A stretch of DNA of 64,000 nt. It comes from Polyangiales bacterium. Lineage in GTDB: Bacteria; Myxococcota_A; Polyangia; Polyangiales; Polyangiaceae. The notes under the pieces were generated by a model. It saw only the letters and a list, made by a program, of their open reading frames with translations. It ran no database searches and was not told the DNA's origin. The stretch covers positions 108,340-172,339 of the forward strand of contig JBBRLQ010000003.1 of assembly GCA_038231275.1 (NCBI GenBank), in the 5' to 3' direction. A program made the translations under genes and the position numbers. Position 1 is the stretch's first letter, and each line of letters starts with the position of its first letter. Below, piece after piece: positions 1 through 64,000 of this stretch.

Positions 1-13
1 GCTGCTCGGCTTC

Positions 14-3000
14 GTGATCGCGAACGGCAAGTACGAGATCGAGTCGGCCATCGGCGTCGGAGCCTACGGAAAGGTGTACCGCGGGCGCCACCGCACGCTC
101 GACCGGCCCGTCGCGATCAAGATCCTCCAAGCCCTCATGGAGCGCGATCAGGACTTCGCGTCGCGGTTCCAGCGCGAGGCGCTCGCCGCCAGCAAGCTCG
201 ATCACCCGAACGTCGCGCAGGTGCTCGACTACGGTGAAGAGCCCGACGGGATGCTCTACATCGTGATGGAGCTCCTCGAAGGCAAGACGCTGCGTGACGC
301 GCTCAACCACAGTCGACCGCTGTCCTTGAAGCGCATCGTGGAGCTGATGAACCAGCTCACGGGCGCGCTCGCGGCGGCGCACGACGCGGGCATCATCCAC
401 CGCGACATCAAGCCGGAGAACGTCGTCCTCGTTCGACGGAAGAACGACGACGGCGACATGAAGGAGCTGCTGAAGGTCTGCGACTTCGGCATCGCGGCGG
501 TACAGAAGGTCGACGTGGACGGTGCGCCCGAATACCTGTCGTCGGGCGGCACGAGCGTCACCGGCACGCCGGAGTACATGGCGCCGGAGGTGGCGCGCGG
601 GGAGCGGGTCGACGCCCGCAGCGACATCTACGCGTGCGGTGTCCTCCTCTACGAGCTGGCGACCGGCGTGGTGCCGTTCACGGGCGCGACGCCAGTGGCG
701 ATCCTGGTCGCGCACGTCTCCGACGCGCCGCGTCCTCCCTCCGAAGTGAACCCCAAGATCGACAAGCGGCTCGAGCTCGTCATCTTGCGCGCGCTCTCCA
801 AAAATCCAGGCGCGCGTCAAGACAACGTGCGCGAGCTCCGCGCCGACCTGCGCGCGCTCCTCGGCAAATCCGGCGAGATGCGCGCGGGTCTAAAATCGAC
901 GGTCGCCCCGCCGATTCCGCGCGAAGAGGACGAGGACGCGACGCCCACCCCCGCGCTCGTCCGCCTCCCCGCCGAGCTCGCGGAGCCGACGCTCACGCTG
1001 CCTCCGCAGCGCGCCCCGGCCTTTCCGCAGTCGCCGTCCTCGCCGCGCAAATCTCCGGTCACGCTCCCTCCCCCGACTCTGGACGAGGACGAGACGACGC
1101 CTCCTCAACGAAGCATGGACGAGCCGCCGGCAGCAGTGGTGCTCGATGCGAACGCGTCGCCGGAGACCAAGAGCGCGCCGCCGTCCGCCGACGCGGGGCC
1201 GCCGCCCGAGCCGCTGACCGATCCGACGGTGGGCTTCTCGGAGTTCCTCGGCGCGGTGACCGCCGCCGTCGCGCGCACGACGTACTACGAGCGTGCGCAC
1301 CCGGAGTTTGCGCGCTCGCTGGCGCAGCTCTCTGCCGTGATGGGGCAGCCGCTCGCGCGGCGCAGCGAGATCACGTTCGCGCGTCGCGATCGCGACTCCC
1401 ACGAGCTCGTCGTGATGACCGGGGTGGGCGAGAACATGGATCTCGTCAAAGCGGCGCCGGGCGGCGTCGGATCGGGCTGCGCGCAGCGGCTCGGCGAGGT
1501 GTTCTCTCGCCGCGGCCTCGTCTCCTTGACGTTCAAGGAGGGCGTCGACGAACGGGAGCTGGGAGACGCCATCGAGCTGCTGAGCGGGCCAGAAATTCCG
1601 CCCAACGACCTGCACACCGAATTCGCGTCGCGCGGCCTCACGCGGGTGTCGATCCTCTTCGTGTCCGACATGCTGGGGCGAGAGCGGCGGCTGCCGTGGC
1701 AGGTCATGCTCTGCGTGTCGCGCATCGCGCGGGATCTGGAGGCCGTCCCCAAGATGGTGCGCGGCGCCGATCCCGAGCGACGACGAAAGCTGCGGACCGC
1801 GTTGACGTCGGACGTCATGCGCACCCTGAAGACGCCGGAGCAGGTGAAGCTCCTCCTCATGAACTGGGATCTCTTCTCCGAGCGCGTGGGCGCTGGCGCG
1901 GAGCTGCCGGCGATCGAGATCCCGGTACTCCTCGTCGGCTCGCTCGCGCACCCGATGCTGCTGCGCACCGCGGGCCTCCTCCTCGCGGAGATGGAGCGGC
2001 AGGCCACGGGCGCCTCTCCCGCCGCGTTGGTCGCCCCGTCGGCGGGAACGAGCGTCCGGCAGCTGATGCAAATCGTCGGCGCGCGCTTCGTACGCGAGCG
2101 TACGATCGAGTCGGACGAGGTGCTCCGCGAGCTGCATTCGCGCGCCGTGCTGTCGTTCCCCGAGCTCCCGGAGGACGTCCAGCTGTGGGTGCTCGCCGAG
2201 CAGCAGGCCGAGCAGCTCGCTATCGATCCGGAGCCGATCCTGCGCGAGCTGGACTCGGTGTACGACGTCGCCCGGTACGCGCGTGACGCGGCGACCCTCG
2301 CGCGGGCGATGCGGGTGCTCGCGCGTCGCGCGGCGGTCGGGCCGCTGTTCGCGATCGTGGTGCGGCTCCAGCAACGACACGCGCGCGGCGCGCCGCCGGG
2401 AGACGACACGCGAGAGGGGCTCGCGGCGCGCGCGCTCGACTCGATCGCCGACGCCGATGTCCTCGATCCGGTCGCGGTCCTCCTCTTGTCGGGGGCCGGC
2501 GCGACGCGCGATCCTGCGCAGGGCATCCTGGTCGGCTGTGGTCGAGCGGGGGCGCGCGCGCTCTGCAACGTGCGCGCGCGCGGTGGCGAGCTCGTGCGCA
2601 TGCGGTTCGTCGAGGCGATGAAAGAGATCGGGCCGCCTGCCGTGGTGCCGCTCGGATCGCTCGTCGAGCGCCTGGTGGGCACGCCGCCCGGCGAGGACGA
2701 CGCCGCGCTCGCCGAAGACGTGCTGCGCTCCCTCCCCGAGCTGTCCGACGAGCGACTCGGGATGCTGGTCGCGCAGCTCCTCCGCCACAAATCGCCGAGC
2801 GTCCGCCGCGCCGCCGCGACGGCGCTCGCGTCGCCGTGGGGCACCAAAGCCCGCTCGGTGCTGTTCGGCGTGCTCGACGACGGCGACGAGTCGGTGCGCG
2901 TCGCGGCGCTCACGGGGCTCCGCAAGGTAGGGGCGATCGACATCGACGTAGTGCGCCGCGCCGAAAAATTTCTGGATGGCACAGCGCCGGGCGGGGACAA

Positions 3001-3286
3001 CACTTGCGCCGTGGCCGCCGCGCTCCTCGCAGACGCGATCCCGGAAGCGCGGGCCGAGGCGATCGCGGTCCTCACCACCGCACTCGCGCCGCGCGCCCGC
3101 GGGGTGGTGGCGCGTCTCACGGGGGCCGCGCCTCTTCCGCGCGAAGCCCCGATGGTGGTCGAGACGCTGGCGCGCTCTCTCCTCGCGATTGGCGGGACGA
3201 AAGGGCGCGACGCCGTGAAAAAGCGGGCCTCCAAGAGCCCCGTCGACGTCCAACGCCGCCTGAACGCGCTCCTGCAGGGGACCTAA
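14..3286 (+). CDS. Ser/Thr protein kinase with Pro-rich linker and long C-terminal helical/HEAT-like repeat region (1090 aa; true start may lie upstream of the window)
   Basis: Hanks kinase motifs are present: GVGAYGKVYRG (Gly loop), AIK, HRDIKPENVV, DFG, GTPEYMAPE. The C-terminus has HEAT-like repeats (SPSVRRAAATALAS, DESVRVAALTGLRKVG). The frame is open to the left window edge, and GTG at 14 is the first possible start. Confidence 0.85.
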   Translation: MIANGKYEIESAIGVGAYGKVYRGRHRTLDRPVAIKILQALMERDQDFASRFQREALAASKLDHPNVAQVLDYGEEPDGMLYIVMELLEGKTLRDALNHSRPLSLKRIVELMNQLTGALAAAHDAGIIHRDIKPENVVLVRRKNDDGDMKELLKVCDFGIAAVQKVDVDGAPEYLSSGGTSVTGTPEYMAPEVARGERVDARSDIYACGVLLYELATGVVPFTGATPVAILVAHVSDAPRPPSEVNPKIDKRLELVILRALSKNPGARQDNVRELRADLRALLGKSGEMRAGLKSTVAPPIPREEDEDATPTPALVRLPAELAEPTLTLPPQRAPAFPQSPSSPRKSPVTLPPPTLDEDETTPPQRSMDEPPAAVVLDANASPETKSAPPSADAGPPPEPLTDPTVGFSEFLGAVTAAVARTTYYERAHPEFARSLAQLSAVMGQPLARRSEITFARRDRDSHELVVMTGVGENMDLVKAAPGGVGSGCAQRLGEVFSRRGLVSLTFKEGVDERELGDAIELLSGPEIPPNDLHTEFASRGLTRVSILFVSDMLGRERRLPWQVMLCVSRIARDLEAVPKMVRGADPERRRKLRTALTSDVMRTLKTPEQVKLLLMNWDLFSERVGAGAELPAIEIPVLLVGSLAHPMLLRTAGLLLAEMERQATGASPAALVAPSAGTSVRQLMQIVGARFVRERTIESDEVLRELHSRAVLSFPELPEDVQLWVLAEQQAEQLAIDPEPILRELDSVYDVARYARDAATLARAMRVLARRAAVGPLFAIVVRLQQRHARGAPPGDDTREGLAARALDSIADADVLDPVAVLLLSGAGATRDPAQGILVGCGRAGARALCNVRARGGELVRMRFVEAMKEIGPPAVVPLGSLVERLVGTPPGEDDAALAEDVLRSLPELSDERLGMLVAQLLRHKSPSVRRAAATALASPWGTKARSVLFGVLDDGDESVRVAALTGLRKVGAIDIDVVRRAEKFLDGTAPGGDNTCAVAAALLADAIPEARAEAIAVLTTALAPRARGVVARLTGAAPLPREAPMVVETLARSLLAIGGTKGRDAVKKRASKSPVDVQRRLNALLQGT

Positions 3287-3354
3287 AGGTGGACCTGAAG
3301 GCAACGTGAAGGCATCCGCGCGGCGACTCGCCGGTAGTGTAGGATTCGCGTCGA

Positions 3355-4968
3355 ATGGCCAAGGGGGCGACGACGATCGGGATCGACCTGGGGACGACGA
3401 ACTCCGCCGTCGCCGCCATCGTGTCGGGCATGCCGACCGTGCTCCTCGACGCGCAGAAGCGCAGCACGATGCCGAGCGTGGTGTCGTTCCCCGAGTCCGG
3501 CGTCACGCTCGTCGGTCACGAGGCGCGCGCCAAGCTCGTCGATGCGCCTCACGACACGGTCTATTCGGTCAAGCGCCTCATCGGCCGCTCCTTCACCGAG
3601 CCCGCGGTCCGTGCCGCGCGCGCGTCGCTCCCCTACGAGATCGTGCAGGACGAGAACGGCCAGGTCGCGGTCCACACGCGCAGCGGCCACGTTTACTCGG
3701 TCGTCGAAGTGAGCGCGATGATCCTCCACGCGATCGCGTCGCGCGCGCGCCGGCAGTTCGGCCCCGCGCCGCTCCAGGCGGTGATCACCGTGCCGGCGAA
3801 CTTCAACGACGCGCAGCGCGAATACACACGCGTCGCCGGGAAGGTCGCCGGCCTCGACGTTTTACGCATCGTGAACGAGCCGACCGCCGCCGCGCTTGCC
3901 TTCGGCTTCGACGGCAAGAAGGACGGCATCGTCGCGGTCTACGACTTCGGCGGCGGTACATTCGACATCTCGCTCGTGGAGATCAAAGGTGGCGTCTACC
4001 GCGTCCTCTCCACCGCGGGCGACGCGTTCTTGGGCGGCGACGACGTCGACGTGGCGCTCGCCGGACAGATCGCCGATCGCTTCCGCCGCGAGCAGCGCAT
4101 CGATCTGCGCCGCTCGCAGGCCGAGTGGCAGCGCCTCCTCTTCGCGACCGAGCGCGCCAAGTGCGAGCTCGCCGACGTCGAGCACACGATGGTGACGATC
4201 GAGGAGGCCGGCTTCGGGGAGTCGGGCGCCGTCGATCTGCGGATGAAGGTGACGCGCAACGATCTCGCGGGCGTCGCCTACGCGTTCGTCGAGCGTTCCA
4301 TCGAGCTCACCCACAAATGCCTGCAAGCCGCGGGGGTCAAGCTCGCCGACGTGAACGACGTCGTCCTGTGCGGCGGCACTACGCGGGTCCCTCTCGTCGC
4401 CTCCGCCGTCGCCGAGTTCTTCGGTCGCGCGCCTCGGCGCGACGTCGATCCGATGCACGCCGTCGCCCTCGGCGCGTCGCTGCACGCGGCCCTCCTCACC
4501 GGCCAGTGGGTCAACAGGCCCAAGACCGCGCCGGCCACGTCGCTCCTCGTCGACGTCCTCCCGCACTCGATCGGAATCGCGGTCGCCGGCGGCGGCGTCG
4601 AGTGGCTCCTCAAGAGCAACTCGGTCGTTCCAACGGAAGAGAAGCGTCGCTTCACGACGTGGCGCGACGGCCAGGACGACATGCGCTTCGTCCTTTTGCA
4701 GGGCGACTCGCCGCACGCCGCGGAGAACACGCGGCTCGGCGAGTTCGTGGTCCCCGATCTGCGCAGCGCGAAGGCCGGTCAGATCGAGATCGAGGTCAGC
4801 TTCGAGGTCGACGTCAACGGCATCCTCTGCGTCACCGCGCTCGATCTCGACTCGAAGCGCGAGACGTCGCGTCGCCTGAAGATCTCGGGGCCGTCGGCGG
4901 GAGACGTCGCGAAGAGCGAGAAGCGCCTCGCCGCGACGCCGCGTGACGACGGCGAGGGCGAGCCGTGA
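3355..4968 (+). CDS. Hsp70/DnaK-family chaperone, short form (537 aa; C-terminal lid largely missing)
   Basis: Hsp70 signatures [24 protein letters not shown] and [12 protein letters not shown] are present. It is about 100 aa shorter than canonical DnaK. The stop overlaps the next gene's start (GTGA at 4965-4968). Confidence 0.9.
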
Positions 4969-5693
4969 CGCCGCCGCTCGTCGTGTGCGTCGTCTCCGCG
5001 AGCAGCGTCACGCGCGCGCTGTTCGCGTCGCTGCTCGGGTCGAAGGGGACCGACGTTCACCCGTTCGACGCGATTCCCCACGCCCTCGCCGGCATGGTCG
5101 GCGTGGTCCCCGACGTCGTCGTGCTCGAAGCGCTGCTCGCCCGCGCGAACCCCGAGACGATCCAACGCCTCCGCGAGGCGTGGACCGCGCCCGTCGGCAT
5201 CATCCTCGCGGATCGCGCGTACGCGGACGAGCGGCGCGGCGCCGAAGAGTCGCGCTCGCTCGGCGCCAACGCGTTCGTCGCCATACCCCCCGATGCCGGC
5301 GCGCTCGCGGAGGCGGTCCGCGTCGCACAAGGAGACTCGACGCGCTCCGCGATCAGCGGATCGCCGCCATCCCTGACGCCGGACGTCGAGTCGTCGCCAC
5401 CGGTCGACGCCGAGCAGATGGCCCGTTACGTCGAGCGCCTCTGGTCGCGCCTCTACACCCTCGACGCCTACCAGACCCTCCGCGTCTCCGCCGAGGCCAC
5501 GAGCGACGAGATCCGGAACGCCTTCCGCGAACGGGCCCTCGAGTTCCACCCCGACCGGTTCCATCCGAACCTCGACGCCGCCGCCCGCGAGCGCATCTAC
5601 CAAATCTTCAAGCGCGTCTCGTGGGCCTTCCGCAAGGTGGGCGACCCGAAGGCCCGCCGCGAATACGAGAGCGGGCGCAGGAAGCCCGGCTGA
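4965..5693 (+). CDS. J-domain (DnaJ-like) protein with N-terminal degenerate receiver-like domain
   Basis: The C-terminal J domain carries the HPD tripeptide ([31 protein letters not shown]). The N-terminal ~120 aa have a CheY-like alternating pattern but lack the acidic pair, the acceptor Asp (PDVVVLE) and the conserved Lys (AFVAIP). A 4-nt overlap couples it to the Hsp70 gene. Confidence 0.8.
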
Positions 5694-5776
5694 GCCGGAA
5701 AAAATAGCCCATCCGCCGCGTCCGCTTGTACGGGCCACGGTTCGCCGCTAAACCCCGTGCACTCGGAGGAGTCCAC

Positions 5777-7162
5777 ATGAGCGTGCGCGTCGAATCGGAC
5801 AGCATGGGCAACGTCGAGGTCCCGTCGGACCGCTACTGGGGCGCGCAGACGCAGCGGAGCCTGCAGAACTTCAAGATCGGCGGCCACCGCTTCCCGCCCG
5901 CGATGATCCGCGCGTTCGGCGTCGTCAAGAAGGGCGCGGCCCTTGCCAACCACGCGCTCGGCAAGCTCGACGACGCGAAGACGAAGCTCATCACCCAAGC
6001 GTGCGACGAGGTCATCGAGGGCAAGTGGAACGACCACTTCCCGCTCGTCGTGTGGCAGACCGGCTCCGGCACCCAGAGCAACATGAACGCGAACGAGGTT
6101 ATCGCGAACCGCGCGAACGAGATCGCCGGCGTCGGCCTCGGCAAAAAGTCCCCCATTCACGCCAACGACGACGTCAACAGGTCCCAGTCGTCGAACGACG
6201 TGTTCCCCACGGTCATGCACGTCGCCGCGGCGACGGAGATCGAGAAGACGCTCCTCCCGGCCGTCACCAAGCTGCGCCTCGCGCTCGCGAAGAAGAGCGA
6301 CGAGTTCCGCGACATCGTCAAGATCGGCCGCACGCACTTGATGGACGCGACGCCGCTCACGCTGGGCCAGGAGTTCAGCGGCTACGTCGCGCAGCTCGAG
6401 TTCTGCGAGGAGAAGGTCCGCGAGTCGCTCCCCGGGATTTACGCGCTCGCGCTGGGCGGCAGCGCGGTAGGCACCGGCCTCAACACGCACCCCAAATACG
6501 CCGAGACGGTCGCGTCGCAGATCGCGAAGCTCACCGGCGCGCCCTTCACGAGCGCGCCGAACAAATACGCGTGGCTCGCCGGTCACGACGCGATGGTGCA
6601 GGCGAGCGCGTCGATGCGCACGCTCGCGATGGCGCTCTTCAAGGTCGCGCAGGACATTCGGCTGATGGGCAGCGGCCCGCGCTGCGGCATCGGCGAGCTG
6701 CACCTCCCCGAGAACGAGCCGGGCAGCTCGATCATGCCGGGCAAGGTGAACCCGACACAGGCCGAGGCGATGACGATGGTCTGCGCGCAGGTCTTCGGCA
6801 ACGACGCCGCCGTGGCGTTCAGCGGCAGCCAGGGTCACTTCGAGCTCAACGTCTTCAAGCCGGTCATCATCCACAACGTCCTCGAGAGCGCGAAGCTGCT
6901 CGCCGACGCGTGCGTCTCCTTCACCGACAACTGCGTCGTCGGCATCGAGGCGAACACCGACGTCATCGCAAAGCACCTCACCAACTCGCTCATGCTCGTG
7001 ACCGCCCTCAATCAGGTCATCGGCTACGACAACGCGGCGAAGGTCGCCAAGACCGCCTACAAAGAGAACATCACGCTCAAGGAGGCGGTCGTGAAGCTGC
7101 AGCTCCTCTCGGCGGAGGACTTCGACAAGCACGTGCGCCCCGAGAAGATGGTCTCGCCGTAA
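5777..7162 (+). CDS. fumC: class II fumarate hydratase
   Basis: It reads as FumC end to end, with the [18 protein letters not shown]-terminus and the [13 protein letters not shown] signature. ATG at 5777 is preceded by GGAGGA (5765-5770); the track ORF from 5726 is an upstream extension. Confidence 0.95.
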
Positions 7163-7208
7163 CGCGCCCGGGAATGGCGGGCGGGGGCCGCGGTGTTACG
7201 ATCCACGA

Positions 7209-7430
7209 ATGGATCTCGACGCCAACTCGCTCCTCGCCTCGCTCCTGGTGAGCTCGATCGGCTTCGTGGCGTTCGCCTACGGAAAAAAGCAGGCGCGCGT
7301 GCCGCACATGATCGCGGGCGTCCTCCTCATGGGGTACCCGTATTTCGTCACGAACGTGGCGCTGATGCTCGGCATCGCGGTCGTTCTCCTCGCGGCCCTT
7401 TGGGGCGCGGTCCGTTTCGCAGGCGCGTGA
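7209..7430 (+). CDS. small hypothetical membrane protein (73 aa, two predicted TM helices)
   Basis: Two hydrophobic stretches are visible (LLASLLVSSIGFVAFAY, VALMLGIAVVLLAALWGAV). Codon third positions are GC-rich like neighbouring genes. I recognise no family. Confidence 0.5.
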   Translation: MDLDANSLLASLLVSSIGFVAFAYGKKQARVPHMIAGVLLMGYPYFVTNVALMLGIAVVLLAALWGAVRFAGA

Positions 7431-7672
7431 AGCGAAGCTCCTGAAGGGCTGAAGCAAGCAAGCGTGGAAGAAAGACGCGACGCTCGACGCAGCGAGGGAG
7501 GGGAGGAGGATTTGTCGGTTTGGGCGCTGGACACCATGCCCCTCGCCCAAAAACCCTCCTCCACTCCCGCACGACGTCGAGCACTTCGTGGTCCGTGCTC
7601 TTACTGACGCCGGCCGCATCTGTCTGTCGCAGAGAATCGACGGAACATTCACCGATAGTTTTTTTTTCGCGC

Positions 7673-7698
7673 CAACTGGGTGGAAAAGCACCCAGTTG
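7673..7698. repeat. perfect 10-bp inverted repeat CAACTGGGTG-N6-CACCCAGTTG, preceded by a T9 run (7659-7667)
   Basis: Read directly from the sequence, 13 nt beyond the marR-like stop codon. The T-run lies on the wrong side for a canonical intrinsic terminator on either strand. Confidence 0.8.
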
Positions 7699-7710
7699 TG
7701 CACGGTTCGA

Positions 7711-8118
7711 TCACAGTTGGGCGAGCTTCGCGAAGGCCTGGCGGTCCCGTTCGCCGAGGGCGCCGAGGATCCGCTCCGCGAAGCCCTGCATCGTCGCCGT
7801 CGCGTCGCGCACGAGGGCCTTGCCGCTGCGCGTGAGCACTGCGTAGGTCGCGCGCGCGTCGGACCCGTCGGCCTGACGCTCGACGATGCCGCGGCGCTCG
7901 AGCGGCGCGAGCATGCGCGTCACGCCCGACGGCGTCAGCGCGAGGAGGTGCGCGAGGTCGACGCGACGGAGCCGGCCGCCGGGCGCCTCGGCGAGGTGAT
8001 GGAGCGCCGCGAAGTCGGACAGGCCGATGCCGTGGATGCTGCCCAGCTCCGCGTCGGCGCGTCCCTCCCAAAGGGCGAGGGTGCGGCGGATTCCCAGAAA
8101 CTCGTGGAGGGTCGTCAT
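7711..8118 (-). CDS. MarR-family transcriptional regulator
   Basis: It has the winged-HTH pattern typical of MarR (LSDFAALHHLAEAPGGRLRRVDLAHLLALTPSGVTRMLAPLERRGIVERQ). I chose the start at the internal ATG (MTTLHEF); the track ORF extends to 8169. Confidence 0.85.
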   Translation of the reverse strand: MTTLHEFLGIRRTLALWEGRADAELGSIHGIGLSDFAALHHLAEAPGGRLRRVDLAHLLALTPSGVTRMLAPLERRGIVERQADGSDARATYAVLTRSGKALVRDATATMQGFAERILGALGERDRQAFAKLAQL

Positions 8119-8217
8119 GGCTGACAGTGTGCGGCGCGATAGTTGCTCAGTCAAGTGTTGGTCACGCATTGCTCACGCATCTGGCAGCCGCCCGCGCCGC
8201 TTGGTAGAGTCCCCGCC

Positions 8218-9198
8218 GTGCAGCTCCTCGGGCACGCTCGCTACGCCGCGAAGATCGCGCAAGGTGCCCACCTCGCGCCGCCGTACGATCGCGGCCGTCT
8301 GAGGCGGCTGCTCTGGGGCTTTGCGCTCCCGTTCGGGATCGTCCGCGCGACGTTCCGGGATCGGGCGGCCCGCGCGCGCTGGCTTCGGTGGAGCGCCGTT
8401 CAGCTCGTGATCCTCCTCGGCGTCGGCATACGCATCGGCCTCGCGCGCAGCGATCTCGGCGAGCGCGGGAGGCACATGTCCGTCACCGACGTCGTTGCGT
8501 TCGCGACCGCCTGCTACGCCGCGATCACCGTGTTGGAGTGGATCCTCATCGCGCTGTCGCGGGACTTCCACGATGCGCTGAGCCAGATGGCGGCGAACGT
8601 GACCGGGGTCGTCGCCGAGCCGCTCGCCGGGCCGCCGCGGATCCGCCTCGATTTTCGCTGGCTCTGGACCAAGGGAAAGCGCCGGCTGCGTGGCGCGCTG
8701 ATGCTCGCCACCGCGCTGCCCGTGCTCGCCGTCGCGTCGGCGATCCCGCTGGCGGGCGAAGCGATCTACCTCACGCTCATGACCGCGTGGACCGCGTACT
8801 GGCTCGCCGTCTTCGCGATGGGAGGGAGCTTCATCGCGTGGGAAGAGCACGCCGACGACGACCCTTGGTTCGTACGTGTGTTCGCGACGGCGGGGCAGGT
8901 TCCGGTCGTCGGGATTCCGCCGCGTCTCTACGCGCGCTTCCTCTCGTGGGCCACGCGGTCGGTCGCTCCGGTGTGCGGCGCGTTCGAGCGCGACCCGTGG
9001 ACCGCGTGGGGCCTCGCCCTCGCGCGAACGCTGGCGGGCGTGCCGGGTCTCTACCTCTTCATGCGGCCGGCGTTCTCGGTCGCCGCGACGCACGCCATCC
9101 TCGTTCAGCGCGCCTCGCTTCTGCCCCCATCGTCCTCGCCTCCGCCTCTCTCGCCGGCGCCGTTGCCGCTCCCCGTCGCACCTTATCCTCCTCGCTGA
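8218..9198 (+). CDS. hypothetical polytopic membrane protein with Pro-rich tail (possibly EI24/CysZ-like, unverified)
   Basis: Several hydrophobic helices are present, and it runs divergent from the MarR gene. The start is uncertain: GTG at 8218 or ATG at 8143. Confidence 0.55.
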   Translation: MQLLGHARYAAKIAQGAHLAPPYDRGRLRRLLWGFALPFGIVRATFRDRAARARWLRWSAVQLVILLGVGIRIGLARSDLGERGRHMSVTDVVAFATACYAAITVLEWILIALSRDFHDALSQMAANVTGVVAEPLAGPPRIRLDFRWLWTKGKRRLRGALMLATALPVLAVASAIPLAGEAIYLTLMTAWTAYWLAVFAMGGSFIAWEEHADDDPWFVRVFATAGQVPVVGIPPRLYARFLSWATRSVAPVCGAFERDPWTAWGLALARTLAGVPGLYLFMRPAFSVAATHAILVQRASLLPPSSSPPPLSPAPLPLPVAPYPPR

Positions 9199-9247
9199 GA
9201 CTCGTTCGATGCTGGCCTGTGGCCTGGAGCGTGCCAGACTGCCGCGC

Positions 9248-11287
9248 ATGGCTCGACGCCGACCTTTGCCTTCTTCGCTGCCGTTCCTCCCTCTCTCCTT
9301 CGCGCTCGTCCTCGCGATCCTGGTCGCGTGCGGCTCGTCGGGCAAGGACGGGTTCGGTCCGCCGTTCTCGGATCCGGACGCGTCGGGCGACGGAAGCAGC
9401 AGCGGCTCGAGCGGATCGCTCTTCGGCGACGGGGGTGACAAGGCCGTCGTGTCGCTCACCATCGATCCTCCGCAAGCCACTCTGGCCGTCGACCTCGGTA
9501 CCCCGGCGACGCAGCAGTTCAAGCTCGTAGGGCACTTCGCCGATGGCACCACGGGCACCGTCACCGAGGCGCTCCCGTGGTCCGCGACGAACCTGCAGGT
9601 CGGAACGATCGCCGGCACGGGGATCTACACGTCGACCGGGACGCTCGGCGGAGTCGTCACGATCGGCGCGACCTACAAGGGGCAGAAGGCGAGCGCGCAG
9701 CTCATCGTGAAGCTCCACGTCGTCGAAAACCCCGGCGCGGTCGACCCCGGGAGCCAGGGCACGCTCAAGGGCGCAGGCACGCCCGATCCGACCGTGAAGT
9801 GGGCCTATCCCTACGACGCGACGGTCTTCCCCCGGGGCCTCGCATCGCCGCTGATGCAATGGAACGGCTCTGGCGCCGACGATCTCTATTACGTGCACAT
9901 CCAGAGCGCGACGTTCGAGCTCGAGTCGTTCACGAAGGCGCCCGCGCCGTCGCGCTACGCCTTCGCGCCGGGGACCTGGGACAAGTTCGTCGGCTCTTCG
10001 TCGGGCGCGACGACTCTCCAAGTAAATAGACTCGCCACCGGCGTCGCGACGGTCGTCGCGAAGCATGCCTGGACGATCGCGCCGGCGTCCGTGCGCGGCA
10101 CCATCTACTACTGGGCCAACAACCTCGGCCGCGTCATGCGCATCAAGCCGGGCGCCAGCGCTCCCGACGATTTCAGCGCAGCGACGATCAGCGGCCCCGG
10201 CGGGTGCACGATGACGTGCCACACCGTATCGGCCGATGGCTCCACGATCGTGAGCGGCGGAGACGTCTTCGGCGGCTCGTACAATCTGCTCACGAACACG
10301 ATCATCCACGACATCGGCGGGTCTCCCGGCGACGCGCAGAAACGCAGCTGGTCGAACCCCGCTGTCTCGCCGAACGGCAAATACCTCGTCGAAAATTCTT
10401 CGGCCTTGCCCGGGCCGCCCGGCGCAGCCGACGGCCTCTGGAGCACCGCGGACGGCTCGCGCGTCCCGAACAGCGGGCTCGACGGCACCCAGCTCGGCAT
10501 GCCCAACTTCGCGCCCGACGGGACGAAGCTCGCGTACGTGGGCGTGAGCGGCGCAGGCGTCGTCAACTCGCTCAACGTCTTCGACTTCACCCTCGCCACG
10601 CCCAAAGCAGGCACGACGATCGAGCTCGTACCGCAGGGAGCCGGCGCCGCGATCGCGTGGCCGACGGTCAGTCCCGACGCCAAGTGGATCGTCTACCAGC
10701 GCGGCTCGCTCGACACGCGCTACGGCCCCGGCGATCTCTACGTCGCGAGCGCCGTCACTCCGAACCAGGGGACGCGCCTCGCGAAGCTCGACGGCGACGG
10801 CTACCCGTTCGCCGCAGCGAGCCCACGCGATCTTTCCTTCAACTACGAACCCACGTTCGCGCCGGTCCCGTCGGGTGGCTATTTCTGGGTCGTCTTCACG
10901 AGCCGCCGCACCTACGGCAACACGCTCGAGGGAGCCTCGTCGGCGACGAAGCAGCTCTGGGTCGCGGCGATCGATCTGAGCCCGACCGCAGGAAAGGACC
11001 CGAGCCACCCGCCGTTCCTCTTGCCGGGGCAGGATCAGACGTCGCTCAACATGCGCGGCTTCTGGGCGCTCGATCCCTGCAGGGCAGAGGGGCAAGGCTG
11101 CGCGACCGGGACCGAATGCTGCGGCGGCTTTTGCGACGGCACCGGCCCCGACGGCGGTCTCGTCTGCAAGGCCGGCGGCACCTGCGCGGGCGACGGGGAC
11201 CACTGCGACCAGGCGACGGACTGCTGCAACGTCGGCGGCGGGTCGACCTGCATCAACCACGTCTGCGCCGAGCCGACGCCCAAGTAG
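9248..11287 (+). CDS. secreted lipoprotein with Ig-like (Big_2-type) domain, TolB/PD40-like beta-propeller region and C-terminal Cys-rich module
   Basis: The signal peptide has a lipobox (LAILVAC). A Big_2-like segment reads TIDPPQATLAVDLGTPATQQFKLVGHFADGT. PD40-like repeats include SPNGKYLV, APDGTKLAYV and SPDAKWIVY. The Cys-rich tail reads CATGTECCGGFCDG...CDQATDCCN. The track ORF from 8876 overlaps the previous gene in another frame. Confidence 0.8.
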   Translation: MARRRPLPSSLPFLPLSFALVLAILVACGSSGKDGFGPPFSDPDASGDGSSSGSSGSLFGDGGDKAVVSLTIDPPQATLAVDLGTPATQQFKLVGHFADGTTGTVTEALPWSATNLQVGTIAGTGIYTSTGTLGGVVTIGATYKGQKASAQLIVKLHVVENPGAVDPGSQGTLKGAGTPDPTVKWAYPYDATVFPRGLASPLMQWNGSGADDLYYVHIQSATFELESFTKAPAPSRYAFAPGTWDKFVGSSSGATTLQVNRLATGVATVVAKHAWTIAPASVRGTIYYWANNLGRVMRIKPGASAPDDFSAATISGPGGCTMTCHTVSADGSTIVSGGDVFGGSYNLLTNTIIHDIGGSPGDAQKRSWSNPAVSPNGKYLVENSSALPGPPGAADGLWSTADGSRVPNSGLDGTQLGMPNFAPDGTKLAYVGVSGAGVVNSLNVFDFTLATPKAGTTIELVPQGAGAAIAWPTVSPDAKWIVYQRGSLDTRYGPGDLYVASAVTPNQGTRLAKLDGDGYPFAAASPRDLSFNYEPTFAPVPSGGYFWVVFTSRRTYGNTLEGASSATKQLWVAAIDLSPTAGKDPSHPPFLLPGQDQTSLNMRGFWALDPCRAEGQGCATGTECCGGFCDGTGPDGGLVCKAGGTCAGDGDHCDQATDCCNVGGGSTCINHVCAEPTPK

Positions 11288-11366
11288 ACCCGACGCTGGC
11301 CGCGCGGCGGATCCTGCCCTACATGGAGGTCAAAACCTCCCTCTGACGCGCTAGGATGCCTCCGCC

Positions 11367-14036
<2,670 letters not shown>

Positions 14037-14037
14037 G

Positions 14038-14652
14038 TTACTTGCCCGTCTGAACGGCGAGCGCGGCGCGGTAGCCTTTGACCGCCTGCGTCGCCGTCGG
14101 TGCATCCAAAAATGTGCAGAGCAGCGGCAGATCGAGCCCTGGAAGCGCCTCGGTGACGTCTGTGCGCACGTAGTCCTCGCCGCGCAGGATGAAGATCTGG
14201 ACGGCGTCTTTCTTCCAGTACCAAACCTCGCGGACACCGAGGCGCCGGTAGATCTCGAGCTTGTTCAGGCCGCCGCTCGTCCACACGACCTCGATGACGA
14301 GATCAGGCACTTTGCGAGTCTGATCGAGCCCAACCAAGTAGCACTCGTCCGGCTCGACGCCGGCTTTCTTCAATCGCCTCTTGAGGGTCCACGAGCCATA
14401 AGGAGAGAGCTCGACGTCTCGCTCGAGCGCGAAGGTCTCGATGAGCATGCCGAGGTACGACTTGATGCCCTCGTGGTTCTTCGAAGGGCTCATGAGCTCC
14501 ACCGTGCCGTCCAGGTAGGAAATTCGCGGGTTCGACTTCTCGCCCCGGATCTCCATCAGCTGCTCGTATCCCTCCCACGTCGTCTGAAGGAGGATGCGCT
14601 GGTCGGCCGTCGGAACGAACTCGCCCGGCGGGATGGTGCCCTCGAAGGACAT
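14038..14652 (-). CDS. Uma2-family (DUF820) putative endonuclease
   Basis: It has the typical Uma2 layout, including EYEQLMEIRGEKSNPRISYLDGTVELMSPS and the PDLVIEVVWTS motif. Only the last 204 codons of the 779-aa track ORF look like a real protein. Its stop lies 1 nt from the acnA stop (convergent). Confidence 0.8.
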   Translation of the reverse strand: MSFEGTIPPGEFVPTADQRILLQTTWEGYEQLMEIRGEKSNPRISYLDGTVELMSPSKNHEGIKSYLGMLIETFALERDVELSPYGSWTLKRRLKKAGVEPDECYLVGLDQTRKVPDLVIEVVWTSGGLNKLEIYRRLGVREVWYWKKDAVQIFILRGEDYVRTDVTEALPGLDLPLLCTFLDAPTATQAVKGYRAALAVQTGK

Positions 14653-14811
14653 GCGAATGAGCCTAGCAGAGGAGGGGAGAGGCGGAGGCATCACGGCGGC
14701 CCGTCGCAACCCGCGTGCCGCTCGGGGAACGCTAAATTCGTGCGGATCCAGGAAAGGGGAGGGCGTCCCGGACGGTTTCGCGGGTGTCCGCGGACGCGCT
14801 AGGCTCGCGCC

Positions 14812-15444
14812 ATGGAGCTCCCCGAGGGAACCATCCCCATCGCGTCCGAGGCGGAGCTGCGTGAGTTGCTCGGGCCGCCGTTGGTTCGTGCGGCGACCAA
14901 GGATCGGAGGAAGCTGCATGCGATGGATCGCGTGTGGCTGGCGCGGTCGCCGTTTTGTTTGATCGCGACGGCCGGCGCAGATGGGACGTGCGACGTCTCG
15001 CCGAAGGGGGACCCTGCGGGGTTCGTGCACGTGCTCGACGACGTCACGATCGTCATCCCCGATCGCCCGGGAAACAAGCGCGCGGACGGGTTTCACAACG
15101 TGCTGAAAAATCCGCACGTCGGCCTCGTCTTTCTCGTCCCCGGCCGCACCGACACGCTGCGCATCAACGGCGAGGCGCGCCTCGTCAAGGACGCGCCGTT
15201 CTTCGACGCGATGGTCGTGAAGGGACACCGGCCGGCGCTGGCGCTCGTCGTTCATGTCGAGCAGGTCTTCTTCCATTGCGCGAAGGCGTTCTTGCGCTCG
15301 GGCCTCTGGGAGCACTCGACGTGGACGCCGGCAGCGCTGCCCTCGCGCGCGGAGATCGTGAAGAGCATCGAGGACGTGCCCGAAACGCTCGAAGAGCTCG
15401 AGACCTACTACGGCCCCGACTACGCCAAGCGCCTCTACGGCTGA
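14812..15444 (+). CDS. pyridoxamine 5'-phosphate oxidase-like (PPOX-class) FMN-binding protein
   Basis: PPOX-family pattern is present (SPFCLIATAGADGTCDVSPKGDPAGFV, PDRPGNKRADGFHNVLKNPHVGLVFLVPG). Confidence 0.8.
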   Translation: MELPEGTIPIASEAELRELLGPPLVRAATKDRRKLHAMDRVWLARSPFCLIATAGADGTCDVSPKGDPAGFVHVLDDVTIVIPDRPGNKRADGFHNVLKNPHVGLVFLVPGRTDTLRINGEARLVKDAPFFDAMVVKGHRPALALVVHVEQVFFHCAKAFLRSGLWEHSTWTPAALPSRAEIVKSIEDVPETLEELETYYGPDYAKRLYG

Positions 15445-15869
15445 CGAGCCAGCCTGGCGAGCGCGGCGCGAAGTGGCTCGGGGAAGGGAAGAGGCCGACG
15501 GGTCGCGCGCGCGACCAAGACGTGCGTGAGCTCGCCGGCTGCGAGCGCCTCCTCGCCGCGGAAAATGCCGACGCCGTAGCGGACGCTCGTGGTGCCGAGG
15601 TGCACGACCGACAGGCCGGCGTCGAGATCCTCCGGGTACGACGCCGGCGCGAGGTAACGGCACTCCGACGCGACCATCAAGCCGATCGCGTCGCCGTGGT
15701 GCGGGTCGAGGCCGCCCACGTCGATGAGGTACCGGTTGATGACGGTGTCGAAGTACGAATAGTAGACGACGTTGTTCACGTGTCCGTAGACGTCGTTGTC
15801 CATCCAGCGCGTCTGGATGGGGAGAAAGTACACGTAATCGGCACGGCGCGGCGGCGGGGGGCGGCTCAT
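15435..15869 (-). CDS. hotdog-fold acyl-CoA thioesterase (4HBT/YbgC-like)
   Basis: The motif [18 protein letters not shown] is present. The start ATG overlaps the stop of the upstream dehydrogenase gene (ATGA at 15866-15869). Confidence 0.8.
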
Positions 15870-17176
15870 GGCGCGCCTCCCATCGCGGCCGCGAAGACGC
15901 CGGCGAGGGCCATCTCGTCCACGGTGCGCGGGGCGTTGTCGAGGAGGCGCGTTTGGACGATGGTGCCCGCGACGAGCGCGCCGACGTCGCCGCTCGAGTA
16001 GCCGAGCGCCGTGAGGCCAACGGGAACGTCGGCCGCGCGCATCGCTCGTTCGAGGGCGCCGACGAGCACGGCGCCAGCGTCCGCGGGAGTCGCGCCACGG
16101 ACGTCCTCGCCGAGGAGCGCCGCCGCGTCGAGGTGCCGTTCGGGGCACGCGGCGGCGGTGAAGGCCAGCGCCGCCGGCGCGCTCGTGACGACGGAGACGC
16201 CGTGCGGGACGAGCGCATCGGCGTCGGGATATCCCGGCATACGAAACGACTTCGCCTGCCCCGCGACGGCGTACGCCATCGCGTGCGGGAGGTGCACGCC
16301 GGCGTTTCCGAACGCGAGGCCCGCAAGCGTCGCCGCCCAGAGAAGCGCCTCCCGGGCTTCGGCGTCGTTCGCGTCACGCACGGCCCTCACGAGGTACGCC
16401 CCGCAGAGGCGTAGCGCTTCGCGGCTCCCGAGATCGCTCCACGGGTTTCTCCCCTGGCTCATCGGCCTCGCGCCGGGTGACGCGGGTGCCGCGCGCGCCG
16501 TGAACGCACGCGCCGTGAGCGACTCGATCGCGTGGCAGAGCACGTCGAAGCCGCTCGCCGCAACGACCCCGGGCGGCAACGTCGCTGTCACGTCGGGATC
16601 GATGACGGCGAGCGTGGGACGGAGGCGTCTCGACGCGATGCCGGTCTTCGCATGGAGCGCGACGACGTCGCACACGGCGATCCCGGTAAGCTCACTGCCC
16701 GTGCCCGAGGTCGTGGGGCACGCGACGTGCGGCGGGAGCGCGCCGGGCACTGCGCGGCCTTCGCCGACCGGCTTGTTCACGTATGCGAGGAACTCGGCAG
16801 GGTACGTCGCGTAGAGGAGAGCGGCCTTGCACGTGTCGATCGTCGAGCCGCCGCCCACCGAGACGTAGCCGTCGAAGCGGCCCTCACGGGCGAAGCGGGC
16901 GGCATCTTGGAAAGAGCCGTCCGTCGGCTCGACGCGGACCGCGTCGAAGACCGCGGCGTCGATATGTGCATCTTGCAACGATTTGCGGACGCGCGCGAAG
17001 GACGGGAGCGCCGCGACGCGAGGGTCGGTGAAAACCGCGACGCGCGTGCATCCGAGTCCCGCGACGAGCGGGCCCACTTCCGCGAGGGCGCCGCGGCCGA
17101 AGGTGAGGCTCGACGCGTCGACCGAAAAAATCCCTTCGTGCCCTTCCGCCGGGAGATACCCGTGCGCGCAGCTCAT
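15866..17176 (-). CDS. iron-containing alcohol dehydrogenase family protein (hydroxyacid-oxoacid transhydrogenase-like)
   Basis: It has the Fe-ADH pattern ([11 protein letters not shown] and a conserved His-rich C-terminal half). It is 436 aa. Confidence 0.88.
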
Positions 17177-17206
17177 GCCGCCACTCTAGCAGCGTCTGCC
17201 GCGTGC

Positions 17207-17587
17207 TCAGCCGCCCAGGTCGACACGGATCGGGACGGTCGCGTCGGCCTGGCACCGGCGGCGGCGCGGTCCCATGCAGCGAACCCCGCCGTACCGCCAC
17301 TGCGAAGGCATCCAGTCGAGCCGAGTCCCCGGCGCCGTCGAGCGCGCGCAGACCTTGACGGTCCCGAGCGCCACCGCGAGCGCGCGCGTGTCGCCGGGCC
17401 GAAGCACGCCGTCGAAGACGAGCTTGTTGTCGGAGGAGTCGCAGGGGAGCGTGTCGCCAACCGCGATCTGCACCCGCGTGGTTCCGAGGCCGTAATTGTG
17501 GACGATGACCGGAGTGGGCGCGTCTCCGAGCGCGCCGGACCCGGAGCACGCCAGCGCGAGGGCAAGGGCGAGTGCAGGCCGGCGCAT
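17207..17587 (-). CDS. small secreted lipoprotein, unknown function
   Basis: It has a signal peptide with lipobox (LALALAC). GC-rich third positions match neighbouring genes. I recognise no family. Confidence 0.5.
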   Translation of the reverse strand: MRRPALALALALACSGSGALGDAPTPVIVHNYGLGTTRVQIAVGDTLPCDSSDNKLVFDGVLRPGDTRALAVALGTVKVCARSTAPGTRLDWMPSQWRYGGVRCMGPRRRRCQADATVPIRVDLGG

Positions 17588-17749
17588 GTAGCTTCCCTAA
17601 GCACCTTCCGCACCAAGGTCGGTATTTGTCCTGGAACGCCGCGCGAACGTGCAAATCCGCCCTGAGTGGCGTTGTCCGCGGGCAGCGAAATGGAGGGGCG
17701 CGCCGCCGCAATCTTCGGAACCCGGTGGGGCACGGGTTGTCGTATCGGC

Positions 17750-19741
17750 ATGCGAACCCGCTCGCTCGCCGGCGCCCTGCCGCTCGTTGGTCTCCTCGCG
17801 CTGGCGTCCTCCGCGCGGGGCGACATCGTACAAGGTACGCGCTCCGAGCTGCTGACCGAACGCGCACACACGATCGATCTCAGCCTGTCGCCCGGGCACG
17901 CCGTCTTGCGGGTACGGCGCGTCCTCGACAACCAGGGTCCGCGCCACGACCAGGCGATCATCGACATCGACCTGCCGCAAGGCGCCGTCGCGACGGGCCT
18001 TCGCACGCTGGGATCGCTCAACGGGCAGCCCACATGGTTCGACGCGGAGCTGATGGAGGCCGAGGCCGCCGCCGCGAAGTACAGGGAGCTGACGGGCATC
18101 GGGGGTTGGTACCCGAAGGATCCCGCGCTCCTCTCGTGGCGGAGCCCGACCAACCTGAAGCTCCAGGTCTTTCCGGTCGCGCCGAAGTCCAGGAAGACCG
18201 TCGAGTACACGCTCTCGATGCCGACGGACTACGAGGAAGGGCACGACGTGCTTCACCTCGCGCGACTCGGAACGGAGGCGCGCGCCGCCGACGTCGTGGT
18301 GACCGTCGCGGATCCGCGCGACAAAATCCGGCTCGCCGGCAAGGTGATCCCGTCCGGATCCCACCTCGCCTTCAAGGACGACGCGCCGCTCGACCTGGTC
18401 CTCGAGCGTCACGATCAGCCGCGCCTCGGCGGTGAGGTCGCGGTCGTGCCGTTCGCGTCGCACCGCGTGCTCTCCCACGCGCGCGTCGAGGTCTCCGGTC
18501 GTCTGTCGCAGGCACCTCGCGGCGCGAGCGTCGTCGTCGTGCTCGATGCCTCGCGCTCGCAAGAGGACACGATCGTGGAGGCGCAGCGCGCGGCGGCGGC
18601 GGCGTACCTGTCGAACATGCCCGACGCCACCGTGGAAGTGATCACGTTCGATCGAGCGGTGCACCGCCGCTACGGAGGTTTGGCGCCGGTGGCGACGGCG
18701 ATCGCGGATCTGGAGCGCGCGGCGATCGTGCGCCGAAACGGCAGCGCGATCGATCTCGCGATCGCCGAGGCGGAGTCCGTCCTGCTCGCGTCGCCGCCCG
18801 GTCCCCGGCGTGTCGTCCTGTTCGGCGACCTGCGGACGCGCCTCTCGCTCGATCCCGAGAAGCTCCGCGCCGCGTTCGCCAGGAGCGGCGCGGTGGCCCA
18901 CATCGGTACGGTGTCGAGCGGGGCGCCGTCCTTGTCGCGCACGGACGACGGCGCGTGGGCGGACGTCGCGCGCGCGACTGGCGGCGTGCAATGGTTCGGC
19001 GCGGCGTCGAGCGATCCGGGACTCGTCGGTGAAATGCGCACGGCCTACGAGGAGCTCGCGCGCCCGGTTCGCATCGATCGCTTGACCGTCAAGACGCCGG
19101 GCCTCAACGGGGACGAGCTCGCGCTGCCCGACTCGATTGCGGAGGGCGGCGTCTTCGATCTCACGCGCGTCGATCCGTCGGCGATGAGCGCGCTGGTCCT
19201 GAAGGGCGAGCTGTGGTCGTCGCCCATCCACACGACGATTCAACCCGAACCCGCGAAAAACAAGCTCTGGGCCGCGCTCGTCTTCGGCTCCGGCGTGCTC
19301 GGCGATCTGTCGGAGCCCGAGCAGATGACGCTCGCGAAGCTCGGGCACGCGGTATCGCCGGTGACGAGCCTCCTCGCGATCGAGCCGGGCGTGCGTCCGT
19401 CGACCGAGGGGCTCGAAGAAGGCAGCGGGCAGGGCTTTGGCTCCGGCCACGGGAGCATCGGCTCGTCCCATCACACGCGCTCGCCGCGCCTCACGACGTT
19501 CAATCCCGCAGAGTTCCTGAGGGACGCGCTCTCGCACGCGTGGACGGCGTGCGGCGGCGCCGGCAAGACCGCGACCGTCGCCCTCGAGACCACGCGCGCG
19601 GAGATCGTCGAGATCCAGCACGTCACCGTCGACCCGACGTCGCCGAAGAACGCCGAGTCGTGCTTGCGCGAAGCGACGTGGGCCGTGGAGCTCCCGGACG
19701 GCTTCGACGCCGAGCACCGGAGCTTCTCGGTCGCCCTCTGA
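17750..19741 (+). CDS. secreted VIT + von Willebrand factor A (vWA) domain protein with Cys-pair C-terminal domain
   Basis: It has a signal peptide ([24 protein letters not shown]). The VIT-like N-terminal part includes KDPALLSW and LQVFPV. The vWA domain has a MIDAS-like motif (VVVLDASRS). The start is placed at the internal ATG 17750. Confidence 0.85.
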
Positions 19742-19812
19742 CGTGTCTTGACGGCCTTCAGCGGATCACAGATCGTGGGTCCTCCCTTTTCCCATCCACG
19801 AGGACGTGCCCG

Positions 19813-20142
19813 ATGACGAACGCGCTCCAGATCGACAAGCTCAAGGAAGGCTCCGGCGCCGAGGCCCAGGCCGGCAAGCGCGTCACCGTCCACTACGTCG
19901 GGACGCTGACCAGCGGCGACAAGTTCGACAGCTCGCGCGATCGCGGCAAGGGCTTCAGCTTCAAGCTGGGCGCGGGCGAGGTCATCAAGGGATGGGACCA
20001 AGGCGTCGCCGGCATGAAGGTCGGTGAGATGCGCAAGCTGACGATCCCGTCGGATCTCGCCTACGGCGCGCGCGGATTTCCGCCGGTCATCCCGCCGAAC
20101 GCGACGCTCGTGTTCGAGGTGGAGCTTCTCGAAGTCAGCTGA
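19813..20142 (+). CDS. FKBP-type peptidyl-prolyl cis-trans isomerase
   Basis: Classic FKBP motifs are present ([48 protein letters not shown]). Confidence 0.93.
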
Positions 20143-20239
20143 GCGACGAGGCCCGCGACGGCATCGGTGCGCAACACGTTGAAAACGTGAAACTTCTTCG
20201 TGTCGCCCGTTTGGGGGAAGTGCGCGCCGGCGCGGGGCG

Positions 20240-21271
20240 ATGCACCTTGGAGTCATGACCGGGCTCGACGAGGGGGGGATTCGTGCGGTGGGTGGAGAGC
20301 GATGGGGCGGAGGCTCCGTTCGCGGCGATCGCGTGCCGTTCGAGGAGTACGCCGCGGCCCTTGCGGCACGTGAGCTGATTTTGGATGAGACCGGGATCCG
20401 CGCGGCCGGCGGCTCGGTGACCGGCGACGTCGAGCGCGCGTGGGCGATGCTGGCCGAGCACGCGGCGCGCTTTGGCGTCGTGATGACGCCGGGAGATTTC
20501 CAGCGGACCAACCGCGTCCTCGAGTGGGACGATCTGATCATGAGTGACGCGCGCGTCCAAGAAGGCTGGAGCCGCGCGTACCCGACGGCGCTCGCGCGCG
20601 TCGCCGGTTTGCCCGTGGATCAAGAGGCGGGCGCGTCGGCGGTGCGTCACCTCCAAAAGCAGCCGAGCCTCCTCTGGAACGCGTTCGTGCCGCTCGCGCT
20701 CCGCCGTCCTGCGATCACGGGCGAGCTGCGCGCCTTCGCGCTGAAGACTCCGACGCTCGCGCCGCGCACGCCTGCGCCTGCGCGCGGCGAGGACGTCTCG
20801 GTCTTCCCGGGCGAGCGCCTCTCGAACCTCTCCGACTTCGCGCGTCTCCAGCACCGCCTGCAGAGCGGCGACTTCATGGGGACCCTCTACAAGGAGGGCC
20901 TCGATCCCGTGGAGTTCGCGCGCATCTCCGATCGCTGGGCGAAGCGCCTCGCGGGCGATCAGGCCCTCCGCGCCGAGTACGCGATCGTCCTGAAGCGCAC
21001 CGGCGACGTCGCCGCGGTGAAGCACACCGAGCCGCTCCCGCCGCAAGACACGATCGTGTTCCCGGGGCACAAGCTCGCGCGCGTGAGCGATTTCGCGCGC
21101 ATCAGCCGCGCCGCCAAGCGCGGAGACTTCAAGGCCGCGCTCGAGCGCGCCGGCGTCGACGCCGACACGTTCGCGAACCTGTGCGCCCGCTTCAACGCGC
21201 GCATGCAAGTGGACGCCGTCGTCGCGGCCCAGTTCAAGCGCCTCCTTTTGGACGCGCGCATCGACGGCTAG
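20240..21271 (+). CDS. hypothetical protein with an internal ~70-aa tandem duplication
   Basis: The long ORF has genome-typical codon bias. The two repeat copies start VFPGERLSNLSDFARLQ...GDF and VFPGHKLARVSDFARIS...GDF. I recognise no family. Confidence 0.6.
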   Translation: MHLGVMTGLDEGGIRAVGGERWGGGSVRGDRVPFEEYAAALAARELILDETGIRAAGGSVTGDVERAWAMLAEHAARFGVVMTPGDFQRTNRVLEWDDLIMSDARVQEGWSRAYPTALARVAGLPVDQEAGASAVRHLQKQPSLLWNAFVPLALRRPAITGELRAFALKTPTLAPRTPAPARGEDVSVFPGERLSNLSDFARLQHRLQSGDFMGTLYKEGLDPVEFARISDRWAKRLAGDQALRAEYAIVLKRTGDVAAVKHTEPLPPQDTIVFPGHKLARVSDFARISRAAKRGDFKAALERAGVDADTFANLCARFNARMQVDAVVAAQFKRLLLDARIDG

Positions 21272-21282
21272 TCTCTACGGCG

Positions 21283-22467
21283 GTGCTCCGATCGTTCGTC
21301 CGCGCGCTCGCCGCGATGCTGCCGCTCTTGCCCATCGCGTTGGGCGGGTGCTCGCAGCACCTGCTCGTCGACGCGGTGATGGCGAGCGCGTACCGGCCGC
21401 CGCACGGCCCGGCGCGGCAAGGCGGCTACCTGCTCCTCGCGGGCGACACACACTGCCATGTCATGCCGCCTGATTCGCCCGGCCACGTCGATCGAGGTCT
21501 CGCCGAGACCGTCGCGATCGCGAAGGACTAGGGCCTCGACTTCGTGCTCCTCACGCCCCACGTCCGCGCGCGGTTCTTCGCCGATCCCGAGCGACGCGCG
21601 CGCTTCGTGGAGTCGCAGCGCGAGCTCGCCGCCGAGATCGCGCACCAGGATCTCGGGAGCCTCCTCGTCTTGCGCGGCCTCGAGTACACCGACTGGGAGT
21701 ACGGGCACCTCACGATGGGCTTCACGGACGCCGAGGCGGTGCTGGACGCGGTGTCCCTCGAGACGGCGCGCGCGCATCCGGAGGCGTTCTTCGAGACCTG
21801 GCAAGCGCGAGGCGGCGTCTTCGCGATCAACCATCCGGTCCTCACGCCGCTGGCGAATTTTCCCCTGCGCGCCGCGCGAGGCGATCTCTCATGGCGGGCG
21901 TTCGAGACACGCGGACCCTTTCCGCCCGAGATCGATTTCGCGACGCGCCACGCGCAAGGCATCGAGGTCCACAACCTCGCCGTCACCCACATGCGCGATG
22001 GCATCCTCCTCGGCGATGGAGATCGCTCGCTCCGTCACGCGTCGCTCCTGCTCGCGCGCCGCGCTCGACTCGGAGGCCATCGCATCGCGGCGCTCGGCGG
22101 CACCGACAGCCACGCGCACCACCTCCGCGCCGTCACGTGGGTCATGGCGGAGGCGCGCACAGAGGGCGCGATCCGCGACGCGATCGTGGCGGGGCGCACC
22201 TGCGTTCGGAGCCCCGAGGCATGCTCGTTCGAGGCGAGGGCGGAGGGCACGCCTGCATGGCAAGCGCTCGGCGCATCATTGCAAAGTGCACACATTGAGC
22301 TGCGCGCCGCCGCGGCCGCCACGGTTTTCGCCGACGGGATCGCGGTCGCGCGCCTCGAGCCCGGGACCATCGGCCGCGTCGATGTCGATCCCGCGCGCTG
22401 CACCGTCCTGTACGCGCGCGTTGGGGAGGGCCTCTCCTCACCGATTTACGCCGGCTGCCCGTTCTGA
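21283..22467 (+). pseudogene. PHP-domain (polymerase/histidinol phosphatase-like) lipoprotein gene interrupted by an in-frame TAG at 21529-21531
   Basis: Track ORFs 21181-21531 and 21544-22467 are in the same frame. The read-through sequence is ...GDTHCHVMPP...AIAKD*GLDFVLLTPH..., i.e. the first PHP His motif lies before the stop and the GLDF..TPH motif after it. GTG at 21283 gives a signal peptide with lipobox (LPIALGGC). Confidence 0.6.
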
Positions 22468-22480
22468 CACCCTCTCGCGC

Positions 22481-24538
22481 ATGCCCCGTCGCCCGCTCGC
22501 TGCCGTGCTCGTCCTCGGCCTCGGTCCCGCCCTCGCTGCCACGTCCGTCACGGCCTGCGCCCCCGACAAGCCGCCGGTCACGGTCATCGCACCGCCGGTC
22601 TCGCAGGTGCCGCCGTCGATGCAGCCCGAGCCGGCAACCGCCACGTCGCGCCCACCCGAGAAGGGGTACTCGGGCCACGGCGCCGAGAGTCTCTCGCCGG
22701 AGGTGATTGCGAAATTCGCGCCGCCCGCGCTTCCTCCCGAGCTGTCGCGCAAGATTCAATCGATGCTCGACGTGCGCGCGCCGAGCTCCGGTGTCCTCTC
22801 GCCCGACGGCAAGCGCCTCTTCTTCACGTGGGCCGTCACCGGCGTATCGCACGTGTGGCGCCTCGACGGACCGCAGCGCTTCCCCGTGCAGATGACCGGC
22901 GGTGAGGACGCGACCGGCATCGCCGCGGTCTCGCCCGACGGCAAGTACATCGTCCTCTCGCGCGATCGCAAGGGAGAGGAGTACCCCGGCCTCTACCTCC
23001 AGAGCGTCGAGGGCGGTCCGCTCACGGCCATCCAGCACAAGCCCAAGGTGCAGACGATCCTCGGCTTCGTCGCCGACGACAGCAAGAGCATCTACTTCCG
23101 CGCGAACGACAAGAAGCCCGACGCGTACGCCATCTACAAGTACGACGTCGCGTCGAAGAAATCCGAGCTCGTCTTCGACGAGGACGGGCTCTGGAGCGTC
23201 GACGATCACCGGCCTGACGGGCGCATGCTGCTGGCCAAGCACACCGGCGGCTCGTCGGAGGAGTACTTCGAGCTCGAGCCCAAGACGAAGAAGCTGACGC
23301 CGCTCTTCGGCCAAGGCGAAAAAGAGGAGTACGAGGCCCGCTACGCGCGCGATCCGAACGAGGTCCTCGTCATCACGCGCAAGCTCGCCGATTTCTCGCG
23401 CCTGTACCGCTGGAGCGCGGGCAAGTTCACGCCGGTAACGCCTGAGATGGCGCACGACGTCGAGGGCTTCCGCGTCGATCGCGCACGCGATCACGTGTTC
23501 TACGAGACCAACGACGGGGGCTTCACGCGCCTCGGCGCGCTCGACGGCAAGACGTACAAAGAGGCCAAAATCCCGGCATTTCCTGGCGCCGACCACGTGA
23601 TCATCGCGTCGACGACGGACGACGGAAAGTACGCGGTGCTGAGCGTCGGGACGAGCAAGGCGCCGTCGCAGAGCCACGTGCTCGAGTGGTCGACTGGCAA
23701 GATCATGCAGTGGCACTTGCCGAGCGCGCCGGAGATCGAGACGACGCGCTTCGCCCCGGCCCTGCTCGAGAGCTACCCGGCGCGCGACGGCACCAAGATC
23801 CCGATGTTCGTCCGCAGGCCCGAGGGGTGCGACAAAGCGGCCGACCCGTGCCCGGTCATCGTGGCGTTTCACGGCGGCCCGGAGGGGCAGGCGCGCCCCG
23901 GCTTCAGCACGCGAGCGCAGATCTTCGTCGACGCGGGCTTCGTGTACGCCGAGCCCAACGTGCGCGGCAGCGAGGGCTACGGCAAGCGCTGGGCGCACGC
24001 CGACGACGGGCCCAAGCGCCTCGCCGTCATTACCGACATCGAGGACGCGTCGAAATTCGTCCGCGCGAGCTGGGCGAAAAACGGCAAGGCCCCCAAGGTC
24101 GGCATCTTTGGCGGGAGCTACGGCGGGTACGCAACGTTGGTCGGCATGACCATGTTCGCGGGCGCGTACGACGCCGGCGCGTCGGTCGTCGGGATCTCGA
24201 GCCTCGTCACGTTCCTCGAGAACACCGCCCCCTACCGCCGCGCGCTCCGCTCGAGCGAGTACGGCGAGCTCGAGAAGGATCACGACGCGCTCGTGAAGCT
24301 CTCGCCCATCACGTACATCGACAAAGTGCAGGCGCCCCTCATCGTGCTCCAGGGCGCGAACGATCCGCGCGTGCCGGCCGGCGAGGCCCTCCAGATCCGC
24401 GAGGCGCTCGAGGCGCGGCACGTCCCGAACACCCTCATCATCTTTCCCGACGAGGGCCACGGCTCGCAGCGCCGAGAGAACCGCGTCCTCGAGATCGGCC
24501 ACGTGCTGCAATTTTTCCAGACGTATCTGAAGCGGTAG
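22481..24538 (+). CDS. S9-family prolyl oligopeptidase/dipeptidyl aminopeptidase-like serine peptidase with beta-propeller N-domain (lipoprotein)
   Basis: It has a signal peptide with lipobox (TSVTAC) and PD40-like propeller repeats (SPDGKRLFF, SPDGKYIVL). The catalytic domain has the GGSYGGY nucleophile motif plus the downstream QGANDPRV and DEGHG motifs. The first 341 codons of the track ORF overlap the PHP gene in another frame. Confidence 0.9.
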   Translation: MPRRPLAAVLVLGLGPALAATSVTACAPDKPPVTVIAPPVSQVPPSMQPEPATATSRPPEKGYSGHGAESLSPEVIAKFAPPALPPELSRKIQSMLDVRAPSSGVLSPDGKRLFFTWAVTGVSHVWRLDGPQRFPVQMTGGEDATGIAAVSPDGKYIVLSRDRKGEEYPGLYLQSVEGGPLTAIQHKPKVQTILGFVADDSKSIYFRANDKKPDAYAIYKYDVASKKSELVFDEDGLWSVDDHRPDGRMLLAKHTGGSSEEYFELEPKTKKLTPLFGQGEKEEYEARYARDPNEVLVITRKLADFSRLYRWSAGKFTPVTPEMAHDVEGFRVDRARDHVFYETNDGGFTRLGALDGKTYKEAKIPAFPGADHVIIASTTDDGKYAVLSVGTSKAPSQSHVLEWSTGKIMQWHLPSAPEIETTRFAPALLESYPARDGTKIPMFVRRPEGCDKAADPCPVIVAFHGGPEGQARPGFSTRAQIFVDAGFVYAEPNVRGSEGYGKRWAHADDGPKRLAVITDIEDASKFVRASWAKNGKAPKVGIFGGSYGGYATLVGMTMFAGAYDAGASVVGISSLVTFLENTAPYRRALRSSEYGELEKDHDALVKLSPITYIDKVQAPLIVLQGANDPRVPAGEALQIREALEARHVPNTLIIFPDEGHGSQRRENRVLEIGHVLQFFQTYLKR

Positions 24539-24628
24539 AGCAGACGTCGTTCGAGCGCTGCGGGCAAACGACTGGAGCGACCCACGAGGCGCATCCACGC
24601 GGGGAAAGTCGGTGTATTCTCCGCGCCG

Positions 24629-25429
24629 ATGATCCCCCGCGCGCTCCCCTCCATCCTCTCGCTCGCTTCGCTCGTCGCCCTCGCGTCCCTCGTCGCGTGC
24701 GACGATCCCAAGAAGGACAACGTGCCCGACGCGAAGTCCTACGTCCTGCCGACCTCGCTCGCGCCAGTGATGCCTGCGCCGACCGCGTCGGCTCCGCCGC
24801 CCAAGAAGAAGGTGGAGTGCGGGGCGAGCGGCGATCCGGTCATCGCCGACAAGGCGCTCGAGACCGAGATCCGGAAGAAGCTCGCGAAGGACGGCGGGAC
24901 AATCACGAAGGCCGATCTCGCGTCGGTCAAATCGATCAACCTGACGAGCGCGGCAGTGAATGAGCTCGATCCGTGCGTCTTTCCGCTGCTGACGGGGATG
25001 AAGGATCTCTTCCTCGGCCCCGGAGATCTCGAGGATCTCACGCCGCTCTCCACGCTGTCCGGGCTCATGACGCTTCGCGCGGCGATCAACAAGGTGAGCG
25101 ACATCAAGGCGCTGTCAGGGCTAACCAAGATGGACCGACTCGATCTTGGCCGCACGCAGGTGATGGATCTGTCGCCGATCGGCAACATGACCGCGCTGAC
25201 CGAGCTTCAGCTCGACGAGACGCCGGTGAGCGATCTGTCACCGCTGCGCGCGTGCACGAAGCTCGAGAAGGTGTCGATCAAGCAGACGCGCGTGAAAGAT
25301 CTGACGCCGTTGAAGGACATGAAGAAGCTTCGGTTCCTCTATATCGAGGGCGCGCCCATCGACAACCCCGCGGTGCTCGATCCCTTGGTGAGCAGCGGCC
25401 TCCGCATCGTGCGGACTGGGAACAAGTAG
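24629..25429 (+). CDS. leucine-rich repeat (internalin-like) lipoprotein
   Basis: It has a lipobox (ASLVAC). About seven 22-aa LRRs follow (L..L..L..L.L....V.DLSPL). Confidence 0.85.
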   Translation: MIPRALPSILSLASLVALASLVACDDPKKDNVPDAKSYVLPTSLAPVMPAPTASAPPPKKKVECGASGDPVIADKALETEIRKKLAKDGGTITKADLASVKSINLTSAAVNELDPCVFPLLTGMKDLFLGPGDLEDLTPLSTLSGLMTLRAAINKVSDIKALSGLTKMDRLDLGRTQVMDLSPIGNMTALTELQLDETPVSDLSPLRACTKLEKVSIKQTRVKDLTPLKDMKKLRFLYIEGAPIDNPAVLDPLVSSGLRIVRTGNK

Positions 25430-25441
25430 CGCCGCTGTTTG

Positions 25442-26815
25442 TCAGCGCTGGGGGACGAACTTCACCGGCACGTCGATGACGGCCGAGCCGCCTTCGGGTT
25501 TCTCGAACTCGGCGGTCGCGACCTTGCGCTGGATGCACGACGCGACCTCGGGCGAGAGGCCGTTTTGCGCGACGATCGTGGCAGTGTCGACCTCGCCGGT
25601 CGCGCGGAGGCGGGCGCGGATGGTGACGTCGCCGGCCATCATGGGGTCTTTCTGGAGACCGAGCTCGTAGCAGCGGCGGAACGCGGGGCGAAGGGCGAGA
25701 ATGGTGCGCTCGGCGGAGGGGACGCGCGACATGGCGACCACCGGGTGCGCGTCGAAGGTGTAGTGCGGGCCGGGGGTGTCTTTGATGGCGACGTGATCGT
25801 TGCCATCCTTCTGTGTTTGGCCGACCACGCTCGCCAGATCGGTGCGGCGCGCGGACGGATCGATGGGGCTCGCGGTGTGGAGCGTGAGATCGCCGCCCGT
25901 CGCGATTGGCGCGTCGGCGCGGTCGAGCGAGACGGGGGGGATGTTGCTGCGCGCGAGCGCGGCGGCGAGGGCGCTGCTTCCAGGATCGGTCGTCGCGAGG
26001 AGATCGAGGCGCATGCGCTCGGCGGCCTCGACGAGACCGGCGTTGGGATCGCGCGCGGGGCGAGCGTCGCTGCGCCGGCCGTTCGGCGCAGGGCTCGGCG
26101 GAGCGTTCGTCGGCGTCGTGGCGGTCGTCGTCGCGACCGGAGTGGGCGGGGCCTTGTCGGGATCTTCGACGATCGGGGGCGGCATCGGGCGACTGATGTC
26201 GACGAGGCCCTGCACGGTGAACGACTCGTCGACGACGCGATCGCTCCAGTCCGAGTACATCGCGCCGACGACTCCGAAGTGGAGGAGGAAGCTCATCGCG
26301 ACGAGGATCGTCAGCGGCCAATCGACTGAGTCCACGAAGGTCTTCTGCACCGCGAGCGGCAGCATCGGACGCGCGGCGTGCGCCGGAGCCTCGACGAGCT
26401 GGAAGAGGAGCGTCGCGTCACCGATCGCGAGGCGCCCGCGCGCGTCGACGTCGAGGCGCACAGCGCTGCCGAGCGACGTCACGTCGCGGACGGCGCCGTC
26501 GATGGCGATCCGCCCGCGAAGGCCGGGCAGCGGATGCAGCGTGAAACGCCCATTTTTCTCGGTGAACAAGCGATGCGTGCGCGACAGCCCGGCGACCACG
26601 AACGACGCGTCCTCGGCCTCGCCGATCGACAGCGCGCCCGCCTTGAGGAGTCGCTCGTCGACGACGTTCCCGTCACGCACGAGTCCGACACGCAGCGCTT
26701 TCGGTCCGTGCTCGCGGACGGCGCGGGCGGCCGCGGCCCGCATCACCGCGGTCATCTGACCTAGCGGCGCGTTCGAACGTGCTTGCGTGGACTTGGACGT
26801 GGGCGCGGGGTGCAT
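25442..26815 (-). CDS. membrane protein with Pro-rich spacer and AgmX/PglI-type (TonB-C-like, Cys-pair) C-terminal domain
   Basis: It has a single TM helix (WPLTILVAMSFLLHFGVVGA) and a Pro/Thr-rich region. The C-terminus reads FRRCYELGLQKDP...VASCIQRKV...VPVKF. ATG at 26815 is preceded by GGAGGA. Confidence 0.7.
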   Translation of the reverse strand: MHPAPTSKSTQARSNAPLGQMTAVMRAAAARAVREHGPKALRVGLVRDGNVVDERLLKAGALSIGEAEDASFVVAGLSRTHRLFTEKNGRFTLHPLPGLRGRIAIDGAVRDVTSLGSAVRLDVDARGRLAIGDATLLFQLVEAPAHAARPMLPLAVQKTFVDSVDWPLTILVAMSFLLHFGVVGAMYSDWSDRVVDESFTVQGLVDISRPMPPPIVEDPDKAPPTPVATTTATTPTNAPPSPAPNGRRSDARPARDPNAGLVEAAERMRLDLLATTDPGSSALAAALARSNIPPVSLDRADAPIATGGDLTLHTASPIDPSARRTDLASVVGQTQKDGNDHVAIKDTPGPHYTFDAHPVVAMSRVPSAERTILALRPAFRRCYELGLQKDPMMAGDVTIRARLRATGEVDTATIVAQNGLSPEVASCIQRKVATAEFEKPEGGSAVIDVPVKFVPQR

Positions 26816-26945
26816 GGTCTCCTCCAAAACGGGGACATCGACAGGGGTCGACGTGTGAGACCGCGCCGCGCGCGCGAAGTTCCCGCAAAGCGCGGGGACC
26901 ATGCACCTACATGAGGAGCGTCCTACATGAGGAGCATCCTGAGAG

Positions 26946-27698
26946 TTACTTCTTCCACAGGGCGATGCCGCCCAGGAGGCCCGCGATGTTCTCGGTGACC
27001 TTCACGTTGGAGGGCAGCTTCAGCTTCAGGTGCTTCGCGTTTCCGCCGCCGAGGAAAATCTGGCGCGGGTTCCAGATCGGGTTCACCTGCGCGATGACCT
27101 GACCGACGCGCTTGTTCCACTTCTTCTTCCCGACGTCGTCGAGGGCCTTCGCGCCGACGTACTCCTCGTACGTCTTGCCCTTCTTGAAGGGATGGTGCGC
27201 AAGCTCCAAGTTGGGCACGTACGTCCCGTTGACGAAGAGCGCGCAGCCGAGCCCCGTGCCGAGCGTGAGGACCATCTCGACGCCGTGGCCTTCGATGACG
27301 CCGTAGCCTTGGACGCCCGCGTCGTTCAAGACGCGCACGGGCCTTCGCGTGTGCGACGCGAGCGTGCCTGCGAGATCGAAGCCGGCCCACTTCGGGTGCA
27401 GGTTCGGCGCGGTCTTGGTGACGCCGTCGACGACGACGCCGGGAAATCCCACGCTCACGCGATCGAAATCGCCGAGCGGCTCGATGAGGCCGATGAGCTT
27501 GCGGAGGATGGCGTTCGGCGTCGCGGGCCGCGGCGTCTCGACGCGCGCGCGCTCGGTCAATGCTTCTCCGGCGGCGCCGAGGACCAGGGCCTTCAAGCCC
27601 GTGCCTCCGACGTCGATGCAGAGGGTTCGCGTTCCGGGACCGGTCTTGGTGGGCGCGACGCGGAGGCTCTTGGCGCGCTTGGGCGGGGTTCGTGCCAT
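26946..27698 (-). CDS. ROK-family sugar kinase (polyphosphate glucokinase-like)
   Basis: ROK/PpgK pattern is present (LCIDVGGTGLKA, VLNDAGVQGYG, LGTGLGCALF). Confidence 0.85.
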   Translation of the reverse strand: MARTPPKRAKSLRVAPTKTGPGTRTLCIDVGGTGLKALVLGAAGEALTERARVETPRPATPNAILRKLIGLIEPLGDFDRVSVGFPGVVVDGVTKTAPNLHPKWAGFDLAGTLASHTRRPVRVLNDAGVQGYGVIEGHGVEMVLTLGTGLGCALFVNGTYVPNLELAHHPFKKGKTYEEYVGAKALDDVGKKKWNKRVGQVIAQVNPIWNPRQIFLGGGNAKHLKLKLPSNVKVTENIAGLLGGIALWKK

Positions 27699-27727
27699 CG
27701 GGCGAGTGTACAGGCTATCGTTGCCGC

Positions 27728-29593
27728 GTGGTGCGGAGCTGGAGCCTCGTCCTCTCCCTCGTGGTGGCGGGCGTCGTCGCCTGCGGCGCTCCTTCCAGGG
27801 CGCCTTCCCAGGCGCAATCGCTAGGGCGCGCCGCGTCGGCCGCCCCAGGCGCACGCGGAATCGTCTCGAGCAACGTTCGTCGCGTCGACTATGCCGGCTC
27901 CGCCGCGTGCGCAGGTTGCCATGCGGACCTTGCACGCGCGTTCGCGGCGTCGCCGATGCACACGATGACGCGCGCGATCGACGGCGCGGTCGTCCACGCT
28001 CCCTTCGACGGGACCGTCTTTCGCTTCAACGACGAGACGGTGACGCTCGACACGCGCGCTGGCGCGCGATGGGTTCACGTCGACACCGCCGAACGAGCGC
28101 GCCAGAGCTACCGCGTCACGCGCGTCATCGGCGGACGCGTCCGCGAGGATTTCGCCGGCGCGATCGGCGACGGCGGCGAGGAACGTGTTCTCCCGGTCTC
28201 GTACCTCATTGCGAAGAAGACGCTCCGCTACAAGGGCTACTCCGTCATGGTCCGCGAGCGCAGCCACCTCGCTGACGGCGCCGTGTGGAACCAGACCTGC
28301 ATTTTCTGTCACAACACGAGCCCGATGCTCCTCTCGGTCATGGGCGCCGTCGTGGCGCGACCGGCGTCTTACCAAGGCGTGCAGGTCGATCGGCTGCTTC
28401 CATCCGAGCGTCGCTGGTCGTACGAGATCACCGACGAGCGCGCCTTCTCGCGCGCGATCTCCGCAGAAATTAGGGCGATCGGCGGCGAGGTGGACGACGC
28501 GTCGCCGAAGCGCGCGGCCGCGCAGGGCATCACCGAGACGCGCGCCCGCTTTCGCGCGAAAGATCTCGTCGAGCTTGGGATTGGATGCGAAGCGTGCCAC
28601 GGGGGCAGCGCCGAGCACGTGAAGGCGCCGGGAGTTCGTCCGACGTTCCTTCCGACGAGCCCCTTCGTACGCGTGCGCGAAGGGACGACGCGCGCCGAGC
28701 AGATCTCCCACGCGTGCGCGCGCTGCCATCAAGTCCTCTTCTCGCGGTACCCATGGACGTGGGAAGGCGGCCGTCGCGATGGCCAGCGCCTCGGAGGAAG
28801 CAACATCAACTCCGGCGAGGCGCGCGACATGCTCCTCGGTGGCTGCGCGAAGGGCCTCGCGTGCCCCGCCTGCCACGATCCGCACGCGAAGGACGACCAC
28901 GCGCGCGAGCGGGCGATCGAGAAGCCCTCCGGAAACGGCGTGTGCACCGGCTGCCACGCCGCGTACGCGACGAAGGACGCCCTCGCGAAGCACGCGCATC
29001 ACTCGCCCGACGGCGCGGCCGGCGCCTGCATCGCCTGCCACATGCCCAAGAAGAACATGAGCCTCGCCTCAGGTCTCACCCGCTACCACCGCATCGGCTC
29101 GCCCACAGATCCGATGCGCGTCATGCTCGACCGCCCGCTCGAGTGCGCGCTCTGCCACGCGGACAAATCCGTCGAGCAGGTGGCAACCGACATGGAACGC
29201 CTCTGGGGCAAGCACTACGAGCGCGAGACCCTTCGTGCGCTCTACGGCGGGCTCGAAGTGAATGTGCTGCTCGCCACCGCCGCGCTCGGCAAGCCCCACG
29301 AACAGGCCGTTGCGCTCTTCGTCCTCGCCGAAAAAAAGCGGGCCGACGCCGCTCCCGTCGCGCTCGCAGCGCTGTCCCATCGTTATCCCCTAGTGCGCGA
29401 GTACGCCCGCGACGCGCTCCAATCGATCCTCGGCCGCGCCTGTCCAGTGGACGTGTACCAACCGGCCGATCGAGTCCGGGCCGCGGCCAAAAAATGCGGG
29501 GAATTTTCCCTTATCGCGCCTCTTCCGGCACAACATCACCATGAAGGCACCCCCGAACCGCCCCGCGACGACGCCGACGACGGCGAGGACTGA
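27728..29593 (+). CDS. octaheme c-type cytochrome lipoprotein with helical-repeat C-terminus
   Basis: I counted eight CxxCH motifs by eye (CAGCH, CIFCH, CEACH, CARCH, CPACH, CTGCH, CIACH, CALCH). GTG start gives the signal/lipobox VVRSWSLVLSLVVAGVVAC. Confidence 0.85.
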   Translation: MVRSWSLVLSLVVAGVVACGAPSRAPSQAQSLGRAASAAPGARGIVSSNVRRVDYAGSAACAGCHADLARAFAASPMHTMTRAIDGAVVHAPFDGTVFRFNDETVTLDTRAGARWVHVDTAERARQSYRVTRVIGGRVREDFAGAIGDGGEERVLPVSYLIAKKTLRYKGYSVMVRERSHLADGAVWNQTCIFCHNTSPMLLSVMGAVVARPASYQGVQVDRLLPSERRWSYEITDERAFSRAISAEIRAIGGEVDDASPKRAAAQGITETRARFRAKDLVELGIGCEACHGGSAEHVKAPGVRPTFLPTSPFVRVREGTTRAEQISHACARCHQVLFSRYPWTWEGGRRDGQRLGGSNINSGEARDMLLGGCAKGLACPACHDPHAKDDHARERAIEKPSGNGVCTGCHAAYATKDALAKHAHHSPDGAAGACIACHMPKKNMSLASGLTRYHRIGSPTDPMRVMLDRPLECALCHADKSVEQVATDMERLWGKHYERETLRALYGGLEVNVLLATAALGKPHEQAVALFVLAEKKRADAAPVALAALSHRYPLVREYARDALQSILGRACPVDVYQPADRVRAAAKKCGEFSLIAPLPAQHHHEGTPEPPRDDADDGED

Positions 29594-29620
29594 ACGGTGG
29601 TACCGTCACGGTCAGGTGGG

Positions 29621-30862
29621 ATGGCGATGAGGTTTCTGTACGGCGATTCGAGCCCGTTTCCGCTGCAGTACAACTTCCTGCAGACCCTCGAGGTCTTCAT
29701 GGCGTCGGGGACTCGCATCGTCGAGCTCGACGCCCAATCGCGCCGCGCGCAGACGCAGATCGGCGAGAGCTCGAACATGCGCGTGCGGGGGGTCGAAGCG
29801 CTCGACAACTTCCACCAGGCCGTCATGCGCGCGCTCAGGGACACGTCATCCCGCGCGACCGACAGCCTCACCGTCGACTACGCCCAGCAGCTCTCCGAGT
29901 ACGCCAACCGAATCGTCGAGGGGGCGCGCGCGCAGGCCACGTCGGCCACCGAGCGCGAGCTCGCGCAGGCCAACGCCGAGACCGAGCGCCGCCGGGTGGA
30001 AATCCGCGGCGCGATCGAAGCGTTCTTCAAGGTCGCGAAGCTGCCGGTCCTCGGCGCCACGATCGCGATGCGCCTCCCGCTCGCCAAAGAGCCCACGCAC
30101 GAGATGAGCGCCGTCATCTCGTTCGCGGAGGGCATCGTCGTCGGCTACACGCTCGTCGGCGACGCGCTCCCCGAGTGGCGCCACCCGCGAAAAATCAGCG
30201 AGTTCGCGCAAGGCATCAACCTCATGGTGGGCGCCAAGAAGAGCTGGTTCAAGAAGAGCGTCCAGCCGGAGCTGGTCGCCCTCGACGACCACATCTTGAG
30301 CGGCTTCGAGCTCTCGGACGACGCGGCGTTCCTCCGTCTCCGCAAGCGCCCCGAGCTGCCCGACGCGTACCTCTTCACGGTCCGCCGCGTCGACACGAAC
30401 CTCCTCGCGGAGGTCCAGTACGTCGACGATCCGGAGGCCCAGGGCCAGATGCCGACCGCCGTCGACGCCGGTGACCGCGTGCACCTCGAGCGCCTCTGGC
30501 AAATCCTGAGGAAGAGCGTCAACCCCGCCCTCGAGCACAAGACGCGCGTGGTCTCGATCCACCTCGACGGCGAAGAGATCTTCGCGAGCGACAAGGTCCT
30601 CGCCCTCGTCACGCGCCTCATCAAGATGCTCGCGCCGACGGTCGCCGAGATCGCGCGCCGCAGCCCGAACCAGCAAGAGCTGTCGCTCAAGATCGAGCAC
30701 GACGGCGGCCGTCGCGAAGAGATCTACGTGAAGAAGCAGGATCTCGTCGCCAAGCTCATCCCCCTCGCGCCGCCGGAGATCCAGGTCTTCGCCCCGCTCG
30801 CGCTGGGCCAGGCGGAGCCGTCGGTGATCACCACGATCCCGACGATCTCCACGGAAGACTGA
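29621..30862 (+). CDS. hypothetical protein (413 aa) between the cytochrome and the MVP homologue
   Basis: The long ORF has genome-typical GC3 and a coiled-coil-like N-terminal third. I recognise no family. It starts 27 nt after the cytochrome stop and ends 127 nt before the MVP start. The start could be 29597, 29621 or 29627. Confidence 0.6.
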   Translation: MAMRFLYGDSSPFPLQYNFLQTLEVFMASGTRIVELDAQSRRAQTQIGESSNMRVRGVEALDNFHQAVMRALRDTSSRATDSLTVDYAQQLSEYANRIVEGARAQATSATERELAQANAETERRRVEIRGAIEAFFKVAKLPVLGATIAMRLPLAKEPTHEMSAVISFAEGIVVGYTLVGDALPEWRHPRKISEFAQGINLMVGAKKSWFKKSVQPELVALDDHILSGFELSDDAAFLRLRKRPELPDAYLFTVRRVDTNLLAEVQYVDDPEAQGQMPTAVDAGDRVHLERLWQILRKSVNPALEHKTRVVSIHLDGEEIFASDKVLALVTRLIKMLAPTVAEIARRSPNQQELSLKIEHDGGRREEIYVKKQDLVAKLIPLAPPEIQVFAPLALGQAEPSVITTIPTISTED

Positions 30863-30989
30863 CGCCGGTTCGTTTCGGAGCGACCGCGCGAAAATCGAGC
30901 GCCTCGCGCGCCGGTGGAACGCCCGAAAAATAGGCCTATTGGCGCGGCACGGCGCGTGCTCCTCGGGACGGGGAAGGAGCACTCATCGC

Positions 30990-40400: not shown

Positions 40401-41363
40401 CGTGTGTTCGACGAACTACCGCAGTCGACGCCCGCGCGCCTCGTCGGCACGGCGCGGGTGACGGGAGCCCTCTACCTCGCCGGAGGGTTTGCGCCCGGCG
40501 ACGCACTCCTCGCGGTGCTCGAGAAGAACGGCGCCGCCCTCGCCGCGAACGAGCCCGCCGTCGCCGCATGGATCCATTTCGCCCGCGGCGCGCGCGCGCT
40601 CTGGAGCGCGGAGGTCGAGGAAGATCTGATCTCGACGCTCGCCGCGATCGAGGAGTTCACGCGCGCCGGCGATCTCCGCAACGTGTGCATGAACCAGGTC
40701 ACCGCCGGCTTCATCCTGTCGTCGATCGGCCAGCTCGAAGAGTCCGAGCGCATCCTCCGCGAGGCGCTCGACGCCGCCGATCGCATGGGCCTCCGCGCGA
40801 CCAGCCTCCTCGGCCGGCAAAATCTGGGCACCACGCTGGCGCGCCTCGGCCGGCTCGACGAGGCGCTCCTCATCGAGCAAGAGGCGCTCGAGGGATACCG
40901 AACGCAAGGGGATCACGTCTGGGAGGCGATCTCGCGCGTGTACCTGGGGCTGCTCTTGCGCCTCCAGGGAAAGCTGCCCGAGGCCGAGCGCGAGATCCGT
41001 CACGCGCTCCAGGCCGTCCGCTTCGCGCCGCCCGTCCACGCGGCCGGTCTCGGCGCGCACGCGCTCATCCTGCTCGATTTGCCCGATCCGGCGGCGGCGC
41101 GCGCGGCCGCGGAGCAGGCGATGCGCATCTTCCGCGAGGTGGGCGGCGTGCTCGAGGGCGAGTCGATGATCCGCCTGGTCTACGCGGAGTCTCTCTGGGC
41201 GACCGGAGACCAAGACGCTGCGCGCGAGGCGATCGCGGAGGCGCGCGATCGGCTGGTCGCGCGCGCCGACGCGATCAAGAAGAAGGCGTGGCGAAAATCC
41301 TTCCTCGAGCGCGTGCGCGAGAACATCCGGACCCTGGCACGCGCCGGGGAGTGGCTCCGGTAG
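37434..41363 (+). CDS. Ser/Thr protein kinase fused to a STAND-type P-loop NTPase (AAA_16-like) and TPR/helical repeats (1309 aa)
   Basis: Kinase motifs are present (GTGGMGEVF, HRDVKPSNLF, DLGIAR, GTPGYMAPEQ). A Walker A motif (APPGGGKSRLL) follows. The long helical C-terminus has TPR-like repeats. The start is GTG. Confidence 0.9.
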   Translation: MDGRLVIAERFEIEHLVGTGGMGEVFRAKDRLTGGPVAIKLLHPGMTRDQERFRREAQLLAELSHPRVVRYVAHGIASGGRPYIAMEWLEGLDLSDRLSHEGFTLDEAVTLARRAAEALGALHERGIVHRDVKPSNLFLVGSDLHSVKLLDLGIARLSTPTRPATRSGVMVGTPGYMAPEQARGAKEIDARADVFSLGCVLFECIAGRPAFVGDNAAALLAKILLDESPRILDYRKDAPPELDDLVSRMLAKHAGARPADGHAVARELAQIARGGLDSQRRSSIRALRAITGGERRLVSIVMASSILTPVETPVDLAAETLTGDTSVASLDMRSVVAPFGAKFESLADGSVVVAVTGKGSATDQAAHAARCALAIRAHMHDAHMVLATGLATVTDRTLYGDVLDRAAALLVEARRAFAQVGPDGTVKSAPLPLPVRLDETTAGLLDLRFDVEGDDLGLTLRGPRAEESPTRTLLGMATPFVGRDRELATLHGLVEECISEPVARVVLVTAPPGGGKSRLLHELLLQARNLHDNVEVWLARGDPMSEGSPFHMLAQGIRRACGSVEGEPLAVRRQKLRARVARHIEGDELTRVTEFVGELVGTPFQGDTSVQLRAARQDAMLMGDQMRRAWEDWIAAECLAQPVVIVLEDLQWGDLPSVKLIDAALRNLSELPLLVVAVARPEVHEVFPNLWSERGLQEVRLGPLVKSASDRLVRQVLPDATQEEVTRLVERSAGNAFYLEELIRAVAEGRGGELPETVLAMVEARLERLEPEGRRLLRAGSVFGQVFWRGGVAALLGQSLRASEVDEWLGELVAREILLQRRRSKFPTDAEYAFRHALVREAAYAMLTSEDRALGHKLAGEWLEEAGETDAVVLAEHFDRGGVPAHAVRWYRRAAEHALEGNDFEAATARAEGAIAAGAAGQERGALRLLQASAADWNGDTASAIRFSEEALHDLTPGTDDWYLAAGEVALASRKMGDFERVNAVGRAVRVFDELPQSTPARLVGTARVTGALYLAGGFAPGDALLAVLEKNGAALAANEPAVAAWIHFARGARALWSAEVEEDLISTLAAIEEFTRAGDLRNVCMNQVTAGFILSSIGQLEESERILREALDAADRMGLRATSLLGRQNLGTTLARLGRLDEALLIEQEALEGYRTQGDHVWEAISRVYLGLLLRLQGKLPEAEREIRHALQAVRFAPPVHAAGLGAHALILLDLPDPAAARAAAEQAMRIFREVGGVLEGESMIRLVYAESLWATGDQDAAREAIAEARDRLVARADAIKKKAWRKSFLERVRENIRTLARAGEWLR

Positions 41364-41369
41364 CGCGCG

Positions 41370-44300
41370 ATGAAGAAAGCGGAGCCGGCGATCGTGCCGC
41401 AGGGCGGAGGCCCTCCGGCCGAGACCGAGGCGGGGGGTGACGACGACGAAACGGACGCGCCGGCCGGCCTCCCGATCGTCGAGCCAACGCACTACGCGAT
41501 CATGGGGGAGATCGCGCGTGGAGGTCAGGGCCGCGTCCTCTTGGCGCGCGATCGGCGGCTCGGTCGCGAGGTCGCCCTCAAAGAGATGCTCAAGGTCTCG
41601 TCCTCGTCGGTCGGACGTTTCGTCCGCGAGGCCATGATCACCGCGCGCCTGCAGCACCCTGGCATCGTGCCCGTCCACGAGGCGGGCCGATGGCCCACCG
41701 GCGAACCGTTCTACGCCATGAAGCGCGTCTCGGGGCGTCCGCTCGACGAGCTCGTCGCCGCGGCGAAGAGCCACGAAGAGCGCCTGGCGATGCTGCCGCA
41801 CGCGATCGCGGCCGCCGACGCGATCGCGTATGCGCACGCGTCGGCCATCCTCCATCGCGACTTGAAGCCGGCGAACATCCTGGTCGGAGAGTTCGGCGAG
41901 ACGGTGGTCGTGGACTGGGGCGTGGCCAAGCGGCTCGACGAGGACGACACGCCGCTCAGCGATCTGGATCCGCTGGCCATGCAAGGCCACACGCGCGTCG
42001 GCGCGGTCGTGGGGACGCCGGCGTACATGGCGCCCGAGCAGGCCGCGGGAGGCCCCGTCGATCGTCGCGCGGACGTGTACGCGCTCGGCGCGACGCTCTA
42101 CCACGTGCTCAGTGGAGTGCCGCCCTACGCGAGCGTGAGCTCCAGCGATCCGGCGCCCCACCTCGCGGTCCTCGACGGCCCGCCGGTTCCGCTCGCGGAG
42201 CGCGCCCCCGGAGTGCCTCACGAGCTCTGCACAATCGTCGACAAGGCGATGGCGCGCCGTGCCGAGGATCGGTACCCGAGCGCGAAGGAGCTGGCCGACG
42301 ATCTCAAGCGCTTCGCCGCCGGTCAGTTGGTCGCCGCGCATCGCTATTCGACGCGCGCGCTCGTCGGGCGTTGGCTCCGCCGTCATCGCGCCGCGGCGCT
42401 GCTCACGAGCCTCTTCGTCGTCGCGCTCGCCGCGGTCGGCACACTGAGCGTCCGGCGCGTCGTAGAGGAGCGCAACGCCGCGCGCGCGCATCAACGCGCG
42501 GCGGAAGAGGCGAACCAGAGCCTCGTCGAAGCCAACGACGCGCTCAGGCTCCAGACCGCGCGTGCCGAGCTCGATCGCGATCCGACGGCGGCCGTCGCGT
42601 GGCTGAAGACGTACCCGGCCACCGCGCCCGAGCAGCGCGCGGCCGGTGCCATCGCGCATGACGCATGGACACGGGGGGTCGCGCGCCACGTCTTCTCCCG
42701 CGACGAGCCCCTGCTCGCGGTCGCCATGTCGCCCGACGAGCGGCACCTCGCAGTCACGGGCCGCGCCAGCCTCACGCTCTACGATCTCGCCACCGGCGTC
42801 GGGCGCACGTTCGCGGCCACGGAGGGAGTGGGCGTCGATGCCGTCTTCTCGCCCGACGGAAAGACCCTGTGGACGAGCGCCGGTCACGTGCTCCTCCTCT
42901 GGAACGTCGGGACCGGAGCCTCGCGGCGCATCGACGTGGGCCGCGAGGCAGGAGTCCTGGAGCTCACGGGCGACGGTCGCTTCCTGCTTGCCCGCGACGT
43001 CCAGCATCGAACGGTGACGCTCCGCGACGTCGTGGGCGACAGGGAGGTGCCTCTGCCCGCCGAGGCCGTTACCGGCGCGTTCCTCCCGGACGGAAAGACC
43101 GTGGCGATCGCGACGGGCACAGCGCTCTTCTTCCAGCCGCTCGGCGGCGGCCCACCGGTTCGCGCCGCGACGCTCGCGTCCGCCTCCTCGCCCAAGGACG
43201 TGCGTGTCTCGGGCGATGGTCGGCTCCTCGCCGTGTCCTCCGACGTCGGGATCGACGTCTACGACGCACGCGGCGCGCTCGTCCGCCACCTTCGCGCGCC
43301 AAACTTCCAGCCCTCGATGCGCGGGCTCCTCTTGGACAAAAGCGACCGCGTCATGTCGTGCAGCCGGCTCGGGCAGGTGTGGGTCTGGAGCGTCGCGTCG
43401 GGGGAGTCGCACGTCCTCGGTGAGGCGAGCTCGCCGTGCTCGGAGATGCGCCTCGCCCCCGACGGCGTGAGCCTCGTGATGCCCGGCGTCGCGAACCAAG
43501 TTCAGGTCTGGGATCTCGTGGGCGGTGGGCTCCGGCGCCTCTTCGGTCACTCCGCGACCGTCAATCGGATCGCGATGTCGTCGAGCGGCGGATGGGTCGC
43601 GTCGGTGTCCGGTGACCAAACGGCGCGCGTCTGGCGGCTCGGCGAAGGGGACTTGCGCGTCCTTCACGGCGTCACGTCGCACTCGCGCCTGGCCGCCGAT
43701 CGCTACGTGCTCACGGCGGAAAAATCATCGCACGCGCTCGAGCGGATCGATCTCCGCACCGGCGACACCAAGACGGTGAGCGGTCCGCGTCCGCTCTCGT
43801 GGGGAACGGCGACGTGGCTCAGCCCGGACGGCGAGGTCGCCGTGTACGCCGACGACACCGAGCAAATCTGGCGGTGGGACGCTGCGAGCAACACCGCTCG
43901 ACGCTGGTTTCGGTACGTGCGCCCGGGCGCACGGCACGTCGCGCACGATCTCTCCCCGGACGGCCGCTTCTTCGTGGGCGCCTCCACCGATTTCTCCGTC
44001 GTGCTCGTCGACCTCCAGACGATGGCGCAGCGCGAGCTCGGGCGGCACGACGCCATTCCCGAGGCCGTCAAATTCTCGCCCGATGGAAAGCTGGTGGCGT
44101 CCGCGGCGCGCGATCGGCTCGTTCGGGTCTGGGACCTCGAGAAGGGAACGTCGCGTGCGTTCGCGGGCCATACGGCGTTCTTGTGGGACGTCTCGTTCTC
44201 GTCGGACCGCCGGCACGTCGCGTCGGCAGGAGCGGACTCGACGATTCGCGTGTGGGACCTCGCGAGTGGAGAATCGCAGGTCCTTCGAGGCCACACCTCC

Positions 44301-44621
44301 ACGGTCGTGTCGATCGACTACCACCCCGACGGCAAGCGGCTGGTCAGCGTTTCCGACGACGGTACCGCCCGCATTTGGGACGTCGCCACCGGCGACAACG
44401 AGATCGTGCGCCGTGAGCATGCCGTCCTCTATTACGCGGCGTACTCGGCAGACGGCCGCTACGTGTCGAGCACCGCCACCGACTCCGCCACGGCGGTGTG
44501 GGATCCCGCGGTGACGCCGGTGTTTGAGCGCGATCCGGCCGCCCTTCGACGATGGTTCGATCGCATCTCGTCGGCCACGGTCGGCGCCGATGGCCGCGTG
44601 AGCACGCCGTCTCTTCCGTGA
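41370..44621 (+). CDS. Ser/Thr protein kinase - TM helix - WD40 beta-propeller protein (1083 aa)
   Basis: Kinase motifs are present (HRDLKPANILV, DWGVAK, GTPAYMAPEQ). There is one TM helix (AAALLTSLFVVALAAVGTL). Multiple WD40 repeats follow (GHTAFLWDVSFSSDRRHVASAGADSTIRVWDL and others). It starts 6 nt after the previous stop. Confidence 0.9.
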   Translation: MKKAEPAIVPQGGGPPAETEAGGDDDETDAPAGLPIVEPTHYAIMGEIARGGQGRVLLARDRRLGREVALKEMLKVSSSSVGRFVREAMITARLQHPGIVPVHEAGRWPTGEPFYAMKRVSGRPLDELVAAAKSHEERLAMLPHAIAAADAIAYAHASAILHRDLKPANILVGEFGETVVVDWGVAKRLDEDDTPLSDLDPLAMQGHTRVGAVVGTPAYMAPEQAAGGPVDRRADVYALGATLYHVLSGVPPYASVSSSDPAPHLAVLDGPPVPLAERAPGVPHELCTIVDKAMARRAEDRYPSAKELADDLKRFAAGQLVAAHRYSTRALVGRWLRRHRAAALLTSLFVVALAAVGTLSVRRVVEERNAARAHQRAAEEANQSLVEANDALRLQTARAELDRDPTAAVAWLKTYPATAPEQRAAGAIAHDAWTRGVARHVFSRDEPLLAVAMSPDERHLAVTGRASLTLYDLATGVGRTFAATEGVGVDAVFSPDGKTLWTSAGHVLLLWNVGTGASRRIDVGREAGVLELTGDGRFLLARDVQHRTVTLRDVVGDREVPLPAEAVTGAFLPDGKTVAIATGTALFFQPLGGGPPVRAATLASASSPKDVRVSGDGRLLAVSSDVGIDVYDARGALVRHLRAPNFQPSMRGLLLDKSDRVMSCSRLGQVWVWSVASGESHVLGEASSPCSEMRLAPDGVSLVMPGVANQVQVWDLVGGGLRRLFGHSATVNRIAMSSSGGWVASVSGDQTARVWRLGEGDLRVLHGVTSHSRLAADRYVLTAEKSSHALERIDLRTGDTKTVSGPRPLSWGTATWLSPDGEVAVYADDTEQIWRWDAASNTARRWFRYVRPGARHVAHDLSPDGRFFVGASTDFSVVLVDLQTMAQRELGRHDAIPEAVKFSPDGKLVASAARDRLVRVWDLEKGTSRAFAGHTAFLWDVSFSSDRRHVASAGADSTIRVWDLASGESQVLRGHTSTVVSIDYHPDGKRLVSVSDDGTARIWDVATGDNEIVRREHAVLYYAAYSADGRYVSSTATDSATAVWDPAVTPVFERDPAALRRWFDRISSATVGADGRVSTPSLP

Positions 44622-44678
44622 CGCGGCTGGCGAGCACGCTCGCATCGATCGCAGGCGGATGTTCTTCGACGCTACGCA

Positions 44679-46028
<1,350 letters not shown>

Positions 46029-46078
46029 TCATCAGGCCGATCGTCCGGCCGATTGCCAGCCCGATCACCCGCTAGCCG

Positions 46079-47005
46079 CTACGGTGAGTCCGCGCAGCAG
46101 CGGACGCCTTGCTGGTAGAATACATGCATCTCGCCGTGCGCCCGAGTCGACGGTCGGCAGCGCGTGCGGACCGGTCCCCAGTACCCTCCCTTGAGGATGC
46201 TCGGCCTGCCCCCTTGCGAGCTTCGGGTCCACTCGTCCACGTTGCCGGTCATGTCATAGACGCCGAACACGCTCTTGCACGCCGGGCGCGCGCCGCTCGC
46301 CTCGCCCTGCCACAGCTTGTCGAGCTCGCGCATCATCGGCTGGCCGTCGCGCTGCGCGAAGGCCACTGGGTTGTAAGGCTTCCACGTCGCGTCGATGACG
46401 CAAGAGGTCGTGTCGCGCGTGTAGCCGTCGCCGTACGGGTAGGGCCGCGCCTCTTCGCCTTCGCAGGCGAAGGTCCACTCGTTCTCCGTGCACAGGCGCT
46501 TGCTCACCGACTTGCAGAGATCGCCGGCCTCCACCCAGTTGATGAGAATGAGCGGGTATTCCCCCTTCTTGTTGGGAAACTCGTAGCGATCGATGCAGTA
46601 GTGCATGTCGCGCGTCGGGAAATTTTTCGACGCGGCGAGCCACTTGTCGCGATCGAACGTGGCGCAGCGCTCCGGGAAGTCGCGGCTGATCCATTTCGAG
46701 CAGACGACCTTTTGCTGCTCGTCCATCAGGTTCGCGATCTTCATCTTGCCGCGGACTTCAATCATCCCGGCCGCGCACGCGCCGCGGTTGCCTTCGGCGG
46801 CATCGGTGACCGCGCTGTCCTCGCCGGGCGGCGAGACGATCTGCCAGTGCTTGCCGAGGACGTAGCGCCAGTCGAAGCGCGGCGGCGCGAGCTTCGCGGC
46901 CGCAGCGGAGTGACCTCCGGTCGACCACGCGAGCGCGCCGAGACCCACCGCGAAGGCGATCAGCGCTCCGCCACGCCGTCCGACGAGAACAGAAAGGTCC
47001 ACCAT
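46079..47005 (-). CDS. formylglycine-generating enzyme (SUMF1/EgtB/PvdO) family protein, membrane-anchored
   Basis: It has an N-terminal TM anchor. FGE-sulfatase-type motifs are present (YCIDRYEFPN, RLCTENEWTFACEG, GVYDMTGNVDEWT, KGGYWG). Confidence 0.85.
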   Translation of the reverse strand: MVDLSVLVGRRGGALIAFAVGLGALAWSTGGHSAAAAKLAPPRFDWRYVLGKHWQIVSPPGEDSAVTDAAEGNRGACAAGMIEVRGKMKIANLMDEQQKVVCSKWISRDFPERCATFDRDKWLAASKNFPTRDMHYCIDRYEFPNKKGEYPLILINWVEAGDLCKSVSKRLCTENEWTFACEGEEARPYPYGDGYTRDTTSCVIDATWKPYNPVAFAQRDGQPMMRELDKLWQGEASGARPACKSVFGVYDMTGNVDEWTRSSQGGRPSILKGGYWGPVRTRCRPSTRAHGEMHVFYQQGVRCCADSP

Positions 47006-47106
47006 CCTACGATACGGTCCACGCTAGGACGTCCTCCCCACGGTTTCCAGGGGCGGCGGTCGCGCCTGCCCTCCCACCCGTTAGAATCCGAGAAAGCGCA
47101 GCGATT

Positions 47107-47712
47107 TCACGTCGCCGCCGCGATGAACGCGGTCAAGAGAGAGAGTCGCGCCTCGTCGGCCTTCGGATCGTCGGACACGAACCGGTGCATGCTCTCGCCG
47201 TCGAAGACCGCGAGGATCGTCTCGACGAGGAGGCCGAAGCGATCGCCGAGGCGCGCGGCGACGTCGGGGAGCAGCTGCCGCGCGAGCGCTTCGATGCGCA
47301 CGTAGTACGCCTTCGCGGCGGGCTCGAGCGCGCGCCGGAGCTTCTCGTGCGTGCGCGCGGCGACGGCGAGCTCGTACCAGGCCTGGTTCGCGCGCGAGCG
47401 ACAGTGCGAGCGCACGAGGCGCAGCGCGAGGAGGAGCGAGTCCTCCGAGCCGCGCGATTCGTCGAACTCGCCGCGGTAGCTCTCGAGCGTCTGGCGCCCG
47501 ATGTCCTCGCCGACCGCGACCATCAGCGCTTCACGCGTGGGAAAGTGCCGGAAGAGGGCTCCTTGCGAGACCCCTGCGCGAAGGCAGATGGTCTGGACGC
47601 TCGCGTCAGCGTAGCCCACGTCGATGAGCGTGGCGGCGGCGGCGTCGAGGAGTTTGCGGATCGTCGAGGTGCGACGCTCCTCTTGGGTCCGTCGCGTCGG
47701 TGCCGCCGTCAC
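47107..47712 (-). CDS. TetR-family transcriptional regulator
   Basis: TetR HTH is present (TICLRAGVSQGALFRHFPTREAL). The GTG start overlaps the stop of the upstream amidohydrolase (GTGA at 47709-47712). The rest of track ORF 47107-48228 is an out-of-gene extension. Confidence 0.85.
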   Translation of the reverse strand: MTAAPTRRTQEERRTSTIRKLLDAAAATLIDVGYADASVQTICLRAGVSQGALFRHFPTREALMVAVGEDIGRQTLESYRGEFDESRGSEDSLLLALRLVRSHCRSRANQAWYELAVAARTHEKLRRALEPAAKAYYVRIEALARQLLPDVAARLGDRFGLLVETILAVFDGESMHRFVSDDPKADEARLSLLTAFIAAAT

Positions 47713-49529
47713 GCCGCCTCCGCGTCCGCGGTCTTGTTCGTTGCCTTCGTCGTGGCGTCGAGCACGCCGGCGGCGGACTTCACTCCCGCCGCGAGGAACT
47801 GGCCGTACGCGCGCTCCTTGCCGAGCCCGTCCGCGAACGCGCCTCCTTCGAACGCGACGTTCCCGTTCACGAGCACCGCCTGCACGGCCCCGTCGCTGCG
47901 GTTCACCATGCGCATGAGATCGCCGAACCCCTCCATCGGCGCCTCGTGGTACGCGTCGAGGCGCGCGTCGAGGGCCTCCGGATCGATCACGACGAGATCC
48001 GCGCGATCGCCGACGCGGAGCCGACCGGCGTCGACGCCGAGCCACGCGCCGAGCTCCCCGGTCAGGCGATGCACCGCGCGCTCGAGCGGCATGATGGGCG
48101 TGCCGGCGCGCTCGGCGTCGCGAACGGCGCGGAGCATTCGCAACGGCGCGCTGTAAAACGCCATGTTCCGGATGTGCGCGCCGGAGTCGGCGAATCCGAT
48201 GAGCGCGCACGGTTGGCTCATCATCCACGCGATCTCCTTCGGCCGATGGTTCGCGATGAGCGTGTGCCAGCGCACCTTCTTCCCGTATTTCACGACGAGA
48301 TCGAGGAACAGATCCGCCGCGTGAATTTCGCGCTCTTTGGCGATGTCGCCGAACGATCGTCCCACCAGCGCAGCGTCGGGGCAGGCGTCGATATGCGCGT
48401 CGAAGAAATCACGGTGCCAGACGCGCGGCGTGAACTTCTTCTCGTAGTCGCGTCGGAACCACCGCCGGTACGACTCCTCCTTCATGAGCGCGTTGCGTTC
48501 GACCTCGCCCGCGAGGTGAAGTGCCGCGCGCCCGGAGCCGAACTCTTCGAACACCACGAGATCGATCCCGTCGGCGTAGATGTGGAACGGCACTGGCAGC
48601 GTCTGCCAGCGAACGTCGCTCCCGAAGAGGCGGTTGAACGTGCGCGTGACGTACGCGATGACGCGGTGCAGTCCCGGCGTGGCCTTGCCGTCGGCGAGCG
48701 TGAGCAGCGTCGTCTTGAGGGACTTTCGCGCGAAGAAGCTGGCGCTCGCCATCACGAAGAGGAGAAAGTTCAGCACGGTGACGAGGTTCGGCGCCGACTG
48801 CAGGATGCGCCCCCGCGCGCGCAGCATTTTGTTGAGCCGCCGGTACTCGCCCCAGGTCGCGTACGTCGAGGGGAGCTGGGCGGAGCGGTAGCGATCGCCG
48901 TCGAGCTTGTCCCAGGGGTTGGTCATCGTCGACAGGCCGAGCATTCCGTGGTCGAGCGCCTCGCCGAGCCAGCGCTCCATCTCCACGAGCTCGCTCTCGC
49001 TCGGTCGCGCGTCCGAGTCGACGGCGCGTCCGAGCCCCATCACGCGCGCGCGAAGATCCGAGTGGCCGAGGAACGCGGTGACGTTCGCACCGAGCGGCAG
49101 ACCCCGAAGGAACGAGACATACTCGCCGGGCGTGGCCCACGTCTTCTTCGCGCGGAGGAGCGGGAGGACCTGCGCGCGCGGCACCGCCTCGACGCGCGTG
49201 AACAGATCCGAGCAGTCTTCGGCGTCGGCCAGGACGGTGCTGATCGAGCAGCTCCCGATCGTCACGGTCGTCACGCCGTGGCGAATGGACTCGGAGAGCG
49301 ACGGCGCCGCGAGGATCTCCGCGTCGTAGTGCGTGTGGCAATCGACGAAGCCCGGGGTGATCCACTTGCCGGTCGCGTCGATGACCTTCGCGCCGTCGGT
49401 CTCGAGCGGCGCCGGGCTAATGGACACCACGCGGCCGCCTTTGATGCCGAGGTTCCGAACGGAGCCTGGCGCGCCGGTGCCGTCGAAGAAGAGGCCGCCC
49501 ACCAAAACGACGTCGTACCGCATCACCAA
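47709..49529 (-). CDS. N-acyl-D-amino-acid deacylase (D-aminoacylase) family amidohydrolase
   Basis: The family-typical N-terminus reads YDVVLVGGLFFDGTG...KWITPGFVDCHTHYD (HxH metal site). It is about 600 aa. The start may be 49523. Confidence 0.88.
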   Translation of the reverse strand: MVMRYDVVLVGGLFFDGTGAPGSVRNLGIKGGRVVSISPAPLETDGAKVIDATGKWITPGFVDCHTHYDAEILAAPSLSESIRHGVTTVTIGSCSISTVLADAEDCSDLFTRVEAVPRAQVLPLLRAKKTWATPGEYVSFLRGLPLGANVTAFLGHSDLRARVMGLGRAVDSDARPSESELVEMERWLGEALDHGMLGLSTMTNPWDKLDGDRYRSAQLPSTYATWGEYRRLNKMLRARGRILQSAPNLVTVLNFLLFVMASASFFARKSLKTTLLTLADGKATPGLHRVIAYVTRTFNRLFGSDVRWQTLPVPFHIYADGIDLVVFEEFGSGRAALHLAGEVERNALMKEESYRRWFRRDYEKKFTPRVWHRDFFDAHIDACPDAALVGRSFGDIAKEREIHAADLFLDLVVKYGKKVRWHTLIANHRPKEIAWMMSQPCALIGFADSGAHIRNMAFYSAPLRMLRAVRDAERAGTPIMPLERAVHRLTGELGAWLGVDAGRLRVGDRADLVVIDPEALDARLDAYHEAPMEGFGDLMRMVNRSDGAVQAVLVNGNVAFEGGAFADGLGKERAYGQFLAAGVKSAAGVLDATTKATNKTADAEAA

Positions 49530-49625
49530 TGTCTTACATAGAAAGAGAGTAATCGCAATCTATGTTGGATAAATGATTCGCAACTATCGGAAAGAGGACG
49601 CTTTATCCCAGGACCCCGGCGTCCC

Positions 49626-50753
49626 TTACGGCGCGCACGCGGCGACGAACGGTTTGATCGTCCCGTCGGCGAGCAAGCGATTGCACGCCTTGGGGCAGAG
49701 GTGAACGCGATCGTTCGTCGGCGCCGGGTACCACTCGTCCGCCGCCGTGCACGCGGCCGCGTTCGCGACGCCCGCGGTCGGGAGCTGCGCGCTGCTGGTC
49801 TCCAAGTAGAGGAGGCCCTTCGTGAGGTCGGCGGGTTTGCCCCCCACGAGCGGCAACCGCACGAGGCACGCGAGCTCGTCGCGGATCGACACGAGCGCGG
49901 CGAGCATGCTCGCAGGCGTCGGCGGGACCTGCGCGAACGCCGCGTCCGTACCGCCGACCTGGGCGATCGGGTTCATGAACTGGATGACGTCGCTGGGCAT
50001 CTCGGTGATGCCGACGAAGAACGTCCGGATGGGCGGCGTGCCTTGCGCGTACGGGGCGACGATCGACTCGATCTCCGCCGCGGTCATGAGGCACGCCGTC
50101 GGCGTCGAGTCGGCAATGAAGACGAACGCCGTCTCGCGCGCCGGCGCGGCTACCTTGGCGGCCTTCGTCGCCTGGAGCGCGCCCGTGATCATCGCGGACC
50201 ACGGCGACTGCCCCAGCGGCCCGAGCGGGGCCAGGAACGTGGTGATCGCCGCGCCGGTGCCGCCGCCGAGCCTCCCCATGGGCACGGGGGGCGTCGCGAA
50301 GGGGCCCGAGGTGCAGCCGGCTTCGGCGCCCTGGTCGGGGTGAGTACCCGCCATCGCGTAGACGCCGGCGGACAGCGGATCGGCGACGAACGAATCGACG
50401 GCGCCCCGCTCCACCTGGTACCGCGTGCCCGCTTCCGGTAGCGGCTGCATCATGCTCCCCGACGTGTCGACGGCCAGGTAAATCTGCGCCTCGAGCAACG
50501 TCGCGGGGAACGCGCCGATGACGCACCCCGGCGGCGCATCGAACGGCGGCGTCACCACGTCCGAGACGACACCACCGTCGTTCGAGGTGGCGCCATCCGG
50601 AGGAAGGCTCCCGTCCGGAGTCGTGCCATCGAGCTCTGTCCCGGCGTCGTCGAATGTTCCCAGCGTGCGATCGCCGAGGCTCGCGATGATCGCGCACGAC
50701 ACGGTCGAGAGCGCCGCGAGGCCCGACGCCCAGAAGAGGAGAGGACCTCGCAT
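49626..50753 (-). CDS. secreted vWA-domain protein
   Basis: It has a signal peptide (MRGPLLFWASGLAALSTVSCA) and a MIDAS motif (LAVDTSGSM). The start ATG shares one base with the upstream stop (TGATG). Confidence 0.7.
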   Translation of the reverse strand: MRGPLLFWASGLAALSTVSCAIIASLGDRTLGTFDDAGTELDGTTPDGSLPPDGATSNDGGVVSDVVTPPFDAPPGCVIGAFPATLLEAQIYLAVDTSGSMMQPLPEAGTRYQVERGAVDSFVADPLSAGVYAMAGTHPDQGAEAGCTSGPFATPPVPMGRLGGGTGAAITTFLAPLGPLGQSPWSAMITGALQATKAAKVAAPARETAFVFIADSTPTACLMTAAEIESIVAPYAQGTPPIRTFFVGITEMPSDVIQFMNPIAQVGGTDAAFAQVPPTPASMLAALVSIRDELACLVRLPLVGGKPADLTKGLLYLETSSAQLPTAGVANAAACTAADEWYPAPTNDRVHLCPKACNRLLADGTIKPFVAACAP

Positions 50754-51781
50754 CAGAACCCTCCCGCGAGGACGACGCCGCCGAGCGTCGGCGCGGCGCG
50801 CAGAGCGGTTGTGCTCTTTTTCGCGCCGAACGAGGTGATGACGAAGAACGCGCCCGCGCCGAGCGCGGCGGCGCCGATGGCGAACGCGACCGTCGAGATC
50901 GTCGCCGACGTGTGCGCCTTGTCGTTCAAGCGGACTCCTTCGGCATCGCAGAACGTGCCCACGCAGTGCGGATCGCGCGCGTCGCGCTGCTTGAAGGTGT
51001 CGATGCCGAAGTACGCGCCGAGGCCGATGGCGACGATCCCGACGCCGCCGAGCGCGTAGCCGGTGGGGCGCTGCCACGCGGCGGGCTTGGTGGTGAACGG
51101 CTCGAGTTTTGGCGGCGGAGTCGGACCGGGAGGCGTCGCGGCGCCCGGAACGGGCGGCACGACACCGGGCACAGCGGGATGCTCTTCGGGCAGCTCCGCT
51201 TTGAACGTCTGCGTTCCCGGCTGCGGCGCGACCTTCCACGTCACCGTGTGCGCGGCCTGGCCCGGCGCGGAGGTCTCGACGACGTGATCGCCCGGCTCGA
51301 TCGGCCGCGCCTTGGCGAGATCCGCCGCCGCGAGCGATGCGCCGTCGACCTTGAGCACGTACCCCGCGGGGAGCGCCGACACGTCGTACGACGCGCGCGT
51401 GATCTGAGGCTCGAGGCGCGCGAGCGCGTCGCTCGCGAATTTGAGGCGCTCGCGGTCGTCCTTGGTCTTCGCCTTCGCCATGAGCTCGACGAGCTGCTCG
51501 TACTCGCGTGCGGCGGTAGCGACCTTGCGATCCTTCTCGTGGCAGGCCGCGAGGTTGAGGAGCGCACCCGGCGCGGGATCGAGCGTGTAGCTCTCCCCGA
51601 ACTTCGCGCACGCCTCGGTCACGCTGCCCGCCTGCATCAGCGCCTGCGCCGCGCGGAACAGCGCATCGGCGCGCGCGACCTCCTCCTTCGTCGGATCGGC
51701 GAGCGCGGGCGAGGCGACGCACATCGCGACGCACGCCGCGGCGACGGCGCCGCGAAGGGAACGGCCCGCGCGTGTGCTCAC
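50753..51781 (-). CDS. exported TPR-like / beta-sandwich protein with two C-terminal TM helices
   Basis: It has a signal peptide (…AAACVAMCVASPALA). A helical TPR-like segment is followed by a PEGA-like segment (GYVLKVDG...GDHVVE). TM helices are present (GYALGGVGIVAIGLGAYFGI, ISTVAFAIGAAALGAGAFFVI). The GTG start overlaps the kinase stop (GTGA at 51778-51781). Confidence 0.6.
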   Translation of the reverse strand: MSTRAGRSLRGAVAAACVAMCVASPALADPTKEEVARADALFRAAQALMQAGSVTEACAKFGESYTLDPAPGALLNLAACHEKDRKVATAAREYEQLVELMAKAKTKDDRERLKFASDALARLEPQITRASYDVSALPAGYVLKVDGASLAAADLAKARPIEPGDHVVETSAPGQAAHTVTWKVAPQPGTQTFKAELPEEHPAVPGVVPPVPGAATPPGPTPPPKLEPFTTKPAAWQRPTGYALGGVGIVAIGLGAYFGIDTFKQRDARDPHCVGTFCDAEGVRLNDKAHTSATISTVAFAIGAAALGAGAFFVITSFGAKKSTTALRAAPTLGGVVLAGGF

Positions 51782-53205
51782 CGGCGCTTGTCCAAAATCG
51801 AGGTGCCCGGCGGCGGTGGCGTCACCGGAGGACGCGCGGTGGCCGTCGGCTTGGTCCGCGGCGGCGGATCGTCCTTCGCGGCGACCGCAGAACCGGTCGC
51901 GGTCGCCGGCGGAGTCGCGGTGTCGGTCGGCGTCGGAATCGGAGTCGGAGTCGGAGTCGGAGTCGGAGTCGGAGTCGGAGTCGGAGTCGCCGTCGGCGTC
52001 GCGGCCGCGTGCGAGGCCGCGCGGCGCGGGCCGATCACGGCGAGCGTGCCGACGACGAGCACGCCGAGCACCACCGCGGCGGCCGCGAGGATCGCGACGA
52101 TCCCCGCGCGGCTCGGTCCCGTCTCCGGCGGCGCCGCCCACGCGCGTTGTGCGCTCGCCGACTGCGCCATTCCGGTCGTCATCGGCGGGCGAGGCGGCGG
52201 CGCGCTGAGGTTTTGCGGGATCGGCGTGCTCGGCAACGACGGCTCGACCGGCTGCGGCGCCGCCGCCGCGCGGGCAGCCGCGAGCGGCGCGAGGTTGGCG
52301 CTCATCCTCTCCAGATCCCGCCTCACGTCCCGCGTCCCGAACGGCGCCAGCGCGTAGGCGAGCTCCGCGACGTTCTGGAAGCGCGCGTCGCGATCGCGCG
52401 CGAGGCAGCGCCCGACGATCTGATCGATCGCCGGCGGCACGTCCGGGCGGCGCTCACGAAGCGGCACCAGCGGCTGCTCCAAAATCGCGACGAAGAGCTC
52501 GCCCAGCGTCTCCCCCGAGAAAGGCGTCGCGCCGCTGAGGAGCTCGTACAAGATGACGCCCATCGCCCAGATGTCGGCGCGCGTGTCCACCGTGCGCGAG
52601 CTCCGGAACTGCTCCGGCGAGATGTAGAGCGGCGAGCCGAGGAGCGCGCGCGTCGAGGTCTGCGCCATGTCCGGCGACGTGTCGATCGACGATTTGGAGA
52701 TGCCGAAGTCGAGGACCTTGAGGACCTCGGACCCATCCGGCCACTTCGCGATGAACAGGTTCGACGGTTTTAGATCGCGGTGCACGATGTGGAGCGCGTG
52801 CGCCGCCGAGAGCGCCTCGAGGGCTTGGATGGCGTAGTCGACGGCGAGCGGCACCGGGAGCGGTCCGTCTTTCCGGAGGACGCGCCCGAGATCGCGTCCG
52901 TCGAGGAGCTCCATGAGGATGAACGGCACGCCGGTGTCGAGCGTCCCGACGTCCATCACCTTGGCGACGTGCTCGCTCTTGATGCGCGCGCACGCCCGCG
53001 CCTCGTGGAGGAAGCGGCGCGTCGTGTCCTCGTTCATCACCTCGGGCAAGAGGAGCTTCAGCGCGACCGGCTGCTCGAGCAGCTCGTGACGCGCCGCGAA
53101 GACGACGCCCATTCCGCCGCGACCCACCAACCGCTCGACGCGGTAGCGGCCGCCGAGCACCAGCTCCCCCGCGCGGGGGAGGAGGGCGGCGGACGCGTCG
53201 GACAT
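51778..53205 (-). CDS. Ser/Thr protein kinase with TM helix and extracytoplasmic (Thr-Pro)n tail
   Basis: Kinase motifs are present (GRGGMGVVF, HRDLKPSNLF, DFGISK, GSPLYISPEQ). There is one TM helix (AGIVAILAAAAVVLGVLVVGTLAVIG), then TPTPTPTPTPTPTPTPIPTPT. Confidence 0.9.
   Translation of the reverse strand: MSDASAALLPRAGELVLGGRYRVERLVGRGGMGVVFAARHELLEQPVALKLLLPEVMNEDTTRRFLHEARACARIKSEHVAKVMDVGTLDTGVPFILMELLDGRDLGRVLRKDGPLPVPLAVDYAIQALEALSAAHALHIVHRDLKPSNLFIAKWPDGSEVLKVLDFGISKSSIDTSPDMAQTSTRALLGSPLYISPEQFRSSRTVDTRADIWAMGVILYELLSGATPFSGETLGELFVAILEQPLVPLRERRPDVPPAIDQIVGRCLARDRDARFQNVAELAYALAPFGTRDVRRDLERMSANLAPLAAARAAAAPQPVEPSLPSTPIPQNLSAPPPRPPMTTGMAQSASAQRAWAAPPETGPSRAGIVAILAAAAVVLGVLVVGTLAVIGPRRAASHAAATPTATPTPTPTPTPTPTPTPIPTPTDTATPPATATGSAVAAKDDPPPRTKPTATARPPVTPPPPGTSILDKRR
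51941..51988. repeat. hexanucleotide microsatellite (GGAGTC)x8, coding for (Thr-Pro)n on the minus strand
   Basis: Eight perfect tandem copies read directly from the sequence. Degenerate copies flank them (GGAATC at 51935-51940, GCCGTC/GGCGTC after). Confidence 0.95.
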
Positions 53206-53400
53206 GGCGTTAGGCTACTTTGTGCGCTGCGGAATCGCCAATCGAGAGTGCCTCCCGCCGGGCATCCATGCATTCGGTCGGGCGTTTGGCGCGCCGGGGG
53301 AACCTTCGGCCTATCCGATTGTCATGTCGCGCAATTGGGCAGATCCTTCTCGTTTGCGGCGCGTATCACGCGCACGAATCGCCATCCCTAGGGGGACCTC

Positions 53401-56400
53401 ATGACCGACTCCGCGACCGTTCCCGAACCGCGCGTGTTCCGCCTCTCTCGCCGCATGCTGATCCTCGGGGTCGCGGCGCTCGCCGGCGTCCTCGGGATCG
53501 TGGTGTGGCTCGTCACGCGAACGCCTGCCCCCGCGCGCGCGCGCAGCATCGGCGCGCGTCTCGAGCTCGCGGCCGGCGACGTCGCGGTCTCCGAGAACAA
53601 GGCGAGCAGCAAAGCCCTCAGCGGCACGCCGCTCGCGATCGGCTCCCACATCGCCACGGGCAAGGGCTCACGCGCCCTCGTGCGCACCGGTGATGGCGCC
53701 GCCGTGTTCCTGCGCGGCGAGACGGAGATCGTGCTCGACGACAAAGGGCTCACCATCGAGTCCGGCGAGGTGTGGCTCGACGCGCCCAAGGTCGACAATG
53801 ACGCGATCGAGGTCGCGCTCGGCAAGCACACGCTCAGCGCGAGCGACTCGGGTCTCTCGATCACGCGCAAGGGCGATGAGGTCACGGTCTACGTCGCGCG
53901 CGGGCTCTCCATCCTCACGTCGCCGGGCGGGCGCGTCGAGATCAACCAAGGCGAGCAAGGCATCATCCACGCGACCGAGGCGCCCAAGGTCTCGGCCGTG
54001 AAGTTCTGGCAGGACTGGACCGGCGGCATGGGCGACTCGCACGCGTCGCACGGCGCGATGGGCAGCGGCTCGGGGCGAATCTATGGCCTCGATCCGGGCG
54101 CCCCGCCCGGCGCGCCCGCGAAGAAGCTCGGCATCGCGCAGCAGAGCGTTCGCGCCGTGGTGCGCGACGGCATCGCCGAGACCGAGGTCGATCAGACGTT
54201 CTCGAACCCCGGCAGCCAGTCGATCGAGGGCTGGTACTGGTTCACGATCCCGCCGCAAGCGATCGTCACGAGCTTCGCGCTCGAGACCGACGGGCACCTC
54301 GTCGAGGGTGAGGTCATCGAGCGCCGCGAGGCGGCCGCGCGCTACCAGGCGGCGGTCACGCAGGCGAAGGATCCGGCGCTCCTCGAGTGGGTCGACGGCC
54401 GCACCTACCGCGCGCGCATCTTCCCGATCCCGCAGAGCGGCACGCGCCGCGTCGTGCTCCGTTACATGGAGACGCTCCCGCGCGTCGACGGCAAGGTTCG
54501 CTACGTCTACCCGATGCGCTCGGACGATCCGCCGCGCTTCGACGAGTTCGCGCTCTCCGTGGATCTCGGCGACATCGGTCCCAAGGTGCAGGTGTCGACG
54601 TCGCTCGACGCGCGCGTGGAGTCGGGCGGGCGCCTCGTGTCGATGCGCCGCAGCGGCTACGTGCCGCGCGCCGATTTCCAGCTCGAGATGGGGGCCGACA
54701 AGAAGGCGCCCGCCGTGCGCGCGTGGCGCTTCGAGGCGGGGACCGACAAGGCCGACTACGTGATGATGCGCTACGTCCCCGAGGTCGATTTCGCGGCGCT
54801 CCCGCCGGCGAAGGGTGAGCTCGTCGTCGTGGTCGACACGTCGGCCGGCGGTGACGAGGCGGCGCGCGCGCTTCGCATGTCGGCGGCGGAGGCGATCCTC
54901 CGCGCGCTCTCCGACGACGATCGCTTCGCCTTGGTGGCGCTCGACGTCGCGCCCACCGTCGTCTACCCGAAGGACGGCCTCGCGCAGGCGACCGACGGCG
55001 ACATCTCCAAGGCCCTCGAGAAGCTCTCCGATCACGCTGTCGGTGGCGCGACGGATCTCGGCGCGATGTTCGAGCCCGCGCTCGAGCGCCTTCACAACAC
55101 CGAGCAGCCCGCCGTCGTGTATGTCGGCGACGGCGCGGCGACGAGCGGCGAGACGAGCTCCGACGCCCTCCTCGAGCGCTTGCGCCGCTCGCTCACCGGA
55201 ACGCGCGCGCGCCTCTTCGCGGTCGGCGTCGGCGCGGATGCGCGTCACGATCTCCTCGGCCAGCTCACACGCGCCGGCGGCGGGCAGTACCTCCGCATCG
55301 ACGAAGGGGACCAGACGACGGGGCAAGCGCTCCGCCTCACGAGCGCGATCAAGACGCCGACGATCACCGATCTCGACATCGATATCGGCGCCGGTCTCGA
55401 TCAGCCCTTTTACTCGGCGACCGGCAAGCTCACGCGCGGCGAGGAGCTGCTCCTGCTCGCGCGCACGCACCACCCGCTCCCGCAGAAGGTGAAGGTCAAG
55501 GGGCGCGTCGGCGGGAAGCCCTTCGACGAGGAGTACCCGCTCACCGTCGAGTCCGGCGTGACGACGTCGCTCGTTCCGCGCCTGTGGGCTGCAGAATACA
55601 CGCGTCGCCTCCTCGGCAGCGGCGGCGCGTCGGAGGACAACCGCGGCAAGGTGCTGGACCTCGGGGTCGAGTACGGCCTCATGACGCCGTACACGAGCAT
55701 CCTCGCGCTCGACAGCGAGAGCGCGTATGCGCGCCAGGGGATCCCGCGCCGCAAGACGAAGCTCCGCGGCGAGCGACTCACTGCGATCACGAGTCCCGAG
55801 AAGGAGCACGAGCTCGCGGCCCTCTACGCGCCGACCTTTCCGATGACGGCGATGGGCTGCGACAAGCGCTCCGCCTCGGCGTCGCACGCCGACGACATGG
55901 AGCAACAAGGTGGCACCGGTGCGCGCGCGAAGGGCGAGGAGGGATCGATGGGAAATCCGTCGCCGCCGACCGCGCAGGTCGCCGCCGTGCCCCAAGCGGG
56001 TCCGAGGGAGGCGACGTTCGCTGACGGCGATCGAAAGGAAGATTCGATTCCGTCGGCGCCCGGGAGCCCGCCCCCGTCGGATCCGAACGGGAACCTGAAG
56101 CTCTCGGCCGGAGGCTCTCCGATCGCCGCCGGAAACAACGGAGCCGGCCTCACGGGGATCGGCGGCGGCGGCGGCGGCGCCAACAAGCCCGTGGCGACCC
56201 CGCCCGCGCCGCGGCGAACCGGTCCGGCCGGCGCGAAGACGGCGCCGAAGGCCGTCATGAAAGATGGGCGTGACCTCATCGAGGAAAAGCAGCTCGCGCT
56301 CGACGCCGACCGGACCCGCGCCAACGCCCTCTCCGCGCTTCGCCCCGCGTGGCCTGCGATCCCGCGCGCGTCTCTCTCGCGATGCAGCGACGCCGCCGCG

Positions 56401-57651
56401 CGCCCGCTCGCCGAGCGCATCGTGTTGTGGCAAAAGCGCGCAAAAAAGGCGCAAAACGCCTACGAGCTCGTCTCGCAGTACGAGATGGCGCGCGCGTCGT
56501 GCGAGCTCCCCGACTGGCGCGATCAGGCGGCGCTCCTCGACTTGCTCCAGCAGCGCGTCGACACCGAAGGCGGCGCCGAGTACGTGCTCGGCCACTTCGC
56601 CGGTGAGACCGACGCGCAGCGTTTCGTGGCGCGCTCGATCTTGCGCCGCACCGTGGACCTCCACCTCGCCGCCGCCGTCGGGCGCGTGCTCTTCGGCAGC
56701 AACGTCGACTGGCAGAAGGTCGACCGCGATCTCCTCGACACCGACAAGGCCGACGCACGCCTCGGAAAGCTCAAGGTCGCGATGGCCGTGGCGCCCGGCG
56801 ATCCGTCGGGCGACGTTCGTTACGTGCGCCTCCTCGCGCAGCTCGATCAGAAGCAGGAGGCGATCGCGTACGGACGACGCCTCCGTGATCGCGGCTTCTT
56901 GACGCCGACCCTCGCGCAGCAGCTCGGCGACGTGCTCTCGTCGGCCGGCGAGAAGGACGAGGCGCTCCGCACCTACTCGGAGATCGTCGAGTTCGACGGC
57001 GGAAATCCCGCGTCGCGCCGCGTCCTCGGGGACATCTTCCTGCGCCAGGGGTGGTACGCGGCGGCGTACCGCCAATACAAGACGCTGACCGATCTCGATC
57101 CGAAGGGACAGCTGCCGCGCCTTCGCTTGGCGGCTGCGGCGGCCGGCGCGGGACGCACCGACGAGGCGCTCCGCATCGAGCGCGACGTTGCGACCGGCGA
57201 AGGAAACCCTGGACCGAACGATCCGCGCTACTGGGCGCGTCTCTGGTCGGCCGCGCGCATCGGCGCGCTCATGAGCGAGCAAGGCGCCCCCGCCGCGAGC
57301 AAGGACGCGCTCGCACGCAAGCTCAAGGAGCTCCAATTGTTCAGCGGCCCCGGCGCGTTGTCGCTCGTGTCGTGGGAAGACCTCGACGTCGCGGCGTCGC
57401 TGGTGAACGCCGACGAGAAGAAGGACACGCTCCCCGGCGAGGTCACCGACGCGACGCCCACCGGGCTCTACGCGCTGCTCGTGCGCCCCGAGGTCTTCGC
57501 GAAGACCAACTGGGCGGTGCGCTGGAAGAGCGAGCCGCTCGGCCGCGCGCTTGCGTACAAAGTCACGACGCTGTCGTGGGACGGCCGCGACTTCAAGGTG
57601 GCGATCAAGTCCGGCGAGCTGAAGCCGGGCGATCGTCAGATCGCACTGTAA
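53401..57651 (+). CDS. giant (1416 aa) TM-anchored FecR-like + VIT + vWA + TPR protein
   Basis: It has an N-terminal TM helix (MLILGVAALAGVLGIVVWLV). A FecR-like beta-rich sensor segment follows. The VIT-like segment reads WYWFTIPPQAIVTSFALETDGHLVEGEV...KDPALLEW...ARIFPIP. The vWA domain begins LVVVVDTSAGG. The C-terminal ~500 aa are TPR/helical. Confidence 0.88.
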   Translation: MTDSATVPEPRVFRLSRRMLILGVAALAGVLGIVVWLVTRTPAPARARSIGARLELAAGDVAVSENKASSKALSGTPLAIGSHIATGKGSRALVRTGDGAAVFLRGETEIVLDDKGLTIESGEVWLDAPKVDNDAIEVALGKHTLSASDSGLSITRKGDEVTVYVARGLSILTSPGGRVEINQGEQGIIHATEAPKVSAVKFWQDWTGGMGDSHASHGAMGSGSGRIYGLDPGAPPGAPAKKLGIAQQSVRAVVRDGIAETEVDQTFSNPGSQSIEGWYWFTIPPQAIVTSFALETDGHLVEGEVIERREAAARYQAAVTQAKDPALLEWVDGRTYRARIFPIPQSGTRRVVLRYMETLPRVDGKVRYVYPMRSDDPPRFDEFALSVDLGDIGPKVQVSTSLDARVESGGRLVSMRRSGYVPRADFQLEMGADKKAPAVRAWRFEAGTDKADYVMMRYVPEVDFAALPPAKGELVVVVDTSAGGDEAARALRMSAAEAILRALSDDDRFALVALDVAPTVVYPKDGLAQATDGDISKALEKLSDHAVGGATDLGAMFEPALERLHNTEQPAVVYVGDGAATSGETSSDALLERLRRSLTGTRARLFAVGVGADARHDLLGQLTRAGGGQYLRIDEGDQTTGQALRLTSAIKTPTITDLDIDIGAGLDQPFYSATGKLTRGEELLLLARTHHPLPQKVKVKGRVGGKPFDEEYPLTVESGVTTSLVPRLWAAEYTRRLLGSGGASEDNRGKVLDLGVEYGLMTPYTSILALDSESAYARQGIPRRKTKLRGERLTAITSPEKEHELAALYAPTFPMTAMGCDKRSASASHADDMEQQGGTGARAKGEEGSMGNPSPPTAQVAAVPQAGPREATFADGDRKEDSIPSAPGSPPPSDPNGNLKLSAGGSPIAAGNNGAGLTGIGGGGGGANKPVATPPAPRRTGPAGAKTAPKAVMKDGRDLIEEKQLALDADRTRANALSALRPAWPAIPRASLSRCSDAAARPLAERIVLWQKRAKKAQNAYELVSQYEMARASCELPDWRDQAALLDLLQQRVDTEGGAEYVLGHFAGETDAQRFVARSILRRTVDLHLAAAVGRVLFGSNVDWQKVDRDLLDTDKADARLGKLKVAMAVAPGDPSGDVRYVRLLAQLDQKQEAIAYGRRLRDRGFLTPTLAQQLGDVLSSAGEKDEALRTYSEIVEFDGGNPASRRVLGDIFLRQGWYAAAYRQYKTLTDLDPKGQLPRLRLAAAAAGAGRTDEALRIERDVATGEGNPGPNDPRYWARLWSAARIGALMSEQGAPAASKDALARKLKELQLFSGPGALSLVSWEDLDVAASLVNADEKKDTLPGEVTDATPTGLYALLVRPEVFAKTNWAVRWKSEPLGRALAYKVTTLSWDGRDFKVAIKSGELKPGDRQIAL

Positions 57652-57657
57652 TAAAGG

Positions 57658-58746
57658 CTATCCGGGCGCGTCCGGATCGAGCTGGATGGCGACGAGCTCC
57701 GGCGAGGAGCTCGCGATGCTGGCCTTTGGGACGTACGCGTAGCCGTCGTCTCCCCAGCCCTTGCCCCACGAGTTCTTCACGACGAAGAAGTTGCCGATGA
57801 ATCCGACGCACAGCATCGCGTGGTATTCGCGGTGCGGCCAAGCGGCGCGCGGCATGTGGTAGACGCCGTCGCGTCCGATCGCGGTGAACGCATCGCCGGT
57901 GTACATCGAGAGGTTGATCGCCCATCCGGTGCGGAGCGCGTCCTTCGCGTCGTCCACGTGGATGACGAAGACCTTCGCGTCGAGGAGGTGCTTCTCCGCG
58001 TCGGCGGCCATCTCCTCCAACGTGGCCTTGGGGTGCGGATCGTCGTTGGCCCAGAGCGACGCGCGGCAGGTGCCGTGCTTGACGAGCAGCTCGCCGGGTT
58101 GCCACGTCCCCGAGACGCCGTCGCCGCCGAGGTACGCGCGCCGGTAGTCGGTGTGCTCGCCCTGGCGTTTCAGGAACTGGAGCATCGTGAAGCTGCACGC
58201 GAGGTGCGGGAACGGAGTCCCGAGCACATTGCCCGCGAGCTCGATGGCGTGGGTCCACGCGAACGCGTCGCAGCGCAGCGTCTGGCCTTGGTCGCCGACC
58301 GGGGAGCAGTGGCGTCGCATGTCGATCCGCGGCGCGCCGCTCCCGCGCCGGAGCGACGCCGGGACCGCGCCCTTTGCCGGAGCAGGCGCGTGCGTGCGCG
58401 TCCGCTTCGCTTGCGTGAGGTGGACGTCGTCGAAGCGCACGCGCGGCATCGCAGCCCGCACGCGCGTCAGCTCCTCCGCCGAGTCGACCGCGAGCACGCC
58501 GCGCGCCACGATCGCCTCATCGCGCCGATAGAAGCGAAGCCCGCTCGCGCCCCGCGCATGACGCGCAGTCTCCGCGGCGAGCGCCGCATCGAGGCCCGCG
58601 TCTTCGAGAGCGCGGTCACCCTCGTGGAGCGCCCGCGTGTGCGCGGTGTCCCCGAAATGCGGGTGCGCGCCGAAGAGATCCTGCGCCGAGCGCGCGTAGT
58701 CGTCCGCGCTCCAGTCGCCCTCGTCATCCTCCAAATCCGGCGTCAT
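57658..58746 (-). CDS. papain-like (C1 family) cysteine peptidase with ~150-aa N-terminal extension and no signal peptide
   Basis: Catalytic-site contexts are present. GDQGQTLRCDAFAW corresponds to QG.CGSCWAF. HAMLCVGF corresponds to HAV..VGY. VKNSWGKGWGDDGYAYV corresponds to KNSWG..WG..GY. Confidence 0.8.
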   Translation of the reverse strand: MTPDLEDDEGDWSADDYARSAQDLFGAHPHFGDTAHTRALHEGDRALEDAGLDAALAAETARHARGASGLRFYRRDEAIVARGVLAVDSAEELTRVRAAMPRVRFDDVHLTQAKRTRTHAPAPAKGAVPASLRRGSGAPRIDMRRHCSPVGDQGQTLRCDAFAWTHAIELAGNVLGTPFPHLACSFTMLQFLKRQGEHTDYRRAYLGGDGVSGTWQPGELLVKHGTCRASLWANDDPHPKATLEEMAADAEKHLLDAKVFVIHVDDAKDALRTGWAINLSMYTGDAFTAIGRDGVYHMPRAAWPHREYHAMLCVGFIGNFFVVKNSWGKGWGDDGYAYVPKASIASSSPELVAIQLDPDAPG

Positions 58747-58874
58747 CCGACCGGCGCCAGCGTACCAGGGGAGGGTACCAACGTGCTCTCACCGATGGGA
58801 AAAGGCGGCGAAATGCAGGTCGCCCGTACTATCCTGACAATATGCTGTCAAACGATTCGGGTACGTCTTCCATC

Positions 58875-59837
58875 ATGAGAACCCTCTCGTTCGAACGCCC
58901 CGAATCCTTCGACCTCGGCGCCGCGGCGGATTTCTACCGCGGCTTCGTCCCCGGCAGCGGAATGGCCGCGTCGACCGCCGCATCGTCGGCCCTCACGCTC
59001 TCCTTCCATGCGGATCATTCGTTCGCGCCCGTCGCGGTTCGAATGCGTCAAACGGAGAAGCGCCTCTTGGCGGATGTCTTCGGCGACGCGGACGACGTCA
59101 CGGTCCGCGCGCAAGTCGGTCGCATCCTTGGGCTCGAAGGCGACCCGAGTGCGTGGGCGGCGCTCGGGCGGCGTGAGCCCGTGGTGGGCAAGCTGCAGCG
59201 AGAGTTCCCCGGCTTCTTCACGGCCGCGAAGGCGTCGCCGTGGGACGCGGCGACGTGGTCGATCATCGTCCAGCGCGTGAACATGAACCAGGCGGCGCGC
59301 GTGAAGAAGGAGATGGCGCGCGTGCTCGGCGACGCCGTCGACGTGGACGGCGAGGTGCACCACGTGTTCCCCGCGCCCGCGACGGTCCTCGGCCTCGAAA
59401 AATTTCCGGGGCTCTCCGACGAGAAGGTGGCGCGCCTCCGTGGCGTCGCGCAGGCGGCGTGCGATGGAAAGCTCGACGCCGATCGCCTGCGCGCGCTGGG
59501 CGAGGACGCCGCCCTCGCGGAGCTCCAAGAGCTGCGCGGCATCGGGCCGTGGGCGGCGAGCCACGTGTACTTTCGCGGCGCCGCGCCGATCGACGCGCTC
59601 CCGATCGCCGAGCCGCGCGTCCTCCACGCAGTCGCCGACGTGTACGAGTGCCCGGTGCCGTCAATCGAGCGCTTCCAGGAGATCGCCGAGTCGTGGCGCC
59701 CGTTCCGCATGTGGGTCTGCGTGCTGCTCTCGCGTCACCTCGCGCGAACGGACGGCTGGCGCGCGCCGGGCCTCGCGCGGGCGCGTGCTTCGGCGGGCCG
59801 TCGGATCGCGCGCCGCGTCGCCGCTACTTGTACATGA
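58875..59837 (+). CDS. HhH-GPD superfamily DNA glycosylase (AlkA / 3-methyladenine glycosylase II-like)
   Basis: A helix-hairpin-helix motif is present (LQELRGIGPWAASHVYFRG). The overall size and layout resemble AlkA-type glycosylases. The start is placed at MRTLSF. Confidence 0.75.
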   Translation: MRTLSFERPESFDLGAAADFYRGFVPGSGMAASTAASSALTLSFHADHSFAPVAVRMRQTEKRLLADVFGDADDVTVRAQVGRILGLEGDPSAWAALGRREPVVGKLQREFPGFFTAAKASPWDAATWSIIVQRVNMNQAARVKKEMARVLGDAVDVDGEVHHVFPAPATVLGLEKFPGLSDEKVARLRGVAQAACDGKLDADRLRALGEDAALAELQELRGIGPWAASHVYFRGAAPIDALPIAEPRVLHAVADVYECPVPSIERFQEIAESWRPFRMWVCVLLSRHLARTDGWRAPGLARARASAGRRIARRVAATCT

Positions 59838-60000
59838 CGGTCAACGCCGCGCAGATCGGCAGCGCGGACGACGTTTTGCCGCAAGGGTAGCCCGGACAGC
59901 CTGACCAACGAATCGACGAAGAAAGCCGGCGGAGGGAGACTCCTCGGTGACCCACCATGAACGATAAGCCGCGTCTCAAATTGCGGATAGACTCGACCGC

Positions 60001-60513
60001 ATGCGACGCGCGCTCATGGCGGGGATCTTGATGGGCATCGGTATCGGATGCGGAGGGACCGCGCCTCCGCCGCCGATGACGCCCGACGTGCCGACCGCCG
60101 ACGACGCAGGCGCGCTCCCCACTTCCGTCCCGCCGACTGCAACGGACACGCCCGACGCTGCGGTCGCGCCGCCCGCCTCGACCGCGTCCGCATCGGCGCC
60201 AGAGCCGACGCCCCCGCCGCCCGAGGACAAGTGCGCGCCGGTCGCGCTCGCGTACGAGAAATCGCTCCGCGCGAAGCTCCGTCAGTGTTGGCTCGACGCT
60301 GCGAACAAGAGCAAGGACCGCATCGTCGGCTCCGCGAAGCTCATTCTCGAGATCGACAACTCCGGGAAGGTCATCGGGCAGCGCTTCGCCGAGAAGAGCG
60401 ATCTTCCCGCGCCGATCCAGAAATGCATGATGAAGGCGTTCAAGGCGGAGCCGATCGACGGCAAGAAGTGCGACATGAAGACCTTCACCATCGCTGAAAA
60501 ATTCCCGCGCTAG
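60001..60513 (+). CDS. small lipoprotein with AgmX/PglI-type Cys-pair C-terminal domain
   Basis: It has a lipobox (MGIGIGC) and a Pro/Ala/Thr-rich linker. The C-terminus reads KCAPVALAYEKSLRAKLRQCW...IQKCMMKAF...KKC. Confidence 0.6.
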   Translation: MRRALMAGILMGIGIGCGGTAPPPPMTPDVPTADDAGALPTSVPPTATDTPDAAVAPPASTASASAPEPTPPPPEDKCAPVALAYEKSLRAKLRQCWLDAANKSKDRIVGSAKLILEIDNSGKVIGQRFAEKSDLPAPIQKCMMKAFKAEPIDGKKCDMKTFTIAEKFPR

Positions 60514-60591
60514 CGGACGGCGAGGTCTCATTTTCGGCCGAAAGCACGCGTCTGCTCGCGTCCGCGACGCTTCAGCGCTAACCCTCCGCGC

Positions 60592-61815
60592 ATGAAGAGC
60601 GCGCTGTTTCTTGGCTTGGCCCCCGCTGTCCTCGTCGCCCTCGCTGCGGCGGCGGGCTGCGGATCGACGTCTACGAACAACCCCGTCGCGGGGAGCGACT
60701 CCGGCGACGACGGTTCCTCCGCGATCGACGGAGGCGCCGACACGAACGCGCCGGCCGACGGCAGCGGCGGCGAGGCCAGCACCGACCCGGGCTCCGACGC
60801 GGGCCCGATCACCGGGGTGACCGACAAGACGTGGACCTGGATCCCCTTCAGCGACACGCAGTGCCGCGACGGCTCGGAGACCGGCGTCGCCGTGAACCTG
60901 AACCCCGCGTCGACGAAGGTGATGATCTACCTCGAGGGCGGCGGCGCCTGCTTCAACACGATCACGTGCGGCGGCAATCCATCGAAGTTCGGCGCCCCCG
61001 AGTTCGACAAGTGGAAAAATCGGACGTTCCACGGCGTCATGGATCGGACTGACGCGTCCAGCGCCGTGAAGGACTGGAACATCGTCTACGTGCCGTACTG
61101 CACCGGCGATGTCCACGCCGGAAATAACCCCGCGGGCGCAGTCCCGGGCACGACGCTCACCCAGGCGTTCGTCGGCTACGCGAACGTCGGCAAATTCCTG
61201 AAGCGCCTCGTGCCGACCTTCACGACCGCCACCCAAGTCCTCCTCACCGGCGTGAGCGCCGGCGGCTTCGGCGCCGCGGCGAACTACGATCAGGTCGCGA
61301 AGGCCTTTGGCAACGTCCCCGTCGACATGCTCGACGACTCCGGACCGCTGATGGAAGATCCGTACGTCGCGCAATGCCTTCAGGACAGCTTCAAGACGCT
61401 GTGGGGCCTCGACACCACCGTCGCGTCGGCGTGCGGCGCCGATTGCACCGGCAACCCGAACTTCATGCTCGGCTACCTCGGCCACATCGCGAAGACCTAC
61501 CCGGCGCGAAAATTCGGCCTCATCGAGTCCACGGCCGACGGAACGATCACCAACTTCTTCGGCTTCGGCGCGAGCAACTGCACCGGGTTTACTCCGGTCC
61601 CGGCGGCCACGTTCGAGGCGGGGCTCCAGGACATCCGCGCGAAGCTCGCCGCCAGCCCGAACTTCGGGGCGTTCTATTTCCCGGGCAACGCGCACACGAC
61701 GCTCGGATCGGCCGAGCTCGACACGCGCAGCACCGCGGCCGAGGCGGGCACCGTGAAGCTGAGCGACTGGGTCACCGCGTTCGTCGGCGGCACGGTCACC
61801 AACGTCGGCCCCTGA
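60592..61815 (+). CDS. pectin acetylesterase (PAE/Notum-like) family esterase, lipoprotein
   Basis: It has a lipobox (LAAAAGC). Family motifs are present (YLEGGGACFN, VYVPYCTGDVHAG, LLTGVSAGGFGA). Confidence 0.8.
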   Translation: MKSALFLGLAPAVLVALAAAAGCGSTSTNNPVAGSDSGDDGSSAIDGGADTNAPADGSGGEASTDPGSDAGPITGVTDKTWTWIPFSDTQCRDGSETGVAVNLNPASTKVMIYLEGGGACFNTITCGGNPSKFGAPEFDKWKNRTFHGVMDRTDASSAVKDWNIVYVPYCTGDVHAGNNPAGAVPGTTLTQAFVGYANVGKFLKRLVPTFTTATQVLLTGVSAGGFGAAANYDQVAKAFGNVPVDMLDDSGPLMEDPYVAQCLQDSFKTLWGLDTTVASACGADCTGNPNFMLGYLGHIAKTYPARKFGLIESTADGTITNFFGFGASNCTGFTPVPAATFEAGLQDIRAKLAASPNFGAFYFPGNAHTTLGSAELDTRSTAAEAGTVKLSDWVTAFVGGTVTNVGP

Positions 61816-61848
61816 GACTTCTCCCCCGCGGGCGCGCGGAGGGCGCGA

Positions 61849-62844
61849 TCATCGTCGCGCGTGGCGGACGCGGTCGAGGGCGACGGCGACGACGATGATC
61901 ACGCCGGTCGCGATCTCCTCCACCCAGTTCGGTAGCCCCATGTGCGTGCTGCCGGTCTTGATCACCGTCATGAGGAACGCGCCGATCAGCGCGCCGGGGA
62001 TCGAGCCCTCGCCGCCCGACAGCGAGCCGCCGCCGATGACCACCGCGGCGATCGCCTCGAGCTCGAGGCCCACCGAGTCGGTCGGATCGCCGACGGTGAG
62101 CGTCGAAAACTCCATCACGCCGGCGAGGCCGGTCAGCGCCGCCGCGAGCGCGTAGACGGTGACCTTCACGCGATCGACGGCGACGCCGCACAGGCGCGCG
62201 GTCTGCTCGTTGGATCCGATCGCGACGATGTGACGGCCGAGGCGCGTGTAGCGAAGGAGGCACGCCGCGGCCACCGCGACGACGATCGCCGCCCACACAC
62301 CCGGGGGCATCACCATCCAGCGCTTTCCCTCAGGCAGCGCGGAGAGGAGCGTGTCGAGGCCGCGCGCGTCGGCGTCGATCTTCTGCTCCTTCGCGATGCC
62401 CTTGGCCGCGCCGCGAAGGATGCTCATCGCGCCCAAGGTCACGATGAAAGGCGCGACGCGGAGGCGCGTGACGAGGAGGCCGCTCACCGTCCCGCACGCG
62501 GCCGTCGCCGCGATCCCGCCGAGCGATGCCGTGAGCGGCCCCGCGCCCGACTTGAGGAGCGACGCGATCACGACGGTGGTGAGCGCGACCTGCGAGCCGA
62601 CGGAGAGATCGATCCCGCCGAGCACGATGATGAGCGTCATGCCGATCGCAGTGATGCCCACCACGACGGTCTGCCGAGCCATCGTCGCCAGCGTGTCCGT
62701 CGACGCGAACGTGTCGGGTCGAAGGACCGCGAAGAGTGCGTAGACGAAGATCAGCGCCGCCAGCGGTCCCAGCCAGGGATACCGCGAGATGGCGCCTCGA
62801 AGGACGCGGGCGACGCTCTGGTCCGTCGCCCGCTCTGACGTCAC
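61849..62844 (-). CDS. ABC transporter permease, ribose/monosaccharide (RbsC/AraH, BPD_transp_2) type
   Basis: It is a polytopic protein colinear with RbsC-type permeases (GGIDLSVGS, IVAIGSNEQTARLCGV, GGGSLSGGEGS). The GTG start overlaps the upstream stop (GTGA at 62841-62844). Confidence 0.88.
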   Translation of the reverse strand: MTSERATDQSVARVLRGAISRYPWLGPLAALIFVYALFAVLRPDTFASTDTLATMARQTVVVGITAIGMTLIIVLGGIDLSVGSQVALTTVVIASLLKSGAGPLTASLGGIAATAACGTVSGLLVTRLRVAPFIVTLGAMSILRGAAKGIAKEQKIDADARGLDTLLSALPEGKRWMVMPPGVWAAIVVAVAAACLLRYTRLGRHIVAIGSNEQTARLCGVAVDRVKVTVYALAAALTGLAGVMEFSTLTVGDPTDSVGLELEAIAAVVIGGGSLSGGEGSIPGALIGAFLMTVIKTGSTHMGLPNWVEEIATGVIIVVAVALDRVRHARR

Positions 62845-63560
62845 TTCCCGCCGTCCGCAGCCTTGGGCTTGCCCGCGTCGGCCGCGCCGCCGCCGCCGCC
62901 CGCGTCCGTCGCCTTGGGCGCGCCGGCGTCTTGCGGGAGCGTGGACACGCAGTACTGCACGGTCTTGCCCTCGGCGTTCGGGCCCTCGCCTGTGCACGCG
63001 GAGTGCTCGGGGCAGGCGGCGGTGTTCGTCGCCGAGCAGGACTTCTCGCATTTGGTGCCGGTCTCGTGCGGGACGCAGACGTTGGCGCCGCCGCAGTCCT
63101 TGTCGGTCTTGCACTTCTGCGCCGTCGCGGCGGCCGCCTTGAACGCAGCCTCGACGACCCAGCCCATGAGCCGCTCGTCGGACTTCTTGGGGTTGGCGAA
63201 CGTGATGAGGACCTGGCCTTCGTGTGACGCGACCTTGGTCACCTCGGTGCCGCGGGGCAGGCGCGCGACCCACTCGCCGTTCGGCGGGGATTTACGAGCG
63301 ATCGTGAGGGGCGCCTCGGTCTTGACGACCTCGTTGGCGATCTTCGTCTCGTCGCCGAAGCGGGCGATCTCGTTGACGTTGGTCGCGTCGGGGGTCGACG
63401 GTCCGCTGTCGACCTCGGCCACCGGGCCGTCGGTCGTTGCGTCGGAGGAGGCGTCTCCTCCGTCGCCTTTCTTCTTGGGACACCCCGCAAGACCGAGGAC
63501 GAGGGCGAGGAGGAGGGAGAGCGCGGGGGCCACGTTTCGCATGGCCATCGGGAGTATCAC
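62841..63560 (-). CDS. lipoprotein with SH3-like middle part and Cys-rich C-terminal module
   Basis: It has a lipobox (LGLAGC). The Cys-rich segment reads CKTDKDCGGANVCVP...CEKSC...CPEHSACTG. The start could be GTG 63560 or ATG 63548/63542. Confidence 0.6.
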   Translation of the reverse strand: MILPMAMRNVAPALSLLLALVLGLAGCPKKKGDGGDASSDATTDGPVAEVDSGPSTPDATNVNEIARFGDETKIANEVVKTEAPLTIARKSPPNGEWVARLPRGTEVTKVASHEGQVLITFANPKKSDERLMGWVVEAAFKAAAATAQKCKTDKDCGGANVCVPHETGTKCEKSCSATNTAACPEHSACTGEGPNAEGKTVQYCVSTLPQDAGAPKATDAGGGGGAADAGKPKAADGGK

Positions 63561-63679
63561 ACCGGGCGAGGAGCATGCCAGCTGGTCAGGTTGCCCGGTC
63601 GACCTTAAATGAAAAGGGCAACGGAAGGTGCAGGAGAAGCAAGAAGAAACAACACGAACTAGAAGGAGAGAACGAAGGC

Positions 63680-64000
63680 ATGACGATTCAAAAGGGGCTC
63701 GCGCGCGCGCGGCTCCTGGTTCGGCAGAACAAGATCGCGTTGGGGTTGCTCGTCGCCTGGTTCGGCGCGAGCTTCGTCGGGTTCGTGGCGCTGGGGCATG
63801 CGCCCCGAGAGGCGGCGCAGATCGTCGCCTTCGCGCGGACCGATGGGACGTCGTGGGGGGTCTTCTACAAGAACTTCAGCGACATGGTCGTCTTCGGCGC
63901 GCTGGTCGGGGTGCTGGTGAGCGAGGCCGGTCGAAAGTACAAGCCCGAGGAGACGGCGCGTCTCTTCGCGGCGCGCGCGAGCGGGCACGTCGTCATCGTC
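63680..64000 (+). CDS. partial CDS (runs off the window): membrane protein, probably ion-channel/TrkA-N (RCK)-type
   Basis: ATG at 63680 is preceded by AAGGAGAG. The translation MTIQKGLARARLL...LGLLVAWFGASFVGFVAL...MVVFGALVGVLV...SGHVVIV has two TM helices and ends where a Rossmann GxGxxG motif would begin. It is absent from the ORF track because there is no stop in the window. Confidence 0.5.
   Translation, partial: MTIQKGLARARLLVRQNKIALGLLVAWFGASFVGFVALGHAPREAAQIVAFARTDGTSWGVFYKNFSDMVVFGALVGVLVSEAGRKYKPEETARLFAARASGHVVIV

Follow-up and report, generated by a model that had tools for sequence, protein, structure and literature searches.

A kinase-adaptor-lipoprotein operon in a Polyangiales genome as a probable copy of a modular envelope signaling cassette, next to a separately conserved VIT-vWA protein

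The operon described here encodes a membrane kinase (K), an exported adaptor (T), and a predicted lipoprotein with a vWA domain (V). On balance, we regard it as one copy of a modular envelope signaling cassette of Polyangia, and the large protein encoded on the opposite strand (G) as a separate protein that became adjacent through local rearrangement. A more specific model, which we put forward tentatively, is that such cassettes act as plug-and-play receptors of Polyangia in which a short tag docks varied lipoproteins on T, while T couples across the inner membrane to Hanks kinases that lack a sensor. As far as could be searched, we found no prior description of such a receptor system. Within the window (the whole stretch of 64,000 nucleotides that was analyzed), the locus is arranged as follows.

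49626-50753, minus strand: V, predicted lipoprotein, 375 amino acids
50753-51781, minus strand: T, exported adaptor, 342 amino acids
51778-53205, minus strand: K, membrane Hanks-type Ser/Thr kinase, 475 amino acids
53206-53400: K-G intergenic region, 195 nucleotides
53401-57651, plus strand: G, 1416 amino acids, probably an independent neighbor outside the cassette

The GC3 frame profile backs three consecutive genes on the minus strand and G on the plus strand, and in the public annotation V is the identical 375-amino-acid protein. The junction between K and T (51778-51781) reads cgGTGAgc, in which the K stop codon TGA overlaps the T start codon GTG. The junction between T and V at 50753 reads cTGATGc, in which a single A is common to the T stop and the V start. 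These overlaps and the translational coupling claimed for them in the original prediction were borne out, with the same 4-nucleotide and 1-nucleotide overlaps present in the orthologous contigs L002 and L003. The order K-T-V is a conserved operon in all relatives that are readable in this region, which supports the earlier idea of an envelope signaling unit built on the kinase. The domain calls made at that stage were also confirmed: a kinase, a TPR/beta-sandwich protein with two helices, a vWA protein with a DxSxS motif, and a 1416-amino-acid FecR-VIT-vWA protein. The features of K are as follows.

52375-53145, minus strand: kinase domain (amino acids 21-277)
52030-52107, minus strand: single TM helix (amino acids 367-392)
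51925-51999, minus strand: extracytoplasmic Pro/Thr-rich tail, (TP)n (amino acids 403-427)
51781-51819, minus strand: C-terminal PPPPGTSILDKRR, conserved in close orthologs

K scores 147 bits against the Pfam Pkinase model (PF00069; cutoff 31.7) and contains the catalytic motifs VALK (amino acids 47-50), HRDLKPSN (amino acids 142-149), and DFG (amino acids 166-168). A folded sensor domain is absent from K, the periplasmic part of which consists only of the disordered Pro-rich tail. Alignment of orthologs reveals that kinases of such modules have a common architecture (kinase domain, TM helix, and Pro-rich tail); by similarity, they separate into two or more classes. We rejected an assignment of K to the anti-phage kinase systems PD-T4-6, Mad6, and PglW, for which the PADLOC matches are to the kinase domain only; the PADLOC scan of T, V, and G gave no matches. 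T is organized as follows.

N-terminus of T, minus strand: signal peptide, ending ALA/DP
51404-51688, minus strand: five-helix TPR (amino acids 32-126) with a conserved LLNLAxCxEK motif
51200-51400, minus strand: beta-sandwich (amino acids 128-194), followed by a Pro-rich linker
50831-51073, minus strand: membrane helical hairpin (amino acids 237-317), capped by a conserved HCxxxxCD loop

The TPR, where conservation within T is highest, has a helical-repeat fold and resembles the peptide-binding TPR domains of Hop (TPR1), PP5, Rap, and LpoP. Pfam TPR_2 scores 26.8 bits on T, under its cutoff of 27, and Pfam PEGA does not match the beta-sandwich. One T homolog carries the source name "PEGA domain-containing protein". 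The C-terminal tail of T ends in Phe, and an aromatic last residue is always present in the T family. We envisage a protein in which the periplasmic TPR and beta-sandwich would sit on a Pro-rich stalk, anchored in the membrane via the helical hairpin; the CxxxxC knob may be placed across the membrane from the TPR and beta-sandwich. The following features were delineated in V.

50658-50696, minus strand: post-lipobox tag, C20-AIIASLGDRTLG, a divergent version of the tag found throughout the modules
After the tag, minus strand: tether rich in D, G, T, and P, about 55 amino acids
49866-50489, minus strand: divergent vWA domain (amino acids 89-296)
50454-50468, minus strand: MIDAS DxSxS (D96-T-S98-G-S100), from the ortholog alignment
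50196-50207, minus strand: S183 (in SPWS), invariant, likely a further MIDAS position
50106-50120, minus strand: D215 (in FIADS), invariant, likely a further MIDAS position
C-terminal to the vWA domain, minus strand: Cys-rich domain (amino acids 297-375)

V had been described as a secreted vWA protein with an intact MIDAS. The vWA domain with its DTSGS motif stands, but "secreted" is corrected to a predicted lipoprotein, with a conserved Cys20 behind a hydrophobic stretch. The lipobox is atypical ([ST]-[VAST]-S-C), and Cys20 shares its alignment column with the Cys of the canonical lipoboxes in other tagged partners. D96, S98, and S100 are conserved in 8 of the 8 sequences that cover them. The MIDAS pattern (DxSxS...T...D) is present in the V alignment, its Thr position probably taken by the invariant S183, and metal binding is predicted. 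Sequence searches of V against Pfam (including VWA), NCBIfam, and the PDB returned no matches; the vWA assignment rests on the fold and on homology via intermediate sequences. The nearest structures to the vWA core are ITIH4 and ITIH1, as judged from a predicted model that has a low overall pLDDT (50) and of which the core alone is usable. Close homologs of V number only 9.

The evidence that V belongs to a recurrent module comes from T and its neighbors. At least 572 matches to the T family were confirmed by tblastn in species-representative genomes, and the 80 loci that were kept all belong to Polyangia or to Myxococcota-type MAGs without a classification; genomes contain several copies each. 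In 53 of the 80 loci, a kinase domain is encoded directly upstream of T in the same orientation, compared with about 3% expected by chance. The kinase is divergent in another 4 and just downstream in 6, such that about 79% of T genes lie beside a kinase. For some 17 of the 80, no kinase lies within reach; T and its lipoprotein may therefore be able to work without K. The gene after T begins within a few nucleotides of the T stop codon and belongs to many unrelated families. Pfam matches among these lipoproteins include DUF4397, HYDIN/ASH Ig-like, RCC1, RTX, GDSL, and Exo_endo_phos; in the window, the gene in this place encodes the vWA protein V. What their N-termini have in common is the tag, placed behind a lipobox Cys. 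The operon in the window comprises all the elements of the module: a T-family gene, a membrane Hanks kinase, and a tagged lipoprotein.

The module-wide tag directly follows the lipidated Cys and reads C-x-x-[ILV]-[VAIL]-G-[IL]-[ED]-[DE]; it is about 10-14 residues long and occupies positions +2 to +10 past this Cys. The V version, CAIIASLGDR (SCAIIASLGDR), fits the logo at +4, +5, +7, +9, and +10 and departs from it at +6 (Ser for Gly) and +8 (Gly for Glu). Within the V superfamily, the tag is confined to the V ortholog clade, where it is nearly invariant and the tether behind it is hypervariable; judged from these alignments, the V tag is under purifying selection. The strict motif has 28 matches among 1462 high-GC3 ORFs, every one of which adjoins a K/T module. 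All 32 lipobox candidates with the tag lie inside K/T modules, compared with 99 near and 161 far among candidates without it (Fisher p = 6.8e-13, for a control set of lipobox candidates that includes false ORFs). This confinement of the tag to modules holds for unrelated protein families and for either gene orientation, and in some loci several tagged lipoproteins are arrayed behind one T.

It is tempting to speculate how such a cassette would operate. In this reading, every partner lipoprotein carries the tag after its lipidated Cys, then a tether that is long and flexible, and finally a domain for binding or catalysis that differs between partners. Co-occurrence of the tag with T, together with their parallel conservation, suggests that T may bind the tag through its periplasmic TPR/beta-sandwich. 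Such docking would wire the lipoprotein, as a sensor head, to the membrane pair of T and K. In the case of V, metal-dependent binding of a ligand by the vWA domain could alter the interaction between T and K and thereby change the cytoplasmic output of the kinase.

The same loci can be read differently. Perhaps the tag serves in sorting or retention, with T as dedicated handler of the tagged lipoproteins (a chaperone, anchor, or surface-exposure factor); the kinase would only regulate traffic, and the cassette would display or deploy variable adhesins and enzymes instead of sensing ligands. The exact placement of the tag immediately past the lipidated Cys favors this reading, and the lipoprotein export signal of Bacteroidota likewise follows the lipidated Cys. 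The aromatic C-terminus of T, the enzymes and adhesin-like folds among the partners (GDSL, Exo_endo_phos, RTX, Ig-like, and vWA), the arrays behind a single T, and the T-lipoprotein pairs without a nearby kinase point the same way. However, most T genes lie beside a kinase of matching membrane architecture, and T contains no recognizable transporter, barrel, or ATPase element; we consider a role in sorting unlikely. Even less probable, in our assessment, is that K, T, and V are merely co-transcribed and form no complex, for example with T and V as substrates or cargo that have nothing to do with kinase sensing, or with the tag as a lineage-specific leader spread by recombination of 5' gene ends. 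The existence of at least two similarity classes of module kinase fits such a view, but the conserved translational coupling, the restriction of the tag to modules, and its apparent purifying selection beside a hypervariable tether argue against it. The signaling cassette is the reading we prefer for K-T-V.

Across the intergenic region from this cassette lies G, which contains the following features.

Plus strand: TM helix (amino acids 19-38)
53650-53904, plus strand: FecR-like domain (amino acids 84-168; PF04773, 24.0 bits at the cutoff and 29 as a fragment)
54139-54465, plus strand: VIT domain (amino acids 247-355; 87 bits)
54817-55290, plus strand: vWA domain (amino acids 473-630; VWA_3, 41.5 bits)
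54835-54849, plus strand: DTSAG motif
Plus strand: variable low-complexity linker (amino acids 801-1000)
Plus strand: conserved helical/TPR region (amino acids ~1001-1350), with Pfam TPR at ~1171-1260 only

The FecR-like, VIT, and vWA domains attributed to G were found, and VIT precedes vWA as in inter-alpha-trypsin-inhibitor heavy chains (ITIH). The reading of about 500 amino acids of TPR was not upheld because Pfam TPR matches only ~1171-1260 and amino acids 801-1000 form the low-complexity linker. As had been proposed, the MIDAS of G is degenerate; among 120 homologs, 88 have DTSAG and 23 have DTSAS. G has 912 homologs at 58-76% identity. A role as a FecR-type anti-sigma factor was rejected, only 18 residues preceding the TM helix, and no sigma-factor gene partner was present among the neighboring genes scanned. 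Likewise, G was rejected as a TIGR03788 marine sortase target (157 bits against a cutoff of 551.65).

The original prediction treated K-T-V and G as one divergent unit. We looked for conserved linkage, the lack of which the prediction itself had named as refuting, and for G it was absent. Five G orthologs occupy five different neighborhoods, none with K-T-V beside G, and no G homolog lies within 10 kb of T in any of the 80 T-family loci. Among the K-T-V contigs that extend beyond the kinase gene on its upstream side, L003 is the closest, and G is missing there. In one relative, on the JGI contig carrying P0005, an unreadable 45-amino-acid divergent gene fragment lies upstream of the kinase, and in that single lineage G may be linked. 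L004, which carries the closest G ortholog, is colinear with the window (blastn; L004 250-4206 with window 37434-41360, and L004 4352-8536 with window 53465-57640) save for one block.

41364-53400: 12-kb block present in the window and missing from L004, containing K-T-V

By Pfam, this block encodes a Pkinase-WD40 protein, an FHA-sigma54 activator, an FGE-sulfatase-domain protein, a TetR protein, and an amidohydrolase as well as V, T, and K. In L004, G comes straight after a STAND kinase (67% protein identity to that of the window), which in the window is 12 kb from G. According to the favored explanation, G adjoins K only through a lineage-specific indel or rearrangement of 12 kb. No sigma-70-like sites were found in 53206-53400, and the similarity of this region to the region upstream of G in L004 is no higher than in shuffled controls. 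A complex between the two vWA proteins, as had been suggested, found no support. The notion of a single divergent envelope apparatus made up of K-T-V and G, in which both vWA proteins jointly capture ligand and signal via the kinase, draws on their proximity over 195 nucleotides, on the exported vWA domains of both V and G, and on a paralogous K-T-lipoprotein module 6 kb from the G ortholog of Labilithrix luteola, but it is largely refuted by this lack of conserved linkage, and with more than 900 homologs of G against so few close ones of V and no shared regulatory motif found in the intergenic region, we judge it very improbable. G is better viewed, with the same moderate confidence as and jointly with the cassette reading, as a separately conserved, stand-alone, membrane-anchored periplasmic protein of Polyangia. 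This corrected reading makes the ITIH-like G an independent, highly conserved envelope protein worth separate study.

Polyangia such as Sorangium encode hundreds of eukaryote-like kinases, many without a recognizable sensor domain. If the model is true, plug-and-play receptors would explain the input specificity of part of the large myxobacterial kinome, and the K-T pair with its tagged lipoproteins would be a concrete, testable route to that specificity. The tag also offers a simple sequence handle for genome-wide searches for sensor heads.

Several sensor kinases rely on accessory lipoproteins or adaptors, as in RcsF-IgaA-RcsCDB, NlpE-CpxA, LpqB-MtrB, and CseA-CseC. Like the kinases of these systems, K lacks an adequate sensor of its own and would be coupled to a putative sensing lipoprotein; in some of these systems, too, the coupling runs via an intermediate membrane protein. 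Unlike those histidine kinases, K is a Hanks-type Ser/Thr kinase, T represents a family of its own that is confined to Polyangia, lipoproteins of many folds can take the third place and are marked by a shared tag, and the module occurs in several copies per genome. Genetic linkage of a vWA protein to a Hanks-type kinase recalls the TerY-P triad and archaeal ArnA/ArnB with the ArnC/D kinases, which are cytoplasmic vWA-kinase-phosphatase systems. Their vWA proteins are cytoplasmic, with a PP2C phosphatase and/or FHA partner, whereas V is exported and its operon has no phosphatase gene. The vWA core of V is ITIH-like in its model, and V has no VIT domain. G has VIT and then vWA as in ITIH, with its subcutoff match to TIGR03788, and differs from both in its additional N-terminal TM helix and FecR-like domain, its C-terminal TPR region, and DTSAG in place of DxSxS. 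By description, V also resembles CglB, a vWA outer-membrane lipoprotein adhesin in Myxococcus xanthus gliding motility that is about 400 amino acids long, contains numerous cysteines, and combines a lipobox Cys20 with a MIDAS-bearing vWA domain (PMC9946355). The likeness extends to size, the predicted lipobox Cys20, MIDAS vWA, cysteines, and myxobacterial origin; the N-terminal jellyroll described for CglB is absent from V, the tag is not reported for CglB, and CglB works with the Glt machinery, whereas V is encoded in a kinase operon.

Third-position GC profiles delineated four genes in this part of the window, which has a GC content of ~70%.

51778-53205, minus strand: K, membrane Hanks-type Ser/Thr kinase (475 aa)
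50753-51781, minus strand: T, exported TPR protein and putative adaptor (342 aa)
49626-50753, minus strand: V, predicted vWA lipoprotein (375 aa)
53401-57651, plus strand: G, FecR-VIT-vWA-TPR protein (1416 aa)

Direct reading of the sequence confirmed that the three minus-strand genes overlap exactly as originally predicted. K terminates in AAG CGC CGG TGA and the GTG start of T lies one base earlier, generating a GTGA overlap; at the end of T (GGG TTC TGATG), a single A is common to T and V. The start chosen for V yields a 375-aa protein identical to that in public gene calls, while those of K and T are backed by N-terminal conservation and by orthologous gene calls, which likewise show 4-nt and 1-nt overlaps. 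Gene order and overlaps of the K-T-V operon are kept in readable metagenomic relatives, and the downstream genes vary. In the window, V is followed by genes for an FGE-sulfatase-domain protein, a TetR regulator, and a 606-aa amidohydrolase (46079-49529, minus strand), none of which is kept beside K-T-V in relatives.

K contains a kinase domain (Pfam Pkinase, 147 bits) with intact catalytic motifs, a single TM helix (amino acids 367-392), and an 83-residue extracytoplasmic tail that is rich in Pro, Thr, and Ala and includes (TP)n repeats; sequence and domain analysis of K revealed no folded sensor domain. The TPR score of T falls slightly under the Pfam threshold. In a confident AF2 model of T (pLDDT 83), the signal peptide is followed by a predicted five-helix TPR (amino acids 32-126), a β-sandwich (amino acids 128-194), and a Pro-rich linker. 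Two long helices (amino acids 237-272 and 280-317) are modeled as a membrane hairpin with a conserved HCxxxxCD loop at its tip, after which the predicted chain forms a short C-terminal hairpin and ends in Phe. The most conserved residues of T lie within the TPR (LLNLAxCxEK). At the C-terminus of T-family proteins (window 50756-50830), a Gly-x-Phe or Gly-x-Trp ending follows the short β-hairpin in 29 of the 32 sequences of the T-family alignment, A2, and recalls the β-signal of outer-membrane proteins or a PDZ ligand.

Pairing of a kinase with a T-family protein recurs in Polyangia. In the cultured species Labilithrix luteola, a T homolog of the same architecture (33% identical) comes after a kinase that shares 45% identity with K. 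Species-representative genomes were scanned with a pattern built from a 10-sequence subset, the full alignment A2 being too diverse, and at least 572 T-family matches were confirmed. The best 80 of these all derive from Polyangia or unclassified Myxococcota-type MAGs; their sources include Sorangium, Minicystis, Chondromyces, Labilithrix, Byssovorax, and Polyangiaceae MAGs, several genomes contributing more than one copy. In 53 of these 80 loci, a kinase domain is encoded immediately upstream of T in the same orientation, as opposed to the ~3% expected from background kinase density; it is divergent to T in four loci and just downstream in six. The module kinases share one layout consisting of a kinase domain, a TM helix, and a Pro-rich tail. 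We found no description of a kinase/TPR/lipoprotein module in the literature searched, and nothing relevant for SinM or Mkap; neither T nor the lipoprotein tag described below is represented by a model in Pfam, NCBIfam, or PADLOC.

The third gene of the module usually starts a few nucleotides from the T stop codon and belongs to one of many unrelated families, whose Pfam matches include DUF4397, HYDIN/ASH Ig-like, RCC1, RTX, Lcl_C, GDSL, and Exo_endo_phos, among others. Their N-termini are nevertheless alike and comprise a signal peptide, a lipobox Cys, a short conserved tag directly adjoining this Cys, and a low-complexity tether. The tag conforms to the consensus [GA]-C-[QAN]-x-[ILV]-[VAIL]-G-[IL]-[ED]-[DE]-x-E-x-x-P and is the sole feature common to all partner lipoproteins; the copy in V, C-AIIASLGDRTLG, has diverged. 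Among V orthologs, the tag is almost invariant, whereas the adjoining tether is hypervariable. The tag is specific to K/T modules. A strict pattern matched 28 of 1462 high-GC3 ORFs, every one of them beside a K/T module in a co-directional, convergent, or upstream position. Similarly, all 32 tagged lipobox-like candidates fall inside modules, while untagged candidates are divided between near (99) and far (161) positions (Fisher p = 6.8e-13).

Several loci illustrate the range of tagged partners. In L. luteola (CP012333, L006 17039-22113), a paralogous kinase and T homolog are accompanied by a tagged RCC1 lipoprotein (LACNAIVGVQE) and a 413-aa gene; this module lies 6 kb downstream of, and convergent to, a G ortholog in a strain that is usable for experiments. 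Two Sorangium loci (L007 8201-14286 and L065 11082-17400) contain three to four paralogous tagged lipoproteins (GCNAxIGLEVGELDP) behind one T gene. The largest T-linked family of tagged lipoproteins (L035 11011-12072 and 13 related loci) shows a weak NCBIfam match to SinM ("signal integration modulator", NF037948; 30.8 bits against a cutoff of 250).

V itself has no direct family match in Pfam, NCBIfam, or PDB sequence searches, and only nine close homologs were found. A profile of this nine-member family reached 2498 cluster representatives, whose distant members pass Pfam VWA, and the ortholog alignment shows conservation of D96-x-S98-x-S100, S183, and D215. The assignment of V as a vWA protein with a DxSxS motif is thus correct. 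V was also expected to be secreted but is predicted to be a lipoprotein rather than a soluble secreted protein, because its conserved Cys20 occupies the same alignment position as the lipobox Cys of other module partners. Its architecture resembles that of CglB, a vWA lipoprotein adhesin of M. xanthus (PMC9946355).

Pattern scans of genome and metagenome contigs with the V alignment returned pattern matches but no confirmed match, indicating that an orthologous K-T-V locus is absent from species-representative genomes. None of the third genes at other T loci is V-like by either the V profile or a broader V-superfamily profile. In one locus (L079 2538-3857, minus strand), an untagged vWA lipoprotein of the V superfamily (E = 1e-108, broad profile) is divergent to a complete module with its own tagged lipoprotein; weaker V-like matches occur at loci L052 and L017. 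Across the 157 V-superfamily proteins retrieved, the tag is found only in the V ortholog clade. From this restriction, it appears that a V-type vWA lipoprotein was recruited into the K-T module by acquiring the tag. In T proteins of the V clade, Ala or Tyr replaces the Trp conserved in most T proteins ("ASAW" column of A2; T amino acids ~88-92), and in the tag of this clade, Ser/Asn at +6 and Gly at +8 stand where other tags have Gly and Glu. These may be correlated changes within a single lineage.

G is composed of a TM helix, FecR-like, VIT, and vWA (DTSAG) domains, a variable linker, and a conserved helical region in which Pfam recognizes TPRs only around amino acids 1171-1260. Its VIT-vWA arrangement resembles that of ITIH, to which G adds the FecR-like and TPR parts; membership tests placed G outside both the FecR anti-sigma factors and TIGR03788. 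The family comprises at least 912 full-length matches with 58-76% identity from sources named as Polyangiaceae, Labilithrix, and Myxococcales. A gene with a partial papain-family match (Peptidase_C1; 57658-58746, minus strand) is convergent with G, their stop codons being 6 nt apart.

The original prediction united K, T, V, and G in a divergent envelope apparatus. Genomic context does not support such a unit. Five G orthologs (L004, L005, L006, L091, and L092) occupy five differing neighborhoods, none with K-T-V beside G, and no G homolog lies within 10 kb of the 80 T-family loci in reference genomes. Nor does G occur upstream of the kinase in L003, the closest contig that carries K-T-V together with upstream sequence. 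In one metagenomic relative (the JGI 3300047160 contig carrying P0005), the kinase is preceded by a 45-aa fragment of a divergent gene. Most informative is the contig with the closest G ortholog (L004; 76% identity), which is colinear with the window at the DNA level: L004 250-4206 aligns with window 37434-41360, which encodes a STAND kinase (67% protein identity), and L004 4352-8536 aligns with G (window 53465-57640). These two genes are separated by 78 nt in L004 and by a 12,040-nt block (41364-53400) in the window, where eight genes, V, T, and K among them, are located. The difference represents either an insertion in the window or a deletion in L004. It is the ortholog of the window's STAND-type kinase (37428-41363, plus strand; Pkinase-AAA_16-TPR_12, 1311 aa) that immediately precedes the G ortholog in L004. 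Also within the block, a Pkinase-WD40 propeller protein (1083 aa) is immediately followed by an FHA, sigma54-activator, and HTH_8 protein (449 aa; both within 41370-46028, plus strand), a kinase/FHA-EBP pair missing from L004.

The 195-nt K-G intergenic region (53206-53400) showed no detectable shared regulatory element. A sigma-70 promoter scan of this region returned no sites, although such scans are uninformative for this phylum. Local alignment with the sequence preceding the G ortholog in L004 scored 22, within the range of shuffled sequences (17 ± 2, maximum 24), and we therefore do not claim a conserved leader.

How might K, T, and V work together? The model of T suggests a peptide-binding-type TPR on a ~40-residue Pro-rich stalk. 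The simplest reading of these sequence features is that the tag docks on the periplasmic domain of T, while the membrane hairpin of T and the small knob on its far side would contact K. Ligand specificity would be supplied by the variable lipoprotein domain; in V this role would fall to a MIDAS vWA, whose most likely ligand would be an acidic protein residue or a polyanionic component of the envelope or matrix. Alternatively, the tag could serve as a signal for sorting or retention, with T as its handler; this reading is favored by the enzyme-like partners, by T loci that lack a kinase, and by the arrays in which several tagged lipoproteins follow a single T. K, T, and V could also be co-transcribed without forming a complex. 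Two further models were rejected: PADLOC returned only generic kinase-domain matches for K as a defense system, and the TerY-P and ArnB-type vWA-kinase systems do not fit an exported V and an operon devoid of PP2C and FHA genes.

If the tag does dock lipoproteins onto T, the cassette would be functionally analogous to RcsF/IgaA, NlpE/CpxA, and LpqB/MtrB, in which lipoproteins assist sensor kinases. It would differ from these systems in employing a Hanks kinase, a dedicated family of adaptors, and a tag that renders the lipoprotein interchangeable.
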